Source: Candidatus Omnitrophota bacterium | GTDB lineage: Bacteria > Omnitrophota > Gorgyraeia > Zapsychrales > Fredricksoniimonadaceae | Direction: 5' to 3' | Length of the DNA stretch: 64,000 nucleotides | NCBI GenBank assembly: GCA_903861305.1 | Contig: CAIOTT010000007.1 | Coordinates: forward strand, 6,027 to 70,026 | Shown here: one piece after another, positions 1-64,000 of the stretch | How the letters are laid out: each line of letters starts with the position of its first letter | Position numbering within the stretch: position 1 is the stretch's first letter | The notes under the pieces: model-generated | What the model was told of the DNA's origin: nothing | The model's database searches: none | Seen by the model: the letters and a program-made list of their open reading frames with translations, nothing else | Position numbers and translations under genes: made by a program

Positions 1-783
1 TTCAATGTCATTCCAGTTAACGCCCGCGGCGGAGAAAACGCTCAGGTCGGTCCAGTTGATGCCAGCCTTAGTAAGGTCCTCGATGTCATACCAGTTCAAT
101 CCTCTTTCCGACATGACATTCAGATCATCCCAGTTGATGTTTGCCGTCGTCAAAGAAGCCAGGCTGTCCCAGTTGACACGGTCAGGCCAGTTTACGCCCG
201 CGCCGGTCATCACAGCCAGGTCATACCAGTTAACACCGGCAGTGGTGAATATCTCAAGGTCATACCAGTTGATCCCGGCCTCCCCCAGAACAGCGATATC
301 GGTCCAGTTGACGCCCTGGGTCGTCATCGTAGCGATATCGAACCAGTTGATCGCGGCATCCGACATGGTGCCCAGATCATCCCAGTTGATGCCCGTCGCG
401 GCAAGCGCATCAATGTCCTGCCAGTTCACGCCCTTGGTCGTCATGGCGTAAAGATCATCCCAGTTGACCCCGGCCTGGCTCATGGCATTAACGTCGGTCC
501 ACTTGATGCCGGCCTCGCTGAGCGCCTGCACACCTCCCCAGTTGACCCCTGACATTTGTGTGGTAACGTTCTTGATCGCCGTAACATCTGAAATTAGAAC
601 GCCAAGATATTCCCAGTTCACCGCGGACGTTGACATGCTCGCGACATCATCCCAATTGATCGCCTTCTTGCTCATGTCACCGATATCGTCCCAGTTCACC
701 TTGTCCAGCTGAGCCTTGAGGGCCGCGATGTTATCCCAGTTGGCATTGGTGAGGTCCCACTGCATCGCTGAAATATCAAGCGG
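1..783 (-). repeat. Coding tandem repeat, ~60-bp period (ccagtt(g/c/a)a(t/c/g) recurs every ~60 nt on the plus strand)
   Basis: The plus-strand motif cccagttgat/ccagttaac/ccagttcac recurs about every 60 nt. This is the reverse complement of (I/V)-N-W codons. I counted about 20 copies by eye, and the array continues past nt 1. Confidence 0.75.
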
Positions 784-1635
784 GGAATATGTTTTAAATT
801 CATGTGTCCCATCTTGATTGATCCTCAGGTCAACGAAATAAGAATGTTTCGTATCCTTGGGAGCCCATGTGCTGGAAGGTTTGCACAGGTACACATCGGT
901 ATCTATCGTCATTGCGATCGTGGCATCCGTACTGTAAGCGTTATTATCAACCGCATAAATGGTCGCATCGCAGGATCCACCCGCATATAAAGGCGCTCGC
1001 TGATTATCAGTTTCAAGCCAAGTGTAGATGGAAAAAGCTTTTGCCACACCGTCATAAACAGCCGAAAATTTCGGACCAGTTCCAACAAAAATATCAAACG
1101 GATCAGATACGGCCGTACCCAAACCGGATGCTGCGGCCTGCAGGGTGAACATCGTCCCGGCACGGTTAAGCTGGATATTCGTGTAATTAGCAAGGCCGCT
1201 CACGACCGTGATGGTCACTGTTCCTCCCAGCGTGGCCTGCCCGGGATTGTGCTGGATCGTTAACGTGACCACCGTAGTGTTGTCGTTAGTGACCACATTG
1301 TTATTCGCATCAAGGATCGCAACGACCGGCTGACGCTCGAAAGGAATGTTGTGGCCGATACTGGAAGGGGAAACAAGGAAGGCGATGTGTGTCGCATCGC
1401 CGTGAGAAAGCGACCCGTTGCTGCCGGAGCTTGAACTGCCGCTGCCGGTCTGCGAACCGCCCGTAAAAATATCGCTGCCGAGCGTGGCCTCACCGCCGCC
1501 ATTCTGACTGCCACCGACAAACTGGGCGCAGACTGACGCCGCCCAAATAACATTTATTAATAAATAAATAATAAATGTTGCGGCGCAGTGCTTGAACGAG
1601 TGTTGGATAGTATTTTCTTTTCTGTTTATTCTCAT
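1..1635 (-). CDS. Secreted repeat protein, 3' end runs off the window: signal peptide, Ig-like region, then about 20 tandem ~20-aa G(V/I)NWxD repeats
   Basis: Absent from the ORF track because it has no stop inside the window. Hand translation of the minus strand from the ATG at ~1635 (MRINRKENTIQHSFKHCAATFIIYLLINVIWAASVCAQ...) stays open for 545 codons to nt 1. Its frame is consistent with track ORF 1260..1553 being an out-of-frame shadow. The N-terminus is hydrophobic and signal-like. A beta-rich segment follows (VVTLTIQHNPGQATLGGTVTITVVSGLANYTNIQL). The tail reads ...VNWDDIGDMSKKAINWDDVASMSTSAVNW...GINWTDLSVFSAAGVNWNDIE. Confidence 0.6.
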   Translation of the reverse strand, partial: MRINRKENTIQHSFKHCAATFIIYLLINVIWAASVCAQFVGGSQNGGGEATLGSDIFTGGSQTGSGSSSSGSNGSLSHGDATHIAFLVSPSSIGHNIPFERQPVVAILDANNNVVTNDNTTVVTLTIQHNPGQATLGGTVTITVVSGLANYTNIQLNRAGTMFTLQAAASGLGTAVSDPFDIFVGTGPKFSAVYDGVAKAFSIYTWLETDNQRAPLYAGGSCDATIYAVDNNAYSTDATIAMTIDTDVYLCKPSSTWAPKDTKHSYFVDLRINQDGTHEFKTYSPLDISAMQWDLTNANWDNIAALKAQLDKVNWDDIGDMSKKAINWDDVASMSTSAVNWEYLGVLISDVTAIKNVTTQMSGVNWGGVQALSEAGIKWTDVNAMSQAGVNWDDLYAMTTKGVNWQDIDALAATGINWDDLGTMSDAAINWFDIATMTTQGVNWTDIAVLGEAGINWYDLEIFTTAGVNWYDLAVMTGAGVNWPDRVNWDSLASLTTANINWDDLNVMSERGLNWYDIEDLTKAGINWTDLSVFSAAGVNWNDIE

Positions 1636-1782
1636 CACCAAAGATCGAGTGGTATGGTGGATTTATGACAGCATTATCTAAGTTATCTTTTTTAACTTCA
1701 ATGAATTTCTAATAATTTTTGTAAAAGATTTTAACATCAAAAAGGAGGGTGTAAACGTTTTTTTCTTCGACGGGAAAAAGGC

Positions 1783-3411
1783 TTAAAAAACAGTCCTGGC
1801 CAGGCGCGCGCCATAAAAGATCCCGGCCGAAGCATCGTGGCGCTGATTCAGCCCCAGGCTGTCAGGATCTTTAGCGGCAAAAGAACGTGAGGAGATTTGA
1901 AAATCAGATGCGTTTGCGGAAGAAAAATCTCCACCGCGATATCCGATCCCTGCTGTTTTATCAACACCTTTACGCGCATCTGAAGGATCAATGCCAGGCC
2001 AGTCAACATTAGTGGCATTGCCTTCGAATGAAGCCGCGGTGGAAAGTTCACCATCACCATGCGTTCCCAAAAATTGACGCCCTTCAGGACGCCCGATCGT
2101 TACGGCAGGTTCGGCAAGATTTCCGGAAAGTTCCATGTTGCCGAAATATCCGGCACCACTGGCCGCACGCGAGGTAGAGTTAACAGCAAAAATACCTGCG
2201 CGCAGGGGGCCTTTCTGCCCCTGGGCCAAACCGCCATTGCGCCCGTCGCCGGACGTCCATCCCAATGCATTCCGATTAAGGTTTGCTGTGCCATTGAGCA
2301 CGGCTTCAGACCCGTTCTCATCCTGGTCCGGCGGATAGATCTCATCCGCGGCGGCAGCGTTGTAAGTGTTGGTCCCCCATGCGAATTCACCCGTAACAGG
2401 CGCCACGTCAACACCGCGCGCTGCTTTTTCAAACTCAAGTTCGGTCATGGGGCGCAATCCCGCCCAATCAGCAAAAGCCGCAACATCAGGCCACGACACG
2501 TAACTCATCGCCCGGGAAGGACGCGCTGTCGTAGCTGGGGTGGCCGGATGTGCCGCATCCCAGGCGATCGTGTTGCGGTCAACCGCACCGCTCGATGCCT
2601 TGCCTCCCTGGACAGAAGAGGTTATATCCCTGTTCAATTTCGCCGCCGGAGACAATGTGTTAAAGAACGAAACCCACTGCCCCTCTGTCAATTCGTATTT
2701 CATGAGATAAAACGCGTTGTAACCTTTCGGAAAAGAATTCGGGATGAGAAACGCATCGCCATTGGCATTCTCATTCGTTGCTCCGGTGGCCTGATAATAA
2801 AAACCACCCGACGGGACATTAGCCGTTGTGATCGCGTTCTCGCTGGAAATATACCACGGGCTGTCATCCGCGGAGCCCCTTTTAAAACGGAACGGCGTTG
2901 CTGATGACCCATCCCCGGCAAAAAATGCTCCGGTCGGGATGTAAACCATTTCAATGCCGAACACTTTGGTAATGGTGTTCGCCGCTTTAGCCGTATCATC
3001 GGAAACGCCATCCTGGGCATAGTTCCACACAAAACGGACACCTGTAGCATTAACATTGCCCGACATTAAATCTGTCCGACGGAAAAAGAACCCTTTCATA
3101 TCTTGCGGAACAAAAACTTCAAACCCCTGGGTCGCAGCGAACCCCGCAGGATTAACGCCGGCCCCGCCCATGCTTGCATGATGCCATGTCTGCCCGCCAT
3201 CCGTTGAATATTTCATAAAAACCCATACCGCATCATGTGAAACTGCATTGCGCCAGCCATTATCCTGCCGCAGATCGATGGTGAATGTCATGCGGTGAGT
3301 GGACGTATCTGTCGCGCTGGCATCTAAATGATTTAGCTTGAGATTGTTGGCAAAAACAGAGGTTGCAAAATTCAGTGTGATCGCCAGTAGAAGGATCGTT
3401 TTTTTTAGCAT
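1783..3411 (-). CDS. Secreted SUMF1/FGE-sulfatase-fold (DUF323) domain protein, paralog 1
   Basis: 542-aa ORF with a signal peptide (MLKKTILLLAITLNFATSVFA). SUMF1-family motifs are present: MVYIPTGAFFAGDG, YLMKYELTEGQWVSFFN, VSWPDVAAFADWAGLRPMTELEFEKAARG, GYRGGDF. A ~140-aa N-terminal domain is shared with the upstream paralog. Confidence 0.8.
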   Translation of the reverse strand: MLKKTILLLAITLNFATSVFANNLKLNHLDASATDTSTHRMTFTIDLRQDNGWRNAVSHDAVWVFMKYSTDGGQTWHHASMGGAGVNPAGFAATQGFEVFVPQDMKGFFFRRTDLMSGNVNATGVRFVWNYAQDGVSDDTAKAANTITKVFGIEMVYIPTGAFFAGDGSSATPFRFKRGSADDSPWYISSENAITTANVPSGGFYYQATGATNENANGDAFLIPNSFPKGYNAFYLMKYELTEGQWVSFFNTLSPAAKLNRDITSSVQGGKASSGAVDRNTIAWDAAHPATPATTARPSRAMSYVSWPDVAAFADWAGLRPMTELEFEKAARGVDVAPVTGEFAWGTNTYNAAAADEIYPPDQDENGSEAVLNGTANLNRNALGWTSGDGRNGGLAQGQKGPLRAGIFAVNSTSRAASGAGYFGNMELSGNLAEPAVTIGRPEGRQFLGTHGDGELSTAASFEGNATNVDWPGIDPSDARKGVDKTAGIGYRGGDFSSANASDFQISSRSFAAKDPDSLGLNQRHDASAGIFYGARLARTVF

Positions 3412-3445
3412 AATAGGGATTCAAAATTTACGGTTGAACGGGATA

Positions 3446-5020
3446 TCACTGATCTTCCGCGGAGCGTGCCCCGCGACCGCCATACGTCGACGCCGCGCCG
3501 GAAGCACCAGAAGCCGCTTCAGAACGATCAGAAACTGCCAGACGCGATGAAGGATCCGCCCACGAACCGCCGCGAAATCCCGCGCCTGCTGCCGACGTCA
3601 CGCCATGCGTGGGATCAGCATCCATGCCGGGCCAAGCTGCCGTATTGGCATTGCCTTCAGCACCGGCCACTGCGGTAAGGTAACCATCGCCATGAACGCC
3701 AGAAAATGGAAGCGCGGATGCATTCCCGACGGAAACAATCCATTCTTTAGCGTTGCCGGAAAGGTCGAGCACACCATAATTCCCTGCTCCGGAAGCCGTA
3801 CGGTCAGAGGTCGTGGTCGAAAAGATCCCCGCGCGCAACGGCCCCTGCTGATGCTCAGGCCCCTGCCCCGCATTCCCCCCTGATAACGTAACACTATTAT
3901 AGCGCGCGTTCGCACCCAACGTGGTCACAGCCTCTGTTCCGTCTTCAGAAACACCCGAAAGAGCATCCGCCGCAATGATATTCGTGTTCCCCCAGGCGTA
4001 CTCACCATTAAGCGGAAGGAATGGGCCCCTCGCCGCCTTTTCGAATTCCAACTCCGTAACAGGACGCAAACCAGCCCAGTCGAGAAAAGCGCAAATGTCA
4101 GGCCACGACAAAAAAGTCATGGCGCGCTGTGGGTTAGCGCTACCGCATACCAGAGGAGATCCGGAGCAAGCAAGCGTATTACGCGCAACGACCGCATCGG
4201 AATTCTTGTGGGCTGCATCCGTCACATCCCTGTGACTTCTGGCGGCCGCTGGCAAAGCGTTGACAAATTCAACCCACTGCCCTTCGGTCAATTCGTACTT
4301 CATTAAATAGAACGCGTTATAACCCTTGGGAAATGAAACGGGAATAATAAAAGATGAGCCGGTCGCTGACTCCCCCGGATTAGCTGCTGAAACATAATAA
4401 TTCCCGCCAGAAGACGCTCCGGTGACATTGACAGCAGACTCACTGGTGAGCGGCCACGGGCTGTTATCCGCAGCTCCGCGCCTGAAAGCTGCGGTGGAAA
4501 AACCATTGTCGCCAGCAAAGAACGCCCCCTTGGGGATAAGGACCATTTCAACGGCATTAACCGTAGCCGAAACATTGCTGGTCGCGGTAAAACCGCACGC
4601 ATCATAGTTGACCGTGAGCATCGCGCTCATCGTTGCAACATCGGCCGCCGGATGATTTGTCGCGCGACGGAAAAAGACCCCTGTTTTATCAGAAGGCGCA
4701 AATATTTCAAGGTCCGTGTTGGATCCGCGCACCGCGCCCGACGGGTTCAACCCCGCAGCCGTCATCAAGCATAATTTCTTTTCCGCAGACGTATCGTCCT
4801 GTAAACGGACCGTAACCCAGGCCGCGTCATGATTGATCTTGTTCCGCCAGGAATTCTTCCAGGAAATATCAAAAAAGACGGCCAGCGTCTTAGCCGCTGT
4901 ATCGCGTGGCCCTAGACGTACATTTGTAACAACAAGATCATTGGCCTGGGAAACCCGGGGAAGGACAAAAATCGAAATGATCAGGACTAATCCAAGGATA
5001 CCTGTATTCCTGGTGTTCAT
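3446..5020 (-). CDS. Secreted SUMF1/FGE-sulfatase-fold (DUF323) domain protein, paralog 2
   Basis: 524-aa ORF with AAGGAG before the ATG and a signal peptide. Motifs: MVLIPKGAFFAGDN, YLMKYELTEGQWVEFVN, LSWPDICAFLDWAGLRPVTELEFEKAARG, GFRGGSW. Collinear with 1783..3411. Confidence 0.8.
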   Translation of the reverse strand: MNTRNTGILGLVLIISIFVLPRVSQANDLVVTNVRLGPRDTAAKTLAVFFDISWKNSWRNKINHDAAWVTVRLQDDTSAEKKLCLMTAAGLNPSGAVRGSNTDLEIFAPSDKTGVFFRRATNHPAADVATMSAMLTVNYDACGFTATSNVSATVNAVEMVLIPKGAFFAGDNGFSTAAFRRGAADNSPWPLTSESAVNVTGASSGGNYYVSAANPGESATGSSFIIPVSFPKGYNAFYLMKYELTEGQWVEFVNALPAAARSHRDVTDAAHKNSDAVVARNTLACSGSPLVCGSANPQRAMTFLSWPDICAFLDWAGLRPVTELEFEKAARGPFLPLNGEYAWGNTNIIAADALSGVSEDGTEAVTTLGANARYNSVTLSGGNAGQGPEHQQGPLRAGIFSTTTSDRTASGAGNYGVLDLSGNAKEWIVSVGNASALPFSGVHGDGYLTAVAGAEGNANTAAWPGMDADPTHGVTSAAGAGFRGGSWADPSSRLAVSDRSEAASGASGAASTYGGRGARSAEDQ

Positions 5021-5069
5021 ACCGCTCCTTTAAACTACCCATCGCACCCTTCAGACAGGGATCAAAGAA

Positions 5070-5897
5070 CTACCTGGAAAGATTCTGCTGACCCGAAAGT
5101 TCCATTTTATCAAGCCGGGACTGAACGCGGCTGCGTCCAACAAGTTTTGCGGCTACGATCTTTTCCTCAACCAGCTTGCGATCCTGCGCATTCGGCTTCA
5201 AATAAAGATACCACTGATAATGCTTAAGCGCTGTTTCCTGGTCGCCAATGAACTCAGCACTGACATAGGCGAGATTGTAATGCGCGTCCGCGTCATACGG
5301 CATCAGGTCAACTGCCTGGTAATACTCGACGACAGACCTCTGATACTCGCCTCTTTCAAAATATACGTTACCCATATTATAGTGGGCACGCGCCAATTCT
5401 TCCTTGAATTTCTCATCTTCAGGGTCAAGGTCGCCGCCCTTTTGCAGGATCTCGTTCGCCTTCTTCTCAACATCGGCAGGGTCGCCTGCGGGAAGGGATG
5501 TCTGGACCTTGGGGGCTTCCTTTTTCTTGGTATCCTGAACGTCTTTAAAATCAGACTCCATCTTTTTCATGCGGGCGTCGACAGTTTCCTTCTGTTGGGA
5601 AAGCAATCCCTTCAACTCTTCGATCTCTTTGGTCTGCTTGGAATTCTGATTGTCTGACCGACGGATCTCCTTGATCAGCTCTTCTCTTTCCTGGCGCATT
5701 TCTTCAACGCGTTTAACCTCGTATTCCTTTTCATTCTTGAGGCGGTCGATCTCTTTTTGAAGGGACTCAGGATCGACCTGCGCACTCTGGGTCGACGGAT
5801 CAGTTGCTGCATGGCATGGGCATGCGGAAAGGAACAAAAAACCACCCGCAGCTGCAGCCACAATGACCGTCATCTTCCAAGAATATACTGGCCTCAT
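5070..5897 (-). CDS. TPR and coiled-coil lipoprotein, possibly a PilF/PilW-like secretin pilotin
   Basis: The track ORF 5070..5930 starts at a GTG. An internal ATG at 5897 gives MRPVYSWKMTVIVAAAAGGFLFLSAC, which carries an LSAC lipobox. A K/E-rich coiled coil follows, then canonical TPRs (AHYNMGNVYFERGEYQRSVVEYYQAVDLMPYDADAHYNLAYV). It lies immediately downstream of the secretin with overlapping stop and start. Confidence 0.6.
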   Translation of the reverse strand: MRPVYSWKMTVIVAAAAGGFLFLSACPCHAATDPSTQSAQVDPESLQKEIDRLKNEKEYEVKRVEEMRQEREELIKEIRRSDNQNSKQTKEIEELKGLLSQQKETVDARMKKMESDFKDVQDTKKKEAPKVQTSLPAGDPADVEKKANEILQKGGDLDPEDEKFKEELARAHYNMGNVYFERGEYQRSVVEYYQAVDLMPYDADAHYNLAYVSAEFIGDQETALKHYQWYLYLKPNAQDRKLVEEKIVAAKLVGRSRVQSRLDKMELSGQQNLSR

Positions 5898-5926
5898 AGA
5901 GAAGATCTCCCTAAACTTTTTAATGA

Positions 5927-7522
5927 TCACTTATTGTATGCCTTTGACGGTTTTATAGACCCGTCCGGCGTCTTGTAATCTTCTTTTCCTGTCAGGATAT
6001 GCGGCGTAATGAATATAACGATCTCTGAAGAAGATATCGAATCAGATTCACGGCTGAAAAGCTTGTCAATATAAGGCAGGTCCATCAAGACAGGAAAGCC
6101 TTTCTTGGCATGTACCTTGTCATCCTTGCGCAAACCAGCCATGATGATCGTGGTGCCATCCTCCACGACCAGCGTGGTCTCAACTTCAGTCTTGTTGACC
6201 TGGGGAATACCACCGCCCTTGGATGTGATCTTGTCAACAACGGAAGATATCTCGGGTCGCAGGCGCATGGTGATCATGCCGTCATCGTTGATGGTCGGGG
6301 TCACGTTAAGTTTCAAGCCGACATCGATGAACCGGACATCCTCGCTGGTGATCGCGTTGTCACCTGTGCCGGACACGGTTGAAATTATATACGGCACCGT
6401 ATCGCCGATATGGATGCGGGATTCCTCATTGTTGATCGCCATGATCTTAGGATTGGACAACAGCTTGGTGTCACTGACCTGCTGCATCGCGCGAATATTC
6501 ACCGCGAACTGATCCGCGTTAAGATTGCCAACCGCGATCTGACCGAATGTCGCCGACAAATTATCCGACGTAGACATGGCAGCTGAGTTCATATACAAGT
6601 TCTTGAACTGAACGTTCGGCGTAGGACTGCCGCTGCTGGCGATATTCCAATCAATGCCTGCATCATAATTCGGCTTAAAGATAACCTGCAGGATGCGCGC
6701 CTCGATCAGGACTTCCTTGGTAGGTTCATCCAGATGGCGGATGACCTTCTCAACCTCTTCCTTACGGCCAGGGAATACACGGACAACCAGCTGGTTCGAG
6801 CGTTCATCCGGCGTTATCGATCCGACGGACTTGGCATCAATACGAGCGCGCAATTTATCAGCGACCACATCAGCCTTCGCATATTGAAGATTGTACACAA
6901 CTGTTTCCAGCGGCTGTTCAATGTCAGCCAGGATCTTTTTCATCTTCTCGATGGATTCAGGGGTGTCGATAAGCACAACAGCACCTGTATCCTCATCGAT
7001 GATGATCTTGCCCACATTACTCTTAATATTGTCCAGGGCGGAAAGGACATAGCTGGGTTTTGCGTACTGCAAGCGGAACGTGGCCACAACGGTCTTATCA
7101 CTGAACTGCTTGCCGAACATGGCCTCGTACTCGGCGGACGTCATGACCTGAACGATATTGTTCTGAATACTGTACGCCAGACGATTGGAAATAACGACAA
7201 TATCGAGGGCATCCTTGATAGCCACATTGTCCAAAAGGACAGTGGTCCGGCCGTCAACGGTGGGGCTAATGATCACATTATACTCGCCTTTCATCGCCAG
7301 GAACTTGAGGACATCAACGATGTTCATGTCGCGGACGTCAAGCGCGATCTTGCGGTTCAAACGCTCTTCAAGCGATTCCTTGGGCTGGGTAATGATCAGC
7401 GGTTTTGGTGTTTGCGCCTCTTGCGCCATTGCCGGCCGAATGGCCGTCACGACAAAAGCAGCCAGCATGCCGGTGAACAGCGTCGCCATGATCTTCCGGG
7501 GGGAAAGGGTGTGTGTTGTCAT
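5927..7522 (-). CDS. Secretin family outer-membrane channel (GspD/PilQ type)
   Basis: The C-terminal secretin domain shows LLSNPKIMAINNEESRIHIGDTVPYI and GFPVLMDLPYIDKLFS. The N-terminus has an STN/N0-like domain (DVRDMNIVDVLKFLAMKGEYNVIISPTVDG) and repeated N1-type domains. The track ORF starts at a TTG at 7552. The ATG at 7522 forms an ATGA overlap with the upstream stop, so I prefer it. Confidence 0.85.
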   Translation of the reverse strand: MTTHTLSPRKIMATLFTGMLAAFVVTAIRPAMAQEAQTPKPLIITQPKESLEERLNRKIALDVRDMNIVDVLKFLAMKGEYNVIISPTVDGRTTVLLDNVAIKDALDIVVISNRLAYSIQNNIVQVMTSAEYEAMFGKQFSDKTVVATFRLQYAKPSYVLSALDNIKSNVGKIIIDEDTGAVVLIDTPESIEKMKKILADIEQPLETVVYNLQYAKADVVADKLRARIDAKSVGSITPDERSNQLVVRVFPGRKEEVEKVIRHLDEPTKEVLIEARILQVIFKPNYDAGIDWNIASSGSPTPNVQFKNLYMNSAAMSTSDNLSATFGQIAVGNLNADQFAVNIRAMQQVSDTKLLSNPKIMAINNEESRIHIGDTVPYIISTVSGTGDNAITSEDVRFIDVGLKLNVTPTINDDGMITMRLRPEISSVVDKITSKGGGIPQVNKTEVETTLVVEDGTTIIMAGLRKDDKVHAKKGFPVLMDLPYIDKLFSRESDSISSSEIVIFITPHILTGKEDYKTPDGSIKPSKAYNK

Positions 7523-8115
7523 AGCTTGATCGTTATCTCCTCGTTGGCGCAACTGAAGACCACTCTGTCAGTAAAAATGGTCTTCACTTTCACATCTTCG
7601 ATTTTATCTCCCTCTTTCAAGAAATGTGTCTCGTGCTTGCCTGTATCCTCAAGCATGGCGGTGGCTGACTCCGGCACATCAAGCCAGGCGACGCCGACAA
7701 GCTTGTATTTTGACATTTTTGTCTGCAGTCCAATATCGGCGGACGACGCCGATTGATCAGCGGCTTTCTTTTCATACGGCTGAAAAATATTACGCGACGC
7801 GATCTTGTCGAGATAATACGTGATGTTCTTCATTTGAGGGACCAAGATACCGGGCGCATCTTTTGCCGCAGCCGCAGCGTCAGGCATGCTGACGTCCTGG
7901 CCCAGAAGAGAAAAACCGCTATTGATCTGATACACAAAGAATATCAAACCTGCCACGACAGCGGCAATGAGTGCGCCATTGATCTGCTGGAAAGAAACCC
8001 CGAGAAGAGGCTTTTGGACCTTGGCGGCGTTGACAGCAGAAGCTCCGGCCTTGGCCTGTTTCGTGGCCTCAATGATCTTAAGTAACTTTTCCTCTGCGGT
8101 CTCTTTCTTGGCCAT
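7519..8115 (-). CDS. Membrane-anchored protein with a GspC/PilP HR-like C-terminal domain
   Basis: 198 aa with one TM segment (LIAAVVAGLIFFVYQI). The C-terminal segment YKLVGVAWLDVPESATAMLEDTGKHETHFLKEGDKIEDVKVKTIFTDRVVFSCANEEITIKL resembles the secretin-binding HR domain of GspC/PilP. Translationally coupled to the secretin. Confidence 0.4.
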   Translation of the reverse strand: MAKKETAEEKLLKIIEATKQAKAGASAVNAAKVQKPLLGVSFQQINGALIAAVVAGLIFFVYQINSGFSLLGQDVSMPDAAAAAKDAPGILVPQMKNITYYLDKIASRNIFQPYEKKAADQSASSADIGLQTKMSKYKLVGVAWLDVPESATAMLEDTGKHETHFLKEGDKIEDVKVKTIFTDRVVFSCANEEITIKL

Positions 8116-8209
8116 CGTCGGTATTTTATACCATTTTATTATAGGAATTTAATTTTCTTATCTAGGACATTTTTATATTAACATAGCGGAAGTCACCCGC
8201 AAGTTCTTT

Positions 8210-9187
8210 TTAAATTTTTTCACGACTGAAATAACGGCCTCCGAAAAAAACGATCCCGCCGAAAACAAACCCCGCGGCCCGCGCTAGGGCACGCAGCCAC
8301 AGGACGACCCCGGCCCATGCGCCTGACAACCACCCCCCCATGATCACCCTTCCAAAAATAACTTGAAAGATCAGGCTCGCGCCCATAAGGACAAGACCTG
8401 CCAAAGGTTGAAAAAAAATAATGGCCTGGGCCATGGCCAGCGGGATCTCCAGAATGTCCTTCCAGAAAGTATAACCATCCCCCCCCATCATGCCCGGATG
8501 ATCCATGTACATTTTAACGCGCCAGGAACCATGGCGGAACTGTTCTTTCAGGTAACGCGGCAACGACTCCTGGTGATAGTGGTCAACACACGCATCCTTG
8601 AGAAAAAGGATCCTCCCACCGTTGGCGATGATCTTGTAACTGAGGTCATTGTCTTCACCGCTGGCCCGGCGGTACCTGTCGTTGAATCCGCCGACGGCCT
8701 CGAACATCCCCCGTCTGACCGCGAAATTGTAACTGCCGAAAGCCCCCGGGTACAACGGCATGAGCACGCGGTGACGGAACATGATATCCGCATGAATGAC
8801 GCGCGCCAGCGCTGAAGAAGGGTTCGCGATCCCGTAACTCCCGGCCACGACCGCGACATTTTCCTTGATGAACCCGTCCATCATGGCCGCGATCCACCCC
8901 CGCTGTGGGCGGCAGTCCGAATCTGTAAAAAAAATAAAATCGCCCTTCGCCTCCCGAGCCCCGAGGTTGCGAGCGCTGGCCGGGCCCGCATTGTCCTGAC
9001 GAATGTAACGCACACCAGGATAATGTTTTACGATCTCAGCCGTACGGTCCGTGGACCCGTCATCAACAATGACAAGCTCCATACCTCCAGGATGCCCTTG
9101 CCCGAGCACTGCCTCGATCAACCCCGGCAAAGTAGCCTCGGCGTTATACGCCGGAACAACGATACTGATGAAAGGTTCAGCGGCCAC
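8210..9187 (-). CDS. Glycosyltransferase family 2 with a C-terminal membrane domain
   Basis: ISIVVPAYNAE...LVIVDDGSTDRT...FFTDSDC are GT-A fold DxD-type motifs. The C-terminus has hydrophobic helices. Confidence 0.8.
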   Translation of the reverse strand: MAAEPFISIVVPAYNAEATLPGLIEAVLGQGHPGGMELVIVDDGSTDRTAEIVKHYPGVRYIRQDNAGPASARNLGAREAKGDFIFFTDSDCRPQRGWIAAMMDGFIKENVAVVAGSYGIANPSSALARVIHADIMFRHRVLMPLYPGAFGSYNFAVRRGMFEAVGGFNDRYRRASGEDNDLSYKIIANGGRILFLKDACVDHYHQESLPRYLKEQFRHGSWRVKMYMDHPGMMGGDGYTFWKDILEIPLAMAQAIIFFQPLAGLVLMGASLIFQVIFGRVIMGGWLSGAWAGVVLWLRALARAAGFVFGGIVFFGGRYFSREKI

Positions 9188-9533
9188 CCAGGCGCTCCTT
9201 GATCTTCTTTATCTCGAGCTCAAGGAGGCCAAGCGACTGCGCCATGCGGTCATTGCGGCTGTTCTGCTGGCATAAAAACACAGTTAACAGAAGGCTTAAG
9301 AACACGAACGTGCATAAAAGGACAAAGAAAATAAAATTGCTCGGCAGCTCAAAGCCACACCAGCGTGACGCCGCGAAGAGGAACTCCTTGAAGATGGAAC
9401 AAAAAAGGCCCAGGGCGGCGAAAAAAAGCCAGGAAAAAGCATACTTGAACGTCAGTTTTTCTCGACGGACGAGCTCAAGGACGAACACAAAGATACTGAA
9501 AGAAAGCATGATCGCGAGGAGTTGGATCGTCAT
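9177..9533 (-). CDS. DUF2304 family small membrane protein
   Basis: MTIQLLAIMLSFSIFVFVLELVRREKLTFKYAFSWLFFA... followed by a C-terminal amphipathic helix (LGLLELEIKKIKERL). This matches my recollection of DUF2304, which typically sits next to a GT2 gene. Confidence 0.75.
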   Translation of the reverse strand: MTIQLLAIMLSFSIFVFVLELVRREKLTFKYAFSWLFFAALGLFCSIFKEFLFAASRWCGFELPSNFIFFVLLCTFVFLSLLLTVFLCQQNSRNDRMAQSLGLLELEIKKIKERLGGR

Positions 9534-10261
9534 GGACGATAAACCTTTCTGTCTTTAAGCGTATGCAAGAGGATGGCGCCCGAGACCTTCACCATGTACT
9601 GGACGGAGCGCAGGGCCGAGATGGAACTGGTGCCCGAGGAACGGGCGCGCATGATGACAGGTATCTCCGTGAGCGCATGCCCAAGGCGGCGCGCGACAAC
9701 TATGGCCTCGGGCTCAGGATAATCGCCGGGATAATGGTCCGCAAAAACTTCAATAAGCCGCCGGTTACAGGCCCGGAACCCTGATGTGGGGTCCGTGACA
9801 GCAAAACCCGTTAAAAAGCGGATCAAAAGGCAAAAAAATCGTATCCCCAGCCGTCGCAACGTCGATGAGCGGAACCCTTCCTTGCCGGCAAGAAAACGGC
9901 TGCCGCTGACCATATCCGCGTGTCCTGCGATCAAGGGAAGGCACAAACGTCCCACATATGAGGGGTCATGCTGACCGTCTCCGTCGACCTGGACCGCGAT
10001 GTCATGATCATGCGCACAGGCATAACGATAGCCTGTCTGGACCGCGCCGCCGATGCCAAGGTTGAACGGCAGCCTGACAACCATCGCCCCGGCCGCGGCC
10101 GCACGCAAAGCTGTATCATCACTGGAGCCATCATCCACCACAAGGACATCGGCATCCATGTCCGTAAGGGTGACACATGCGGCCAGAACCTCACGTACCG
10201 TATTTTCGATCGCGCCAGATTCATTGAACGCTGGAACAATGATGAGCACCCTGGTCTTCAT
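9530..10261 (-). CDS. Glycosyltransferase family 2 (polyprenol-phosphate sugar transferase-like)
   Basis: VLIIVPAFNES...VLVVDDGSSDDT...VQVDGDGQHDP motifs. Soluble GT-A domain of 243 aa. Confidence 0.85.
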   Translation of the reverse strand: MKTRVLIIVPAFNESGAIENTVREVLAACVTLTDMDADVLVVDDGSSDDTALRAAAAGAMVVRLPFNLGIGGAVQTGYRYACAHDHDIAVQVDGDGQHDPSYVGRLCLPLIAGHADMVSGSRFLAGKEGFRSSTLRRLGIRFFCLLIRFLTGFAVTDPTSGFRACNRRLIEVFADHYPGDYPEPEAIVVARRLGHALTEIPVIMRARSSGTSSISALRSVQYMVKVSGAILLHTLKDRKVYRP

Positions 10262-10647
10262 ACACCCGGGATCTTGAAGAATTGTTTTATTTTTGTTAAA
10301 AGACTGCAGTCGATCACCTTGTCAGCGATGCGGAAGACCACGCCCCCCCACTGGGAAGGATCAATCCTGATAACGACCTCCGCTGATGGAAAGCGTTCCT
10401 TTGCGACCGCCCTGACCTGGGCTTCCTCGTCAGCCGAACATCGCGCGGCAAAGATGGCCTCGACCTGACGCGTGTCGAAATTATTCTCCCCGGCCGCCGC
10501 ATACAACTGCTCCAGGGCTGATAAGAAAAGCTCCCTGTTCATCAACTTCTTCATCACAAAAAGGACAACGACGGCGAACACAAGCTGAAAAAGAACGATC
10601 TTCAGAAGAATATTCCCGTTCATAAAGAATTGCGCCAGTCCGCCCAT
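10258..10647 (-). CDS. Small membrane protein with an ATP-synthase delta/OSCP-like C-terminal motif; function unknown
   Basis: N-terminal TM segment (ILLKIVLFQLVFAVVVLFVM). The C-terminal WGGVVFRIADKVIDCSLLTKIKQF resembles the GG-x-x-(V/I)-x-(V/I)-GD-x-(V/I)-(I/Y)-D-x-S ending of F-type delta subunits. No other ATP synthase genes are nearby. Confidence 0.3.
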   Translation of the reverse strand: MGGLAQFFMNGNILLKIVLFQLVFAVVVLFVMKKLMNRELFLSALEQLYAAAGENNFDTRQVEAIFAARCSADEEAQVRAVAKERFPSAEVVIRIDPSQWGGVVFRIADKVIDCSLLTKIKQFFKIPGV

Positions 10648-10650
10648 GCC

Positions 10651-12009
10651 TCAGAGCCTCCCTTCTGACCTTAAGAGAAGATACTTTGCTGCCAGAGAGA
10701 CCGCCTGGTCTTTCTGTTCCGGGGTAAAAAGCTCGTTTGGATGGACGCCGTCAAAAGGGAACGGCCTGCCGTCAGGAAAGTGCCCCCGGGCATTGACCAT
10801 GGCCATCGTTGATCCGTCAGAAAGGTCATAAAGGCTTTTCAAAAGGACCTGCCCCGCCGTGGCTTCGCCAAACACCAGCGCGCGTTTGCGGTCCTGAAGA
10901 ACACCAGAAAAAAGTTCGGCCGCGCTCCCCGTGGACTTGTCCACAAGGACCACCATCGGCCAGTCAATGTGATATCCGGGCGGCAAGACCGGGATATCAA
11001 GGTCGGCCCTGGGACGTGTCCGTCCTTCGAAATACACCAAAGGTTCACCGTTAGGCAGAAAGAACGCCGCAATGGCGCGCGCCGCCAATGGCGGACCGCC
11101 GGGATTTCCCCTCAGATCAAGGATCAGCCCCCGCGGCCTTTGCGCCACAAAGCTTCCGACAAGGCGGGAAAAATCCTCAGGCGTCCCCTGGTTGAATTTC
11201 TGCACCTGCAGGCAATAAATATCGGGCACCCCTGTTGGCTTGATGAACACGGTCTGCTTGAAATATTCACGGCTGACCGCCTCGATAAAGCACGCAGCGT
11301 GCGTCATGGCAGAAATGTAATCAACCTTGACCCTAGCGCCTTCCAGAGGGTTGAGCTTGTCCTTGACCTTAACTTCTTCAAGACCAACGACATTCACCCC
11401 ATCGAGCCGCACAATGAGGTCCTGTTCACGCAAGCCCTTTGCATAGGCATCCGACCGTGGCTCGATGAAGTCCACAAGATATCCCTTGTCCACTGCATGG
11501 CCCTCGATCCCGAGGTCGACTTTCTTGCCGTAAACCTCCTTGACGAACTGCTGCGCCGGCTTGGGCGGAAGGAAGCGCGTGAAAATATCATCCGGCTGCT
11601 TCAGCGCGTCGACGAGATACGCCGCACTGCGCCAACGGACATAGTCACCGCTTTTTCCTTCAAGAAGGATGCTCGGATAGATCTTTTCATCAAAGATCTT
11701 GATAAAACGTTCAAGGTCCGAGCGGCGGACATCAAAATAATAGTTATCTTTCATCAACTGATAAACTTCTTCGAAATAAGCAAGATAGGTGTCACGTGAA
11801 CTGGTGGGGGCCTTCGAAGGAACGGAAGAGGGCTTGGCCGCGGCATCCGCCGCGAATACACGCGTTGCGGCACAGCTGAGAATGGCCATACCAAAGAAAA
11901 ATGACGCGCAGGCATAAACAAAACGATCAGGACGCACAGCACCTCCATGGAAGAAGGTTATATTACCATCAATGAACAAAAAAGGTATCAAAATACGCCG
12001 CAAACCCAA
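10651..12009 (-). CDS. S41 family C-terminal processing peptidase (Tsp/Ctp-like) with a PDZ domain
   Basis: LILDLRGNPGGPPLAARAIAAFF and VVLVDKSTGSAAELFSGVLQD are S41 Ser/Lys catalytic-region motifs. The N-terminus is hydrophobic. Confidence 0.8.
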   Translation of the reverse strand: MGLRRILIPFLFIDGNITFFHGGAVRPDRFVYACASFFFGMAILSCAATRVFAADAAAKPSSVPSKAPTSSRDTYLAYFEEVYQLMKDNYYFDVRRSDLERFIKIFDEKIYPSILLEGKSGDYVRWRSAAYLVDALKQPDDIFTRFLPPKPAQQFVKEVYGKKVDLGIEGHAVDKGYLVDFIEPRSDAYAKGLREQDLIVRLDGVNVVGLEEVKVKDKLNPLEGARVKVDYISAMTHAACFIEAVSREYFKQTVFIKPTGVPDIYCLQVQKFNQGTPEDFSRLVGSFVAQRPRGLILDLRGNPGGPPLAARAIAAFFLPNGEPLVYFEGRTRPRADLDIPVLPPGYHIDWPMVVLVDKSTGSAAELFSGVLQDRKRALVFGEATAGQVLLKSLYDLSDGSTMAMVNARGHFPDGRPFPFDGVHPNELFTPEQKDQAVSLAAKYLLLRSEGRL

Positions 12010-12632
12010 ACGCGGGCCAAAGCTTCCTTGAACGCAGGCACATCAAGGGCCACATTGGTCACAAAATCCTCGTGGGCGCGTCCTTGCCGGTAATCGGGCA
12101 TTTTGGGCGGCATGCAAAGGTAACGGGGAACAAGCGAAAGATCCATGCCATGCAAAAGCGTGCCGTGATGAAGGATATAGCGGTGTCCGCGCCGCTGGGC
12201 GTTGCCGGAAAATTTCTTTTCATTAGCAGAGAGGACAAGGTCGCACAATGGCCTCAATTCAGCCGCAACACCGCAGGCACCGAGGGCCGCGATCACCCTG
12301 GAAAGGATATACTGATAGGAACGCGTGATCGAGGCGATCTCGGGATGGCGCGCCTTGGAAAGGATCAATGAGAAGTTCAGGCATCCCGGCCCCTGAACAA
12401 CGGTCCCGCCCCCGGAAGAACGGCGCAGGACGGGAACTCGGTCCTGCCGGCAGGCCGCCGCGTTCACTTCAAGCTCCTCGCGGCAAGTGCGGCCAAGGAC
12501 AATAAAAACCGAAGGCGCCTGCCAAAACCGGAGGACCTCTCCGCTTTCCGCAGTATCAGCCCGGCGCAGGATCTCATCGTCGTATTCCAGATTCCGGAAC
12601 GGGTCCGGAAAAGAAATATCTTCAACCTTCAT
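11988..12632 (-). CDS. Lipoate-protein ligase / octanoyltransferase family protein (BPL_LplA_LipB domain)
   Basis: LRFWQAPSVFIVLGR...VPVLRRSSGGGTVVQGPGCLNFSLIL...KKFSGNAQRRGHRYILHHGTLL. Directly downstream of the glycine cleavage genes, consistent with lipoylating GcvH. Confidence 0.75.
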   Translation of the reverse strand: MKVEDISFPDPFRNLEYDDEILRRADTAESGEVLRFWQAPSVFIVLGRTCREELEVNAAACRQDRVPVLRRSSGGGTVVQGPGCLNFSLILSKARHPEIASITRSYQYILSRVIAALGACGVAAELRPLCDLVLSANEKKFSGNAQRRGHRYILHHGTLLHGMDLSLVPRYLCMPPKMPDYRQGRAHEDFVTNVALDVPAFKEALARVWVCGVF

Positions 12633-14086
12633 GCTTTCGGAGCGAAGAAATTGACGTTCATCTCCCGCGCGGCTTTGGTCTCGTCAGGACGGGAAATGGG
12701 CATCGTGAGCGGCAGGTGATGAAAAGATCCGGGATCTGTTTTTGTGAGCGCATCGGCCCTAATCATTGCCTCCACGAAAACATCCATTGTCTCCTTGCTT
12801 TCCGTCTCGGTCGGCTCGATCATAATGGCTTCCTTGACCGTGAGCGGAAAATAAACTGTCGGCGGGTGGATGCGCTGATCAATAAGGAATTTCGCGATAT
12901 CAATGGCATGAACGCCCCGCTCCGTCTGCCGTGACGCGGAAAAAAGGCATTCATGCATGCAGATGCGGTCGAAGGCGGCCTGGTAATGGCCCTTAAGCCG
13001 GGACAAGATATAATTCGCGTTCAAGACCGCGTGATCACTCGTCTGCTTCAACCCGTCAGCGCCCAAAAGAAGCATGTAGGCGTAGGCGCGCAGGATGATG
13101 GCGAAATTCCCGTAGAATGAAGCAATATAACCGATCGAATCAGGCTGGTCATAATCCAGGGCAAAAGAGCCGTCCTGGCGTTTGATCACGCGCGATATGG
13201 GCAGGAATTTTTCAAGCTTGGCCCCGACACCAACTGGTCCGGAACCGGGCCCGCCGCCGCCGTGCGGCGTCCCAAACGTCTTGTGCAGATTAAGATGCAC
13301 CACGTCAAAACCGATATCTCCCGGACGACAACGGCCCATCGTGGCGTTGAGATTCGCCCCGTCGTAATACATGATCCCGTCGACCGCGTGGATCAGCGCG
13401 GCGATCTCGCTGATACTGGAATTGAAAACACCATGGGTATCAGGGCTCGTCATCATGAGCCCCGCGACCTCATCCGTTAAAACAGCTTTCAGCTTATCGA
13501 TATCCATCCCGCCCTTCTTGTCGGAAGGGACCGAAATGATCTCATACCCTGCCACCGCCGCACTTGCCGGATTGGTCCCATGCGCCGAGTCGGGGATGAT
13601 CACATACTTTTTCTTGTTCCCCCTGGCTTTGTGGTACGCGGCCATGAGCATGATGCCCGTAAGCTCGCCGTGCGCCCCGGCAAGCGGCTGCATGGTGAAC
13701 GCTTTCATGCCCGTGATCTCGGCCAGCCATTTCTCACAATCAAAAAGGACTTCCAGGGCTCCCTGGACATACCTCTCCCCGCCTTTAAGCTGCGGCAGCA
13801 AGGGATGAAGGTCCGCAAAGCCCGGCATGGCTGCCGCTTTCTCGGTGAATTTCGCGTTGTATTTCATCGTGCAGGAACCCAGGGGATAAAAGTTCGCGTC
13901 AACCGAAAAATTCTTCTGGGACAACTGCGTAAAATGACGGACCACGTCAAGCTCGGAGACCTCGGGCAACTCCGCCGGGACCTTGCGCAAATATTTATCA
14001 GCGAGCGTTGCTTTCAAAGGGACGTCCGACGCCGGCAATTTGAACCCCTGACGGCCACTGGAACTCTTTTCAAAAATAAGTTTCAC
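12629..14086 (-). CDS. gcvPB: Glycine dehydrogenase (decarboxylating) subunit 2
   Basis: 485 aa. PLP-dependent P-protein C-terminal-half motifs are present (HLNLHKTFGTPHGGGGPGSGPVGV). Operon context is gcvT-H-PA-PB. Confidence 0.95.
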   Translation of the reverse strand: MKLIFEKSSSGRQGFKLPASDVPLKATLADKYLRKVPAELPEVSELDVVRHFTQLSQKNFSVDANFYPLGSCTMKYNAKFTEKAAAMPGFADLHPLLPQLKGGERYVQGALEVLFDCEKWLAEITGMKAFTMQPLAGAHGELTGIMLMAAYHKARGNKKKYVIIPDSAHGTNPASAAVAGYEIISVPSDKKGGMDIDKLKAVLTDEVAGLMMTSPDTHGVFNSSISEIAALIHAVDGIMYYDGANLNATMGRCRPGDIGFDVVHLNLHKTFGTPHGGGGPGSGPVGVGAKLEKFLPISRVIKRQDGSFALDYDQPDSIGYIASFYGNFAIILRAYAYMLLLGADGLKQTSDHAVLNANYILSRLKGHYQAAFDRICMHECLFSASRQTERGVHAIDIAKFLIDQRIHPPTVYFPLTVKEAIMIEPTETESKETMDVFVEAMIRADALTKTDPGSFHHLPLTMPISRPDETKAAREMNVNFFAPKA

Positions 14087-15441
14087 GCAAGCACCTCCGC
14101 CATGGCTTTCGCGTAAGCAACGATCTCGCCCCGGGTGCGCTTTTCCGTCACCGCGACCAGCAAATAATCATCCATGCCCGTATAATAACGCCCCAGGGGA
14201 AAACCGGCCGCAAAGCCGCGCGGGATCATGGCCTCAACAACATCAGCGGCGTTCTTCGGCAAGCTGACCGTGAATTCATTGAAACTGGGTGAAGACCTCT
14301 TCACCTCGACCCCCTTGATCTTGCCCAATTCCTGACGGGCAAACTCAGCCTTGTCAAGATTGAGCTGGGCCAGTTGACGCAATCCCTGCTTCCCCAGGAG
14401 CGACATGAAAACAGACGCCTGGGTGGCGCACAACGCCACATTGGTGCAAATATTGGATGTCGCTTTTTCACGGCGGATATGCTGTTCGCGCGCCTGGAGG
14501 GTGTTCACAAAGCAACGGCGTCCCTGGGCATCAACGGTCTCGCCCACAATACGCCCCGGCATCTGGCGGATATATTTCTTGCGCGCCGCCATGAACCCGA
14601 GGTAAGGCCCTCCAAAATTGAGCGGCAAACCCAGCGATTGCCCCTCGCCTGTAACAATATCAATGCCCATTTCCGCCGGTGTCTTAAGAAGGCCCAGGGC
14701 GACCGGATAAACGCTCGCGATGCTGAGCGCACCCGCCGCACGGGCCAGTTCGGCAATGTCCGCGTGGTCATCCACCGTGCCAAAGAAATTCGGATTTTGG
14801 ATGATGACCGCGGCCGTATCTTTATCAAGCAGCTTCGCGATCGCCGCGCGGTCGGATTGGCCATGCACCACGGGAGTTTCGACAAATTCAAAATGCAGAT
14901 TATGGGTGTAAGATCTGATGAGCTTTCGATAAATGGGATTGACCCCGCCATCCATGACCACTTTCCTCCGGCCCGTGATACGGATGGCCATCATCATGGC
15001 TTCATAAAGCGCTGTCCCGCCGTCGTAAAGTGACGCATTGGCCACATCCATGCCCGTGAGCGTGCAAATGCCGCTTTGGTACTCAAAAAGGGCTTGAAGG
15101 GTCCCTTGCGCGCATTCGGGCTGGTATGGCGTATACGCCGTGTAGAACTCGCCGCGCGCGATGATCGCGGGACACGCCGCCGGGACATAATGATCATAAT
15201 ATCCGCCGCCGATGAACGGCACGAGTGCCCCCGTGTTCTTTGACGCCAGGAGCCGCAACCGCTCCATGACCTCGAACTCGGACAGTCCGCCGGGAAGATC
15301 GAACGATCGCGGCGCGTGCGCCGGCTTGATATCCGCGAAAAGAGCATCAATGCTCTTGACGCCAATAACGTCAAGCATCGCACGGACATCGTGTTCTGTG
15401 TTGGCAATATAAGGGTTCAAAGGAAGGTCCTGGTCGTTCAA
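14083..15441 (-). CDS. gcvPA: Glycine dehydrogenase (decarboxylating) subunit 1
   Basis: 452 aa with typical GcvPA sequence (FIGGGYYDHYVPA...YTPYQPECAQGTLQALFEYQ). 4-nt overlap with gcvPB. Confidence 0.95.
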   Translation of the reverse strand: MNDQDLPLNPYIANTEHDVRAMLDVIGVKSIDALFADIKPAHAPRSFDLPGGLSEFEVMERLRLLASKNTGALVPFIGGGYYDHYVPAACPAIIARGEFYTAYTPYQPECAQGTLQALFEYQSGICTLTGMDVANASLYDGGTALYEAMMMAIRITGRRKVVMDGGVNPIYRKLIRSYTHNLHFEFVETPVVHGQSDRAAIAKLLDKDTAAVIIQNPNFFGTVDDHADIAELARAAGALSIASVYPVALGLLKTPAEMGIDIVTGEGQSLGLPLNFGGPYLGFMAARKKYIRQMPGRIVGETVDAQGRRCFVNTLQAREQHIRREKATSNICTNVALCATQASVFMSLLGKQGLRQLAQLNLDKAEFARQELGKIKGVEVKRSSPSFNEFTVSLPKNAADVVEAMIPRGFAAGFPLGRYYTGMDDYLLVAVTEKRTRGEIVAYAKAMAEVLA

Positions 15442-15458
15442 AGGCCGGAATAAAAAAC

Positions 15459-15872
15459 TTACTCGTCGCTGTCTGGATCTCCACCGCGGCCAAGGCTCTC
15501 CAGGTAACTTTCGTATTCAGCCCCCGTCATGAGATTGGAAGCCTCATCCATGTCGGAAACCTCGATCTTGGCGATCCATCCCTTGTCGTAGCAGGAACGG
15601 TTAATGAGCCCCGGATCCTCAGAAAGCTCTTCATTGACCTCCGTGATCCGCCCGGACATGGGAGAGAAGATGTCGCTCGCGGATTTCACGGATTCAAGGG
15701 CCGTGAACTGTTCGAACTGTTCGACCTCAGCGTCCACCTTGGGGAGCTCGACGAACGTGATATCCCCGAGGGCGCTCTGGGCGTATTCCGTGATGCCCAC
15801 GATCCCGACGCCGTCCTCAATACTGATCCACTCATGCTCTTTCGTATAAAGGTAATGCTGCACGATCTCCAT
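15459..15872 (-). CDS. gcvH: Glycine cleavage system H protein (lipoyl carrier)
   Basis: YTKEHEWI...GITEYAQSALGDITFVELP...ESVKSASDIFSPMSGRITEVN, with the lipoyl-lysine motif ESVK. Confidence 0.95.
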   Translation of the reverse strand: MEIVQHYLYTKEHEWISIEDGVGIVGITEYAQSALGDITFVELPKVDAEVEQFEQFTALESVKSASDIFSPMSGRITEVNEELSEDPGLINRSCYDKGWIAKIEVSDMDEASNLMTGAEYESYLESLGRGGDPDSDE

Positions 15873-15891
15873 ACATTCTCCGTCTTTACGC

Positions 15892-16992
15892 TTAAGCCTT
15901 AAGCGTGCCGTCTTTATAGAATGGCCTGGCCACCACTTGCGCCGCCAGTTTTAATTTTTCATCCCCAAATATAATCTCTTTAGGACTATCCGTAAACTCT
16001 TTTTTTATAAATCCAATGCCAATGCCGACCCCCAGGGCCGGAGAAAATGTGCCGCTGACCACATCGCCGACAGGCGCGCCATCCAAAGAAAATATCCGGT
16101 GCCCCTGGCGCGGCGCCCTGCGATTTTGGGAGATAAAATGAACGATCCGCCGCCCGCTTCCCTCGCCGGAAGATTTCGCAAGCGAAGCCTTGCCGATAAA
16201 TTCCTTGTTCAGGTCAACGAAACGCTTGAGGCCCGCCTCGACAGGAGAAATATCCTCGGAAAGTTCGTGCCCGTACAACGGATAAGAAACTTCGATACGC
16301 AGGACATCCCTGACACCCAGGCCGGTAGGGCGAACGCGCCTATCAGCGATTATCGCACTCCATATCCTTTCCGCCTTATCCCAGGGATAATAGATCTCAT
16401 AGCCCAGTTCACCCGTATAACCCGTGCGGCTGACGATCACATCCTCGCCAAGGACGGGAAAAACGCCGAACGTGTAATGTTCGAGCCGTTCGACGCCGGG
16501 AACGATGGCTTTCATGACATCACGCGCCAGAGGTCCCTGCACGTCGATCTTGGCTGTGGCCGCGGAGATATCCGTGAATTTTGATCTGGAGGTCAAATGC
16601 GCCCTGAAATGAGCGGCGTCCTTGCCGATATTCGACGCGTTGACAACGACCATCCACTTCTCGGGGGCCAGGCGGTAAACGATAAGGTCGTCGATGGTCC
16701 CGCCCTGCGGGTTCAACGCCATGCCGTAACGGCATGTCCCTACCGGCTGCGCGGCGATCGACTGGGTCACAATGCCGTCGAGCCCTGATGCCTGGGCGTC
16801 ACCCTCGATGAGGAATTCCCCCATGTGAGAGCAGTCAAACACAGAGCACCCTTTACGGTTGGCGTCATGCTCTTTAAGTATCCCTTCAGGATACTGCAGG
16901 GGCATTTCCCATCCGCCGAAAGGGACCATCTTTGCGCCCAGCTTCAGATGAACATCGTATAACGGCGTGCGGAACAAAGGACTTTGGGACAT
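15892..16992 (-). CDS. gcvT: Aminomethyltransferase (glycine cleavage T protein)
   Basis: TPLYDVHLKLGAKMVPFGGWEMPLQY...CSVFDCSHMGEF...SRTGYTGELGYEIY. Confidence 0.95.
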   Translation of the reverse strand: MSQSPLFRTPLYDVHLKLGAKMVPFGGWEMPLQYPEGILKEHDANRKGCSVFDCSHMGEFLIEGDAQASGLDGIVTQSIAAQPVGTCRYGMALNPQGGTIDDLIVYRLAPEKWMVVVNASNIGKDAAHFRAHLTSRSKFTDISAATAKIDVQGPLARDVMKAIVPGVERLEHYTFGVFPVLGEDVIVSRTGYTGELGYEIYYPWDKAERIWSAIIADRRVRPTGLGVRDVLRIEVSYPLYGHELSEDISPVEAGLKRFVDLNKEFIGKASLAKSSGEGSGRRIVHFISQNRRAPRQGHRIFSLDGAPVGDVVSGTFSPALGVGIGIGFIKKEFTDSPKEIIFGDEKLKLAAQVVARPFYKDGTLKA

Positions 16993-19900
16993 TTAGGACT
17001 CCATCATCATGTCAATGCGCGTCACCTTCCCCCCACGCACATCTTCGGCGAAAGGAGACGGCACGACGCTGCCTGATATTTCTTTGGTTTTCTGTCCGGC
17101 ATAATGCAGGACGATGCGCCTGATAACGGTATGGCGCGGACCAAATGTATCCTTGCGCTTTGGATCATGATAAACGATCAGGGTGCGCCCCATAAAGTTA
17201 AAAGCGCAGGTCCCGGCAGGCAGATGGACCTGGCGACGCTCGCCCGCGATGGTATAAAATACAGCATCGGCTTCCTGTGTCGAAAATAAAGAACCCTTAA
17301 GCACCGGCTTGAAAGAAAGTTCAAGCTCTCCATTCACATTGACGCTGAAAGGCGCGACGCCCGCCGCCATGACCATCCATATATGGACAAATTCTGCCGT
17401 GCTGCCTGACAACCGGGCGACAAAACCCTGCCCGTGCAGCGTTTTATCCGGATGCGCGCTCGCCACAATGAATGAAGAATTCTCGAGTATGCTGCGGCCG
17501 TACGTCAACGGGTCCATGAACGCGACACAGCACGTGGCAAGGTCCTGATAAAATTCTTCGTGCAGCCCCCGACGCAAGAGCTCCAGCAGGTATTTATACT
17601 CCATGTGCAGCCAGATAGACTCGTTCTCAAGCCAGCCGCGCGGGAAAATGCGTGCGCGCCCGATCTCCTCGGTCTCGCCAACGATCGGTGCATTGACCTT
17701 GTACATGCCCAGGGCCTTGTCAAAGAGTTGGCTCCGGCGGACCTTCGCATGAAGCGCTTTAACAGCCGCCCGGTCAGGCTCACAGCGCAACGCGTGGACA
17801 AACCCCTCCAGGAACAGCGGAAGATCATGCCTTTCAAAGGCCAGAGGGCGCACATGAGGCCCTTCTTTGGCCGGCGCGACACCGTCAACAAACTCATGCC
17901 GGGTCACCTTGTGATAAAAATACGTCGGAAAAAGACCGTCCGGCCGCCTGGCCCGCTCAAGCCCCCTGTCGACCTTGTCAACCACCGCCTGCAGGAAAGA
18001 ACGGATAACAGCGAAGCTCATTTCCATCTCGACACCGGATATCCCCACGCGGACTTTCTCACGGTAATCTTCTTTCACCGTATTCGCCTTGTTCCAATGA
18101 TCGATATCGTTCGCCTTCTCTTCAAGGATGACCTTGAGCTCGCCGACAAAAAGCGCCAGCTCCTCAAACACCGCGATGTTCTCGCCATTGCCTTTACCGA
18201 TCTTGTCAACGGCCTCCAGTGCAAAAAGAGCGAACCTCTTCAACTCCAGCGTTTCACAGATCGACGATCCCAGGAGACCGGGAAGACCGTTGAGCGAATC
18301 ATACCAGCTGGGTTTGTTGGCCTCCATGTCGATCCCGATGCCGCTCGGGTCAAGGGTCGCCGCCTTGTTGACGATCAAACACAATAGTTTTACGAGGAGA
18401 TTCGTGCGATAGATCTCGCCCTGGCCGTGACGCACGCGCAGCGAACGCAAGCCGTGGCCCTTGTCCTCTTTCCCCTCGTGCAGGGAATGGTACTGGCGCA
18501 CGCCCAGGGGCGTGAGGACGTAACGCTTGTCGCGCGGCTGCACATGGACCGCGTTATGGTAAAACGTAAATTCCCGGTTCTCGATCAAAAGGGAACGCAG
18601 GTTCTCAGGATAAAGAGAAAGGTAACTTTCAACAAGATCAAGATTGTAGGCCCAATGGTCGATCCAGAAACCCTCCCCATGCTGGGCCGTCTCGAATTTC
18701 TGACAAAGGCCAAGGACAGCACCGAGAAAGTCCTGGGGTTTACCCTTAAGCTGGATACCGCTATCGGCGATAAAGTTGAAAAGATCTCCCGGCATGAACC
18801 CTTTTTTGAGGAACTCCTTGAGCGCCGACGTAGCCCCGGACCTGACATGCGCCCTGATCAGGGCGTCAAGTTTATCCGAGTCTTCAGCGGCAAAGGACAT
18901 CCCGCAAACAACAAGCGGATTGTACCCGTCAGCCTGGGTAAGGGAAAAGAAATTGACGACCGCGCTCTGTTTGAGATCAGAGTTGAACCAGACATCGTTG
19001 CGCCGGTTCTGGTTCACATCCCGGTAATTGCCATTCCCCTGCGAAAGGAACGTCGGGGATAATTTGAAGGCATTGTAATCGCGCTCCAGATCACCGTGTT
19101 TGCGGCTGTAAACATTAAATACCGCCGGACCCGCGCTGGTCTTCAGGCTAAGCGGAAGGCCGCCCCGCAGGACATTGTCCAGAAAGGTCTGGCCGGCATA
19201 AGCATTAAAGGCATCCGAGGACGTATGCGTGAAGGCAAGCGACTTGACGCCCTCGATGATGGCGCGGTTCCTGGCGCTCTTTTGCGCCATGAACCCCCTG
19301 CCGGTGGCTTTCCTGACATACCCGTTAAGCTCTCCGATGCTGCGCGCGAACCCCGTAATGCTGACGATCTCTTTTGCCCCCGAAGGTTTGAGCGTGAATT
19401 TCACAAAACTCATGGCAGAGGGAGTGCGATTGTCGGTCTGTTGATCCTGCGCGGGCCTTATTGACTTTTGCGCCAGGAACAATTCAGGGACCAGAAGGTC
19501 GGTCGCCTCGCCGAAGACCGCCCCCGCCTCAACGACAGGGTCCAGCAACGCGCCCGGCGCGGCCTTCGTATCAAAAGCAAAATAAAAATTCCCTTCCTTG
19601 ATGTACTCCACCTGCGGGATATCAGAAGCCTCAACATTGAGTTGAAAATACGGCGCCTTCTTGTCAAGGTTGCGCACCTTGTACCAGGCCTCAATGGTGC
19701 GGCACATGTTCTTCATGATCCAGTCGTTCTGGCCATAGGGCATAATGACCGGAAGCCCGTCGACCATCTCTACAGCAACAGCCTTTGATGCAATATTCTT
19801 CACGGTCACGGTACGGGCAAGCCCGGCCAAAGGCTCCTCGGGAACGGTGAAATAATTCACCGTGACCGAAAGGCCAAGGGTCTCATTGACCTCGTGGATG

Positions 19901-20265
19901 GTGAGATCATGCGATGTGATCTCCATATGCTGACGCACGCGGAAGGGAGACACCCCGCAGCTGCGAAAAGGCTCATAAAATTTCTGGATGCTGCCTCGTT
20001 TAACCTTCAGGAATGTCCGGAAGCCGTGTGTGCTCGTCAACCGGTAAGACTTGTTGGCCGGCTGGAATTCCATGATGGCCTTGTCTTTGGACTCAATGCC
20101 GAAAGAGGCGATGCCCTGGCCGCGATTGGTATAGAAAACCCACATCGGGATCCCCCATTCCCCTGCGATGCCCGGAAAAAAATTGGCGAACGCTCTTTTC
20201 TGGTTATAATCTTCGACGATAAAAGACCCGTCGGCACGCAAATGATAAGGTGAAGATTTTTTCAT
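16993..20265 (-). CDS. Large conserved protein, possibly glycoside hydrolase/phosphorylase-like (cellobiose-phosphorylase-like superfamily); function uncertain
   Basis: 1090-aa ORF with no signal peptide. Segments such as FFPGIAGEWGIPMWVFYTNRGQGI, DVNQNRRNDVWFN, ADGYNPLVV and GFWIDHWAYNLDLVESY resemble uncharacterised proteins usually auto-annotated as cellobiose phosphorylase-like. That recollection is unverified. Confidence 0.4.
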   Translation of the reverse strand: MKKSSPYHLRADGSFIVEDYNQKRAFANFFPGIAGEWGIPMWVFYTNRGQGIASFGIESKDKAIMEFQPANKSYRLTSTHGFRTFLKVKRGSIQKFYEPFRSCGVSPFRVRQHMEITSHDLTIHEVNETLGLSVTVNYFTVPEEPLAGLARTVTVKNIASKAVAVEMVDGLPVIMPYGQNDWIMKNMCRTIEAWYKVRNLDKKAPYFQLNVEASDIPQVEYIKEGNFYFAFDTKAAPGALLDPVVEAGAVFGEATDLLVPELFLAQKSIRPAQDQQTDNRTPSAMSFVKFTLKPSGAKEIVSITGFARSIGELNGYVRKATGRGFMAQKSARNRAIIEGVKSLAFTHTSSDAFNAYAGQTFLDNVLRGGLPLSLKTSAGPAVFNVYSRKHGDLERDYNAFKLSPTFLSQGNGNYRDVNQNRRNDVWFNSDLKQSAVVNFFSLTQADGYNPLVVCGMSFAAEDSDKLDALIRAHVRSGATSALKEFLKKGFMPGDLFNFIADSGIQLKGKPQDFLGAVLGLCQKFETAQHGEGFWIDHWAYNLDLVESYLSLYPENLRSLLIENREFTFYHNAVHVQPRDKRYVLTPLGVRQYHSLHEGKEDKGHGLRSLRVRHGQGEIYRTNLLVKLLCLIVNKAATLDPSGIGIDMEANKPSWYDSLNGLPGLLGSSICETLELKRFALFALEAVDKIGKGNGENIAVFEELALFVGELKVILEEKANDIDHWNKANTVKEDYREKVRVGISGVEMEMSFAVIRSFLQAVVDKVDRGLERARRPDGLFPTYFYHKVTRHEFVDGVAPAKEGPHVRPLAFERHDLPLFLEGFVHALRCEPDRAAVKALHAKVRRSQLFDKALGMYKVNAPIVGETEEIGRARIFPRGWLENESIWLHMEYKYLLELLRRGLHEEFYQDLATCCVAFMDPLTYGRSILENSSFIVASAHPDKTLHGQGFVARLSGSTAEFVHIWMVMAAGVAPFSVNVNGELELSFKPVLKGSLFSTQEADAVFYTIAGERRQVHLPAGTCAFNFMGRTLIVYHDPKRKDTFGPRHTVIRRIVLHYAGQKTKEISGSVVPSPFAEDVRGGKVTRIDMMMES

Positions 20266-20308
20266 GGCACCCCTTATTTTTGTTTGCTCCTGACAATGCC
20301 CCGTAAGA

Positions 20309-21100
20309 TCAAAAGGGCTTTTTCTTTTCCCTAAAAAGATTGTAATAACCTGAAAGTTTCAGCCAAAGCTGAAAGTCCCCATCAGTATCCTTGATGCGGA
20401 TGCGCTTGAGCTCGTAAATATCTGTACCGGTCCTGTCATAACCGCGGTTGGTCGCGAAACCGGCCTTATAACCGAGCTGACGCACAAGCCGTTTGATATC
20501 ATCGCTGAAACCGCCCACCGGATAAGCGATATATTCCACCGGATGGCCGAGACGGCCCTCCAATCGATGCTTGCTTTCCGTGAGCTCCCGGACGAGTTCG
20601 TCATGCCCGAGGCTGGGCAGATACGCCCCTGTCAAAGCATGGCTCTGGATCGCAATGCCGTCGGAATCCATCTTCTTCACATCGTCCCACGTGAGATACC
20701 CGGGGTTCCCCAAATGCCCGACCTCGACAAAGACCGTGGCCGGGAACCCGTATTTCTTCAGGATAGGGTAAGCTGCCGTATAATTGTTCTTATAGCCATC
20801 ATCAAAGACAATGGCCACTTCCTTCGGCGCTGGACGATGACCGGACCTGATCTCCGCCACAAGCTGGTCGATGGTCAATGGTTTATACCCATGCGCGCGC
20901 AAATATCGCATCTGTTGTTCAAAATGCCCGGCCTGAACATTATTAAGAGGCTCATACCAGGAGACGGCGACCGAATGGTACGCCATAACAGGGACATAAT
21001 ATTGTGAGGGCAGCCAAAACGCTAACGCAGCAAGTCCAATGACAAGAACCGAACAGCCCGTCAAGAAAGAAAGCCTCCCTTCCTTGACGGAACCCGTCAT
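20309..21100 (-). CDS. Polysaccharide deacetylase (NodB homology, CE4) with an N-terminal membrane anchor
   Basis: VAIVFDDGYKNNYTAAYPILKKYGFPATVFV...IQSHALTG...IAYPVGGF. TM segment near the N-terminus. Confidence 0.85.
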   Translation of the reverse strand: MTGSVKEGRLSFLTGCSVLVIGLAALAFWLPSQYYVPVMAYHSVAVSWYEPLNNVQAGHFEQQMRYLRAHGYKPLTIDQLVAEIRSGHRPAPKEVAIVFDDGYKNNYTAAYPILKKYGFPATVFVEVGHLGNPGYLTWDDVKKMDSDGIAIQSHALTGAYLPSLGHDELVRELTESKHRLEGRLGHPVEYIAYPVGGFSDDIKRLVRQLGYKAGFATNRGYDRTGTDIYELKRIRIKDTDGDFQLWLKLSGYYNLFREKKKPF

Positions 21101-21549
21101 ATGGCTCCAAGTCTTTCCCTGACAAGATCGCTGAGAAGTTTGCCATCCGCGCGCCCCCCGACCTTTTCACGGACAACTTTCATGACCTGCCCCATATCCT
21201 TCATGGACGCCGCGCCCGTTGCCGTGACAGCCGCATCGATGATCGCCTTGATCTCATCCGCAGCCATTTCAGCCGGAAGATACACTTTCATGATCTCAAG
21301 TTCCGCCTGTTCTTTGGACGCGAGCTCAGGCCTTCCACCTTTCTCAAACTGCTCGATGGAGTCCTGCCGCTGCTTGATCTGTTTCTTTATCACAGCGATA
21401 ACTTCATCATCCGCAACCTGTTCCAGCCTCTTATCCACCTTGACCTGCTTGATCATGGCGCGCAAATAGCTCAATGCTCCGGACTTTTCCGCAACTTTGT
21501 CTTTCATGGCCTGGATATAATCTTTATTGATACGTTCTTCGAGCGTCAT
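21097..21549 (-). CDS. GatB/YqeY domain protein
   Basis: MTLEERINKDYIQAMKDKVAEKSGALSYLRAMIKQVKVDKR...ELEIMKVYLP...MGQVMKVV is typical of YqeY. Confidence 0.85.
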   Translation of the reverse strand: MTLEERINKDYIQAMKDKVAEKSGALSYLRAMIKQVKVDKRLEQVADDEVIAVIKKQIKQRQDSIEQFEKGGRPELASKEQAELEIMKVYLPAEMAADEIKAIIDAAVTATGAASMKDMGQVMKVVREKVGGRADGKLLSDLVRERLGAI

Positions 21550-21569
21550 GGGCCTCTCCTGCGGTATTC

Positions 21570-21791
21570 TTATACGTCATTTATACTAACGACTTTATTA
21601 CGCGACCTTAACCCCTTGATGATCTCTATGTGTGATGAACGAACGTCAAAATGGGTTGCCAGGAATGCGACGAGCGCCGCGTTAGCCCTGCCATCCAATG
21701 CCGGCGCGGTCAAATGAACTTTTACCCTGCCGGATTCTTCCTTGAACGAATTTTTCTTGGCACCCGGGATGACTTTTATATCCAAGATCAT
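21570..21791 (-). CDS. DUF167 (YggU) family protein
   Basis: MILDIKVIPGAKKNSFKEESGRVKVHLTAPALDGRANAALVAFLATHFDVRSSHIEIIKGLRSRNKVVSI. The longer track start at 21812 would run into the upstream terminator T-tract, so the ATG at 21791 is preferred. Confidence 0.8.
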   Translation of the reverse strand: MILDIKVIPGAKKNSFKEESGRVKVHLTAPALDGRANAALVAFLATHFDVRSSHIEIIKGLRSRNKVVSINDV

Positions 21792-21812
21792 AGGATCAAC
21801 CAGCCAAAACAA

Positions 21813-21846
21813 AAAACCGAAGCCGGATGTTCAGGGCTTCGGTTTT
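21813..21846 (-). terminator. Rho-independent terminator after the coiled-coil gene
   Basis: The minus strand reads AAAACCGAAGCC-CTGAACATCC-GGCTTCGGTTTT followed by TTGTTTTGG. This is a perfect 12-bp stem with a 10-nt loop and a T-run, ~22 nt after the TAA at 21869. Coordinates are +/-2. Confidence 0.7.
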
Positions 21847-21868
21847 GTTTCACCAGAAGCGGAAAAAC

Positions 21869-22582
21869 TTATTTGAACTCGACTTTAATATCCACCTGCG
21901 CGCCCTGGCGCTTCAAAGACTGGTCTTTGCCGTCTTTCAACATGAACCCGTTGTTGCCGTAAAGCATTTCCATACGGTCATGCTGTTTCTGCGCCGCTTC
22001 CTTGATAGCAATGGCCTGCTCCCGGAGCGCATGCATGTTCTTTTTTACGAGACGAATATGATCCTTAAAGCGCATGATCTTGGCCTTACCCTCAGCGGAA
22101 TCTGAAATGTCCGGCTGGAAGAAGGCTAACTCCTTGCGAGCCGCCTGAAGGTCAACATCAAGTTGTTTGTTCTTCTTGCGAAAAGCGGCCATCATGGCCT
22201 CGAAAGCCTCGCCTTTGGCCTCCGCCTGGACCTTGTATTTCTCAAGGGATTTAATGCCCTGCTTGAGCTGATCGTTCAACCCCTGGACCGATGAAAGCTC
22301 CCCGCGGGTTGTCGTCAACTCTGCGTTAGCGGCCTGAAGTTCAGCTGTAAGGTCAATGACTTTCTTGTTCGCTTCGTCGAGAGCGATCTTCGTCGTCCTG
22401 TACTCCTGGACATAATAACGAAGATTCTTGGATTGGGTCTCGGCTGCTTTTTCAACAAGCGTTACGGTGCGTTCAAGGGTCTGAAAACTCAAGAACCATA
22501 TCACCAGCGAATAAACGGCCAGAACAGCCACAATGATCAAAAGGATGATCTTTAATTTCTTATTCTTTTTTGGCTCTGCCAT
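21869..22582 (-). CDS. Membrane-anchored coiled-coil protein, function unknown
   Basis: N-terminal TM segment (LKIILLIIVAVLAVYSLVIWFL) followed by ~200 aa of heptad-like K/E/A/Q-rich sequence. Confidence 0.6.
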   Translation of the reverse strand: MAEPKKNKKLKIILLIIVAVLAVYSLVIWFLSFQTLERTVTLVEKAAETQSKNLRYYVQEYRTTKIALDEANKKVIDLTAELQAANAELTTTRGELSSVQGLNDQLKQGIKSLEKYKVQAEAKGEAFEAMMAAFRKKNKQLDVDLQAARKELAFFQPDISDSAEGKAKIMRFKDHIRLVKKNMHALREQAIAIKEAAQKQHDRMEMLYGNNGFMLKDGKDQSLKRQGAQVDIKVEFK

Positions 22583-22664
22583 ACCCCCACGCTTGCCCTT
22601 CCCTTTGTTTCAACACTTGCTTTTTAATGAAATCCGCCTTAAATTTCGTTTAGTATACATTTGA

Positions 22665-22704
22665 CGACGGAAAAAAACAAGCAAAATCCTCATGCGCGGA
22701 TTTT
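22665..22704 (-). terminator. Possible weak intrinsic terminator after the AsmA-family gene
   Basis: The minus strand reads AAAATCC-GCGCATGA-GGATTTT then GCTTGTTTTTTTCC. The stem is only 7 bp and AT-rich, so support is weak. Confidence 0.3.
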
Positions 22705-22728
22705 TGGGGGATATTAAAGAAAATCGCG

Positions 22729-24462
22729 TTATTTTTTCTTGAAAAGATCAAAAATAGCGTTCACAGCCTGTGAGGCATCGGGCGAACCAAGTATTTGCTG
22801 CAATTGTTCCCCTCCCTGGGCCACGATCATCTTCTTTGCCAAATATTCGATGTCGGGAATGACCTTGGGTTTTGCCACAGGCCCCTTCACATTCAAAGGG
22901 ATGTAAATACGCCCTTCTTCATCCTTAAGCCCGGCGAGCGCCTTAACGCGCAGCGCCAGGCGGCCGGAAAGGTCAGGCGTGAGACGGACATCCACCTTAA
23001 TATCAAATCCGCTGACAAAGTCAAATGCTCCCTGGGCATGCACCGCAAGATCCTGTGTCGTCGCATCCGCAGCGTCAAGTTGAAAACCACCTTTGACGAG
23101 ATGGCCCTGGGCATGAACCGTCTGAAAATGCGTGCTTCCCTGGCGGATATCATCCTGTGTCGCCTGGGAAAGATCCGGCATGATACTGTCAAGAAGACCG
23201 GGCAGCATGGGAATTTTTCCCAGACTGGCAGACAAGAAATTCATGTTCTCAATGACGGCATCCTTGATGTCCGCCTTTGTCTCTCCACTGAGAGAAGAAA
23301 CTATGGCCTCAGGCGTCGTACCCGAGAATCTCACATTCCCGTCACCCGACAATATTCCCTTGGCTCCGAGCGGCGAGCTGAAGGCAACCGCTATCTTGTT
23401 AATATTGACGCCTTCCGTACTGACAGATCCCGTGACAACTGGCAAAGAAAGATAATCCACGATCAGCGCATTGCCCCGGATCACCCCGTCCGCAACAGTG
23501 GCCGTCAAGGTCTTGATACTGACCTGTTTTTCACTGATATCCGCGTTCAGGGTGATGTTCTCGGCAGGCACAGGGACCAGGCCGACCAACAATAGCCCTT
23601 TTTCAAGCGATGCCTGGGCCTTAAGGGTCGCCAAACCCTTCGCACCCGCTTCAGCTTCGGGAACATCGATCTTAAACAAGCCCGCCGTCTTTTTCAGCGC
23701 TAATGGCTTGAGCATGGGCAACTGGTCTTCCAGCTTTGCGGCATCTATCAGGGCAAGGTCCACACCGATGTTCAGGTCCTTGATACGGACCGCCTGCTTC
23801 AACAGATCAGGGTCAACACGCGCGTCGAGCGTCACATTCTGCTGCGCTGAAAAAAGCGAGGCCTTCAACGAAACCTGGAACGGGCTTACCAGAGAAAGAT
23901 CGCTGACATGGACATCGATCCGCGCCAGTGTTAGCGCCAGCGCGGGCGTGCTTCCCTGGTCTATATATGTAAAACTTCCATTCACGATCTTGATATCATT
24001 CACAAGCAGCGCTGGAATTGCAGCCGCCTGATTATCCGGACCCTTGGCCGGGACCTGAGCGCCCATGGTCTGAACGTTGATCGTACCGTCCTTGGCGCGG
24101 ATCATAACGATACGGGGGGAATCGATCACGATCCCGGTCATCTGCACCTTGCGTTCGAAGAACAGTGCCCCCGGATTCACACCGATCTCAATACGGCTGA
24201 CGGCAAAGAAGGGCTTATCCGAGAACCTGGGGTCATCCGCCAATGAAATATCCTTCACCTCGAGCCGGATGCCATTGGCCAGAGAGACGCCAAGCTCTGC
24301 CCCTCCCACCTTAAGATCCCTGCCAACGGCCTTCGACACCTGCTGGGTGATCTGTGGAAGATAGCTGTTCACGTTGAATGTCTTCAGGAACACAAGCACT
24401 CCGGCCGTAACAAGGATGACCAGGGCTGCAAAAACAACAAGAATGACCTTTAAAGCTTTCAT
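22729..24462 (-). CDS. AsmA family protein (outer-membrane biogenesis / lipid-transport superfamily)
   Basis: 577 aa. The N-terminal anchor MKALKVILVVFAALVILVTAGVLVFLKTFNVNSYLPQITQQVSKAVGRDLKVGGAELGVS is typical of AsmA N-termini. The rest is beta-rich, and the C-terminus has an AsmA-like segment. Confidence 0.7.
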   Translation of the reverse strand: MKALKVILVVFAALVILVTAGVLVFLKTFNVNSYLPQITQQVSKAVGRDLKVGGAELGVSLANGIRLEVKDISLADDPRFSDKPFFAVSRIEIGVNPGALFFERKVQMTGIVIDSPRIVMIRAKDGTINVQTMGAQVPAKGPDNQAAAIPALLVNDIKIVNGSFTYIDQGSTPALALTLARIDVHVSDLSLVSPFQVSLKASLFSAQQNVTLDARVDPDLLKQAVRIKDLNIGVDLALIDAAKLEDQLPMLKPLALKKTAGLFKIDVPEAEAGAKGLATLKAQASLEKGLLLVGLVPVPAENITLNADISEKQVSIKTLTATVADGVIRGNALIVDYLSLPVVTGSVSTEGVNINKIAVAFSSPLGAKGILSGDGNVRFSGTTPEAIVSSLSGETKADIKDAVIENMNFLSASLGKIPMLPGLLDSIMPDLSQATQDDIRQGSTHFQTVHAQGHLVKGGFQLDAADATTQDLAVHAQGAFDFVSGFDIKVDVRLTPDLSGRLALRVKALAGLKDEEGRIYIPLNVKGPVAKPKVIPDIEYLAKKMIVAQGGEQLQQILGSPDASQAVNAIFDLFKKK

Positions 24463-24465
24463 CGT

Positions 24466-24741
24466 TCAATCCCTTCCTCTATTCATGCGATCCTTCATGC
24501 GCTCCATCTGGTCGCGCAACTTCTCCTGCTGGTCCTCAACGCGATCGCGGTTCTTTTCATTCTGATCATGCAATTGCTGCTGCGACTCACGGGGAGATCC
24601 CTGCGGGGGATCATCTTTTTCTTTATACGTTGTCCCCATAAAGAAACTGAACGCACTGGTAAAAGAGTGGGTGTTCAGCACCCTCGCGAGTCCCGCGGAC
24701 ACCACGAGCGTGACTAGAAAGATAGCTATCCATCGTCCCAT
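24466..24741 (-). CDS. Small membrane-anchored protein with a charged Q/E/R/D tail
   Basis: ATG at 24741 gives MGRWIAIFLVTLVVSAGLARVL... then ...QQQLHDQNEKNRDRVEDQQEKLRDQMERMKDRMNRGRD. It sits 3 nt upstream of the AsmA start. Confidence 0.5.
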   Translation of the reverse strand: MGRWIAIFLVTLVVSAGLARVLNTHSFTSAFSFFMGTTYKEKDDPPQGSPRESQQQLHDQNEKNRDRVEDQQEKLRDQMERMKDRMNRGRD

Positions 24742-24789
24742 AGCAACTCCTGCTATCACAAACCATGCTGTTAGGTTGCGTTAAAGATC

Positions 24790-27700
24790 CTAATTGGAGG
24801 AGGACGTGTTCGAGTTCAACACACGGTCGATCTTTTTCAAGTATTTATCGGTATCCTTATACCCCTGGATCAGGCCATTTACCTGTTCAAAATCCTGGCG
24901 CGCGTCTTGATACATTTTTTTCTTGTAGAACCCGATCGCTTCAAGATAAAGCTGCTCGGTCCCGGCCTCAAACTCCTTGCGGATAGCGACGCGTTGCGCA
25001 TCCAGCAGACGCCTTTCTTCGCTCGCGGCCTGCTTGAGAAGCGCCGTTGTCGGATCTTCCGCGGCAACAGAAGGCTGTGACGCTCCCTCGACGGCCACGC
25101 CGTCATACGCCACATTTTTCAATATCTGTTTGACGTCCTGCTGATTGCGGCGAATGAGTTCCGCCTGGTCCATCCCTTTTCCCACAGCCGGATTCAGGTA
25201 GGATTGGCGTTTTTTCTCTTCGGCCTGCTCGATCTCAAGGAGCTGTTTCGCCACTTGCGCGCGGCGTTCACGTTCCTTCTTGTCCACAGCGTCAGCACGG
25301 GCCATACGGCGCTCCACTTTGCTGGGGGACGTCCTGATCTTTTCTTTGGAAGCCGATTCCGCGCTTGCGTCCGTAACCTCAAGTTTCGTTTCCTTCGTCA
25401 CACGGACCGCCTGGGCCTGCTGCTGCTGCGCCGTGCTTTCCAGGACTTTGGCATCCTTGCTCGAAGGTTCCTTGGAAGGGCCGTCCTGCTGCGTGAATTT
25501 TACCCTTTCCTGATGGTCCTGCGCAACGGCCGCAGACGTTCCCTGTTCCTTCTTGGAAAGCATCTCTTGACGCTGTTGCGTATTCTTCCTTTCGATCTCC
25601 CTCAATTCCTGCTGACGGCGGATGTCGAGGTCTCGCTGCGCCGCGATCAGTTCCTGTGTCTTGTGCTTTTCCCGTTCCTGTGCGCGACGGTCCCTTTCCT
25701 CGACTAATTTCGCCTGGGCCCGGCGCTCTTCCAGAAGCCTGTCTTCCTGGGCCTGGCGCTCGGCTTCAGCCGCTTGTTTCTCCTTTTCCATGGCGCGATC
25801 GATCAGGTCAAGGTACTTGTTGGCCTGACGCTTGTCTTTCTCGGTCCCGACCTGAAAAAGCTCTTCATATTTTATGCGCGCCTCACGGTACCGCTTCGCC
25901 TTGTAAAGAGCAGAACCTTCTTCCGCCACCTCAACAGCGCGTTTGATGTCCGTCGAAGGCGGCACAGCGGCTGCCGCAGCCCCCGTAAGATCAGCCGGCT
26001 TGTGATCCAACCCCCTGACTTGAGCTTTTTCACGAAGATGCCGGGCTTCATAATCATGCTGGGACAAGATACGGTCTATGCGCGTGACATACTTCATGGC
26101 AACCCTGTTCGTAGGATCGGCCCGGGCCGCATCCATGAACTTTACGCGCGCTTCAGCAAAATTCTCCGCCGAATACAATTGCTGGCCATCCCGGATCAGC
26201 ACATCAGATTTCTGCCGCGCCGAAATAAAATCCTCGCCAGGTTTCACGCTCTTGGGCGCCATCCGCTTCTTGGCCGCGCTATCGCGCTGAGAGGCGATCT
26301 CTTCCCAACGCGCCTCAAACTGTTCACGGCGCTGGACCATGCGGTTCTTGGAAACCTGTATCTCCTTGAGGATCGACTCAAGGTCATTGAATTTAACCTC
26401 AACCGCCACATAATCTTTCTTCTGTGAAAGCTCCAGTATACTGAGGTTGAGCGCTGTCGCCTTTTCCGCAAGCCCTTTGATCAAGCCCCGGTCACCCGCC
26501 TCTTCAGCGTTGAGCTTTTCTTCATCCTGCGAACGGTCCAGGCGGGCCATAAGAATGACCGTATCCTTGTATCCGGGACTGATCTTTCCGATATCCGTCA
26601 AACGTTCACGGGCCACAGGATAATCCCTGGTGCGCAGCGCGCTGAGCGCCTGCCGGTACAATATCTCGGCCTTCAACTGGGCTTCTCGCTGTTCGTCCTT
26701 CAGACGTTCAAGATCGGCCCGTTCCTTCTTGCGCCGGTCATCACGTTCCTGGGAGATCTCAGACTTACGCGCCTCAACCTCTTCCTGTGCCTTGGCCCCG
26801 GCTTTTTCTTTCAACGCGTTCTTTTCCGCTGCCATGGCTTTAGCCTGGCGGCGCGCCTGCTCTTCTTCTTTACGCTTGGCCCGAAGCGCGGCTTCCTCTT
26901 CAGCCTTCTTCTGGCGCGCGAGATTTTCCGCGAGACGCTGGTGCTCAGCTTCAAGATTCTCGATCAAACGATCGACCTTCGCAAAAGTGCTGGCCGCGCT
27001 GGACAGCGCCTTATCCTGCGACAAGGATTTTATCTGCTGGTATATCGCGCTGGAACGGGCGGCCAGTGCCGCGATAGCCTTGCTGTCTTCAGCCGGCGAA
27101 CGCACCACGGGGATGTTGCCCTGCGGCGCGGCGCTTGCTGCAGTGACCGCTTGAACAACGGCCTGCCTGGCGGCGCTATCCTGCGCAGATTTAACCTCTT
27201 CGGCCGGAGCTTGTTGCACGGGTTGCGCTTCGGGCGCGGGCGAAACTGTTGCGGACTGTTGCTTCTGCTGCGCCAGCAAAGCCTGTATCTCCTTGATGCT
27301 GTCGAGATATTGACGGGTCGAACGATACCCGTTCTTCAGCTGCATGAGTGTTTCAAATTGAACGCGTGCTTCTTCGTATTTCTTTTCCTTATAAAGGCCG
27401 ACAGCCTCTTTGTAAAGTGCGACTGACTTCTCCTCCTCAGTGGAAATATCATGATCCACCTGCGGGGAAGCCGCCTCCGGAAGGTTGATCCCCGCGTCAA
27501 GCGCCGCCTTGCGCAGTTTTGCCTGCCGCACGTGGACATCCTTGTAGTCAGGCCGCAAAGCTTCAACATCCGTGAATTTCTTGAACGCCTCAGGGATCGA
27601 TCCAGCTGCCTCAAGGACATCGCCTTCCCTATATAACGCCTCAGCTTTGGCCAAACGTTCTTTCTCGAATGCCTTATCCCTGGAACGGGCGTCTTCATCG

Positions 27701-30519
27701 ACACGCGCAAGATAATATCTCGCCCTTTTGTAGTTGGGCGCCAGTTGTTCGACCTCAAGGAATTTTATCTTTGCCGACTCAAAATCATTATCGTGGTAAA
27801 AAACAACAGCCTGCGCGTAGGGTTCAGCAGCCTGCAGTTCGGCCCTGGCACGGACCTGACGCGCCGCCTCATCCCGGATATCATTATCGATCCGGGACAT
27901 ATACGTCCGAATGTTGTAGCCCGGATCAACGCCCGCCAGTTCCTGGAACTTTGATTTTGCCTCCGCGAACTTGCGGTTGGCATAAAGCTGGACCGCGTTC
28001 GAATAAAGCCCGTCAGCCTTGCGGGTCTTTTCTTCCTTGGCCAAACGGGCCTCCTGAGAGCGGATATCCTTCTCGATCCGGGAGAGATACAATTCCGTAT
28101 CCTTGTAACCAGGCACGACCCCCTGGACCTCGGCAAACTTGTTCCTGGCCTCAACATAATGGCCTTCCCTGTACAAACCCAAAGCCTGAATGTAAAGAGG
28201 TTCGGCTTGCTGCTCCCTGGCTTTGCGCTCATCTTCCTGGGTCTTGCGGGCGATATCCGCATCAACATGCGCGAGATATTTTGGCGTATCCTTGTAATCA
28301 GGCGCGGCCACTTCTGTCTGGACAAACTTTTCCTTGGCCGCGGCAAAATCACCAGTCTGATACAACGCCACCGCCTGCGCATAAACTTTCTCGGCCGCAT
28401 CGTTCCTGCTGCGCTCCTCGGCATCTTTCTTCTGCTTTTCTATCTGAGCGTCGATACCGCCAAGGATACGGGACGTTTCCTTGTAACCGGGATAGATCAC
28501 TTCAACCTGCAGGAATTTTTCTTTGGCTTCAGCGAATTGTCCACCCTGGTAAAGAACCTGGGCCTGGTCATAGAGCAGCTTGACCTGACTTTCCCTGACC
28601 CGCTCGAGGTCCGCGTCCTTCTTGCGCAGGATATCGTCATCAATATGCTCCAGATACGCGGAGGTCTGTTTGTAATTGGGAAGGGCTACCTCAACGGCAA
28701 TAAAACTTTTCTTGGCTTCTTCGAACTGCCCCGCTTGATAAGAGCTCAACGCCTGTGCGTACAATGTCTCGGCTTCTTTCGCACGCGCCGCTTTGGCAAC
28801 AGCCTCCTCATTAAGACGGATGTCCTCATCAATGCGGTTAAGGTAATACCTTGTTTTTTTCCAGTCCGGGAATATCCCGTCCGTCTCCTGGAATTTGGCC
28901 TTGGCCGCGGCAAAATCCTTGGCGTTATACGCGGCGAGGGCGTCATTATAAACAACATCCGCCCTGTCACGGGCAATATGCAATTTCTCCAGCTCTGCCT
29001 TCTGGGAGGCAATAACATCCTGGCTGCGCTGTGTTTTGGCCAAAAGCTCGATGTCGCTGTCGATCCGCTTAAGGTAGCTGCGCGTTGATTTATAATCCGG
29101 GACCCTCTGATCGACCGCGAGGAAACTTTCCTTCGCCTCGATCAAACGTCCTGACTGATAAAGGCGCAGCGCGGTCTCATACGAACCGTCCGCCTCGGTA
29201 ATGGTCTGCTTGAATTTTTCTTTCTCAGCTTTGCGGCGGGCCGTTTCTTCATCCCAGAGACGGCGATTTTCCTCCGCCTTCTTCTTCATGGCCTCACGTT
29301 CCGCCGCCTGCTTGGCCATATCGTCCATGCGCTTGAGATAATCACGCGTGGATTTATAATTCGGATAGATCCCGTCAACCTCGTTGAACTTTTCTTTGGC
29401 CTGGGCAAAAAGGTCCTTCTCGAACAACGCGACAGCCCCGACATAAATATACTCGGCCTGGTCCCGGACCTGGGCGAATTTTGCCTTCTCGTTGACCTCC
29501 ATGGCTTTACGGCGCTCTTCGACAGTTTTCTTTTCGTCCACGACTTCCTGCCAGCGTTGCTTCCCAAGATCGCGCTGGCGCTGAACGATAGACTGTCTTT
29601 TTTCGTTCTGGATGTCATTTTCAATGCGCGTCAGATACGCGCGCGTGGCCTTGAAATCCGGAACGACCCACTCGACCTCCTGGAACTTTTCACGGGCTGC
29701 GAGATAATCGCGCGCGCCATAAAGTTTAAGCGCCTCCTCATAAACGCCCAGCGCCTGTTTACGCAACTGCTCCTGGCGTTCCTGCTCTTTCTTTTCGATC
29801 TCCTTGCGCCATAACTCTTTCTCATGAAGGCGGGATATCTCATCTTCCTTCTGCTGACGCTCGATCTCTTTCTTTTGTTCCTTCATGTCAAGATGTTCGG
29901 TCTGGATGATATCCTGTTCCACGATCTGCAGATAACTGCGGACCGCCTTGTAATCCGGTGACATTTCCTCGACAAGCTGGAACTCATCCTTGGCCTCACG
30001 GAACTTCTGCTGTTTGTAAAGGCTCACTGCGGCCTGGTAGGCTGTTTCAGCGCGCTCCGTCGCAAGCTTCTGATCCTCGGCCTGACGGCGCTCCTGATCA
30101 GATTCCTGATGTTCAAGGGCGTTGGCCTGGAGTTTGGAACGCCGCTCGCTTTCCTTGATGTAATACTGCATTTCAGGATGTTCGGTGATCTTGATGGCCT
30201 TGTCAAACAACTGCCTGGCTTCCTCAAGGCGGCCTTCATCCCGAAGCTTCATGGCCTGTTCGTAGTACTCACGCGCCTTTTGTTCACGCTGCTGATTGCG
30301 CTTGACGACCGCCTGCTCCTTGATCTTGTCATTCACATTCTTGATATTATCTTTAGACTTCTTGATAAGAAGTTTAAGGTCATAGACATAATCAGACTGG
30401 CCCTTATCTTCTTTAAGAACAGAAGGTTGGCCATCATCCGCGATTTGTGCGTGAGCGTAGGCAACGGTCAGGAAGACCGCGCAGCAGAAGGTGAGTAATA
30501 CCAAACGGTATTGTTTCAT
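24790..30519 (-). CDS. Giant secreted TPR-like / coiled-coil repeat protein (1909 aa)
   Basis: Signal peptide MKQYRLVLLTFCCAVFLTVAYAHA. About 17-18 copies of the motif A(E/D)xLYxxAxxLYxxGx(F/Y)xEAKxKFxxVxxxxPxYKxTxxYLxRIDxDI are separated by K/E/R/Q-rich helical spacers. Confidence 0.85.
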   Translation of the reverse strand: MKQYRLVLLTFCCAVFLTVAYAHAQIADDGQPSVLKEDKGQSDYVYDLKLLIKKSKDNIKNVNDKIKEQAVVKRNQQREQKAREYYEQAMKLRDEGRLEEARQLFDKAIKITEHPEMQYYIKESERRSKLQANALEHQESDQERRQAEDQKLATERAETAYQAAVSLYKQQKFREAKDEFQLVEEMSPDYKAVRSYLQIVEQDIIQTEHLDMKEQKKEIERQQKEDEISRLHEKELWRKEIEKKEQERQEQLRKQALGVYEEALKLYGARDYLAAREKFQEVEWVVPDFKATRAYLTRIENDIQNEKRQSIVQRQRDLGKQRWQEVVDEKKTVEERRKAMEVNEKAKFAQVRDQAEYIYVGAVALFEKDLFAQAKEKFNEVDGIYPNYKSTRDYLKRMDDMAKQAAEREAMKKKAEENRRLWDEETARRKAEKEKFKQTITEADGSYETALRLYQSGRLIEAKESFLAVDQRVPDYKSTRSYLKRIDSDIELLAKTQRSQDVIASQKAELEKLHIARDRADVVYNDALAAYNAKDFAAAKAKFQETDGIFPDWKKTRYYLNRIDEDIRLNEEAVAKAARAKEAETLYAQALSSYQAGQFEEAKKSFIAVEVALPNYKQTSAYLEHIDDDILRKKDADLERVRESQVKLLYDQAQVLYQGGQFAEAKEKFLQVEVIYPGYKETSRILGGIDAQIEKQKKDAEERSRNDAAEKVYAQAVALYQTGDFAAAKEKFVQTEVAAPDYKDTPKYLAHVDADIARKTQEDERKAREQQAEPLYIQALGLYREGHYVEARNKFAEVQGVVPGYKDTELYLSRIEKDIRSQEARLAKEEKTRKADGLYSNAVQLYANRKFAEAKSKFQELAGVDPGYNIRTYMSRIDNDIRDEAARQVRARAELQAAEPYAQAVVFYHDNDFESAKIKFLEVEQLAPNYKRARYYLARVDEDARSRDKAFEKERLAKAEALYREGDVLEAAGSIPEAFKKFTDVEALRPDYKDVHVRQAKLRKAALDAGINLPEAASPQVDHDISTEEEKSVALYKEAVGLYKEKKYEEARVQFETLMQLKNGYRSTRQYLDSIKEIQALLAQQKQQSATVSPAPEAQPVQQAPAEEVKSAQDSAARQAVVQAVTAASAAPQGNIPVVRSPAEDSKAIAALAARSSAIYQQIKSLSQDKALSSAASTFAKVDRLIENLEAEHQRLAENLARQKKAEEEAALRAKRKEEEQARRQAKAMAAEKNALKEKAGAKAQEEVEARKSEISQERDDRRKKERADLERLKDEQREAQLKAEILYRQALSALRTRDYPVARERLTDIGKISPGYKDTVILMARLDRSQDEEKLNAEEAGDRGLIKGLAEKATALNLSILELSQKKDYVAVEVKFNDLESILKEIQVSKNRMVQRREQFEARWEEIASQRDSAAKKRMAPKSVKPGEDFISARQKSDVLIRDGQQLYSAENFAEARVKFMDAARADPTNRVAMKYVTRIDRILSQHDYEARHLREKAQVRGLDHKPADLTGAAAAAVPPSTDIKRAVEVAEEGSALYKAKRYREARIKYEELFQVGTEKDKRQANKYLDLIDRAMEKEKQAAEAERQAQEDRLLEERRAQAKLVEERDRRAQEREKHKTQELIAAQRDLDIRRQQELREIERKNTQQRQEMLSKKEQGTSAAVAQDHQERVKFTQQDGPSKEPSSKDAKVLESTAQQQQAQAVRVTKETKLEVTDASAESASKEKIRTSPSKVERRMARADAVDKKERERRAQVAKQLLEIEQAEEKKRQSYLNPAVGKGMDQAELIRRNQQDVKQILKNVAYDGVAVEGASQPSVAAEDPTTALLKQAASEERRLLDAQRVAIRKEFEAGTEQLYLEAIGFYKKKMYQDARQDFEQVNGLIQGYKDTDKYLKKIDRVLNSNTSSSN
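27520..28962 (-). repeat. Coding tandem repeat, ~189-bp (62-64 aa) period, ~8 units
   Basis: The LY of the motif falls at aa 524, 586, 650, 713, 776, 839, 901 and 963 of the 1909-aa protein, giving spacings of 62-64 aa. Confidence 0.7.
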
Positions 30520-30592
30520 AATATTCTAGGGATCCCTCGACGAAAAAGACACGGAAATCGTTGATAACAGTAACATTCTAATCCGAGCGGAG

Positions 30593-33500
30593 TCATTCTA
30601 GCACAGCCTTTGAAGCATCTTCCACAATTTTTTCCCACAATTTTCTGGCCTGCCAAAAGTCGCCTTTGTCAAAATATTCCCGCGCCCGCTGGAACGCGTT
30701 ATAAACCTTTTCTTCAAAGTCAATATGATGCCTGACGAACTGCGCCGCTTCCTCATACATCATCTGGGTCACGATGATGATCCGCTTGTACATCTGCTGT
30801 GCCTCATCATAATGCCCGCGTTTGTTGGCGGCCTGTGCCTGTTGATACACACGGTTCAATTCCAGGACGATCGGGCTGTCTGTGCGTTTGAACTCGGACT
30901 TGATCATCTTCCAGGCATACAGTTCGACACGGCGGTCGATCCACCGGGCCCTGGCGCGGGCGCGCTCCGCGGGGCTTTGGTCGTATAATTTCCCGGTCAT
31001 GCGCAGATAAGGGCCCTGCACCGTATAACTCAGGTTTGTCAGGTCATCCACAAAATTCGTAAAGTTATAGCCGATACCCATTTCCACGTTATCGTTAACG
31101 CTATGCACAGCTTCAAGAAGGAACCCGCTCTTGCGGTCCCTGGCTTCCTGCACCGCAAGCATCCGGTATTCTGCGCCGATCTTCCAATCCTGGTCAATGG
31201 TATAGTTGGCCCGGCTTACGGATAACCAGGTATGTGTCTTCGCAAAATCAAACCCGACGACCTTTTCATCCATGATCCTCAACGCCAGTTTTTCGATCAA
31301 TTCCCATTTATCATTCAGCTCATATGCGGCCCCTGCGGTCAGGACATGCATCTTGGTCGCCTCAATATCGGTCGCGGTCGTCTGGTCTATGGGGCCTTTA
31401 TTCTCTTTATAGGTATATTCACTAAAGAGGTTAACGCGGTCCATGGCCACAGGCCGGTAGGCTGCGCCCAGCATGATCTCCTTGTACCCTGCCTGCGTTG
31501 TTCCGGTATTCATGTCCTTGGTGACGGAATAATCGAACTTCCCGTGGACCGTGGTCTGTTCATTCAACTTCCCGTCAGCCGCTTGATAAAAAACATACTG
31601 GTGCGTATCAACAGGGCCTTTATCGATACGAACCTCCGCCTTGGTGGAACTCTGCAGAACGATCTTGCCTGTTTCCTTGTCCTTGTCAACATACCCCAGG
31701 CCCGTGGACAGCACGGTGCGGTCGGTCAGCGTCCCGTCAAGGTTATGGATCTTGCCCTTCTCCAGGCTGCCCAGCGCGGACACCTTGTCGTTGACGTCAC
31801 CCGTCAAACCGAAAATATTCGAGTCAGTAACGCCGGTCTGGCCATCGGCAATCTTGCGGGCGTACGACGTTTCAAGGTTGCGGCCATCCTTTGTCCGTGT
31901 GATCTTATAGGTGTTACCCTCCTCCTGGCTCGTTGTCCCGATCGAGTAAGAACGTTCCGTCGCGACTTGGATATTCGGGGTCATGGCGCCTTTTTCTCCC
32001 GCCGTGATGACCGTCGTCTTCCCCTCGACCGGCCTGTCGTCGATCTTGACACCGCCCGTTGTTTCACGCCCCGCCGTGTCCCTGCGCGATCCGTCCAGGC
32101 TCAACGCCTGATGGGCCTTTGTCGCGTCCGGTGACTGGCTGGTCTCAACCCCGAGCTTAAGATCAGTATTGTCGACCTTGGTCGCCCCGCTAAGTGCCAG
32201 AGCCCCTTCCTGCGCACCCGTCGTGGTCTGTGATACGCTCGTTAAAGCCTGGAGGGTTGTCGACTCATTCACCTTGGTCGTACCTCCCAGCGCGACCGTG
32301 CTCTTCGGCCCGGAGCTATTGCCCTGTGTCACGGCCGCCGTAGCGTCGAGCGATGTCTTGTCATTGATCTGGCCTTTGCTTCCCAGGGCCACTGTCTGTG
32401 AAAGCTCTCCCGAGCGTGCCCTGGCCAGGGTCAGATCTGTACTCAAAGCCAGTTTGGGCGAAACATTCGCCGTGACACCCGCTTTGGTGGCCGTACCGGC
32501 GCTGCCTACGGTCTCTTCGAGGGTCCCCTTGAGCTTGTTGGTCAATTGGTGGTCAACACCGAGCGTTGTTGCTGTATTTCCCGTCCCTGACACCTCGACC
32601 TGTTCCTTCAAGCGGATGTCCGTCTTTTCATTGAGGGCATACTGCGCTTCTGCCGCGGCGGTGGTGCTGTTGGCCTGCTGGGTCGTGGTCGTCCCGTTGC
32701 CCTTGGTCTGGGTGCTCGAGAACGCCTCGGTCAACCTCAAACGGCGGGCATCATGGACCAGCTGGACCATGGTCGTTGTTGTTTCCTGTCCGCCCACCTG
32801 CATCGAGGTCTGCAGATTACCATTAGTGATCAACCGCTGGACGTCACGGCTCGCGGTGAGGCGGGTGACGGGCGTCATGTCAAACGTCATGGCCATCCCG
32901 TTCATTGCCTTGCCCTGCTGGGACGTGGTCGATCCCGTCGAGAAGCCATCCCCGATCCACTTGTAATAACTCTTAAGGCCGACCCTGTCGAACAGGCGCG
33001 CGTCCTGCGTGATCCCGTACGCCTTGCCCTTGCTGCTCGCGGCGTTGGACACATCGCTGAAGGTGATGCCGCCGTCTGTCGATATAAAATTGTTCTGGGC
33101 CGCGGCCGTGGTCTCGGCGTATTCGGCGCGCACGATAGAATCCTTGGCCAGGTGGACCGTCACATCCTCTCCGCTCAACTGGTATTTGCCGGTTGCCTGC
33201 GTTTCAGAAACATACGTAGCCCCCGCCACAACATTCTTGCCAAGGGCTTCCGTGACCCGTGCGCCCTCGGTCCCCTCGGCCAGCTGGTCATGGACGAAGT
33301 ATTCGTAATCCGCCACCACATACATCGGATCCCCGCCGAGAAGATTGTTGGAGATCAGCTGATTATTATCAACGGACATCGACAAGGGGCGCCAGAAGAG
33401 GATGCGGCCATTGGAGGGGTCAATGGAATAATCAACACCGCTCTTCATCTCCACAATGGATTTCACGAGCCCCGTGACCGCGTCCCTCACCTCCACTTTC

Positions 33501-36500
33501 ACCTTGTCCGTACCCTGCACAATATCATTGTTCTTGAAATAATAGAGCGACCCGCCCGTGGCCAGGAACTCGTTATGCGCAGCCCGCTGGTGGACTTCGG
33601 CGTGAAAGACCGCTATGCCGGTCTTCGACTCGCCGTGATCCGTTGTGGCGACACTCTTGTAATCAAGCTTCCCGCCATACAGCGTCCGGGTATAGTTCGC
33701 GAATTCCGTGTCATTGAACGCCACCGCGTAATTACCCCAGATCGCCTGGGATTTGTCCCAGTCGACAGAAAGGTACAAAGGCCCTTCCGTGTTCGTCGCG
33801 TCGTAATTCAAGGTCGAATTGTCGCCGTAAACCGGATAATATTCATTGTCCTTGAATGTGCGCAGAGCCGCCTTCGTCTGGCGTTCCGTGTCAAAACTTG
33901 ACGTCACGATATATTTCCCCTGGATCTTGCCTTTGAGATAATAGGCCATCTTGCCCTGATCGTAGAACCCGCGGCGATACTGGTCATTGCTCTGGACCGG
34001 CTCGATGTGGCCGCGGTCCATGTTATACCCGACCTTGCCATCGCCCATGGCCACGAACATGAGGTAATCTTCCCCGACCTTCAGCGGCTTCCTGTAGTGG
34101 GCTGTCTGGACCGGTGCGGCCTCAATGACCTCGGGCATACCCGGCGTTGCAGCCGCCGCGTGTTGATCAACCCCCGGATTCACGGATGCCTGCCCCGTGA
34201 CCGGCCTGGACCATCCCTCCTGGCCTTTGTCCTGGGCAGAGACTACCTCAAGTTCGTAATCCCCATCAGGCAAAATGACCTCCATCGGGACAGCCTGTTC
34301 CGCGGACTGCCCGGCGGCGAGGTCCTGCGCGGTCAGCCCGTGTTGTTCAGCCACAGGCACTTCCGCGAACACCTGGCCATTCCTGAGGATCACGACCTGG
34401 CGCACATCACTGCCCACGGGCTTAAGCGTGAGGGTGTCCCCCTTGACCCAGATATTGCGGGTTTTCGTGACATCCCCTCCCGCGAGCGCGAGAAGGAAAT
34501 TATGATATTTCTTTGTGCGGGCCGCGGCCTCATCCTTCTTTTCCTGGGCCGTCCGCAATCGCTGGCGATCAAGCATCTCGGCATCTGTCATCACCTTCAA
34601 CGCCAGCGGCTGTTCTTTGGTCTCGTCCCATTTCTCATGATCGCCCTGGACCTTGAGCACATACGCGTAATGATGGTCCGCGCGGAGGTACCGGCCCAAG
34701 GAATCCCTCCCGTCCCAGTAAACAGGATCATTGATGTTGGAGCGGGTCCCTTTGAACGAGCGCACCAGCCTCTTGGTGTCCGCGTCAACAACATCAAGCT
34801 GCCAGGATACGAGGAACGGCGCGTAATTGGTGAACAGCCGGAACTCGATCTGTTCGATCACGGTGTCGTTGTGCAGGAGTATCCCGTCGTTGAACATGTT
34901 GACGTTCAGCCTTGGCTTGGGTGCGGTCGGGCTTTGGTCGACCTTCAGTTCTTTCTGGAAATACTCTGCATCCTTGCCCACGATCTGGGTGTTATCGATA
35001 TTGACACCGAAATTGACCTTGATGATGCTCCCCGGGGTCACATCCACGACCTGGACCTTGTCCGTTGTCAAATAGGCTCCCGGCGGCAATGTCCTCTCAT
35101 CGAGCCTCAACAGATGCCGGCCTGGCACAAGCGCCGGGATATGGAACTGCCCGTTCTCGTCCGCTGTGACCACCGTCCCGTCTTCCATCGCCAGGCTCAC
35201 ATTGGGCACCGGCCCCTCGATGATCTCCTGGCGGTCTTCATAACTATACTGCGGGTCATCCTGACGGCCATTCTCGTTGAGGTCATAGAACACCTTGCCG
35301 AACACGGTGCCCGCGTCAAAAAGCGGGTCCAGCACGATCTTGACGGTAGCCACGGAATTGTTGGAGATCACAAAGCCCGTGGGATACTGCATGTTCGCCA
35401 CGTTATCATAGGCCCCGGGGGCCACGCCGGCACCGATGACCAGCTGGTAACGTACGATCTTTTTCTGGCCCGGCATGAAATTACCGGGAAGGAACGTGAG
35501 GGGCCTGTTACCCGTCGGATCCGGCATGGGGACCCCATCCAGCAAGGCACGGCCGCTCATGAACTTGAAGCCGGGCGGGATCACGTCCACAAGCCGCGGC
35601 GCGAGCACCGGGTTCGTTGCCGAGAGGCATTCGATCGTGACCGTGTAGGTCACGACCTCACCGACCCTGGCTTCCGTCTTGTTCGCCTTTTTCTCGATCC
35701 TGAACAGATACGGGGTCCCGTCCATGGGCTGGTCGATCTGGAAGACCACGCCGTTCGAGATGAACACATCGCCGCGCGAACCATTGGTGATGCTGCGGCC
35801 CGGCGGGAGCTTGTCATCGGGCAGGGTCGTCGGATAGGTGTACGCCGGTGCCGTGACCAGCAGCTTGTAGGAGCCATCCGCTGTCAGGAACGAGAACACC
35901 CCGTCCGCCGCTGTGATCTTGGGGTTGGTGTCGGTGGCCGCGATGTCGACCCCGGGCACCGCCTTGATCCCGTTCGATCTCAAGATGGTCACACTCGCCC
36001 CGCCGAGCGGCTGGCTGGAGGTCGAGTCAAAGACAACACCGTCGATATCGCTGACGATATATGTCAGAAGCGCGCTTGAAACGCCGTTAACGACAACGGA
36101 AAGGTAATTGTGGCCGCGCCCCAAAGGACGGGTCAGCGTGACCGCGAATGTCCCATCCCCGGCAACAACGCCCTGGCCCATGTAAGCCTCCGGAGGCAGG
36201 GAGAGCAGGTAATGACCTTCCTGGTCTTTGGCGACGATCAGCACCTGGCTTCCCGGCGCGGCGTTGCCCGTGATCACAGGCTTGCTCGTCAGGACGAACG
36301 ATTGATCCAGGGGCGATGTGATCACCGGGACCTGTGCCGGTGTCGGGGTGACAACGACCGAGAACGTCGAAGAATTCCCGGCAAGGGTCAGGTAATACGG
36401 GGTGATCTTGTTCGACACCGGATTGTTCGGGTCCGAATCAAGGACCAGCTTGGTCACCGTTCCCTGTGAGGCATCATCTTTCCCGACAACAACGCGGAAA

Positions 36501-39500
36501 TTCCCGTTCGTATCCGCCGTGGTCGTGGCGATCACCGCTCCGGTCCCGTCCTTGAGGGTAACAACGTGCCCGGGAACGCCGTGCCCGATCACTGTCGGCT
36601 GTGGCCCTGCCGTCGTGCCCGCAGCCGGTGTCAGGATATTGAGCGTGAAGAAAAGCCAGTGGATATTGGTCGACGTGATGCCGTTCTTGTTGTCCACGGA
36701 ATTCATGGCCAGGATATCCGTGGCGGGGTTCACCGGATAATTCGAGAACACGGCCGTGGAATCACGCACATCGACGGCATTGGCCAGCGGCCCTGTGTTC
36801 GGGATGGTCAGCATCCAGGATGTTGGGTTCCCGGCTGTGCTGTCAGTCGTCGATCGCAGGACCAGACTATGCACCGCATTGCCCGCGAGATCCAGGTTAC
36901 CTGCAATGGTCTGGTTGGAACCCTGCGCGAATTTGATGGTCTTGGCCCCAGCGGGTATCTGCGCCTTGAAGTCCTGGAACACCGTATCCCCGCTGATGGT
37001 GACAACATTGTTCCCGCTGAACGTGACCTTCCCGCTGTTATGCGCAAAATTACCCGCGCTGTGGGCGAACCCGCCCTGCACCGTGAAGTCCTTGCCGCTG
37101 CCCGGGGCCGTAAAATTACCGCCCGTCATCCCGAAGTCGCCGCGCAGGTCAATGGATCTGGCGCCGGCATTGAGCGTCGCGCCCGCCACGGTCAGGTTCC
37201 CGTAAATGGTCATGTCAACGCCGCTCACAAAGGCGGAAGGCGTCCCTGAAGGATTATTGTCGACGAGAAGGTTATAAAAGACACTCGGCGCCGTCAGCGG
37301 GAAGCTGCTGCCGACAACCCCGTTGCCGTGGTATTCAAAGGTCCCGGAATAAATATCCGGATCGACGATGTTAACGGCCTCATTGCCCTGAAGATAAATG
37401 GTGCCATCGTTGGAAAATGCCCCGGTCACGTCAAACTTGTAACCATCCGTGTAAAGCCTGGCGTCCACATCCAGGGTCATGTTGATCACGTTAACGTCAT
37501 ACTGTTCTGGATCTGGCGGCACATGCGGCGCCGTGAAATGCGGCGGGTTCGCCATACTGCCGGGGATCCGGACACTATCCGCGACCATCGCGCCGTGCGC
37601 GTTCATGGGCACAAGACCAAGGTCCCAGTTATTGGGCACACGCCAATCCGTGGAAAGGGACCCTGTCCAGGTGAACAGGCTTGATCCGAACAGCCAGTGC
37701 GTGTCGTTGTACAGCGCAAAATTGGAATGGTCCGTCGACTCCCTTGCCACAAGGTATATCCCGCCGCTGGCGTTGGAATCCTTAACATCCACGAAACTGA
37801 TATGCTGCAAACCTCCCGGGACCAGGGTTATGCCCGCGGCCGTACCGGCCAGGTCCGACCTCAGCAGCATTTCATTGCCGGAAAGCCCCTGCAGGGTCAG
37901 GTCATTGGTGATCGTCTGCAACGCCGTATGGTCAAAGGTCAGTTGATGGACCTGGATCCCGGCAGGGATCGTCTTGGTCAATTTATAGAATGTCGTGCTC
38001 CCCGTTAACGCCTGCACGGTCGTGCCCGTGCTGGACGTGGCATCCAGCGCCACGGTGCCGTGATTCGCGTTAAAAGAGAGTCCCGCCGTATTGGTGAAAT
38101 TCCCGGCCACCGCGAGCGTCTTGCCTGTGCCGGGCGCCAGGAACGAACCGCCTGTCATCACGAAATTCCTTCCGACATCGAGGCCCACGGCCGTCGCGTT
38201 AAAAGACGAACCGCTGATGGTAAGGGTCCCGTAGATCGCCAGGTCCAGGTTGGCCGTGAACGCGGAAGCTGAACCCGTAAAAGGTGCCTGCACGATAAGG
38301 TCGTGGAACATGACGGGCCTTCCGCCGCCCGTGATGGTGAACGGTGTCCCCGCGCCATCCCCGTGATACACAAAAGAACCATTGTAAATATCCGGGTCAA
38401 CGATGCTGACCGCCTCGCCTCCATCAAGATAGATCGACCCGTCATTGACGAACGTTCCCGAGACCGTGAGGCCATGCCCGTCAAGATACAGGCTCGCGTC
38501 CACCGCGTACAGGCCAAGGTCCACAAGGACAGGAGCGCCTGAACCCGTGGTCAGGTGCGGTTTATCCACTGTGCTCGGGATCTGGACACTGTCGCCGTTG
38601 CGCGGGGTCTTGCCAAGGTCCCAGTTCGACGGCACTTCCCACGCGTTATGCGACAATGACAACGGGTTCGGTGTCCCGTCCCAGACAAAGCTCGTTGGCC
38701 CGAAGACCCAGTGGGGATAATTGCTCACCCCAACGGAAGCTCCGTCCCCGACCAGCAAGAGGCCGCCGACAGCGCTGTTATCCTGCACCGACACATTATG
38801 GATATCCTGCACCCCGCCCGTTGCCAGCAGGAGGAACGGCGCAGTGCCTGCCGCAGAACTGACAATGTTAAGACGGTGTGTCGCGTCGATCCCGTTAAGG
38901 CTGAGGCTGTTCGCCACCATATAGGTATACGGCGTGCCCGGACCAACCCCGACCCCGAAGGTCAGGGTCTGGGGTCCCGTGACCACATTCTTCGTCAATC
39001 CGTAGAACGCGATACTGCCGCTGATCGTCTGGTTGGAACCCACGAGGGGATTCGAGAAGACGACCGTACCATCATTGGGGGTGAACGTCCCCGCGGTGCG
39101 GGTGAAGTTCCCGGATACCGTGAAGGAGTGGGATGCATCCGGCGTCGTGAAAGCGCCTGACGACAACACAAAATTATCCAGGGCCAGGTTCCCGGCCTGG
39201 GTATCGACGACCCCGCCGTTGACCGCAGTGCCATGGCCCACCGTGAGGGTCTTGCCGGAAGCAAGCAGGACACTCCCGGCCGTGAAGGCCGCGTCCGTGT
39301 ACACGGTCAGATCGACCCCGACCGTGAACGTGCCATGCGAACTTCTCGCGGAATCATCCACGATGAGAGAATGATACCCGGTCAACGGCGTGCCGGCGAC
39401 CGTGAAACTCGTTGTGATATCGACACCCGCGCCATTGGGCCGGCCCAGGTATTTGAAAACACCGGTATCCGTCAAGGCCGCGGCCGCGACCGCCTCATAA

Positions 39501-40666
39501 CCGTCCAGATAAATGGCGCCGTCATTCAACAAAGCGGCGGAGAACGAGGCGTTGTGCCCGTCCAGCGTCACCGTGGTTTTGCTGCCGATGTTCAACGTCC
39601 CGATGTAAATATCGCCATCAAGGACAGGGTCGTAAACAGTCCCGTCCACAATAATGGCGGTGTCCCCTTCTTCAGGCACCACCCCCAGGCTCCAGTTGAA
39701 CGGATTATCCCAATGGCTGTCATATCCCCCTGTCCAGGTATCCGTGATCGCCCCGAACTGCCAGTTGGTGTTGTTATAAACGGCATGGAGCGAATGGTCC
39801 GGAGAGGTCCGTCCCACCAGGACCGTGCCGCCGGTGGCGTCATTGTTCCACACATTGACGTACCGGATGTCCTGGGTCCCGCCAGGCGTAAGGACCAATC
39901 CCGCGGCCGGATTCAGCAAAGCCGGGATACCGGAGCTGTTGTTGAGGGTGAGCAGATGCCCCGCATCAAAACCGCGCAAGGCAATGGTCTTTTCGATCCT
40001 TTGTGTCTGCCCGGGAGGAAAAACGAGGGTGCGTGTGGTCGAGGACGGCATGACTTTTCTTAACACATTGAACGTCGTGCCCCCGTAGATCTCCTGGTCC
40101 GTCCCGTTAAGAACGACCGTATTGCCGCCGTGGACGTAGGATAAGGGCAGCGCGGGAGAAACATTGTTCCAGTTCCCTGTCACGTTCATGGGCATCCCGT
40201 TCGCCTCAAAGATCCCCGCAAGGTTGTTAAAATCCCCCCGGACATAGATCCCGGCATCAACGGCCGGCATGATAAGCCCAAGGCGGGCGGTCGATTCATG
40301 GGTCAAGTTATAGAACGTATCTGTCTGAAGCGCGCCGGCATAGATGGTCTGAAGTCCGGCCACTGCGGAAAAGAAAACCGACCCTGCTCCGGAATCATAA
40401 TACCCTGCACCATAAATGGCCCAGTCACCGTTGAGGCGGATATGCCCCGTGGTCGTTTTAATGACCCCGCGGCTGGTCACCGATCCGGGATGGCCGTTGG
40501 CTGTTTCAACTTTTAAAGTCCCTGTATTGACATTGAGGCGGGAGTTGGAAGGAACGGTAATACCGGCAGCCCAGGCAGCGTAACACGTCAACAGCACCGC
40601 GCATGTGGAAAAAATGGCGATCTTGACGCTCTCGAATAGCTTGTGCAAAGGCTCATGCGCCGGCAT
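30593..40666 (-). CDS. Giant envelope protein (3357 aa): signal peptide, four beta-helix-like ~340-aa modules, Ig-like / CarboxypepD_reg-like / DUF11 / SdrD-B-like domains, long beta-rich barrel-like C-terminal region, helical TPR-like tail
   Basis: The N-terminus is signal-like (VKIAIFSTCAVLLTCYAAWAAG). The modules start W(T/D)G...W..P.NW.LG..P..GD and end (H/N)W(L/V/Q)FG. DUF11-like: FRIEKKANKTEARVGEVVTYTVTIECLS...LVDVIPPGFKF. SdrD-B-like: GKVFYDLNENGRQDDP...ADENGQFHIPALVPGRHLLRL. The final strands alternate hydrophobic residues (WKIGAEYRMLAV...GFLLEAVHSV..VEMGIGYNFTNF...GPYLRMTGKLY). Confidence 0.85.
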   Translation of the reverse strand: MPAHEPLHKLFESVKIAIFSTCAVLLTCYAAWAAGITVPSNSRLNVNTGTLKVETANGHPGSVTSRGVIKTTTGHIRLNGDWAIYGAGYYDSGAGSVFFSAVAGLQTIYAGALQTDTFYNLTHESTARLGLIMPAVDAGIYVRGDFNNLAGIFEANGMPMNVTGNWNNVSPALPLSYVHGGNTVVLNGTDQEIYGGTTFNVLRKVMPSSTTRTLVFPPGQTQRIEKTIALRGFDAGHLLTLNNSSGIPALLNPAAGLVLTPGGTQDIRYVNVWNNDATGGTVLVGRTSPDHSLHAVYNNTNWQFGAITDTWTGGYDSHWDNPFNWSLGVVPEEGDTAIIVDGTVYDPVLDGDIYIGTLNIGSKTTVTLDGHNASFSAALLNDGAIYLDGYEAVAAAALTDTGVFKYLGRPNGAGVDITTSFTVAGTPLTGYHSLIVDDSARSSHGTFTVGVDLTVYTDAAFTAGSVLLASGKTLTVGHGTAVNGGVVDTQAGNLALDNFVLSSGAFTTPDASHSFTVSGNFTRTAGTFTPNDGTVVFSNPLVGSNQTISGSIAFYGLTKNVVTGPQTLTFGVGVGPGTPYTYMVANSLSLNGIDATHRLNIVSSAAGTAPFLLLATGGVQDIHNVSVQDNSAVGGLLLVGDGASVGVSNYPHWVFGPTSFVWDGTPNPLSLSHNAWEVPSNWDLGKTPRNGDSVQIPSTVDKPHLTTGSGAPVLVDLGLYAVDASLYLDGHGLTVSGTFVNDGSIYLDGGEAVSIVDPDIYNGSFVYHGDGAGTPFTITGGGRPVMFHDLIVQAPFTGSASAFTANLDLAIYGTLTISGSSFNATAVGLDVGRNFVMTGGSFLAPGTGKTLAVAGNFTNTAGLSFNANHGTVALDATSSTGTTVQALTGSTTFYKLTKTIPAGIQVHQLTFDHTALQTITNDLTLQGLSGNEMLLRSDLAGTAAGITLVPGGLQHISFVDVKDSNASGGIYLVARESTDHSNFALYNDTHWLFGSSLFTWTGSLSTDWRVPNNWDLGLVPMNAHGAMVADSVRIPGSMANPPHFTAPHVPPDPEQYDVNVINMTLDVDARLYTDGYKFDVTGAFSNDGTIYLQGNEAVNIVDPDIYSGTFEYHGNGVVGSSFPLTAPSVFYNLLVDNNPSGTPSAFVSGVDMTIYGNLTVAGATLNAGARSIDLRGDFGMTGGNFTAPGSGKDFTVQGGFAHSAGNFAHNSGKVTFSGNNVVTISGDTVFQDFKAQIPAGAKTIKFAQGSNQTIAGNLDLAGNAVHSLVLRSTTDSTAGNPTSWMLTIPNTGPLANAVDVRDSTAVFSNYPVNPATDILAMNSVDNKNGITSTNIHWLFFTLNILTPAAGTTAGPQPTVIGHGVPGHVVTLKDGTGAVIATTTADTNGNFRVVVGKDDASQGTVTKLVLDSDPNNPVSNKITPYYLTLAGNSSTFSVVVTPTPAQVPVITSPLDQSFVLTSKPVITGNAAPGSQVLIVAKDQEGHYLLSLPPEAYMGQGVVAGDGTFAVTLTRPLGRGHNYLSVVVNGVSSALLTYIVSDIDGVVFDSTSSQPLGGASVTILRSNGIKAVPGVDIAATDTNPKITAADGVFSFLTADGSYKLLVTAPAYTYPTTLPDDKLPPGRSITNGSRGDVFISNGVVFQIDQPMDGTPYLFRIEKKANKTEARVGEVVTYTVTIECLSATNPVLAPRLVDVIPPGFKFMSGRALLDGVPMPDPTGNRPLTFLPGNFMPGQKKIVRYQLVIGAGVAPGAYDNVANMQYPTGFVISNNSVATVKIVLDPLFDAGTVFGKVFYDLNENGRQDDPQYSYEDRQEIIEGPVPNVSLAMEDGTVVTADENGQFHIPALVPGRHLLRLDERTLPPGAYLTTDKVQVVDVTPGSIIKVNFGVNIDNTQIVGKDAEYFQKELKVDQSPTAPKPRLNVNMFNDGILLHNDTVIEQIEFRLFTNYAPFLVSWQLDVVDADTKRLVRSFKGTRSNINDPVYWDGRDSLGRYLRADHHYAYVLKVQGDHEKWDETKEQPLALKVMTDAEMLDRQRLRTAQEKKDEAAARTKKYHNFLLALAGGDVTKTRNIWVKGDTLTLKPVGSDVRQVVILRNGQVFAEVPVAEQHGLTAQDLAAGQSAEQAVPMEVILPDGDYELEVVSAQDKGQEGWSRPVTGQASVNPGVDQHAAAATPGMPEVIEAAPVQTAHYRKPLKVGEDYLMFVAMGDGKVGYNMDRGHIEPVQSNDQYRRGFYDQGKMAYYLKGKIQGKYIVTSSFDTERQTKAALRTFKDNEYYPVYGDNSTLNYDATNTEGPLYLSVDWDKSQAIWGNYAVAFNDTEFANYTRTLYGGKLDYKSVATTDHGESKTGIAVFHAEVHQRAAHNEFLATGGSLYYFKNNDIVQGTDKVKVEVRDAVTGLVKSIVEMKSGVDYSIDPSNGRILFWRPLSMSVDNNQLISNNLLGGDPMYVVADYEYFVHDQLAEGTEGARVTEALGKNVVAGATYVSETQATGKYQLSGEDVTVHLAKDSIVRAEYAETTAAAQNNFISTDGGITFSDVSNAASSKGKAYGITQDARLFDRVGLKSYYKWIGDGFSTGSTTSQQGKAMNGMAMTFDMTPVTRLTASRDVQRLITNGNLQTSMQVGGQETTTTMVQLVHDARRLRLTEAFSSTQTKGNGTTTTQQANSTTAAAEAQYALNEKTDIRLKEQVEVSGTGNTATTLGVDHQLTNKLKGTLEETVGSAGTATKAGVTANVSPKLALSTDLTLARARSGELSQTVALGSKGQINDKTSLDATAAVTQGNSSGPKSTVALGGTTKVNESTTLQALTSVSQTTTGAQEGALALSGATKVDNTDLKLGVETSQSPDATKAHQALSLDGSRRDTAGRETTGGVKIDDRPVEGKTTVITAGEKGAMTPNIQVATERSYSIGTTSQEEGNTYKITRTKDGRNLETSYARKIADGQTGVTDSNIFGLTGDVNDKVSALGSLEKGKIHNLDGTLTDRTVLSTGLGYVDKDKETGKIVLQSSTKAEVRIDKGPVDTHQYVFYQAADGKLNEQTTVHGKFDYSVTKDMNTGTTQAGYKEIMLGAAYRPVAMDRVNLFSEYTYKENKGPIDQTTATDIEATKMHVLTAGAAYELNDKWELIEKLALRIMDEKVVGFDFAKTHTWLSVSRANYTIDQDWKIGAEYRMLAVQEARDRKSGFLLEAVHSVNDNVEMGIGYNFTNFVDDLTNLSYTVQGPYLRMTGKLYDQSPAERARARARWIDRRVELYAWKMIKSEFKRTDSPIVLELNRVYQQAQAANKRGHYDEAQQMYKRIIIVTQMMYEEAAQFVRHHIDFEEKVYNAFQRAREYFDKGDFWQARKLWEKIVEDASKAVLE
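36650..39751 (-). repeat. Three tandem ~1.0-kb coding modules (aa 306-655, 656-993, 994-1339), plus a degenerate first copy at 39752-40550
   Basis: Recurrent landmarks in the same order: NW.LG..P, LYLDG(H/Y), NDG(A/S/T)IYL.G.EAV, TFY.LTK, (V/L)(V/L)P(G)G.Q.I..V.V.D..A.GG, (H/N)W(V/L)FG. Confidence 0.7.
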
Positions 40667-40810
40667 TAACTATTAATACTCATATTTAATGTTTGATTGA
40701 TATTTTAACTTATTTCATCATATCAAAGAGAAATAACGATTAAATCCATTTTTAAAATATTTTAAAGCGACTATATAAAGTTGGGCGAGAATAAAATAAG
40801 AAAGGAGCTG

Positions 40811-41518
40811 TTAGGAACACTTGGAAAGAAAAACAGTTACAGCGGTCTCGACACGCAGGATGCGGGGGCCCATGCCGGCCAGGACACAACCGGCGGCCAG
40901 GAATTTTTCAAGTTCGTACGGGATAAAGCCGCCCTCCGGCCCGATGATGAGCACGGCAGGTCCTTTAGCCTCACCACTTAAGGGCTGGCCCGAAGGATCG
41001 GCCACGACCCCCCGGCGGCCCTGAAGAAGGTCCGGCAAAGCATCTTCCACAAAAGGCTTGAACCTCTTATGAAACACAACAGAAGGCAGGACCGTATCCT
41101 TGGCCTGTTCCAAACCCAGGACCAACTGTTCGCGGACCTCCGCGGGAGCAAGGGATGTGCTGTTCCAGAAACTTTTCTCGACCCGGCGCGCGTGGAAAAT
41201 GTGGATCTGGGGAACGCCCATGGCCGCGGCGGTCTGAAGGACACGTTTGAGGACGGGTGGGCGCATGAGCGCCACGGCGAGAATCACAGGGACCTTAGGG
41301 GGAGGCTCAGCACTGAAGGCCACCTCCATCTCAAGCTCCGTATCAGTCAGGCGCAGGACCCTGCCCTGCCCCATCTTCCCATCCTCCAGGCCCACGTTGA
41401 GCACATCACCGGGACGGGCGCGATGGACCGTGAGGACATGGGCATGCCGGCGGCCCCTCAGCAGGGCCTTTGACGTGTACGGGATAATGTCGGACGCGGC
41501 AAGAAGAACGAGGTTCAT
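40811..41518 (-). CDS. rsmE: 16S rRNA (uracil1498-N3)-methyltransferase
   Basis: 235 aa. An N-terminal PUA-like segment is followed by the SPOUT domain with IIGPEGGF and RILRVETA motifs. Confidence 0.85.
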   Translation of the reverse strand: MNLVLLAASDIIPYTSKALLRGRRHAHVLTVHRARPGDVLNVGLEDGKMGQGRVLRLTDTELEMEVAFSAEPPPKVPVILAVALMRPPVLKRVLQTAAAMGVPQIHIFHARRVEKSFWNSTSLAPAEVREQLVLGLEQAKDTVLPSVVFHKRFKPFVEDALPDLLQGRRGVVADPSGQPLSGEAKGPAVLIIGPEGGFIPYELEKFLAAGCVLAGMGPRILRVETAVTVFLSKCS

Positions 41519-41910
41519 TCCTGCATGTTGAGCATCTTGCGCAGTTTTGAAGGTACCATTCTCGCCAAGGTGTGCGACTTGACCTTTTTCTTCTGGCGGT
41601 CAACGATGACCTCGACCTGGCGGCGGATGGCCACGAACGCGTCGCGGACAACTGCGGCAAGATCGTCATGCGCGTTGCGCCCGGAGTCACGCTTGACCAC
41701 AAGCTCATGATGCGGCGGCATGCGCACGTCGATGCGGATATGATACGTGTGCTTGGAATGCTGGTGCGTGGGATTCTGCTCGATGAACACGCGGCAGCTG
41801 GTAATATGATCGCAAGAATGCTCGAGCTTGGCGATCTTCTCCTGAACGACCGCCTCGATCTCTTTCTTGTTTTCAACATTCTTCATGATAAGTTCCAGGG
41901 GAAGTTGCAT
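41515..41910 (-). CDS. hpf: HPF/RaiA family ribosome-associated (hibernation) factor
   Basis: 131 aa. The layout is MQL.LEL..KNVE....IEAVVQEKIAKLE... then ...DDLAAVVRDAFVAIRRQVEVIVDRQKKKV, as in S30EA/sigma-54 modulation proteins. 4-nt overlap with rsmE. Confidence 0.7.
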   Translation of the reverse strand: MQLPLELIMKNVENKKEIEAVVQEKIAKLEHSCDHITSCRVFIEQNPTHQHSKHTYHIRIDVRMPPHHELVVKRDSGRNAHDDLAAVVRDAFVAIRRQVEVIVDRQKKKVKSHTLARMVPSKLRKMLNMQE

Positions 41911-41999
41911 GGTGCCTCCGTAAGGTTAATGGAACGCGCTAAGATCAACGCCTTTCATTGTCGTCATAATCCGGGATTTTTCAATAGAAAAATCTACGG

Positions 42000-44183
42000 A
42001 TGTCAATTAGAATGGCTCTTCCTATGAATTTTGCGGACACCTTATCCAGATACAGTTTTCCTGCGTCCTACATCCAGGTCCTCCTCGCGTCAGGGATCGT
42101 CACGCTCCATCCCCCGCAGGCCGCCGCCATCGATGCCGGCGTCCTGGAAGGGAAGAACGTGGTCCTGGCCGTACCCACCGCGTCGGGCAAGACCCTGGTC
42201 GCGGAACTGGCCATGCTCAAGGCCATCTTTGAAAAGAACGGCCGTTGCCTCTACATCGCACCCCTGAAAGCTTTGGCCAGCGAAAAATACCGGGAATTCC
42301 AGAAAAAATACGCGCCTTTGGGCATCAAGGTCGGGATCGCCATCGGTGACCTCGACTCGCCCAGCGCCTACCTGAAGAATTACCAGATCGTCATCGCGAC
42401 CGCCGAGAAAGTGGATTCCCTCCTGCGCGCCCGCTCCGACTGGTTCATCAATGACCTCGCGGTCACGGTGTTCGATGAGATCCATGTGATCAATGACCCC
42501 TCACGGGGCCCGACGCTCGAGATCCTCGCCACGCGCATCCGCCTGTTGAACCCGGCGATGCAGGTGCTGGCTTTGTCTGCGACAGTTTCCAACGCCAAAG
42601 ACATGGCGGACTGGCTCGGGGCCCAGGCTGTCGTCAGTGCGTGGCGGCCGATCCCTTTGCACGAAGGCGTTTACTACAACGGCCGGCTCTCCTATGAGAA
42701 CGGCAACATCCGCGTGATCAAAGAAGACGCCCCGGAAGAGGTCCAGCAGCTGGTGATGGATACCCTGCGCGGCAAAGGGCAGGCTTTGGTCTTCGTCAAT
42801 TCCCGGCGTTCCACGCAAGCAGTGGCCCGCGAGCTGTGCCGCTGGGTCGGGACTTTGTTGACGCCGGAAGAACGGGAAACGCTGAAAGATGTCGGGACAC
42901 GCGTGGCGCCGCCGCTGGAAAGCACCAAGGTCTGTCAAAAACTCGCGGAGGTCGTGGTCCATGGTGTCGCGTTCCACCACGCAGGCCTGCGGCCCGACCA
43001 GCGGGAAGCGGTCGAGGAGAATTTCAAGAAGAACCTCATCAAGGTGATCTGCTGCACGCCCACGCTGGCGGCCGGTGTGAACCTTCCGGCCCGGCGCGCG
43101 ATCATCCGCGACGCCAAACGTTACGCCTCAGGCGTGGGGTCTGTTTTCATCCCGGCGTCCGAATACAAGCAATGCGCCGGCCGCGCGGGGCGCCCCCAGT
43201 ACGACGACTATGGCGAGGCCGTCCTGATCGCGAAATCACTTTCCGACCAGGATGCCTTGTTCGAACGCTTCATCCTCGCACCGCCCGAACCCGTGCTGTC
43301 CCAGCTGGCCAATGAGCACCAGCTGCGCAAGCATGTCCTCTCGTCGATCGCCGGCGGCTATGTCAACGACGTCAACGGCATGTTCGAGTTCCTCAGCCAT
43401 ACGTTCCTTGCCCACCAGCACAAAGATGCCAATCTGGTCGAACTTGTGGGCAATATCTTTGACTTCCTGCACAAGGAACAATTCATCGACAAGAGCGGGT
43501 TCCGTTTCTTTGCCACACCCTTCGGCGCGCGGGTCAGCCGCCTTTACATCGACCCTCTATCGGCGCTGGTCATCCGCAAAGGCCTGGCGCGGATCGCGTC
43601 GGGAACAAGTTTCTCTTCCGTCGGAATATTGCACCTGGTCTGCTCCTGCCCCGACAGCGAAACACTTTCCGTCGGCAAAACCGACCTGGAAGAACTCGAG
43701 GATTTCGGCAACAAGGTGGCTGACGAGCTGGCGCTGGCACGCGAGGATATTGAAGCCACACAGGACCACTACACCGCGCTGGCTGTCCTCAAGACGGTCT
43801 GGCTCTTGCTGCGCTGGATGGATGAAGAAAAAGAGGAAGATATCTGCGAGCGCTTCAATGTCGGGCCCGGCGACGTTTTTCGCCATACCGAATCGGCCCA
43901 GTGGCTGCTTTACGCCGCCCAGTCCATTGCCGAGGTCTATCAATTCAAAAAACTGACCCATTTCCTCGACGGGCTCCAGAGCCGTGTGCGTTACGGGATC
44001 AAGGAAGAGCTTTTGGAACTGGCCAGCCTCAGAGGGATCGGCCGCGTCCGCAGCCGCATCCTTTTCAACAAAGGCTATAAGAATATCACCGCGCTCGGGA
44101 AGCTCACCGCGGAAGACCTGGGCCATATCAAAGGCATCGGGCTGGCTTTGGCCAGGGATATCCTCCGCCAAACTGCGGCGTGA
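42000..44183 (+). CDS. Ski2-like superfamily-2 helicase of the Hel308/Hjm type
   Basis: Collinear with archaeal Hel308/Hjm as I remember it. Motifs in order: [37 protein letters not shown]; LKALASEKY; DEIH; LSATVSN; FVNSRR; GVAFHHAGL; [16 protein letters not shown]; [12 protein letters not shown]. The winged-helix/ratchet region has [16 protein letters not shown]. The C-terminal HhH domain has [17 protein letters not shown]...[13 protein letters not shown]. The start codon choice (42000, 42012 or 42024) is uncertain. Confidence 0.85.
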
Positions 44184-46943
44184 TCATGACGCCGGGACAC
44201 TGCTCTTGCCGCCATCCAGTCCCAGGAAAAACGGCATATTATCCATGGGCTTCACCTCAAGGATCACGGGCACGAACCCGCTGATGCCCTGACGGATCAT
44301 CTCGACCTGCGCGGGTGTGAGTTCAAACCTGATCTCCCCGCCATCACCCCGCAACCGCAGGTCCATGGCCCCGGTATTGAGGTTGATACCACCTCTGGTG
44401 GTATCGGCAGCGCTGTCCTCCCCGGTCTCCAGTTCCAGTTCCGATTCGTTTTCTCGCCGGCGCCGCATAAAAGTCTCCGTAACGGTCATCTTGCTGAAGT
44501 TCTCATTCCTGTTCGGCCATAACGACGCCAGCAATGCGAGCGGGCTCAAGGCCCCAAGCCTCAAAGGGTTGACCGAAGTTTCCAGGGCGGCTTTCATCTT
44601 CTTAACATCCTCGGGCGTTCTCATCGGCAGCAAATGGTCATCTGCCGCGGTTTTATACTCCCCGACGATCTTATCCTCCAAGGGGGTGAGCCTTAACGGG
44701 GTTGTCCGGGTAACAGCACGCGGGGTCTTTGCCTTGCCCGCTTTGTTGTTCATCGTCAGCAAACCTTTCTCAGTCTGGATCCCCTTGCTCCGGGCGATGT
44801 CATCCCAAGCTTCCAGAACGATCCCTGATTTCTGCACAACATAGGTGACAAACCCGGATATCCCCTTCCCCGCCAACTTCTTTCCTTTGTCGAGGGACGT
44901 CAAGGTGTTCTTCATTACCACGTAGAACGTGCGCACACTTTTATTCGGCCCCGCATCCTGCATCACGCAAAAAAGCACCACCCATCCGAAGACATTCAAC
45001 TTGTTATCCTTATCAAGATACACCTTCGCCAGCCTCGGGTCCTGCGGCAATCTGTGAAAACGATTTTTGATGTCCCGCGCGTTCAACGCCCCGCGGCCCT
45101 GCAATATCCTTTCCAGCGCCGCGGCTTTCTTTTCCAGGTATGGAAGTTGTTTCTCCCACAATTTTACCGTCTGGCGGATATTTGTTTCAGGATTTATGAG
45201 ATTGGCGGCCGTGAATCGTTCCAGCATCTGCAGCAGGCCTGTCGCCCCTGTCTGGTCGTTGTATTCCCTGTGGTCGAAGGAAGACTCCCTGGCGATCAGG
45301 CCCGTGACCACCCGCACAAACCTTGGAAAATCAAACTTCGTTTTAATGTGTTCGGTCCCCTCCCAGCTTTCACGCAACACATGCGCCAGCCGCTCCGCCG
45401 TGATACCCATCCTGTCCCAGGCCCTATCCTCACTGATCTCACCCCATTTCCTCTCCCTGTACTCTCCGTTCATCTCTACAACCGCATGGGACACCGCTTC
45501 ACGCACAAGCTGTGTGTCACTCTTTCCCGAAACCCCCATAGGATCTGCCGTGTTCACGGAAGTTTCCAGTCCAACGCCCAGTCTGTCTTTCAGCACAGAC
45601 TCTGCCTCTAAAGACAATGCAGAAACGCCCATGGCCTTGTTCCCCGGAAGGATCATGGATGCCTGCAGCGTATTCACCGGAGTGATCGCCAGCATCACCG
45701 TAAGGACCGTCCGCCGGAACAAGGAACCCGGACGCAACCTTTTCTTTGCATCTTCCAGCAAGGTTGAAACACGCTGGAACCGGTCGTTTTTTTTCTGGAC
45801 CCATCCAGGGAGAGGCTCCATCCTGGACTCGATCACCTGCCTGATCTTCCCAGCTTCAAAACCCCCCGAGAAATACTTGCGCGGGATAAGCTCCCCCGAA
45901 TACTTGTCCTGGTCCTCCTTGATCAGGTTGTAAGCGCCCTGCTTGAAAGCCTGGACATACAGCGTGTACACATCATCGATGGCCGCGCGGGGGTCCGGCG
46001 TTTCAATGCCGCCTGTTTTCTTGCGGTCCACAAAAATACGGGATAAAATATTGGTGTTTTTCTCATCCTGCCGGACACCGACCTCGACGCTCTGAAGTTT
46101 TTTCTTGAGCCATACGGCCAGCAACAGGGAATAGTACACCTGGCGCAAACGGGCAAAATTCTTCCCTTCGTTCACTTCCTTTTCCAGGGCCGGCAGGATC
46201 ACATCCCGAACGACCTGTTTCGATATGTCCTGTGTATTCCCGCCAACAGCGTTCGTTTGTCCCGACGTTCCCGTGCCGTGCGCCGCGGCCAGATAGTCGG
46301 TCTCCAGCATGACCTTCAACCGCGCCTCATCGATGAACCCGCTCAGATCCTGGCCACCTTGTGCCCCGGCGCCTTTACCCTCATACACCACGGCGCTCGC
46401 GGGCATGATCCAGACCTTGTTGAACGTGTCAACCGGGATATCCGTCGTACCGAACCTTTGCCAGGCCTCGGCGTAGATCTTGTCCCAGAATTTCTTGCCA
46501 AGAACAGTATCCGGATGCATCAACGATGCGGTCAGCTGTTTGAGGATATAATCCTGGGCCAGGAGTTCACGGCCCATGGTGGTGCGTCCGAAGTCGTCAT
46601 CGACGATACGGTTATTCTCGTACGGCGAGAGGTTGACCCAGATGTCCTTTTCAGGGGTCGTGAGCGCGGCCAGGAAAAAACGGATGAGCATATCGGACTC
46701 GGCCTTGAACGCATCGGACGTCAGAACAGCATCGCCATCATCCAGGATAAATTCAAAATTGAAAGGCGCCCTGGCATCCAGTTTCAAGCCACGCAAGAGG
46801 CAAGGCTGAAAGGCCGGCGTCAATCCGAGGGTCTCATGGATCGGAGGCAACGCGACACCCTCGGAGCGAACGGGCAGCGTGAGCGTGTCCATAATAAATA
46901 CTGCCAGAATGAATAAAATAATGATTTTGCGCATGCGAACCAT
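44184..46943 (-). CDS. Modular envelope protein, family copy P1 (919 aa): signal peptide, conserved N-domain, second hydrophobic segment, lytic-transglycosylase-like core, shared C-terminal GGIDL tag
   Basis: Signal-like N-terminus: MRKIIILFILAVFIM. The N-domain (aa ~30-362) is shared with 48136..49971, 57204..60338 and 60352..64000. SLT-like motif: LIARESSFDHREYNDQTGATGLLQM. C-tag: GGINLNTGAMDLRLRGDGGEIRFELTPAQVEMIRQGISGFVPVILEVKPMDNMPFFLG. Confidence 0.8.
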   Translation of the reverse strand: MVRMRKIIILFILAVFIMDTLTLPVRSEGVALPPIHETLGLTPAFQPCLLRGLKLDARAPFNFEFILDDGDAVLTSDAFKAESDMLIRFFLAALTTPEKDIWVNLSPYENNRIVDDDFGRTTMGRELLAQDYILKQLTASLMHPDTVLGKKFWDKIYAEAWQRFGTTDIPVDTFNKVWIMPASAVVYEGKGAGAQGGQDLSGFIDEARLKVMLETDYLAAAHGTGTSGQTNAVGGNTQDISKQVVRDVILPALEKEVNEGKNFARLRQVYYSLLLAVWLKKKLQSVEVGVRQDEKNTNILSRIFVDRKKTGGIETPDPRAAIDDVYTLYVQAFKQGAYNLIKEDQDKYSGELIPRKYFSGGFEAGKIRQVIESRMEPLPGWVQKKNDRFQRVSTLLEDAKKRLRPGSLFRRTVLTVMLAITPVNTLQASMILPGNKAMGVSALSLEAESVLKDRLGVGLETSVNTADPMGVSGKSDTQLVREAVSHAVVEMNGEYRERKWGEISEDRAWDRMGITAERLAHVLRESWEGTEHIKTKFDFPRFVRVVTGLIARESSFDHREYNDQTGATGLLQMLERFTAANLINPETNIRQTVKLWEKQLPYLEKKAAALERILQGRGALNARDIKNRFHRLPQDPRLAKVYLDKDNKLNVFGWVVLFCVMQDAGPNKSVRTFYVVMKNTLTSLDKGKKLAGKGISGFVTYVVQKSGIVLEAWDDIARSKGIQTEKGLLTMNNKAGKAKTPRAVTRTTPLRLTPLEDKIVGEYKTAADDHLLPMRTPEDVKKMKAALETSVNPLRLGALSPLALLASLWPNRNENFSKMTVTETFMRRRRENESELELETGEDSAADTTRGGINLNTGAMDLRLRGDGGEIRFELTPAQVEMIRQGISGFVPVILEVKPMDNMPFFLGLDGGKSSVPAS

Positions 46944-47127
46944 AAAGCCCCCGAACGATCGATCCGGTTAATATTTAAAGTATAACTTATAAAGAAACCG
47001 GAAAAGGGACGTAACGGGGCTTTTGTGAAAAGGCTTTCCTGAAATACACAAAGATATCTGTAAACTATTGCTATTGTTGATGATTTAACGTTCGAACAAC
47101 ATCAGGAAAGCAATAAAAAATTGAAAA

Positions 47128-48108
47128 TTACGTTGCCGCAGAAGCCTGCTTGCCAAAACCCAGGAACATCCGGACATCGCTGACGGGTTGAACATTGATT
47201 ATAAGAGGAAGGATGCCCTGGACATCCTGGTCCAGCGCTTTGATCTGCGCCGGGGAAAGGTCGAACCTGAAAGATCCCGCATCGCCTTGAACATCCATAC
47301 CCGCAGCCTGGTCCGTGAGGTCGATACCGCCGTAGGGATCCATGTCTGTGCCACGCGCCTGACCCTTGTCAACACTCGCACTATCTCGCAGTGTTCTATA
47401 AACCTCCCCCTGATATCGCAACTTCTTATATCCTCGATTGGTAGTACCAATAACGGCATCCGCGTAGGTTGACGGCTTCCATACGCGAAAATTATTCTGT
47501 ACCGGGAAATATTGCATATTTTCAATACGTCGAAATTTCACCCAGGCACGGGAGAAAGCCACTAACTGTGGACGTGTCAACCTAGGGATAATATAAACTA
47601 ATGCTACCTGCCTGTTATTGGTCAGCTCAAAAAGCCGGCTTGCAGGTTTGGTATTAAAGACATTGGTCGGGATCGTTGCACGCACAGCCGCCGCAGCTTC
47701 CATTCTGACTTTTTGAGCAGCTCGCCACTGAATGTTCGCTTTCTTCTGAAACGCGACCTTCTCCGTTACGGACATGGCGCCATACTTGTAAATATCTATA
47801 AATGCCAGTCCTTCCAGATTATCACCTGCATTCCATTTCATGCCTATCACCTTCAATCGCATTGTTGTCAAATCATGCATTTTATATGCCGGGTTCTTAC
47901 GTAATGAATCAACAATATCCGAAAACCCTTTCACACGGGCATTGATCATATTCTTATAATCAGAAGGAACATCAAGACCGTAACGTTCAATGATCATCTT
48001 CCTGTCGATGCTGTTAACAATCTCACTGACAGGAAGAGGCTGGTCCTTGACCATATGGTTCATCCAGATCATCATCATCATGATGCTCCTGTCAGGATTG
48101 ACCACCAT
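47128..48108 (-). CDS. C-terminal portion of family copy P2 (326 aa) carrying the shared C-terminal GGIDL tag
   Basis: Ends GGIDLTDQAAGMDVQGDAGSFRFDLSPAQIKALDQDVQGILPLIINVQPVSDVRMFLGF. It has no signal peptide of its own. It is in the same reading frame as 48136..49971, separated only by a TAG plus 9 sense codons. Confidence 0.6.
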   Translation of the reverse strand: MVVNPDRSIMMMMIWMNHMVKDQPLPVSEIVNSIDRKMIIERYGLDVPSDYKNMINARVKGFSDIVDSLRKNPAYKMHDLTTMRLKVIGMKWNAGDNLEGLAFIDIYKYGAMSVTEKVAFQKKANIQWRAAQKVRMEAAAAVRATIPTNVFNTKPASRLFELTNNRQVALVYIIPRLTRPQLVAFSRAWVKFRRIENMQYFPVQNNFRVWKPSTYADAVIGTTNRGYKKLRYQGEVYRTLRDSASVDKGQARGTDMDPYGGIDLTDQAAGMDVQGDAGSFRFDLSPAQIKALDQDVQGILPLIINVQPVSDVRMFLGFGKQASAAT

Positions 48109-48135
48109 GTCCTTGGATGAGACCTTGTCCTTACG

Positions 48136-48138
48136 CTA
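48136..48138 (-). other. Single in-frame TAG codon separating two same-frame ORFs of family copy P2
   Basis: 49971 and 48108 are both congruent to 0 mod 3. The minus strand reads ...GAG AAG AAC ATC TAG CGT AAG GAC AAG GTC TCA TCC AAG GAC ATG GTG GTC... Confidence 0.85.
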
Positions 48139-49971
48139 GATGTTCTTCTCACGCGATCCAAGTTCTTTATTCTTTTCTTGCTGAAGCTCATTGTAGTACT
48201 TGATGAACTCGGGTGGCATCATCTTCAATTCTTTCTCGGCGACAAAAACATTCGTAAGCCATGTACTATATTCGGTCTGGCTTGCGCTTCTTGCCTGCAA
48301 CACAACCTCCTTGCCGTCCTTCGTCCGAATAACAATATTTTGTTCCTTCAACATATTACCGTTAGTTTCACGCGCCATGATACTAAAAATAAGACGCGTG
48401 AGATCATGAACAGTCAAACCGTTCTTTCTAAGATCAGAACCAAAATGATCAAAATGCTTGTTAATGATATGCGTAACCCTCACCGCCATGGCTCGTTTCA
48501 TACGGTCCTTCGCCACAGCATCAAGCCCGGCAGGAACCTTCTTGGCTAAAATACCTGCCAAAAAATCCAGATCATCAATCTTCGCAGCCTTACCGTTGAT
48601 AAGGCCGCTGTCATATTGTTGTTTACCCGAAGTCACAACATGAACAATATCCACCACCTCCCTGGCGTCCAGTTTTTGGGAGGAAACAGCTGTTACCGTG
48701 ATTTTTTCCTGTTGCGGCACATGCGAATAGTACGCAAACCAGCCCATAGCCCCAAAAGACATCACCACCGCCATCTTCAACAAAAGATCTTTGCCAGCCA
48801 GTTTCCTAAGCAAGACCCCCACTTTTGTTAATTTTCCCAGGGCATTATCAGGCGGCCCCTTCTTGATCTCCATCGAAGCGTCAAAATCTTCCCCCGTGGT
48901 AAACCCGCCGGAGAAATACTTGCGCGGGATAAGTTCCTGGGAATAGGTATCCACCTCTTCCTTGATCAGGCTGTAAGCGCCTTTCCGGAACGCTTCCACG
49001 TACCTGTCATAGATCTGGCGGTCCTCTTCCTGCGGGTGCGCGATCTCGTTGCCGAGCGTCTTGTGCCGGTCGATGAACACCTGGGCGAAGGCATTGGGAC
49101 CCGTCCGCTTAACCCCTGTCACACGGCCGGCGCCCGCCATCAATTTCTTTTTGAGCCAGGCCGAAAGGACCAGGGAATGCACGATCTGGCGGAGTGTCGC
49201 GAAATTCGCGCCTTCATTGACCTCTTTCTCCAGCACCGGCACAACGACCTGGCGCAAAACTTCTTTGGCCATGAGTACGGCGCTGCTGTCAGGGGTTCCA
49301 GTTGGGGCCACAAGCGCATTGGCCTGGGCCGCCACATAATCCGACTCGAGCATTACCTTTAACTCGACCTTATCCACAAAGGCGGATATCTGTTTCCCGT
49401 CAGGGCTCAGCATCTCATGCAGCAGCGAACGGCCCGGCATGATCCAAACCTTGTTGAACGTGTCCACCGGGATATCCGTCGTGCCGTAAGCCTCGTAAGC
49501 GCGGCGGTAGACTTCCTTCCAGAACACCTTGCCCGTTGCTCCGTCCGGATGCAGCAAGGACGCGGTCAACTGCTTGAGGATATAATCCTGGGCCAGCAGG
49601 TCGCGCCCCATGGCGGTACGCCCCAGGTCCTCCTGGACAATCCGCTGGCTTTCATACGGCGACAGATTGACCCACAGGTCCTTGTTAGGGATGGTCAACG
49701 ATACCAGGAAATATTTGATCAGCCGCAGGGACTCGTCATTGAATTCCTGTGCTGATAATGACGCGCGGCCTTGATCGAACAAAAAATCCATGCGCAAAGG
49801 GTCCTTCGCGTCCACCCGCATCCCCCGCAGGAGGCAGGGCGCGCTCACAGGACTGAGCGCCAACACCTGACCGGGTGGCGGAAGCACAAGCTGCTGCGCC
49901 ATGGCCGCGGGAACAACCCCGGTCACGATGAACGCCAGGCAGACAAATGACGTAATGATACGTTTAATCAT
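48136..49971 (-). CDS. N-terminal portion of family copy P2 (611 aa): signal peptide, conserved N-domain, TM segment, degenerate transglycosylase-like segment
   Basis: Signal peptide: MIKRIITSFVCLAFIVTGVVPAAMAQ. N-domain motifs: NLSPYESQRIVQEDLGRTAMGRDLLAQDYILKQLTASLLHP, GTTDIPVDTFNKVWIMP, LEKEVNEGANFATLRQ, IPRKYFSGGF. TM segment: LLLKMAVVMSFGAMGWFAYY. IMARETNG aligns with LIARESSF of P1. Confidence 0.75.
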   Translation of the reverse strand: MIKRIITSFVCLAFIVTGVVPAAMAQQLVLPPPGQVLALSPVSAPCLLRGMRVDAKDPLRMDFLFDQGRASLSAQEFNDESLRLIKYFLVSLTIPNKDLWVNLSPYESQRIVQEDLGRTAMGRDLLAQDYILKQLTASLLHPDGATGKVFWKEVYRRAYEAYGTTDIPVDTFNKVWIMPGRSLLHEMLSPDGKQISAFVDKVELKVMLESDYVAAQANALVAPTGTPDSSAVLMAKEVLRQVVVPVLEKEVNEGANFATLRQIVHSLVLSAWLKKKLMAGAGRVTGVKRTGPNAFAQVFIDRHKTLGNEIAHPQEEDRQIYDRYVEAFRKGAYSLIKEEVDTYSQELIPRKYFSGGFTTGEDFDASMEIKKGPPDNALGKLTKVGVLLRKLAGKDLLLKMAVVMSFGAMGWFAYYSHVPQQEKITVTAVSSQKLDAREVVDIVHVVTSGKQQYDSGLINGKAAKIDDLDFLAGILAKKVPAGLDAVAKDRMKRAMAVRVTHIINKHFDHFGSDLRKNGLTVHDLTRLIFSIMARETNGNMLKEQNIVIRTKDGKEVVLQARSASQTEYSTWLTNVFVAEKELKMMPPEFIKYYNELQQEKNKELGSREKNI

Positions 49972-50112
49972 TTCAGGCCCTTCATGACTGAATGGATCTA
50001 ACCAACCACCATTAAAAGTATAAACTAGTTATTGATGTCGAAACAACGAGGGCAGAGGAAAGCGGGAAAACGGTTTCCTGAAAGGATGAACAATTAATCT
50101 AAAGTATTAGTA

Positions 50113-50850
50113 TTATTCAAGATACTTCGCTGACTTAATATTCCTTTCCAAATGATATATAAGGAAATTATTCAATACCTGCCTCAATTCCCGCTTGACG
50201 GACAAAGGCAGGACAAGTTTTAGGCACTGCGCCCAGGGATGCTTTCCGGCGTACACCAGCGATGCAATGGTCCCCGGCGAGACCGACATGAGCGCCATGT
50301 CCTTTCTCTGGCACCGGGGGCAAACGAGCCCGCCCTTGTAGGTGCTGAATTTCTCGCGCCCCTGAAGCCCGCCGCCGCACTGAACGCACGAATCAATATG
50401 CGGCTGGAACCCCGAAAGGGCCAGCACCTTGATCTGGAACAAATGGACCAGGCGCCCCACATCCCGCGCCCGTCCGAGCGCCGCGCAATAATCCAGCAGG
50501 AGTTCGTAGACCGCCTCATTCTTCTGCTCCACAGGCATGATCTTGTTGACGAGCTCACAGGCGTACTCACCCGCCGTGATGCGGCGGATATCAAGGCGGA
50601 CATCCGGGAAATACTCCTTCATGTCGCACTGGCTGATAAGATGCACGTCGCTGTTGCGGTACTGGTAATAGACGATGTCGTTGACAGAAAGCTTGTCGAG
50701 CGAGGTGTGGAATTTGCGCGGGTCTTTGCGGATCCCCTTCAGGACCCCCTTCACCTTCCCGTGGGAACGGGTATAAAAAAAAGCGATCTTGCTGGTCTCG
50801 CGGAGGTCGATCGAACGAAGAACTATCCCTTCGGTGGAAATGATAGCCAT
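50113..50850 (-). CDS. recO: DNA repair protein RecO
   Basis: MAIISTEGIVLRSIDLRETSKIAFFYTRSHGKVKGVLKGIRK is an OB-fold N-terminus. A zinc-finger CxxC...CxxC follows (CVQCGG...LVCPRC). Confidence 0.9.
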   Translation of the reverse strand: MAIISTEGIVLRSIDLRETSKIAFFYTRSHGKVKGVLKGIRKDPRKFHTSLDKLSVNDIVYYQYRNSDVHLISQCDMKEYFPDVRLDIRRITAGEYACELVNKIMPVEQKNEAVYELLLDYCAALGRARDVGRLVHLFQIKVLALSGFQPHIDSCVQCGGGLQGREKFSTYKGGLVCPRCQRKDMALMSVSPGTIASLVYAGKHPWAQCLKLVLPLSVKRELRQVLNNFLIYHLERNIKSAKYLE

Positions 50851-51260
50851 GAGAGCATCTCATCCTCTTTACGGTGCATCTCGGCGCGCGCTTCAGGCGA
50901 GGCGTCATCGAATCCCAGAAGATGCAGGATGCCGTGCGCCACATAACGCAGCACCTCGCGCCGGGGTGTCTCATCAAAGGCACGCGCATTACGGTAAGCC
51001 TGCGCCGGACAAATGACCAACTCCCCGTCGAGAGGGGCGCCGGCGCGGTCCCTGAGGTCAAAGGTGATGATATCCGTAACGTGGTCATGCCCCAGGCGCT
51101 CCCGGTTGAGGCGCCGCATCGACACGGGTGTCACGAACACAACGGAAAGCGTCCCGGCTGGCTCGCCCGAACGGCGAAGGAACGTCGCGGCCGCCTTATT
51201 GACCGTCAGGCTCGGCAGAGGGACTTTCGTCCGCTGAGGATTTGCTACCGTGATGTCCAT
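50823..51260 (-). CDS. ybeY: rRNA maturation endoribonuclease YbeY
   Basis: HGILHLLGFDD metal-binding motif and TDIITFDL. The ATG at 51260 (MDITVANPQ...) is preferred over the longer track start at 51329. Confidence 0.9.
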   Translation of the reverse strand: MDITVANPQRTKVPLPSLTVNKAAATFLRRSGEPAGTLSVVFVTPVSMRRLNRERLGHDHVTDIITFDLRDRAGAPLDGELVICPAQAYRNARAFDETPRREVLRYVAHGILHLLGFDDASPEARAEMHRKEDEMLSWLSFPPKG

Positions 51261-52626
51261 TCGTCTTTTTGGCATTGGGATATTTGATACGGACATGGTA
51301 CATGGCGGCGAGCTCGCGCGAGAACACACCCGTCACCGTATCGATCTCGCGCAGCGTCAGCGCGCATTCATCCAGCTGTCCGTCAATGAACTTGTTGTTG
51401 ATGATCTTGCGGACCATGTCGCTGATCCTGTTGGGCGTATGCTCATCAAGCCCGCGGGTGGCACCTTCGACAGAATCCGCCAGCATGACAATGGCGGTCT
51501 CACGGGTCTGGGGCTTGGGCCCAAGATAGCGGTAATTCTCCTCGCTCACGGATTCTGTTTCCCCCTCGATGAGCGCCTTCTGATAAAAATAATGGATCAG
51601 GCTGGTGCCGTGATGCTGCTGGATGAAATCGATCAGCTTGGGGCTCAGCTTGTGCCGGCGCGCGATATCCACGCCTTCCTTCACGTGATTAAGGATCACC
51701 AGGCGGCTCATCGACGGCTCAAGGTCGTCGTGCTTGTTGTCGGCCATCATCTGGTTCTCCGTGAAATACTCGGGCTTCACCAGTTTGCCGATGTCATGAT
51801 AGTAAGAGCCGACACGCACCAAAAGAGCGTTCGCGCCGATAGCGTCGGCCGCGGCGCCCGCAAGGTTGCTGAGGATCAGGCTGTGGTGATAGGTTCCCGG
51901 AGCCTCAAAGGCCAGCCGTTTGATAAGAGGCTGCGTGAGCGAGTCCGAAAGTTCCAACAAGCTGAAATTTGTCAGTTCCCCGAAAAGAGTCTCAAATATC
52001 TTGAGCGTAGCCAGGACAGCCGCGGCAGATAAAAGGCCGCTGATGAAGAACGGCTGCAGGCCGTTCATCAAAATTTCCCGGGAAAAGACCGGATGCACCA
52101 GGAAATAACCCATCGCCTGCACGGCCCCCAGCAACAGCCCCGCGAACAGGACCGTGCCGCGCGTCCGTGTACCGCTGATGGCGTAAGCGCCTGTCAGCCC
52201 GCCGATGAAAACAATGATGCAGTAATCCAGCGGCATGCCGATCACAAGGCTCAGGACCGCGGACGCCATGAATGACATGGAGAACGCCAGCTGAAGGTCA
52301 TTGAACAACAGCATGGCGAGCATGGCCACGCTCGCCACGGGGATAGCGTAAGGCGAAAAATGCAGGAACTCGATCAGGGAACGCCCGGCGAAAACAATGA
52401 TCGTCAAAAGGAACCCGAGGTGCAGGAAACGTTTGGCTTCGAGATGCCTGAAAAATGCCAAATGACACCCGTAAAAAGCCACCAGCAAAGGGATGATCAA
52501 AGAAAGCCCGGCCAGCATGCAGTAACCGAGAAGAACAAAAAAGAAAACACCGGCCGCGATAAAGCCTTTTTTGGGTTTATTTATGATATTTATCATAAGC
52601 TTCAATGATCTTCTGTACCAGTTCAT
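51196..52626 (-). CDS. 7TM-receptor-type HD/HDIG phosphohydrolase (YqfF/PgpH-like)
   Basis: About 7 hydrophobic helices are followed by an HD domain (YHHSLILSNLAGAAADAIGANALLVRVGSYYHDIGK...QHHGTSL). The phoH - HD - ybeY order is conserved. Confidence 0.8.
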   Translation of the reverse strand: MNWYRRSLKLMINIINKPKKGFIAAGVFFFVLLGYCMLAGLSLIIPLLVAFYGCHLAFFRHLEAKRFLHLGFLLTIIVFAGRSLIEFLHFSPYAIPVASVAMLAMLLFNDLQLAFSMSFMASAVLSLVIGMPLDYCIIVFIGGLTGAYAISGTRTRGTVLFAGLLLGAVQAMGYFLVHPVFSREILMNGLQPFFISGLLSAAAVLATLKIFETLFGELTNFSLLELSDSLTQPLIKRLAFEAPGTYHHSLILSNLAGAAADAIGANALLVRVGSYYHDIGKLVKPEYFTENQMMADNKHDDLEPSMSRLVILNHVKEGVDIARRHKLSPKLIDFIQQHHGTSLIHYFYQKALIEGETESVSEENYRYLGPKPQTRETAIVMLADSVEGATRGLDEHTPNRISDMVRKIINNKFIDGQLDECALTLREIDTVTGVFSRELAAMYHVRIKYPNAKKTNGHHGSKSSADESPSAEPDGQ

Positions 52627-53524
52627 GGCGGACCGTGTCCTCGGCCGTCAAATGCACGAATTTGATCTCTTCAACGCCGCGCAGGACCTTCTCCGCTTCG
52701 ATCAGCCCGATGGGCTGGCCCGAGGGAAGGTCGCTCTGGGTGACATCACCCGTGATGATGGTTTTGGAATCGAACCCCAGGCGCGTCAGGAACATCTTCA
52801 TCTGTTCGGGTGTTGAATTCTGCGCCTCGTCCAGGATGACGAACGCCTCGTTGAACGTGCGCCCGCGCATGTACGCCAGAGGCGCGACCTCGATGATCCC
52901 CTGCTCCGCGTACTGCTCGACCTTGTCGGGCTCGAGCATTTCATAAAGCGCGTCATACAGCGGCCTGAGATACGGCATGACCTTCTGTTCCAGCTCACCC
53001 GGCAGGAAACCCAGGTTCTCGCCAGCCTCAACGGCCGGGCGGGTCAAAATGATACGGCGCACTAGGCCTTTCTTGAGCGCGTTGACCGCCATGGCCATGG
53101 CAAGGTAGGTCTTCCCCGTGCCCGCCGGGCCGATGCCGAAAACAATATCGAATTTCTTGATGGCTTCAACGTATTCGATCTGCCCCTTGGTCTTGGGCGT
53201 GATGAGGCCTCCCTTGACCGGCAGTTCGATCTTTTCCTTGGACAGGCGTTTGAGCCCGTCCTCTTTTTCCGCCTCCGCGACGCGGTTGGCGTACTGGATA
53301 TCGCGCTTCTTGACGCTGCGGCCGCTCTTGACAATGCCCAGCAGGTAGTTGAAAAGTTCCCCGACCTGGTTGACCTTGTCATCCGGCCCATCGACCCTCA
53401 AGCCTTCCTGGATGCGATAAATACGGACACCGAATTCCTTTTCAATGGTCTTCAGGTTCTCGTCGTATTTCCCGAAAAGATGCTGGATATCGCGATTGTC
53501 GTCGAACTTGAGGTTCAGGATCAT
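52577..53524 (-). CDS. phoH: PhoH family ATPase
   Basis: Walker A in GIGPAGTGKTYLAMAMAV. FVILDEAQN. A KH-like N-terminal segment. Confidence 0.9.
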   Translation of the reverse strand: MILNLKFDDNRDIQHLFGKYDENLKTIEKEFGVRIYRIQEGLRVDGPDDKVNQVGELFNYLLGIVKSGRSVKKRDIQYANRVAEAEKEDGLKRLSKEKIELPVKGGLITPKTKGQIEYVEAIKKFDIVFGIGPAGTGKTYLAMAMAVNALKKGLVRRIILTRPAVEAGENLGFLPGELEQKVMPYLRPLYDALYEMLEPDKVEQYAEQGIIEVAPLAYMRGRTFNEAFVILDEAQNSTPEQMKMFLTRLGFDSKTIITGDVTQSDLPSGQPIGLIEAEKVLRGVEEIKFVHLTAEDTVRHELVQKIIEAYDKYHK

Positions 53525-53542
53525 GGGCTGTTTATCTTTCTG

Positions 53543-54052
53543 TTATTTTGACGGTGTCGGGGATTTCTCATCCAGCGCGGGGATCTTCAACGTGACCCCA
53601 GGCTTCAGGAAATTGGGGTCCTTGATCACATCGCGGTTGGCATCGTAGATCTTCGTCCATTTGCTGTAAGAGCCATAGGATCTCTTGGCGATCTTCTGAA
53701 GCGTGTCATCTTTCTGGACAACATAACTCACTGGCTCGGCCGCCTGCGGCGCCGCTGTGGCAGCGGGCGAACCACCCTGCGGCGGCGTGAAGTTCTCCTG
53801 GGGAGCGGACGGGACAACCGCTGCTTCCGGCGCGGGCTCCTGACCCTGGGCCGTTTTCGGCGCAGCCTTATCCTTCTCCACAACTTCGAGAACAACCATC
53901 TTACGGGTCTTGACAGGGCCCTTGTTTTCCTCGCCGGGAACACCCTGGTCCACCCGCGGCCTGTCGACAACGTACGTGCGCGTGCTCACACAACCGGACA
54001 CAGCGACCAGCGCCGCGCATCCTAATGCCATGGTGAGTACATTCCTGATCAT
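53543..54052 (-). CDS. LysM domain lipoprotein
   Basis: The ATG at 54052 gives MIRNVLTMALGCAALVAVSGC, with a VSGC lipobox. A P/A/Q-rich linker follows, then a C-terminal LysM (YVVQKDDTLQKIAKRSYGSYSKWTKIYDANRDVIKDPNFLKPGVTLKIP). The track ORF extends to 54523 only as an Arg-rich out-of-frame overlap with aspS. Confidence 0.8.
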   Translation of the reverse strand: MIRNVLTMALGCAALVAVSGCVSTRTYVVDRPRVDQGVPGEENKGPVKTRKMVVLEVVEKDKAAPKTAQGQEPAPEAAVVPSAPQENFTPPQGGSPAATAAPQAAEPVSYVVQKDDTLQKIAKRSYGSYSKWTKIYDANRDVIKDPNFLKPGVTLKIPALDEKSPTPSK

Positions 54053-54062
54053 ATACCGCCTC

Positions 54063-55466
54063 CTATATTTTCTTCTTAACCACCGACACAAGTCCCAGGT
54101 CCTGCAGCTGCTTCGCGTCGATCGCTGAAGGCGCGTCCGCGAGCGGACAAGCCCCGCGCTGGGTCTTGGGGAACGCAATGGTATCACGGATCGAATCCAG
54201 CCCCGTGAGGATGGCCACGAGCCTGTCGAGCCCGTACGCGACACCCGCGTGCGGCGGCGCGCCGTACTCGAACGCGCGCAGCAAAAACCCGAAGCGCGCC
54301 TCGACCTCTTCGGCGCTGATGCCGATCGTGTCGAATATTTTTTTCTGGATATCCCGCCGGTGGATACGGATCGAACCGGAACCGATCTCGTTGCCGTTGA
54401 GGACAAGGTCATAGGCCCGCGAACGGATCTTCGAGAGGTCCTGCCCCTCCATGAGGGCCACATCATCGGGATGGACCGAGGTGAAGGGATGATGCTCGCT
54501 TTCCCAGCGTTTCTCCTCGGCATTCCACTTGAACAACGGGAACTCCGTCACCCACAGGAACGCGAACTCTTCCTTGTTGGTCTTGTCTTTACGGATATCC
54601 GGCTTGTCGCAACCGTACTGGGACATGGCCTGGGCATGCGTCATGCGCGGGAACGGTGTCGGCAGGTCAATGCCCTTGACCTCCTTGAGGATCGTCCGGA
54701 ACATGCGCTCCGTCACCGCGTAAACATCTTCCTCGTCGACAAACGACATTTCCATGTCGATCTGGGTGAACTCCGGCTGACGGTCCGCGCGCAGGTCCTC
54801 GTCCCTGAAACATTTGACGACCTGGTAATAACGGTCCATCCCCGAAACCATCAACAACTGCTTGAAAAGCTGCGGCGACTGGGGCAGGGCGTAGAACTGG
54901 CCCAGGTTCAAGCGCGAAGGCACCAGGAAATCCCGTGCGCCTTCGGGCGTGGATTTCGTCAGGACAGGGGTTTCCACTTCAATGAAATTTTCACTGTTGA
55001 GGAACGCCCTCACCGTGGCAGCGAGTTTATGGCGGGTCAGGAGTGTTTCGCGCATCTTGTCGCGGCGCAGGTCCAGATAACGGTAGGTCAGGCGCAGTTC
55101 TTCGGTGACATCACTGTCGCTGTCGATCTCGAACACCGGGACCTTGCTCTCATTGAGGATCTCAAGCTCCTTCGCCAGGAGTTCGACACCACCCGTCGCC
55201 ATATCCTTGTTCACGTTCTTGTCCGGACGCACGCTCACCGAACCTTTAATGCGGATCACGAACTCAGGCCCAAGTTTTTGGGCGGTCTCATGGGCCGGTT
55301 TGGCCACGGAGGGGACAAAAACGACCTGGGTGATGCCATAACGGTCGCGGATATCAATGAAAATGAGCTTGCCATGGTCGCGGCGGCGATGGACCCAGCC
55401 GGTCAAAACAACTTCCTGGTCTTTGTGGGCGGGACGGAGCTCGCCACACGTATGCGTGCGTAACAT
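54063..55466 (-). CDS. aspS: Aspartate--tRNA ligase, bacterial-type core but lacking the GAD insertion domain (467 aa)
   Basis: OB anticodon-binding N-terminus: MLRTHTCGELR...VVLTGWVHRRRDHGKLIFIDIRDRYG. Class II motifs: FRDEDLRADRQPEFTQID, GSGSIRIH, GLDRLV. Confidence 0.9.
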   Translation of the reverse strand: MLRTHTCGELRPAHKDQEVVLTGWVHRRRDHGKLIFIDIRDRYGITQVVFVPSVAKPAHETAQKLGPEFVIRIKGSVSVRPDKNVNKDMATGGVELLAKELEILNESKVPVFEIDSDSDVTEELRLTYRYLDLRRDKMRETLLTRHKLAATVRAFLNSENFIEVETPVLTKSTPEGARDFLVPSRLNLGQFYALPQSPQLFKQLLMVSGMDRYYQVVKCFRDEDLRADRQPEFTQIDMEMSFVDEEDVYAVTERMFRTILKEVKGIDLPTPFPRMTHAQAMSQYGCDKPDIRKDKTNKEEFAFLWVTEFPLFKWNAEEKRWESEHHPFTSVHPDDVALMEGQDLSKIRSRAYDLVLNGNEIGSGSIRIHRRDIQKKIFDTIGISAEEVEARFGFLLRAFEYGAPPHAGVAYGLDRLVAILTGLDSIRDTIAFPKTQRGACPLADAPSAIDAKQLQDLGLVSVVKKKI

Positions 55467-55479
55467 ATTGATGACCTTT

Positions 55480-56793
55480 CTATGCCCGGACGATCCGGAG
55501 CTTTAATTCTTCCACGAGCCGGTCTTTGCTGACACGCGCCTGCGCGCCAGTGGCCATGTCCTTGATCGTGACCTCACCGCTCTTCATTTCTTCTTCACCC
55601 AGGACCAGGACGAACGCGGCCCCGAGCTTGTTCGCCTGCTCGAACTGTTTCTTGACAGGCCGTCCGGCGCCAAAATCCATATCCGCGGCGATCCCCTGCC
55701 GCCGCAAAAGGTCGACGCAGGCGAGCACATCAGCCGCGAATTCCGGTTTCCCGGCGATAACAAAAGCGTCCAGCGACGACTTAACAACGACCTGCTTTCC
55801 CTGCGCTTCCAAAGCGAGAAGGATCCGTTCGATCCCGAGCGCGAAGCCAATGGCGCCGACCGGTTCAGGGAACCGCCGGTCTCCCCCGTCAAGCTGTTCG
55901 ATGAGGCCATTATAGCGCCCGCCGGCCCCGAGCGCATCCTGCGCGCCAAGCCCGGCGTACGAGACCTCAAAAACGGTATGCGTATAATAATCCAAACCCC
56001 GCACCAGCTGGGGCGACACTTCATAAACAACACCCAGTTGATCCAGGCTTTGCTTCACCTGCTCGAAATACGCGCACCCGCTGTCCGACAGATGCCGCGT
56101 CCCGATATCCAAGCCCTGGATCACATCACGGCAGGCCTGGTCCTTGGAATCCAGCAGGCGAAAAACATTGCGCTCATACTGCCCCTTGCATTCATCGCTC
56201 AAATGGGCGATCTTGCCGTCAAGGGCCGAGCGCAGCCACGCCGCAAAATTCTTTTTGTCCTCGGCACTCCCCAGGCTGTTGATCCTGAGCTTGAAGTCAC
56301 TGACACCGAATGATTTGAGCAAATGGATGCATAGCGCGATCATCTCCGCGTCCAGCAAAGGATGGTTCGCGCCGCGGCCAATGGCTTCCGCCCCGATCTG
56401 ATGGAATTGGCGCAACCGGCCCTTTTGGGGCCGCTCGCCCCGGAACATCGGGGCAATATAAAAAAGCTTGGAAAGGAACACTTCACGGCCGATATCGTAC
56501 TGGTTGTACGCCCGGACCACCGGCGCCGTACCCTCAGGGCGCAGCGCGAACTGCGCGTCTTCAGCCGCATTGGTGACGCGCTGACTTTTAACCTCAAGGA
56601 GCTGTTTATTGACAACTTCCGTTGTCTCACCCAAAGAACGCTTGAACAAACCTGTTTCTTCAAAAACAGGGGTGCGTATCTCACTATAATTATACAATTT
56701 AAAGAGCGTCCGGGAAGTTTGTTCGATATTTTGCCATGCGGCGATCTGCTCAGGAAGGATATCGCTGGTGCCGCGGGGAGCTGATATTTTCAC
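55480..56793 (-). CDS. hisS: Histidine--tRNA ligase
   Basis: PRGTSDILP..., YIAPMFRGERPQKGRLRQFHQIG, GGGRYNGL, plus a C-terminal anticodon-binding domain. Confidence 0.95.
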   Translation of the reverse strand: MKISAPRGTSDILPEQIAAWQNIEQTSRTLFKLYNYSEIRTPVFEETGLFKRSLGETTEVVNKQLLEVKSQRVTNAAEDAQFALRPEGTAPVVRAYNQYDIGREVFLSKLFYIAPMFRGERPQKGRLRQFHQIGAEAIGRGANHPLLDAEMIALCIHLLKSFGVSDFKLRINSLGSAEDKKNFAAWLRSALDGKIAHLSDECKGQYERNVFRLLDSKDQACRDVIQGLDIGTRHLSDSGCAYFEQVKQSLDQLGVVYEVSPQLVRGLDYYTHTVFEVSYAGLGAQDALGAGGRYNGLIEQLDGGDRRFPEPVGAIGFALGIERILLALEAQGKQVVVKSSLDAFVIAGKPEFAADVLACVDLLRRQGIAADMDFGAGRPVKKQFEQANKLGAAFVLVLGEEEMKSGEVTIKDMATGAQARVSKDRLVEELKLRIVRA

Positions 56794-56794
56794 G

Positions 56795-57067
56795 TTATTT
56801 GATCTTCTGTTTCATCTCTAGACCGGGTTTGAACACGACCACACGCCGGGGCGGGACCGGAACACTGGCGCCGGTACGGGGATTACGGCCAAAACGCGCG
56901 CGGCGTTCCTTGATCTTGAAAACCCCGAAATTCCGTAACTCTACCTTTTCGTTACGGTTGAGGCTCTCCACGATCACATCAAACGTTTTCTGAACGATCT
57001 TTTTCACGTCGACCTGCTTGATGCCGGTCATATCCGTGATCTTGAGAACTATATCCTTTTTCGTCAT
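56795..57067 (-). CDS. HU/IHF family DNA-binding protein
   Basis: MTKKDIVLKITDMTGIKQVDVKKIV...FGVFKIKERRARFGRNPRTGASVPVPPRRVVVFKPG. A GAGGAGG RBS precedes the ATG at 57067. Confidence 0.85.
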   Translation of the reverse strand: MTKKDIVLKITDMTGIKQVDVKKIVQKTFDVIVESLNRNEKVELRNFGVFKIKERRARFGRNPRTGASVPVPPRRVVVFKPGLEMKQKIK

Positions 57068-57096
57068 AAGGCAAAACCTCCTCAAATTTTGTAACC

Positions 57097-57125
57097 ATCG
57101 TACCAACAAGGCTTTAGAAAGTCAA
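57097..57125 (-). promoter_or_regulatory. Candidate sigma-70-type promoter for the HU/IHF gene
   Basis: The minus strand reads TTGACT - 17 nt - TACGAT, about 30 nt upstream of the GAGGAGG RBS. Coordinates are +/-2. This is a pattern match only. Confidence 0.4.
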
Positions 57126-57203
57126 CTATTATAAAACAACCATGTTGCCGCTGAAGATCAAGGCTTATCCCGAAGCAACATAAAGCCTTTAACAAGGCCT
57201 GGC

Positions 57204-60200
57204 TCAACTCTCCTTGCCAACCCGGACATTGCCTTGAAGTTCAGTGAAAATAGCCATGGCATGTGCGGGCGTGATCTCCAGGATGGTCGGCAATAACCCG
57301 TCGATATTCATCATGGCCGGATCCTGCATGGACAAAGGCAACGGCATCCCGGCCCCATCACGACGGATCTGCATCTCCACCAGATCCGCGTCAAGATCAA
57401 TACCACCCTTGAGGGCAGTTGCCGCCTTATCAGGTGTGCCAGCCGAGGAAACAGGAACATACGCCTTGAATCTGGTCGTATTCACGCTCTTCCAATCGTG
57501 CCGCAAACCTTGTTTATACCCGATCTTCTCGTCAACTTTCTGGATCATGACCGGCAAAGGGCCATTGGAAAAAACTTTTAATGCCTGCACCACGCGACGG
57601 CCTATGACCGGCTGCTCCAGCATGTTCAAATTCCCGAGAAGCGGGTTATGCCCTAACCCGTTGTATGATTGGAACAAGCGCGCCAGCGACTCACCGTTGT
57701 TAACGCCCTGCACCTTCGACAATCTTGAAAAAATATGTAATTGCTTCTCCATATACAAAACGCCATTGACAACAACGAACGCCCTTCGCATGTCTTCGCC
57801 GCTCCTGGCGTATTTTTGCAAAACATGTTGGGCCAGTCTGGTGTCTTCAGGCCTTATCGTACCCTGGTCGTGGATCTGATATATATCCCCATCTTTGCCG
57901 AACATATCCAATTGTGTTTCCGTATAACCCAATGCCAGCGCGACCAGCGGATCGATCTCGATCTTCAATTCCTGGCTTACCCGACGGATCCAATACACCG
58001 TGTCTTCCAGCATCCTGGCATCCAGCAACCGCTGGACCATGTCCGGACGGCTGAACGTGCCTTCCACGCCATAAAGCGTGCCCTTGACCGCATACCTCGT
58101 GGTTGTCACAGGCCCGTTCCAATTGGGAAACGCGTAATGATCCTCCTTCTTTTCCGCATTCCAGCTGTAATAGGGCGCATTCACCACAACCAGGGACTCC
58201 ACGCTTGAACTATGAACAATATGATCTTCCAGCAAACTTTCATTGATGGCAAATTTATGTTTCTTGAGGACATTGTAAATATAACGCCGTCCGTTCGTAT
58301 TCCCCGCCGGATTGAACAATTCTGCCGCCAGGACGTGATAGCTTTGATCACGTTCCTGAGAAAACGGGACATCCAGCCTTTTGACCAGCCCTTCCAGTAT
58401 CCCCAGGCGGACAGCCAAAGGCGCCGTTTGCAATGCCTTGAATTCGTTGCTGAATTTCTCACGGGAAACCTGCGCGGCCAGTGAATTGAACAATTCAGCC
58501 CGTTTCTCACCCTTGCCCTGGTTCACCTGCGCCAAAGACGCCGTATGCACCTTCAACGGAACACCAGTGCCATATTGAACCGACGGTTCCCTGGATAACG
58601 TCATCTCTTCCATGCGAAGGTCGTCCTTCAGATTGATCGGCACAGATCCCGCGTTCAGACCTGTAACGATAACGAGCTGCGCCCCTTTTGTTAGGTCCAG
58701 ATCAGGCTGATTCTTTAGTATGGACCTTAGGTCAATGACAGTACGGCCATCACTCCCGGCGTGGAAAACATCACTGAGACCATAATGCGCATTATCCGTC
58801 CCGCGCATATCCTTCCTTTTCTGATCAATGACCTGAACAACGAAGTTCCCTTCTCCCCGCGATTGCAGGTGCAGGGCCTTGAACCGGGTAAGATCACGTG
58901 CCCCTTCAGGAAGATCGACCACAAAAACCCGCCATGCCGGATGATCCGCGTTGGACCCAAGCTGGTCGGAATATTCATGGATCTGACCGCCTGAGAAATT
59001 CACCGTCCCCTGCACTGATCCGGATACGGCCGATCGCGGTTGCAACTGCCCCGCGGCGATCGCTTCGGAGGACGGTGCCATCATCATGACGCCCGCCGCC
59101 AGCATAAGGCCGCCCGCGATGCTCTTATACCCACCTAATACATTTTTCAAAGAACGGCCCTGCTCACGCACAACCTCAAGCACGACCGTGGCCCTGTCGA
59201 TCAAGCCCCGGGCATGCACAACAAACGCCTGCTGCGCCGCGGTAAGCCGCCCGGCCAGGTCAACCACACTGACCTGCGCCAGATCATATGAGACCGTCCC
59301 GCCGGAGAAATACTTCCTGGGAATGATCTCCTGGGTCTGCGGGTCAACATCCTCCTTGATGAAATTAAACACGCCGACCTTGTAGGCCTGAAGATATTTC
59401 TGATAGATCCGCTCATCTTCCGAAAGGTCCTCCAGCTTAACACCAGCCACTTTCCCCTTGTCCGCGTAAACCTGGCCCAGCAGGCTCTCTTTGAGGCTCT
59501 TTTTGAACCATGTGGCCATGAGCATGGCGCTGTAAACCTGCCTCAGCGGCGCAAAATTCTCGCCTTCATTCACTTCTTTCTCAAGAAGAGGGATCACAAC
59601 CTCACGGACCACCTGTTTGACATCGTCCACCGCCACAGCATGCCGGGCCCCTTCAATGTTGTCCGACCCCGGGCGACGGGACTGCTGCGCGGCAAGATAA
59701 TCCGTCTCCATCATGACCTTCAAATGGTTCTCAACGATCAGCGCCGTATCATATTTTTGGTAGATCGTGGCCGTGGCAGGCACGATCCAGACCTTGTTGA
59801 ACATGTCCAGCGGGATATCCGTCGTGCCGTATTTCTCATAGACAGCCGCGTAGACTTTTTTCCAGAACGCCTTGCCCGCAGTTTGTTCAGGGTGGATCAA
59901 AGACGCCGTGATCTGCTTGAGCAAATAATCCTGCGCCAGGAGGTCGCGCCCCATTTCGGTCAGGCTGAAATTATCAGGGATGATACGGTCATGCTCAAAG
60001 GGTGAAAGGTTCACCCACATGTCCTTGTTGGGCAGGGCCAATGACGCAAGGAAATACTTCACAAGCTTGCGGTATTCATCGCGCTTGACATCATCGGACA
60101 ACGGCGCCTCGCCGCGCATGAACAGGAAATTAAAACGGAAGGGATCTTTGGCATCCAGCTGGATACCAGCCATCAAGGCCGGGTCATGCCTGCCGCTCAA

Positions 60201-60338
60201 CGGGACCATGTCACCAGGCACAGGCATGGCCACGACCGTCTGGGCCCATCCGGCGGATACGCTCGTGGTCATAAATACCACAAGCATGACAAGACTTATG
60301 GCCTTGCTGAACATGCCTCTTATACCCATCTTCACCAC
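57204..60338 (-). CDS. Modular envelope protein, family copy P3 (about 1040 aa): signal peptide, conserved N-domain, hydrophobic segment, variable core, shared C-terminal tag
   Basis: The N-domain has NLSPFEHDRIIPDNFSLTEMGRDLLAQDYLLKQITASLIHP, GTTDIPLDMFNKVWIVP, LEKEVNEGENFAPLRQ and IPRKYFSGG. The hydrophobic segment is YKSIAGGLMLAAGVMMMAPSSEA. C-tag: GGIDLDADLVEMQIRRDGAGMPLPLSMQDPAMMNIDGLLPTILEITPAHAMAIF. The track start is a GTG at 60338. An ATG at 60329 has better spacing from GGAAAGGA. Confidence 0.8.
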   Translation of the reverse strand: MVKMGIRGMFSKAISLVMLVVFMTTSVSAGWAQTVVAMPVPGDMVPLSGRHDPALMAGIQLDAKDPFRFNFLFMRGEAPLSDDVKRDEYRKLVKYFLASLALPNKDMWVNLSPFEHDRIIPDNFSLTEMGRDLLAQDYLLKQITASLIHPEQTAGKAFWKKVYAAVYEKYGTTDIPLDMFNKVWIVPATATIYQKYDTALIVENHLKVMMETDYLAAQQSRRPGSDNIEGARHAVAVDDVKQVVREVVIPLLEKEVNEGENFAPLRQVYSAMLMATWFKKSLKESLLGQVYADKGKVAGVKLEDLSEDERIYQKYLQAYKVGVFNFIKEDVDPQTQEIIPRKYFSGGTVSYDLAQVSVVDLAGRLTAAQQAFVVHARGLIDRATVVLEVVREQGRSLKNVLGGYKSIAGGLMLAAGVMMMAPSSEAIAAGQLQPRSAVSGSVQGTVNFSGGQIHEYSDQLGSNADHPAWRVFVVDLPEGARDLTRFKALHLQSRGEGNFVVQVIDQKRKDMRGTDNAHYGLSDVFHAGSDGRTVIDLRSILKNQPDLDLTKGAQLVIVTGLNAGSVPINLKDDLRMEEMTLSREPSVQYGTGVPLKVHTASLAQVNQGKGEKRAELFNSLAAQVSREKFSNEFKALQTAPLAVRLGILEGLVKRLDVPFSQERDQSYHVLAAELFNPAGNTNGRRYIYNVLKKHKFAINESLLEDHIVHSSSVESLVVVNAPYYSWNAEKKEDHYAFPNWNGPVTTTRYAVKGTLYGVEGTFSRPDMVQRLLDARMLEDTVYWIRRVSQELKIEIDPLVALALGYTETQLDMFGKDGDIYQIHDQGTIRPEDTRLAQHVLQKYARSGEDMRRAFVVVNGVLYMEKQLHIFSRLSKVQGVNNGESLARLFQSYNGLGHNPLLGNLNMLEQPVIGRRVVQALKVFSNGPLPVMIQKVDEKIGYKQGLRHDWKSVNTTRFKAYVPVSSAGTPDKAATALKGGIDLDADLVEMQIRRDGAGMPLPLSMQDPAMMNIDGLLPTILEITPAHAMAIFTELQGNVRVGKES

Positions 60339-60351
60339 ATCCTTTCCAGGC

Positions 60352-63300
60352 TCAATCCGACCAACTGATCAAGGCCATGGGATCACTGACAGGGACAATA
60401 TTAAAGATCACCGGCGTTAGCCCGTCGACCTGAAGCCCTTCCATACCGGAAATATCGCTATTCATATCTGATCCCTTGCCGCTTGTCTTTAACTGCAAAT
60501 TCTGCGGATTAAAGTCAACACCACCCAGATCCTTAATGCCTGGTTTTTTTATCGCCGCCTGGCCATTATCAGCGGCTATCATTTCATTTTGCGGTGAAGC
60601 CACGGCAACATAGGGATCTTCCGCCTCACTTCCGTAATTCTTGATAAAAAACCGGACAGCATCAAAAAACCCCATCAACCTCGCCGTGACGGTAACGGTC
60701 GAATATAAAAGAGCGTTATACAGCGACCATTTCAACGCCTTCCACACCGCACCGTTATTTCGGGCATTGCGGTCAGAAATAGAATACATGCATGAAATGG
60801 CTGTGAAGATAGCCATTTCCACAGGCAACCCTATCAGCATGGCCATGAAAGGATCTCGCGCTAACGGGAATACCCCAAGCCCCGCCATTAACGCGATGCG
60901 CATCCCGGTGTTCAGCACGGTCACAATTCCCAGACGGCTCAATTCCTTGATCTCCTTCACATAAAAACCTTTCTCATTCACAACCACCTTGGTTGTTCCC
61001 CTCGCCCATCTTCTTCTTTGTTTGAAGTAATCCCCGTACGTATCCACATCCATATTGACTATATTAAGATCATTAAAATAGGCGACTTTATGTCCCTGCT
61101 TCATCAATTTGACCGTGATCAACAGATCCCCGGTCTCAAAATCCGGCACCATATCCTGCAATACGGCCAACAACCGATCCGAGCGAAAGATCCCGCCCCG
61201 TCCGTTAATGACCCACATCTGATTCACTTTCCCTAATAAACGATTAACGAACCGCATCGAAACGAAATCCGAGTACTGGGCTTTTTGCAGGAAACTTGGC
61301 TTTTCCGGGAGATAAATATCATACTGGAACGCCAGGCCGGAAATATCCTGATCGTCCATGTAAGCCGCGGCCTGATTGATCAAGCCATCCAGCTTCTTGT
61401 CTTTATGCGAAGGCATCATGATGGAATCCGCGTCCAGCAAGATCGTCTTTTCCGTCAGCCGGCCCTGTCTTTTGAACATTTCAAGGACGTCGCGGATAGC
61501 GCCTTCCTTTTTCTTGTTCTGCGTTAAATGCACCACTTCGATCCCTTCTTTCGCTTTCCAGGCATCCAGTATGGCTTTGGTCCCGTCAGTAGAGGCATCA
61601 TTGACAAAAGTGACTTTGTGCAAATAACCTTCCTTCTTGATCTGCTGCAAGATGAACTCCAATTTGACGGCCTCATTGAACACGGGGATAACAATGTTGT
61701 AATCCGCCGGCTTTGCGTCAGGATAATAGGGAATATGCAACTGCGCGTTATCCCTGGCAAGATAATGAAGGTCCGAGATCTCCGCTTCTTCAGGCGACTG
61801 TCCCTCGGCCTTATCTGCCCCATGCTTTATGACAAGTTTCAACAGTTCTTCCCGAACAGGATCAGCCACTTGAGAACCCACCTCCTCATTCAATGCGCGA
61901 AGCTCACCGGCAGGAACAAGAAGCTGGAAGGGGATCTGCAATGCTTCTTTGGGTATGTTGGGATCCACGGGCTCCTCCACTACCTCCACCCTTGTGATAT
62001 TCTTCAGGCTGAATCCCGGATCTTCGCTTTGCATCGCATTGGCCGCCGCGCTGATCGTGGCGATCATGGCAACAGGATCGACCGTTCGGCGCGTCCCGCC
62101 GTCCATATAAGCCACAGGATATACAAACGGCATCTCTCGCCCGTCAAGGCGGACCTTAACACGGCCCCTTTCTTCAGAGAGCTTTGCAAACAGCTCCACA
62201 TCTTCCATGCCGACGGCCACCGGTGTTTCAACGGCCTCTTGAGCGGCAGCATTATCAAAATTCCCGCCGCCCAGGACCAACGGGTCAAATTTGGCAAACG
62301 CAAAAGCATAGTAAACACTGGCGACAGAGGCATACCCGCCCGGCGTATTCCAGCCCAGGTCTGTCGGGACATTCGCCGCCACCTCGCCATTCGTATGAAC
62401 AGCATACGGCGCGACCAAAGCCCCGTCCCTTACCGTGAAATACGCGCCCAGGCTGGCAACAAGGCCTTCATATTTCTTTTGATACGCATCCTCATTCGAT
62501 TTATAAAACCTTTTTAACGTCAGATCCTTTGCCGCTGCCTCTTGATGCCTGTACTCCTGGGCGAGGTGCAAATACCGCAAGGCGAACTGCGAGGACCATT
62601 CAATGTGAACGATCTTCGCATTGCGCCCATAAGGGAATGTCACGCCCTTGAACGCCGTGCCCTCGTAAACGCCGCGCTCCCGTTCGGTAACACTGATCAT
62701 TGTTTCATACGTCCGCAGCCGTTCGAGCCTGTCTTTTCCGAAGCGGGGATCCGCCAACATGCGCTCCAGGGGCGCCCAACTGATAATATCGGGTGCAAAA
62801 TACTCCGGTGCGTCTTTACGCCATTGGCCCTGCTGATAACTTTCCCCCCTGGCAAACGTATGTGTTTGCGGATCGTACATTTTCGTTATCAAGTAATTAT
62901 AGATATCGTCCGCGGCTTTCTTGTACTGGGCCTTGCGCGTTGCCGCAAAAAGCATGTCAAAGAAGTAAAGCGCGGATTCATTGGCTTCCGTTGACTTGGC
63001 ATTCCATTGCCGGTCGAGATCGCTCCCTTCAATAAATTGCCCGCGGGGGCCGTAGCGCAGGCCGCCGTCGACAGCTTGAAGTTTCATTAAGAAATCAGCC
63101 CTTTCCAGGGCAAATCTCAGGAGATCAGGGTCACTTGTCCTGGCGTAATTCTGCAAGGCCGCCATGCCGATCCAGGCATTATCCCCCGCGGAAACCTTGA
63201 ATTCCCACCGGTCCCACCAGTTCGGCTCATTGAATTGGGTAATGCGAATATTATTGAAGATACCGCCTGCCGGGGCATAATTCACGTTGATCGTATGCGG

Positions 63301-64000
63301 CGCGTTCTCACCTGCGGCCACGGTGTTATTCCTTGAAAATGTTTTAAGGATCTTCCCGCCATTCTGTCCCCCCGCCCCCAGGATCGCCCTTAAGGCAAGG
63401 TCATACGTCTGGGCCCCATACGCACTATGCGGTGAACTGTCCCCATAATGGCTGAGTGAAAAACCTGTCACAGGGTTCGACCGGGCGTCGAAGAAACTAA
63501 AGAACTTTTTAATATTCTGCCGCTGTAACGCATCAGGAATGGCGGCAAATACTTTTTCAGGATCTGCCAGCAACATGGCCCCAGCCGCCAAAAGCCCCTT
63601 GATGAAGTTCCGCCTGCTTACAGACGGCCCGGCGGCATCCCTTCCCGTTGACGCAACGGCATTACGGGATCGTTTCAAAGGATCAAAATATGTCGCCACG
63701 GAAAATCTTTTCCCTCTAGAAAAAGATCCCATCGCCTGATCCCTGGAACGCGGCGTGAGCTCTACCATATTTAACAACGCCCCCCCCGAAAAATATTTCC
63801 TGGGGATCATCGTTTGATCAACAGTGTCATGCTCTTCCCGTATAAAGTTAAAGACACCTTTCTTAAAAGCCTCCAGATACATGGCATATATCTTGTCTTT
63901 GCTCTGAGGACCTTTGAACTCCACGCCCAGCACCTTGTTCTGTCCCACATACGCGCTGTTCAAAAATCCCTTTTGGACGCTGCGTTTGAACCATGTCGCC
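60352..64000 (-). CDS. Modular envelope protein, family copy P4 (5' end outside the window): end of N-domain, Tat-like segment, six-hairpin-glycosidase-like region, processive GT2 synthase domain, 4 TM helices, shared C-terminal tag
   Basis: The frame stays open upstream of the track start at 63963 to nt 64000 (..ATWFKRSVQKGFLNSAYVGQNKVLGVEF aligns with MATWFKKSLKESLLGQVYADKGKVAGVKLE of P3). GT2 motifs: NIVIPVFNE, VNDASTDGT, LLDADS, FETGD, QRRRWARG (QxxRW). C-tag: GGVDFNPQNLQLKTSGKG...VDGLTPVIFNIVPVSDPMALI. Confidence 0.8.
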   Translation of the reverse strand, partial: ATWFKRSVQKGFLNSAYVGQNKVLGVEFKGPQSKDKIYAMYLEAFKKGVFNFIREEHDTVDQTMIPRKYFSGGALLNMVELTPRSRDQAMGSFSRGKRFSVATYFDPLKRSRNAVASTGRDAAGPSVSRRNFIKGLLAAGAMLLADPEKVFAAIPDALQRQNIKKFFSFFDARSNPVTGFSLSHYGDSSPHSAYGAQTYDLALRAILGAGGQNGGKILKTFSRNNTVAAGENAPHTINVNYAPAGGIFNNIRITQFNEPNWWDRWEFKVSAGDNAWIGMAALQNYARTSDPDLLRFALERADFLMKLQAVDGGLRYGPRGQFIEGSDLDRQWNAKSTEANESALYFFDMLFAATRKAQYKKAADDIYNYLITKMYDPQTHTFARGESYQQGQWRKDAPEYFAPDIISWAPLERMLADPRFGKDRLERLRTYETMISVTERERGVYEGTAFKGVTFPYGRNAKIVHIEWSSQFALRYLHLAQEYRHQEAAAKDLTLKRFYKSNEDAYQKKYEGLVASLGAYFTVRDGALVAPYAVHTNGEVAANVPTDLGWNTPGGYASVASVYYAFAFAKFDPLVLGGGNFDNAAAQEAVETPVAVGMEDVELFAKLSEERGRVKVRLDGREMPFVYPVAYMDGGTRRTVDPVAMIATISAAANAMQSEDPGFSLKNITRVEVVEEPVDPNIPKEALQIPFQLLVPAGELRALNEEVGSQVADPVREELLKLVIKHGADKAEGQSPEEAEISDLHYLARDNAQLHIPYYPDAKPADYNIVIPVFNEAVKLEFILQQIKKEGYLHKVTFVNDASTDGTKAILDAWKAKEGIEVVHLTQNKKKEGAIRDVLEMFKRQGRLTEKTILLDADSIMMPSHKDKKLDGLINQAAAYMDDQDISGLAFQYDIYLPEKPSFLQKAQYSDFVSMRFVNRLLGKVNQMWVINGRGGIFRSDRLLAVLQDMVPDFETGDLLITVKLMKQGHKVAYFNDLNIVNMDVDTYGDYFKQRRRWARGTTKVVVNEKGFYVKEIKELSRLGIVTVLNTGMRIALMAGLGVFPLARDPFMAMLIGLPVEMAIFTAISCMYSISDRNARNNGAVWKALKWSLYNALLYSTVTVTARLMGFFDAVRFFIKNYGSEAEDPYVAVASPQNEMIAADNGQAAIKKPGIKDLGGVDFNPQNLQLKTSGKGSDMNSDISGMEGLQVDGLTPVIFNIVPVSDPMALISWSD

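What the first reader, a model, noticed from the sequence alone, without database searches (positions are those of the whole stretch)
24790..30519. 1909-aa secreted protein built from ~18 single TPR-like hairpins embedded in charged coiled coil, with a strict 62-64-aa period in the centre
The unit is A(E/D)xLYxxAxxLYxxGxFxEAKxKFxxVxxxxP(D/G/N)YKxTxxYLxRIDxDI followed by ~25-60 aa of K/E/R/Q/A helix. Eight central units keep a 62-64-aa spacing (nt 27520-28962). The outer units have longer spacers, and a Q/A/P-rich low-complexity stretch lies in the middle (aa ~1040-1110).

Isolated TPR-like hairpins spaced regularly along a very long coiled coil are unlike canonical contiguous TPR solenoids. 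The arrangement suggests a ruler or scaffold that presents periodic binding sites.
Basis: seen in the sequence. Interest (0 to 1): 0.6.

Follow-up and report, generated by a model that had tools for sequence, protein, structure and literature searches.

The report
Exported helical rod of spaced TPR nodes
This is a real, conserved 1,909-residue exported protein of the uncultured phylum Omnitrophota, built as a long alpha-helical rod with 18 small TPR-like knots set at fixed spacings. It is always encoded directly after a giant protein with a C-terminal outer-membrane-type barrel, so it is probably an envelope scaffold for that protein. No experiment bears on this.

Summary
The ORF lies on the minus strand (24790..30519) and encodes 1,909 aa with a Sec-type signal peptide. 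It has 18 TPR-like units. Eight central units are spaced 63,63,63,63,63,62,62 aa (autocorrelation z=17 at lag 63).

The "coiled coil" reading does not hold. AlphaFold2 (pLDDT 93) shows 40-residue helices alternating with 14-residue helices. The third helix of each unit runs unbroken through the charged spacer into the first helix of the next unit. This gives a spectrin-like chain of 1.5-TPR three-helix nodes, with no global match in the PDB (TM 0.15-0.19).

Across about 200 relatives, unit spacings are quantised (59, 63, 77, 88, 92, 99, 128 aa). They differ by near-whole alpha-helical turns: the best-fitting period is 3.61 aa in two separate sets.

The family was found only in Omnitrophota and related PVC metagenome genomes. 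In 51 of 55 loci its gene directly follows a ~3,000-3,400-aa gene. That protein ends in an outer-membrane-type beta-barrel and a helical tail that should be periplasmic.

Best explanation (about 0.4): a periplasmic rod-shaped scaffold that docks or arrays the giant protein. Function is untested. It is a new variant of a known kind.

The parts
24790..30519 (-). Whole gene: 1,909-aa exported TPR-node rod protein
   Evidence: ORF list and translation. 92 homologues of 1,100-2,300 aa. One residue (aa 1773, S vs F) differs from public protein P0001.
30448..30519 (-). Signal peptide, aa 1-24 (MKQYR / LVLLTFCCAVFLTVAY / AHA|Q). No conserved lipobox.
   Evidence: Read from the sequence. Signal-peptide-like N-termini across the family, with Cys not conserved. 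No predictor was run.
30130..30402 (-). N-terminal head, aa ~40-130, the most conserved part of the family. It includes unit 1 and a short heptad-patterned stretch at aa 43-70.
   Evidence: Invariant L51, S55, R74, N75, R78, E79, R83, K107, E116 among 58 family members. Heptad contrast 0.55 at aa 43-70. A head HMM found the head in 71 of 112 further cluster representatives.
28972..30060 (-). Units 2-5 (aa 154-516), spaced 99, 99, 88 and 77 aa. Charged spacers of 47, 47, 36 and 25 aa.
   Evidence: HMM hits. Lag-99 autocorrelation z=11.1. No Pro and one Gly in these spacers. The 99-99 spacing is nearly universal in the family.
27496..28971 (-). Central array: 8 units (aa 517-1008) spaced 63,63,63,63,63,62,62 aa. 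Each is a 40-residue helix, a 3-residue turn, a 14-residue helix and a 6-residue loop.
   Evidence: AF2 of aa 505-830: pLDDT 93.1, pTM 0.55. Zero indels among 20 orthologues.
27286..27435 (-). Unit 14 (aa ~1029-1078), degenerate: NGYRSTRQYLDSIKE in place of PxYKxT...
   Evidence: HMM i-E 3.3e-11.
27082..27285 (-). Q/A/P/S/V-rich low-complexity linker, aa ~1079-1146, probably flexible
   Evidence: Composition windows of at least 70% QAPSV start at aa 1074-1122. 7 Pro in the spacer after unit 14.
24970..27081 (-). C-terminal half, aa ~1147-1850: units 15-17 (aa 1281, 1435, 1525) separated by long E/K/R/A/Q-rich helical stretches and Pro/Gly-containing linkers
24814..24969 (-). Last unit (aa 1851-1902), 7 aa from the C-terminus. 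The target lacks the C-terminal xLDxF(D/E) tail motif present in 46 of 91 homologues.
   Evidence: HMM i-E 2e-13. Termini survey.
30593..40666 (-). Upstream partner gene: 3,357-aa protein with a signal peptide, beta-helix-like repeats, Ig-like, DUF11 and prealbumin-like domains, then a C-terminal beta-barrel and a helical tail
   Evidence: Pfam and NCBIfam. Sequence. Its C-terminal region lies immediately upstream of the TPR-rod gene in 51 of 55 loci. Gaps are -46 to 205 nt, with a 4-nt overlap in 4 loci.
30992..31963 (-). Giant protein aa 2902-3225: at least 18 long antiparallel beta strands (outer-membrane-type barrel), last strand ...GIGYNFTNF
   Evidence: AF2 pLDDT 80.8. Foldseek best hits are TonB-dependent transporter barrels, porins, MtrB and LptD, E ~1e-6, TMq 0.3-0.45. 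Weak Pfam OMP_b-brl hit, E 0.0019.
30599..30973 (-). Giant protein aa 3232-3356: post-barrel tail of four helices (29, 18, 48, 20 aa) with two sub-threshold TPR-like hairpins. Inferred to be periplasmic.
   Evidence: AF2. Sub-threshold TPR_1/TPR_2/TPR_16 hits. It is not matched by the rod's unit HMM.
24466..24759 (-). 97-aa small protein with one hydrophobic helix and a charged tail, 30 nt downstream
   Evidence: Translation. Weak DUF4175 hit. Matched by tblastn only in the closest relative, L004.
22729..24462 (-). 577-aa AsmA-family protein with an N-terminal membrane anchor
   Evidence: Pfam AsmA 93 bits. Sub-threshold NCBIfam AsmA and TamB hits. Present downstream in most loci with enough downstream DNA, but absent in L003 and L042.
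21869..22582 (-). 237-aa protein with an N-terminal membrane anchor and a coiled coil
   Evidence: Translation. Pfam hits are of coiled-coil type only. Conserved in synteny. Next to or fused with PilZ in L002 and L003.

Best explanation
The gene encodes a Sec-exported, almost entirely alpha-helical rod.

Architecture:
- Each of its 18 units is a one-and-a-half TPR: helix A, helix B, the canonical TPR proline, then a capping helix.
- The capping helix does not stop. It continues through a charged, Pro/Gly-free spacer and becomes helix A of the next unit.
- The chain is therefore a staggered series of long helices (40 residues in the centre, about 76 in the 99-aa units, the latter inferred), tied together at small three-helix nodes, much as spectrin repeats are joined.
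- Spacer lengths differ only by near-whole numbers of helical turns, so successive nodes keep the same relative orientation.

Inferred function:
- The rod stays in the periplasm.
- It acts as a structural scaffold for the giant protein encoded just upstream. That protein ends in an outer-membrane-type beta-barrel followed by a helical tail that should point into the periplasm.
- The rod would dock these tails, or the inner-membrane-anchored AsmA-like and coiled-coil proteins encoded downstream, through its conserved N-terminal head and its phased nodes. It would thereby anchor or space copies of the giant protein along the envelope.

Shown here: the repeat anatomy, the fold, the family distribution and the synteny. 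Inferred: the compartment, the binding partner and the scaffold role.
For: Anatomy:
- 18 units and a strict central period.
- AF2 pLDDT 93.1 with alternating 40- and 14-residue helices.
- Foldseek gives only local TPR similarity.
- The 13 spacers between aa 131 and 956 contain no Pro and one Gly.
- Low hydrophobicity and weak heptad contrast in the spacers.

Length constraint:
- No gaps over 326 columns in 20 orthologues.
- Family-wide preferred spacings are 99, 63, 92, 88, 77, 128 and 59 aa.
- A scan of periods from 2.5 to 15 aa peaks at 3.61 aa in the first set (R=0.61, null p~0.006) and again at 3.61-3.62 aa in 112 further representatives (R=0.39, p~0.012).
- In an isolated chain nothing would hold a solvent-exposed spacer to whole turns. 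This points to a constraint from a partner or a lattice (inference).

Compartment and partner:
- Signal peptides across the family, with no conserved lipobox.
- The giant gene lies directly upstream in 51 of 55 loci, down to 29% identity, with short gaps or 4-nt overlaps.
- The giant's C-terminus is modelled as a barrel of at least 18 strands plus four helices.
- The three downstream genes encode proteins with N-terminal hydrophobic stretches read as membrane anchors.
Against: - No experiment, localisation data or complex prediction is available. The multimer question could not be addressed.
- The rod's unit HMM does not match the giant protein's tail, so nothing in the sequences links the two directly.
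- AsmA is missing from some loci (L003, L042), so that link is not universal.
- A relative in 'PVC group bacterium ex Bugula neritina AB1' (P0180) carries the head and units with no giant gene upstream on its 16.9-kb contig.
- The rest of the conserved gene order (YqeY, GH161 phosphorylase, glycine cleavage) looks metabolic or housekeeping. Synteny alone therefore overstates functional linkage.
- The helical-turn statistic rests on few independent insertion or deletion events that many sequences inherited.
- The 99-aa units and the C-terminal half were not modelled.
Confidence: 0.4

Rival explanations
1. Periplasmic chaperone or assembly factor. The rod uses its TPR-like nodes to hold the roughly 2,900-residue N-terminal part of the giant protein, or its barrel, during transit to the outer membrane. 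It would work with the AsmA/TamB-like protein, as TPR proteins such as BamD or BepA assist outer-membrane protein assembly.
For: Gene order giant - rod - AsmA-like. Sub-threshold NCBIfam similarity to BamD and to the TPR chaperone LcrH/SycD. A Foldseek local hit to BamD. TamB-type proteins assist assembly of autotransporters and other large outer-membrane proteins (established knowledge).
Against: A transient holdase gives no obvious reason for zero-indel length conservation or for spacers quantised in helical turns. A single 1.5-TPR node lacks the multi-repeat groove that TPR chaperones use (plus knowledge of TPR structures). All the family hits are below threshold.
Confidence: 0.2
2. Secreted extracellular fibre or coat component. 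After Sec export it crosses the outer membrane, for example through a type II secretion system, and decorates the exposed part of the giant protein or forms a fibrous layer.
For: A signal peptide with no membrane anchor. A type II-like secretin with a GspC-like gene lies 17 kb away in the window. [quoted passage not shown] The node spacing of about 4 nm, estimated by inference, is close to the length of an Ig-like domain.
Against: No secretion signal or dedicated transporter is linked to the gene. The secretin cluster is not part of the conserved synteny. The neighbours in the cluster have predicted membrane anchors, and the post-barrel tail of the giant protein should be periplasmic.
Confidence: 0.15
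3. Periplasmic TPR scaffold of an exopolysaccharide export route. It would be analogous to the TPR domains of BcsC, PgaA and PelB or to AlgK, which pair with an outer-membrane barrel and bind modifying enzymes.
For: An adjacent barrel-bearing protein. A membrane-anchored polysaccharide deacetylase is conserved a few genes downstream. PilZ-domain proteins occur in the cluster in L002 and L003.
Against: No synthase or glycosyltransferase lies in the conserved block. The deacetylase is separated from the rod gene by YqeY, which is probably cytoplasmic. The barrel belongs to a 3,357-aa protein rich in Ig-like domains, unlike known export porins. The rod is not a contiguous TPR superhelix.
Confidence: 0.1
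4. One reading: TPR hairpins embedded in a dimeric or trimeric coiled coil. The rod would exist only as an oligomer whose spacers pair with each other.
For: A lag-7 signal in the autocorrelation (z=6.1). A heptad-patterned stretch in the conserved head, aa 43-70. Spacing differences of 7, 11 and 14 residues are also coiled-coil periods.
Against: The spacers hold only 0-23% large hydrophobic residues, and their heptad contrast is mostly 0.35 or less. The AF2 monomer model is confident without a partner. The best-fitting period is 3.61 aa, the value for a free alpha-helix, rather than 3.5.
Confidence: 0.1

Closest known systems
Canonical TPR solenoid proteins (consensus CTPR8 8chy, OGT TPR 1w3b, P58IPK 2y4t, BamD 3qky)
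   Same: The helix A - turn - helix B motif with aromatic and small signature residues and the position-32 proline. Pfam TPR_2 above threshold. Foldseek local hits at E ~1e-4.
   Different: The hairpins are not adjacent and build no superhelical groove. Each is followed by a helix that runs on for 40 or more residues into the next hairpin. TM-scores are 0.15-0.19. A profile search found no PDB sequence relative at E <= 0.01.
Spectrin repeats and the bacterial spectrin-like protein EzrA
   Same: They work alike in architecture: a rod of three-helix nodes in which the last helix of one node is continuous with the first helix of the next. The outer units have a ~99-aa period, against 106 aa for spectrin (AF2; the comparison is from general knowledge).
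   Different: No sequence similarity and no Pfam spectrin hit. The middle helix is only 14 residues, so the bundle is short and most of each long helix is not part of a bundle. This protein is exported, whereas spectrin and EzrA are cytoplasmic.
CpoB/YbgF ('TolA-binding protein', the JGI label on several homologues)
   Same: A periplasmic protein that combines a helical N-terminal part with TPR motifs.
   Different: CpoB is about 260 aa, with one coiled coil and one compact TPR domain, and is encoded in the tol-pal operon. Here there is no NCBIfam YbgF hit and no tol-pal neighbours, and the protein is seven times longer. The label is not supported.
ER/K-type single alpha-helix (SAH) spacers (myosin X, caldesmon)
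   Same: Spacers rich in E, K, R, Q and A, free of Pro and Gly, with a density of i to i+4 opposite-charge pairs up to 0.42. They are modelled as lone helices.
   Different: The spacers are short (11-47 aa) and clamped at both ends by nodes. Several contain conserved Trp or Leu.
Periplasmic TPR scaffolds paired with outer-membrane barrels (BcsC, PgaA, PelB, AlgK-AlgE)
   Same: A TPR-type periplasmic element encoded with, or fused to, an outer-membrane barrel.
   Different: Those are contiguous TPR superhelices linked to polysaccharide synthases. Here the barrel ends a 3,357-aa protein rich in Ig-like domains, and no synthase lies in the conserved block.

Membership tests
TPR (Pfam TPR_2, PF07719) | Match to the 34-residue profile above the curated score | tested here: met
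   90.8 bits against a cut-off of 27, with 5 stretches passing on their own.
TPR (Pfam TPR_2, PF07719) | Signature residues: aromatic at 4, 11 and 24, small at 8, 20 and 27, Pro at 32 | tested here: met
   Unit consensus AE.lY.QAlaLYq..dFeeAK.KFleVe.v.PdYKdT..YL.RID.DI from 133 units. Helix A is offset by one residue from the canonical register (my mapping).
TPR solenoid domain | Three or more directly adjacent repeats packing into a superhelix with a concave groove | tested here: not met
   AF2 shows 40- and 14-residue helices alternating. TM-score to TPR solenoids is 0.15-0.19 with rmsd about 40 A.
Coiled coil (two or more strands) | Heptad or hendecad hydrophobic seam along the spacers | tested here: not met
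   Large hydrophobic residues make up 0-23% of the spacers in the N-terminal array, aa 131-956. Heptad contrast is mostly 0.35 or less outside the nodes, and aa 43-70 of the head scores 0.55. These are home-made scores, not MARCOIL or DeepCoil.
Coiled coil (two or more strands) | Oligomeric pairing of helices | not testable with these tools
   Only monomer prediction was available.
Spectrin repeat | Three-helix bundle whose last helix continues into the next repeat | tested here: inconclusive
   Continuous inter-node helices are modelled. However, the middle helix is only 14 residues, and model coordinates could not be inspected.
Spectrin repeat | Sequence match to the Pfam spectrin profile | tested here: not met
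   No such hit at E <= 1.
CpoB/YbgF TolA-binding protein | Match to the family model, about 260 aa, tol-pal operon context | tested here: not met
   NCBIfam returns only sub-threshold LcrH/SycD and BamD hits. The neighbours are a giant barrel-bearing protein and an AsmA-like protein, with no tol-pal genes.
ER/K single alpha-helix | Dense i to i+4 E-K/R pairs, no hydrophobic seam, monomeric stiff helix | tested here: inconclusive
   Pair density is 0.2-0.42 in some spacers (aa 393-434, 1205-1288) and lower elsewhere. No dedicated predictor was run.
Exopolysaccharide-export TPR scaffold (BcsC/PgaA/PelB/AlgK type) | TPR element with an outer-membrane barrel plus a synthase and modifying enzymes in one operon | tested here: inconclusive
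   A barrel-bearing neighbour and a deacetylase nearby, but no synthase in the conserved block.

The most novel reading that the evidence does not exclude
The rod is the subunit of a periplasmic, spectrin-like skeleton lying beneath the outer membrane of ultra-small Omnitrophota cells. Its nodes are kept in helical phase so that they all face one surface. There they dock the periplasmic tails of the giant barrel-anchored protein at fixed intervals of roughly 4-10 nm, setting the spacing of a surface coat. This would be a previously undescribed kind of bacterial envelope cytoskeleton.
Probability: 0.15. Interest if true: 0.8.

Novelty: new variant of a known kind. Interest (0 to 1): 0.55.

Why it matters
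Omnitrophota are uncultured, ultra-small and possibly predatory bacteria, noted for giant genes of unknown role (PMC10066038; bioRxiv 10.1101/2023.11.21.568195). Neither paper mentions this family.

The work here defines a family restricted to this phylum and its close relatives, and it gives three things:
- **A fold variant.** TPR hairpins are used as knots in a long helical rod rather than as a solenoid.
- **A length rule.** Spacers differ by near-whole helical turns, which points to a higher-order assembly.
- **A fixed gene partnership.** The gene is paired with a ~3,400-aa protein that ends in an outer-membrane-type barrel. This gives a concrete, testable handle on how these cells build and organise their surface proteins.

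The rod design may also interest protein engineers, because it sets rigid distances with modular nodes.

Tried and rejected
- **Other copies in the window.** The unit HMM run on all six-frame ORFs of the window found no further copies, and none in the giant protein's tail.
- **PDB by sequence.** A profile search with the central array found nothing at E <= 0.01.
- **NCBIfam.** Only sub-threshold LcrH/SycD and BamD hits. The JGI name 'TolA-binding protein' was rejected.
- **Operon boundaries.** Promoter and terminator scans around the gene were no better than shuffled sequence and say nothing about them.
- **Literature.** Searches on Omnitrophota giant proteins and on Velamenicoccus found no description of this family.
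- **The 97-aa downstream ORF.** I considered that it might be a split-off C-terminal tail carrying the xLDxF(D/E) motif. It is not: it is a small protein with one hydrophobic helix.
- **Recent tandem duplication.** Rejected, because units keep positional orthology across species.
Full report
**1. The observation**

The window holds an ATG-started ORF of 1,909 codons at 24790..30519 on the minus strand. Its N-terminus (MKQYR-LVLLTFCCAVFLTVAY-AHA|Q) has the layout of a Sec signal peptide. Comparable N-termini occur throughout the family, and there is no conserved lipobox cysteine.

A regex for P-x-[YWF]-[KN] finds 13 units. An HMM built from them finds 18 units at i-E <= 1.5e-4, plus two marginal ones. 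Spacings run 75, 99, 99, 88, 77, 63, 63, 63, 63, 63, 62, 62, 73, and then become irregular.

A motif-free BLOSUM62 autocorrelation gives z=17.4 at lag 63, with harmonics at 126, 189 and 252, in aa 500-1010. It gives z=11.1 at lag 99 in aa 130-520.

Pfam calls TPR_2 at 90.8 bits.

- The strand is minus.
- The central period is 62-63 aa, not 62-64.
- The central spacers are 10-11 aa beyond a 52-aa unit.
- The Q/A/P-rich stretch lies at aa ~1074-1151.

**2. The structure**

I predicted aa 505-830 (five central units) with an alignment of 20 orthologous segments (A1). The model has pLDDT 93.1 and pTM 0.55. It is entirely helical, with a strict alternation: a 40-residue helix, a 3-residue turn, a 14-residue helix and a 6-residue loop.

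So the helix after the TPR proline (YKxTxxYLxRIDxDI) does not end. It runs through the charged spacer and becomes helix A of the next unit. Each unit is a 1.5-TPR three-helix node, and the nodes are strung on continuous helices.

Foldseek against the PDB finds only local TPR similarity (CTPR8, P58IPK, OGT, BamD; E ~1e-4), with TM-scores of 0.15-0.19 and rmsd about 40 A. No solved structure has this overall shape. A profile search of PDB sequences finds nothing.

The spacers do not look like a coiled coil:
- The 13 spacers between aa 131 and 956 contain no Pro and one Gly.
- They hold 0-23% large hydrophobic residues.
- They have weak heptad contrast, and in places a high density of i to i+4 opposite-charge pairs.

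They look like single charged helices. The 99-aa units and the C-terminal half were not modelled, so their continuity is inferred from composition.

Length is also an inference. Taking 0.15 nm per helical residue and a 14-residue back-step at each node gives about 3.9 nm per 63-aa unit and about 9.3 nm per 99-aa unit. That is about 60 nm for aa 154-1010, and perhaps 100-200 nm for the whole chain if its helical parts are extended.

**3. The family and its length rule**

A search of 5.8 billion proteins returned 92 relatives of 1,100-2,300 aa. Every one that carries an organism name is from Candidatus Omnitrophota/Omnitrophica.

A scan of one genome per GTDB species found 52 loci:
- Most are in MAGs labelled Omnitrophota or Omnitrophica.
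- Several carry the label 'uncultured Planctomycetales'.
- One is labelled Ca. Elulimicrobium, which NCBI files under the Patescibacteria group.
- One is labelled Lysobacterales, on a 9.6-kb contig.

I take the odd labels as naming or binning issues, because these loci share the synteny.

A profile search of 1.84 billion cluster representatives found 157 at E <= 1e-30 and 568 at E <= 1e-10. One of the weaker hits, from 'PVC group bacterium ex Bugula neritina AB1', has the head and units. Another is a CHAT-TPR protein in an unrelated context. TPR hairpins of this sequence type are thus not unique to the family, but the periodic rod is.

Orthologues of the target share the pattern 99-99-88-77-63x6-62. 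Over the 326 central columns, 20 sequences of 41-70% identity align without a single gap. Units keep positional identity across species: 0.51-0.54 to the orthologous unit against 0.35 to other units. The array is therefore old and each node is individual.

Other subfamilies use 92-99x6, or 92-92-128-128-99-128-128. The preferred spacings (59, 63, 77, 88, 92, 99, 128) differ by 4, 11, 14, 25, 29, 36 or 65 residues. All of these are close to whole alpha-helical turns.

A blind scan of periods from 2.5 to 15 aa peaks at 3.61 aa in both data sets:

| Set | Peak period | R | Null p |
|---|---|---|---|
| First set (92 homologues) | 3.61 aa | 0.61 | ~0.006 |
| 112 further representatives | 3.61-3.62 aa | 0.39 | ~0.012 |

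The sequences are related, so the number of independent events is small. Even so, the result fits rigid single-helix spacers with selection on the relative orientation of neighbouring nodes. A free monomer would not impose that constraint.

The most conserved part of the family is the N-terminal head, aa ~40-130, with nine invariant residues. About half of the members end in a short xLDxF(D/E) motif after a low-complexity linker. The target lacks this motif.

**4. Surroundings**

Directly upstream, after a 73-nt gap, lies a 3,357-aa gene (30593..40666, minus strand). Its product has a signal peptide, beta-helix-like repeats and Ig-like, DUF11 and prealbumin-like domains.

I modelled its last 457 residues with 16 homologous fragments, giving pLDDT 80.8. 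The model has at least 18 long antiparallel strands followed by four helices of 29, 18, 48 and 20 residues. Foldseek matches the strands to TonB-dependent transporter barrels, porins, MtrB and LptD. Pfam gives a weak OMP_b-brl hit and sub-threshold TPR hits in the tail.

In known outer-membrane barrels both ends face the periplasm (established knowledge). The post-barrel tail should therefore be periplasmic.

By tblastn, the giant protein's C-terminal region sits immediately upstream of the rod gene in 51 of 55 loci, down to 29% identity (gene calls). Gaps range from -46 to 205 nt, with 4-nt overlaps in four loci.

Downstream in the window come:
- a 97-aa protein with one hydrophobic helix;
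- a 577-aa AsmA-family protein with an N-terminal anchor;
- a 237-aa anchored coiled-coil protein.

Further downstream are YqeY, an anchored polysaccharide deacetylase, a GH161-type beta-1,3-glucan phosphorylase and glycine-cleavage genes. This order is conserved, but the distal genes look unrelated in function. AsmA is absent from the most distant loci.

**5. How it most likely works**

Shown here:
- It is an exported, rod-like chain of phased 1.5-TPR nodes.
- It is restricted to Omnitrophota and close relatives.
- It is genetically locked to a giant protein with an outer-membrane-type barrel and a helical tail.

Inferred:
- It remains in the periplasm.
- It serves as a scaffold that docks the tail of the giant protein, the inner-membrane-anchored neighbours, or both.
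- Its phased nodes present their faces to one side.

I put this at about 0.4. The rivals are:
- an assembly chaperone for the giant protein, working with the AsmA/TamB-like protein (0.2);
- a secreted coat fibre (0.15);
- a polysaccharide-export scaffold of the BcsC/PgaA/AlgK type (0.1);

The strict length conservation and the helical-turn rule argue for a structural rather than a transient role. Nothing here tests binding or location.

**6. Comparison with known systems, and novelty**

- It is a member of the TPR sequence family: the profile and signature residues are met.
- It is not a TPR solenoid: that was tested and not met.
- It resembles spectrin or EzrA in architecture but is not a member of that family.
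- It is not CpoB/YbgF, despite the JGI label.

I found no paper describing it.

I rate it a new variant of a known kind, with interest 0.55. The fold variant, the turn-quantised spacing and the fixed partnership with a giant barrel-bearing protein are unusual and testable. The function remains inferred.

Noticed in passing
window 30593-40666 (-): The 3,357-aa upstream protein ends in an outer-membrane-type barrel of at least 18 strands, followed by a ~125-aa four-helix tail with two sub-threshold TPR-like hairpins. A T/S/G-rich, beta-looking region begins near aa 2600, so the barrel may be larger than the part modelled. Recent surveys of Omnitrophota long proteins reported no canonical barrels (bioRxiv 10.64898/2026.06.07.730766).
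   Followed up: partly
window 16993-20265 (-): A 1,090-aa protein with no Pfam hit is a close sequence relative of solved GH161 beta-1,3-glucan phosphorylases (9qqk_A, E 1e-221). It is conserved in synteny with the rod cluster in most loci.
   Followed up: partly
window 1783-8115 (-): A type II secretion-like trio: a GspC-like gene, a secretin, and a 286-aa coiled-coil plus TPR protein with weak PilW/Tgl-like similarity. Two FGE-sulfatase-domain proteins follow. None is part of the conserved rod synteny.
   Followed up: no
window 24466-24759 (-): A 97-aa ORF with one hydrophobic helix and a highly charged tail lies between the rod gene and the AsmA-like gene. By tblastn it is matched only in the closest relative (L004). 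L002 has an unrelated 141-aa gene in the same position.
   Followed up: partly
homologues P0005-P0091 (C-termini); target aa 1903-1909: About half of the family ends with a conserved short motif (R..AVS.ALD.FD.N.K) after a Pro/Ser/Ala-rich linker. Many members begin their mature chain with a (D/E)xxPS(V/L/F)xx(E/D)K motif. These look like docking peptides at the two ends of the rod. The target and its nearest relatives lack the C-terminal motif.
   Followed up: partly
L056 (contig MDLB01000072.1), gene 6237-14984: A 2,915-aa relative (OED36709.1) in 'PVC group bacterium ex Bugula neritina AB1' has the conserved head and 8 units. It has no giant gene upstream on its 16.9-kb contig.
   Followed up: partly
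L011, L051 and the 'uncultured Planctomycetales' loci: Several syntenic loci carry record titles outside Omnitrophota: Ca. Elulimicrobium (filed under the Patescibacteria group at NCBI), Lysobacterales, and Planctomycetales. These are probably labelling or binning issues rather than real spread of the family.
   Followed up: partly
L002 18160-18564; L003 16685-18007: PilZ-domain (c-di-GMP receptor type) proteins sit in the cluster in some relatives. In L003 the PilZ domain is in one gene with the counterpart of the window's 237-aa coiled-coil protein. The window itself has no PilZ hit there.
   Followed up: no
window 44184-46943, 47128-49971 and 57204-60338 (all -): Four further ORFs of 919, 326, 611 and 1,044 aa have no significant Pfam match. 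The 1,203-aa ORF at 60352-63963 carries a GT2 glycosyltransferase domain.
   Followed up: no
window aa 1773 of the target (nt 25201-25203): The window's protein differs from the public identical-length protein P0001 at one residue (S vs F).
   Followed up: no

Follow-up and report, generated by a model that had tools for sequence, protein, structure and literature searches.

The gene P2, one of four copies of an Omnitrophota-specific protein family in the 64,000-nucleotide stretch of Candidatus Omnitrophota DNA analysed here (the window), is very probably a single gene broken by a recent and otherwise ordinary nonsense mutation, TGG to TAG, the mutant allele being the consensus in every assembly in which we have seen it. 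The gene descends from a single ORF, the substitution falls on a conserved tryptophan codon, the stop is found in several assemblies, and TAG is a normal stop codon in this genome. For P2 itself we infer that translation terminates at the TAG, that the function of the cargo domain is lost and that there may be re-initiation further downstream.

P2 extends over 47128..49971 on the (-) strand, as delimited by its translation and by matches to the family N-domain and C-tag HMMs in one frame with a single stop between them. It comprises 947 sense codons and one internal TAG (48136..48138), with the final TAA at 47128-47130. In the list of ORFs it appears as two entries on that strand, 48136-49971 (611 aa) and 47128-48108 (326 aa). 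The preliminary description had placed these in one frame, with only the TAG and nine sense codons between them, and this is borne out by translation of the reverse complement (GSREKNI-stop-RKDKVSSKD-MVVNPDR); the nine codons, RKDKVSSKD, lie at 48109..48135 and the first ATG at 48106-48108. The joined length of 947 aa was also correctly described, and the product has the architecture of the family, namely a signal peptide, an N-domain of approximately 360 aa, a hydrophobic segment, a variable cargo and a C-terminal tag of approximately 60 aa. All of these parts can be located on the (-) strand. There is a putative Sec-type signal peptide, MIKRIITSFVCLAFIVTGVVPAAMA, at 49897..49971, and similar hydrophobic N-termini can be read in P1 and P3. 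The N-domain (48883..49971; 524 bits) ends in IPRKYFSGG and is joined to the cargo through a hydrophobic, transmembrane-like segment, LLLKMAVVMSFGAMGWFAYY (48727..48786), recognized by reading the sequence, as were its counterparts in P1, P3, P4 and L002. The cargo domain, of approximately 392 aa, was placed at 47446..48621 by alignment and from an AF2 model of a homologue, and has the TAG inside it. The C-tag (47155..47334; 84.5 bits), with the pattern GGIDL...G.AG.F.F.L.PAQ......V.G..P.I.N.QPV.D...FLG., ends eight codons ahead of the TAA. It should be noted that both HMMs, and hence both bit scores, include P2's own sequence.

The sharing of a frame is a weak argument on its own, because pairs of long ORFs in the same frame across one stop are not rare: a count over 1.24 Mb of Omnitrophota DNA gave 92. 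A generic scan for them is uninformative because these compact genomes have many of them. It is homology, and not the adjacency of the frames, that makes the case for one interrupted gene.

Part of this homology is with the family at large. The N-domain of P2 is 49% identical to that of P1 (44184-46943, 919 aa) over 366 aa (E 1e-111) and 46% identical to that of P3, and the C-terminal 100 or so residues of P1 and P2 are 31% identical (E 2e-12), the middle of the two proteins not being shared. P2 has at its N-terminus the signal peptide followed by an N-domain with the WVNLSPYE, DTFNKVWI and IPRKYFSGG motifs, and at its very end the tag (GGIDL...PVI.N.QP...FLG); because the in-frame TAG separates the one from the other, P2 is a disrupted member of the family. 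A word-index search of a protein collection returned 1201 relatives of the N-domain, and those that are named all belong to Candidatus Omnitrophota or Omnitrophica; this list is confined to proteins of 650 aa or less, missed P1 and was not used for length statistics. Amongst GTDB representatives, which do not include the source species, the closest N-domain is 60% identical. No Pfam or NCBIfam model matches the N-domain, and its structure model is poor (pLDDT 60), with meaningless Foldseek matches. With the downstream half, 296 library proteins match at E<=1e-3, mostly via the C-tag at their own C-termini. In a survey of 80 GTDB Omnitrophota loci together with the window, L001 and L002, a C-tag is encoded in the same unbroken ORF for 75 of the 112 N-domains, and most of the others run off the ends of contigs.

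The decisive comparison is with homologues of the cargo. When the downstream half was used as query in an exhaustive HMMER search, intact, single-ORF homologues of 795-1278 aa were found. In P0122 (961 aa), residues 625-952 match residues 6-328 of the query (E 6e-38), and further uninterrupted matches are P0123 (983 aa), P0124 (1278 aa), P0132 (986 aa), P0134 (1064 aa) and P0232 (795 aa); six of the homologues that span the site are ORFs of 795-1278 aa carrying the N-domain. The phmmer alignments begin at residue 6-8 of the query, ahead of the first ATG, so that RKDKVSSKD, a stretch with a 2-aa insertion relative to the intact relatives, is homologous to coding sequence. In the multiple alignment homology is unbroken on both flanks of the stop, and the column of the stop is tryptophan in all eight homologues (for example, KKNIW in P0232 against EKNI-stop in P2); the change from TGG to TAG is therefore a single G to A transition on the coding strand (C to T on the + strand). 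The eight homologues are 23-34% identical in the cargo, and the 14 columns besides the tryptophan that are invariant are all kept in P2. A comparison with orthologues had been proposed as the test of a genuine split into two genes, and for the present cargo type such a split is refuted, since every homologue is a single ORF. By contrast, the view that one family gene has been broken by an in-frame TAG, with recent nonsense pseudogenization listed first among the explanations, is supported by the intact homologues that span the site and by the position of the TAG on the invariant tryptophan codon.

The fold of the cargo was modelled on the homologous segment of the intact P0122 and not on P2 itself. 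The AF2 model (pLDDT 84.5, pTM 0.79) is one compact domain of 392 residues, in which the invariant tryptophan sits mid-domain, between helices 130-151 and 174-190. The domain has no Pfam match, no PDB sequence match and no Foldseek match. The Pfam and NCBIfam models gave nothing on either half of P2 or on P1, nor did Pfam on the eight intact homologues. When the joined middle and C-terminal region was used in a word-index protein search, the sole matches were the window's own two products, and a scan of JGI metagenomes gave no close relatives of the cargo. The possibility that the cargo is a lytic transglycosylase (SLT, PF01464) was considered and rejected, there being no significant match in sequence or structure to SLT or goose-lysozyme-like domains.

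It might be supposed that the real genome has TGG and that the TAG is an artefact of sequencing or assembly, or an unrepresentative consensus, the source being a metagenome assembly. This explanation, left open in the preliminary description, is now very unlikely because the TAG is found in at least three sequence-distinct assemblies: the window, L001 (ERZ18640406), an 89,276-nt scaffold that differs from the window by five SNPs over 12.9 kb and has the identical TAG, and L083, a contig from the Logan single-run assembly of ERR4194093 with one SNP and, again, the identical TAG. To judge from gene calls, the TAG is also in a 97,957-nt contig of ERZ1426852. Public gene calls list the 611-aa product on five contigs and the downstream product on six. 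None of the assemblies examined has a TGG allele at the site, which lies outside any homopolymer.

The lesion appears to be recent, because the 335 codons downstream of it contain neither another stop nor a frameshift, the 14 invariant cargo residues are retained, and the N-domain and C-tag score at or above the family median (with HMMs that both include P2). The choice of stop codon is an unremarkable one: of all the one-step nonsense paths in P2, 54% lead to TAG, and of those by transition, 60%. The following scheme can be proposed. A single gene of approximately 947 codons, with the full five-part layout of this Omnitrophota-specific family, would have been the ancestor, and one G to A transition would have turned its invariant TGG, mid-cargo, into TAG. 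Translation most likely ends at this codon because TAG is a normal terminator in the source genome, and would yield an exported fragment of 611 aa, predicted to consist of the intact N-domain and hydrophobic segment and of the cargo fold up to approximately 40% of its length. The leftover 335 codons would form an orphan frame lacking a signal peptide, and any translation of this frame would depend on re-initiation at an AGGAG/ATG site. In that its stop lies a single step from the conserved sense codon it replaces, P2 resembles an ordinary nonsense pseudogene or truncated allele of the kind expected in a multi-copy surface or effector family that evolves by birth and death; it has intact paralogues and homologues, it belongs to a family with several copies (four in the window), and some 10% of the complete copies elsewhere are disrupted. 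It differs from a typical nonsense pseudogene in having accumulated no second lesion and in being the consensus in every assembly seen, and the allele must therefore be very young, or else the fragments are still in use. Indeed, the complete lack of decay downstream would also fit continued selection, be it through readthrough or through an independent product, and the recurrence of lone in-frame TAGs in the family (in L002, L085/L086 and L087) is a further point against a simple nonsense mutation.

Use of the fragments could take the form of a functional split, in which an exported N-half of 611 aa and a C-half of 316-317 aa are both made, by termination and re-initiation. It had been stated that the downstream half has neither a signal peptide nor an RBS context of its own; the former is correct but the latter is not, since an AGGAG (48086-48090) stands 4-7 nt ahead of four consecutive ATGs (ATGATGATGATG, 48070-48081), approximately 50 nt past the stop. 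This possible re-initiation site (48070..48090 on the (-) strand) emerges both from the upstream context and from public gene calls, in which the downstream product has 316 aa and starts at 48078; the gene callers predict a start in the run of ATGs in every assembly, and the frame that follows is without decay. Against this, the AGGAG is simply the codons D-R-S of the ancestral frame, and the break is inside a single compact fold, where it leaves the conserved motifs ARE(S/T)xG and QARG on one side and IWxNH and WNGG on the other. In addition, both the signal peptide and the N-domain are missing from the C-half, whereas N-domain and C-tag occur together in one ORF in 75 uninterrupted genes of the family, and all homologues of the P2 cargo are single ORFs. 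We therefore regard a functional split as unlikely. Leaky or regulated readthrough, whereby some ribosomes would make the full 947-aa protein and the stop would set the ratio of short to long product, is doubtful to a similar or greater degree. In its favour, the downstream frame is perfectly intact, has lost none of its conserved residues and retains a C-tag that scores highly; other genes of the family, too, have in-frame TAGs; and the stop (AUC UAG CGU AAG) is followed by C, UAG-C being a comparatively weak termination context in E. coli. However, the stop is not conserved, eight of eight homologues having tryptophan, and the TAGs of other family genes are at non-homologous positions. Near-cognate decoding would, moreover, mostly put a residue other than tryptophan at an invariant core position. 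The family's stops (four TAG, two TAA and no TGA) fit the mutational expectation of 0.54/0.32/0.14. Neither a stimulatory 3' context nor an RNA structure was found at the stop (the fold of 48020-48150 on the (-) strand has z = -0.97 against shuffles), and there is no tRNA gene in the window and no suppressor amongst the 26 tRNAs of the examined loci. Programmed readthrough is exemplified by the A1 protein of RNA phage Qbeta (UGA) and by the tobamovirus replicase (UAG-CAA-UUA). P2 resembles these in having one in-frame stop followed by a long, open, coding-looking extension, but differs in that its stop is not conserved in homologues, is without stimulatory context or RNA structure, and interrupts a folded domain instead of marking the boundary of one.

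Decoding of TAG as an amino acid in the source organism, be it as pyrrolysine or through a reassigned amber codon, is hardly credible. The only pointer towards it is the presence of lone in-frame TAGs in several family genes of related MAGs, and it is contradicted already within the window, where TAG terminates hisS (...RIVRA TAG) and aspS, both at normal lengths, and ends five of the 30 long ORFs (17%). An earlier argument of this kind against genome-wide reassignment thus holds. No tRNA with a CUA anticodon is present in the window or the fetched loci, and the residue aligned with the stop is tryptophan, whose codon is one transition from TAG. The case of P2 lends no support to stop-codon recoding in Omnitrophota. 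Full-text literature searches and two papers on Omnitrophota (10.1101/2023.11.21.568195; 10.64898/2026.06.07.730766) gave no mention of the N-domain/C-tag family or of stop-codon use.

The broken copies elsewhere in the family are interrupted by TAG, TAA or poly-G frameshifts. In the related MAG represented by L002, the syntenic gene after recO is also interrupted by one in-frame TAG, but its cargo is a different one and the position of the stop is not homologous to that in P2. In two further genes of the family (L085/L086 and L087) a lone in-frame TAG comes soon after the end of the N-domain, so that interruption recurs in the family, and L045 and L046 have a lone in-frame TAA. In L019, L059, L082 and L084, frameshifts coincide with G7-G11 tracts. 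Short-read errors at G tracts are an alternative source of such frameshifts. An amber-specific excess amongst the interruptions was considered and rejected, TAG being the expected commonest nonsense product. It could be suggested that the family as a whole has a habit of switching or tuning its genes, the means being lone in-frame stops and poly-G frameshifts located either within modules or between them, although we think this improbable. In Neisseria, Haemophilus and Campylobacter, phase-variable contingency genes are switched by slipped-strand mispairing at homopolymers, and the members of the present family that are frameshifted at G tracts are reminiscent of these. P2 is not, its lesion being a base substitution and not a change in tract length, and for this reason not readily reversible; nor are G/C tracts enriched in the family genes (3.9 against 3.3 per 100 kb). 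If family-wide switching did occur, it would amount to contingency-locus or readthrough-based variation of the cargo that is displayed or delivered, and the interrupted P2 would then be one example of it and no dead end.

With its constant N-terminal module, highly variable middle and many paralogues per genome, the family is similar to polymorphic toxin and effector families, and the precomputed Pfam matches of relatives include HAD, NUDIX, ankyrin, protein kinase, HEAT, MafB19-like deaminase and peptidase M48. It is unlike them in that its members also have a conserved tag at the C-terminus and an internal segment that is hydrophobic or TAT-like, and the likeness is one of resemblance only, no secretion system or immunity gene having been identified at the locus. 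For annotation, the consequence is that 48136-49971 and 47128-48108 should be entered as a single disrupted gene rather than a pair of hypothetical proteins. Many of the public 'N-domain-only' proteins of the family (341-366 aa) are probably likewise fragments of interrupted genes, and the apparent architecture of the family would therefore be inflated and distorted. The family itself, which is large, phylum-specific, modular and completely unannotated, is of more interest than the interruption of P2.

P2, the interrupted one among four copies (P1–P4) of an unnamed Omnitrophota secreted-protein family in the window, occupies 47128–49971 on the minus strand, where its translation runs ...NKELGSREKNI, a stop, RKDKVSSKD and then MVVNPDRSIMMMMIWMNHMV. 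Sequence reading and translation place the in-frame TAG at 48136–48138; by reading, the nine sense codons after it lie at 48109–48135 and the first ATG at 48106–48108. In the ORF list this corresponds to an upstream ORF of 611 aa (48136–49971) and a downstream ORF of 326 aa (47128–48108), both on the minus strand. The preliminary description of two same-frame halves split by one TAG and nine sense codons was thus reproduced, both in the minus-strand read of 47900–48400 and in the translation of 47128–49971. Joined, the ORFs give 947 sense codons. The likeness to P1 (919 aa; 44184–46943, minus strand) that had been claimed for the joined product holds for the N-terminal ~366 aa (49% identity, E 1e-111) and the C-terminal ~100 aa (31% identity, E 2e-12), but not for the middle regions, which are unrelated. 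Same-frame adjacency by itself carries no meaning: across 1.24 Mb of sequence from Omnitrophota, 92 pairs of ORFs of at least 150 codons each share a frame with one stop between them, and most are tightly packed neighbouring genes. Since such pairs are common, the case for P2 must rest on homology.

The P2 downstream half (window 47131–48135, minus strand, 335 aa) was searched exhaustively with HMMER against 1.84 billion representatives, and homologues of the P2 middle region were found inside long uninterrupted proteins, namely the database relatives P0122 (961 aa; query 6–328 against residues 625–952, E 6e-38), P0123 (983 aa), P0124 (1278 aa, locus L004), P0132 (986 aa) and P0134 (1064 aa). 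Further homologues are P0232 (795 aa, locus L003), which is cut by a contig end, and P0125 and P0127 (507 and 510 aa), which have no N-domain. The alignments start at query residues 6–8, within the nine codons before the ATG, and a MAFFT alignment of joined P2 with eight homologues shows homology unbroken on both sides of the stop, with the cargo motifs ARE(S/T)xGxM and QARGxxQxEY upstream and D(L/M)VV, IWxNH and WNGGxN downstream. The stop column is Trp in all eight, most clearly in P0232 (PKKNIWTSNS, against REKNI-stop-RKDK in P2). Tryptophan has one codon only, and the event is therefore a change of TGG to TAG, a transition that reads G to A on the coding strand and C to T on the plus strand. 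All 14 other invariant cargo columns are kept in P2, which carries a 2-aa insertion just past the stop. With intact homologues spanning the stop, the two ORFs are one interrupted gene. The evidence supports P2 as a disrupted family member with a recent nonsense mutation, an ordinary kind of event, and the leading interpretation of the preliminary description, recent pseudogenisation, can be sharpened to the loss of an invariant Trp in the cargo domain.

A single domain is predicted to span the stop. With the family alignment as input, AlphaFold2 modelled the homologous 392-residue P0122 segment confidently (mean pLDDT 84.5, pTM 0.79) as one compact, mostly helical fold, in which the Trp is part of a short beta bridge, with helix 130–151 before it and helix 174–190 after it. 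As this is mid-fold, the 611-aa product would hold only ~40% of the fold. The E-S/T, QARG and WNGG motifs had suggested a lytic transglycosylase (SLT) cargo, an assignment that we do not adopt; no significant match was obtained for the cargo in Pfam, in PDB sequence and profile searches or in Foldseek (PDB, BFVD). The N-domain of P2 has all the family-invariant residues, and the 611-aa product, which keeps the signal peptide, N-domain and hydrophobic segment, may still be exported. The downstream half has no signal peptide, as had been stated, but the statement that it also has no obvious ribosome-binding context does not stand: an SD-like AGGAG (48086–48090, minus strand) lies 4–7 nt before four ATGs (48070–48081, minus strand), among the better such contexts of window genes. 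Termination followed by re-initiation at this site is therefore plausible; the product would be without a signal peptide and, of the cargo fold, would have just the C-terminal 60%, followed by the tag.

Other explanations of the TAG had been raised. An assembly artefact is contradicted by its recurrence, the 611-aa and 316/326-aa products being on record from several assemblies. Of two further assemblies of the same population, L001 (ERZ18640406, a scaffold of 89,276 nt) has 5 differences from the window in 12,951 positions, and L083 (3,495 nt, assembled by Logan from the single run ERR4194093) has one (49110); both have the same TAG, and these gene calls recur on the 97,957-nt contig of ERZ1426852. 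Three distinct haplotype combinations, in samples probably from one study, thus all carry the TAG, which is fixed in the sense of being the consensus in every assembly seen. Each of the five differences from L001 in these 12.9 kb is nonsynonymous and falls within P2 (49110, 47445) or P1 (45982, 44395, 44384); the housekeeping genes alongside, 7.3 kb in all, have none. At the two variable P2 positions, L083 shows a third combination. Small as these numbers are, they suggest that selection on the family is relaxed or diversifying.

Readthrough of the TAG has no positive support. Its only favourable point is the intact downstream frame, for which a young mutation accounts equally well. TAG is a genuine terminator, as had been noted for hisS (...RIVRA-stop): it also ends aspS, 5 of the window's 30 long ORFs and 17% of long ORFs across all loci examined. 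There are no tRNA genes in the window, and a check for suppressors, which had been proposed for the whole genome, gave no CUA, UUA or UCA anticodon among the 26 tRNAs of all loci examined. RNA folding of the 131 nt that surround and follow the stop is no stronger than that of shuffled sequences (z = -0.97), and none of the eight aligned homologues has a stop at this position. We retain the nonsense mutation as the best explanation of P2.

The other copies in the window are P3 (1044 aa; 57204–60338) and P4 (60352 to beyond 63999), both on the minus strand. P1–P4 are built alike: they have a hydrophobic leader at the N-terminus, an N-domain of ~360 aa that ends in IPRKYFSGG, a segment that is hydrophobic or TAT-like, a middle that varies and, at the extreme C-terminus, a tag of ~60 aa, GG(I/V)D(L/F)...P(V/L/T)I...P. 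No Pfam or NCBIfam model is matched by either P2 half or by P1. N-domain relatives number 1201 in the protein collection, those named all being from Candidatus Omnitrophota/Omnitrophica MAGs, and at least 579 stretches matched in a scan of GTDB species representatives; the family, with four paralogues in the window, is large, phylum-specific and completely unannotated. The word-index protein search with the N-domain returned only proteins of ≤650 aa and missed P1, although the collection contains it (919 aa, 49% identical), so that length distributions from that list are biased. N-domain and C-tag HMMs were run against the best 80 GTDB loci, plus the window, L001 and locus L002 of a related MAG. 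Among the 112 N-domain occurrences, 75 are in one uninterrupted ORF with the C-tag, which makes both modules in a single ORF the rule; contig ends cut 22, five end without a recognisable tag and the remainder are disrupted. Constant modules with variable cargo resemble a polymorphic effector or sorting system; precomputed Pfam matches on relatives include HAD, NUDIX, ankyrin, kinase, HEAT, MafB19-like deaminase and peptidase M48. The P4 cargo looks, from its sequence, like a multi-pass membrane glycosyltransferase. Immediately after the N-domain, inside the protein, P4 has the twin-arginine-like motif SRRNFIKGLLAAGAMLLA (window 63565–63618, minus strand) and the L002 gene has SRRSFLGALSLLVGVAVVGC (L002 5644–5709), with a lipobox-like Cys; in both it looks as if the cargo may have brought its own export signal. 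Upstream of the cluster are two very long minus-strand ORFs (30593–40666, 3357 aa; 24790–30519, 1909 aa), in line with the long proteins on record for Omnitrophota (10.1101/2023.11.21.568195).

P2 is not the only interrupted gene. Its closest N-domain relative, P0003, is in syntenic position in L002 (GCA_002753745.1, PEAR01000117.1; gene order LysM, PhoH, 7TM-HD, YbeY, RecO, family gene), where a lone in-frame TAG at 5896–5898 splits the gene into 475 + 391 aa. The cargo is unrelated to that of P2, the TAG position is non-homologous, and the intact homologue in L006 (a 1437-aa ORF), which spans it, has Thr there in a variable linker; the event is therefore independent. L006 also has, at ~3001–7313 in frame 1 of the plus strand, four long ORFs (444, 472, 195 and 323 codons) with one TAG between each, starting 3–5 codons after each TAG, which may be either a tight operon or a single interrupted gene. 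Lone TAGs occur besides in L085/L086 (~6060–6062; ~4283–4285) and L087 (~2514–2516), 13–15 aa past FSGG with >1285 aa further in frame, an extension that in L087 reaches the C-tag. Lone TAAs interrupt L045 and L046, and L067 has two adjacent stops. Frameshifts lie at poly-G tracts in L019 (~11309, G11), L059 (~12864, G7), L082 (~3935, G9) and L084 (~6032, G8), and without a tract in L078. Of four short 'N-domain-only' database proteins (341–366 aa) examined, three (P0021, P0023 and P0037; loci L084, L085/L086 and L087) are fragments of interrupted genes and the fourth (P0057, L088) is a scaffold-gap artefact.

About 10% of complete family copies are disrupted. Over-representation of TAG was considered and dismissed: given codon content, 54% of the one-step paths to nonsense in P2, and 47–58% of those in the other genes tested, lead to TAG, against which four TAG, two TAA and no TGA are unremarkable. 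Coding-strand poly-G tracts accompany four of the five frameshift-type interruptions, and both the L084 tract and an intact G8 in P4 (63780) fall in the FSGG codons; poly-G/C tracts of at least 7 are not enriched in family genes (3.9 against 3.3 per 100 kb outside). The frameshifts may be short-read homopolymer errors, or real slippage or phase variation. A family-wide switching or contingency role for in-frame stops and poly-G tracts seems to us improbable; the recurrent interruptions are most simply read as rapid birth-and-death evolution among the many paralogues of a large family.
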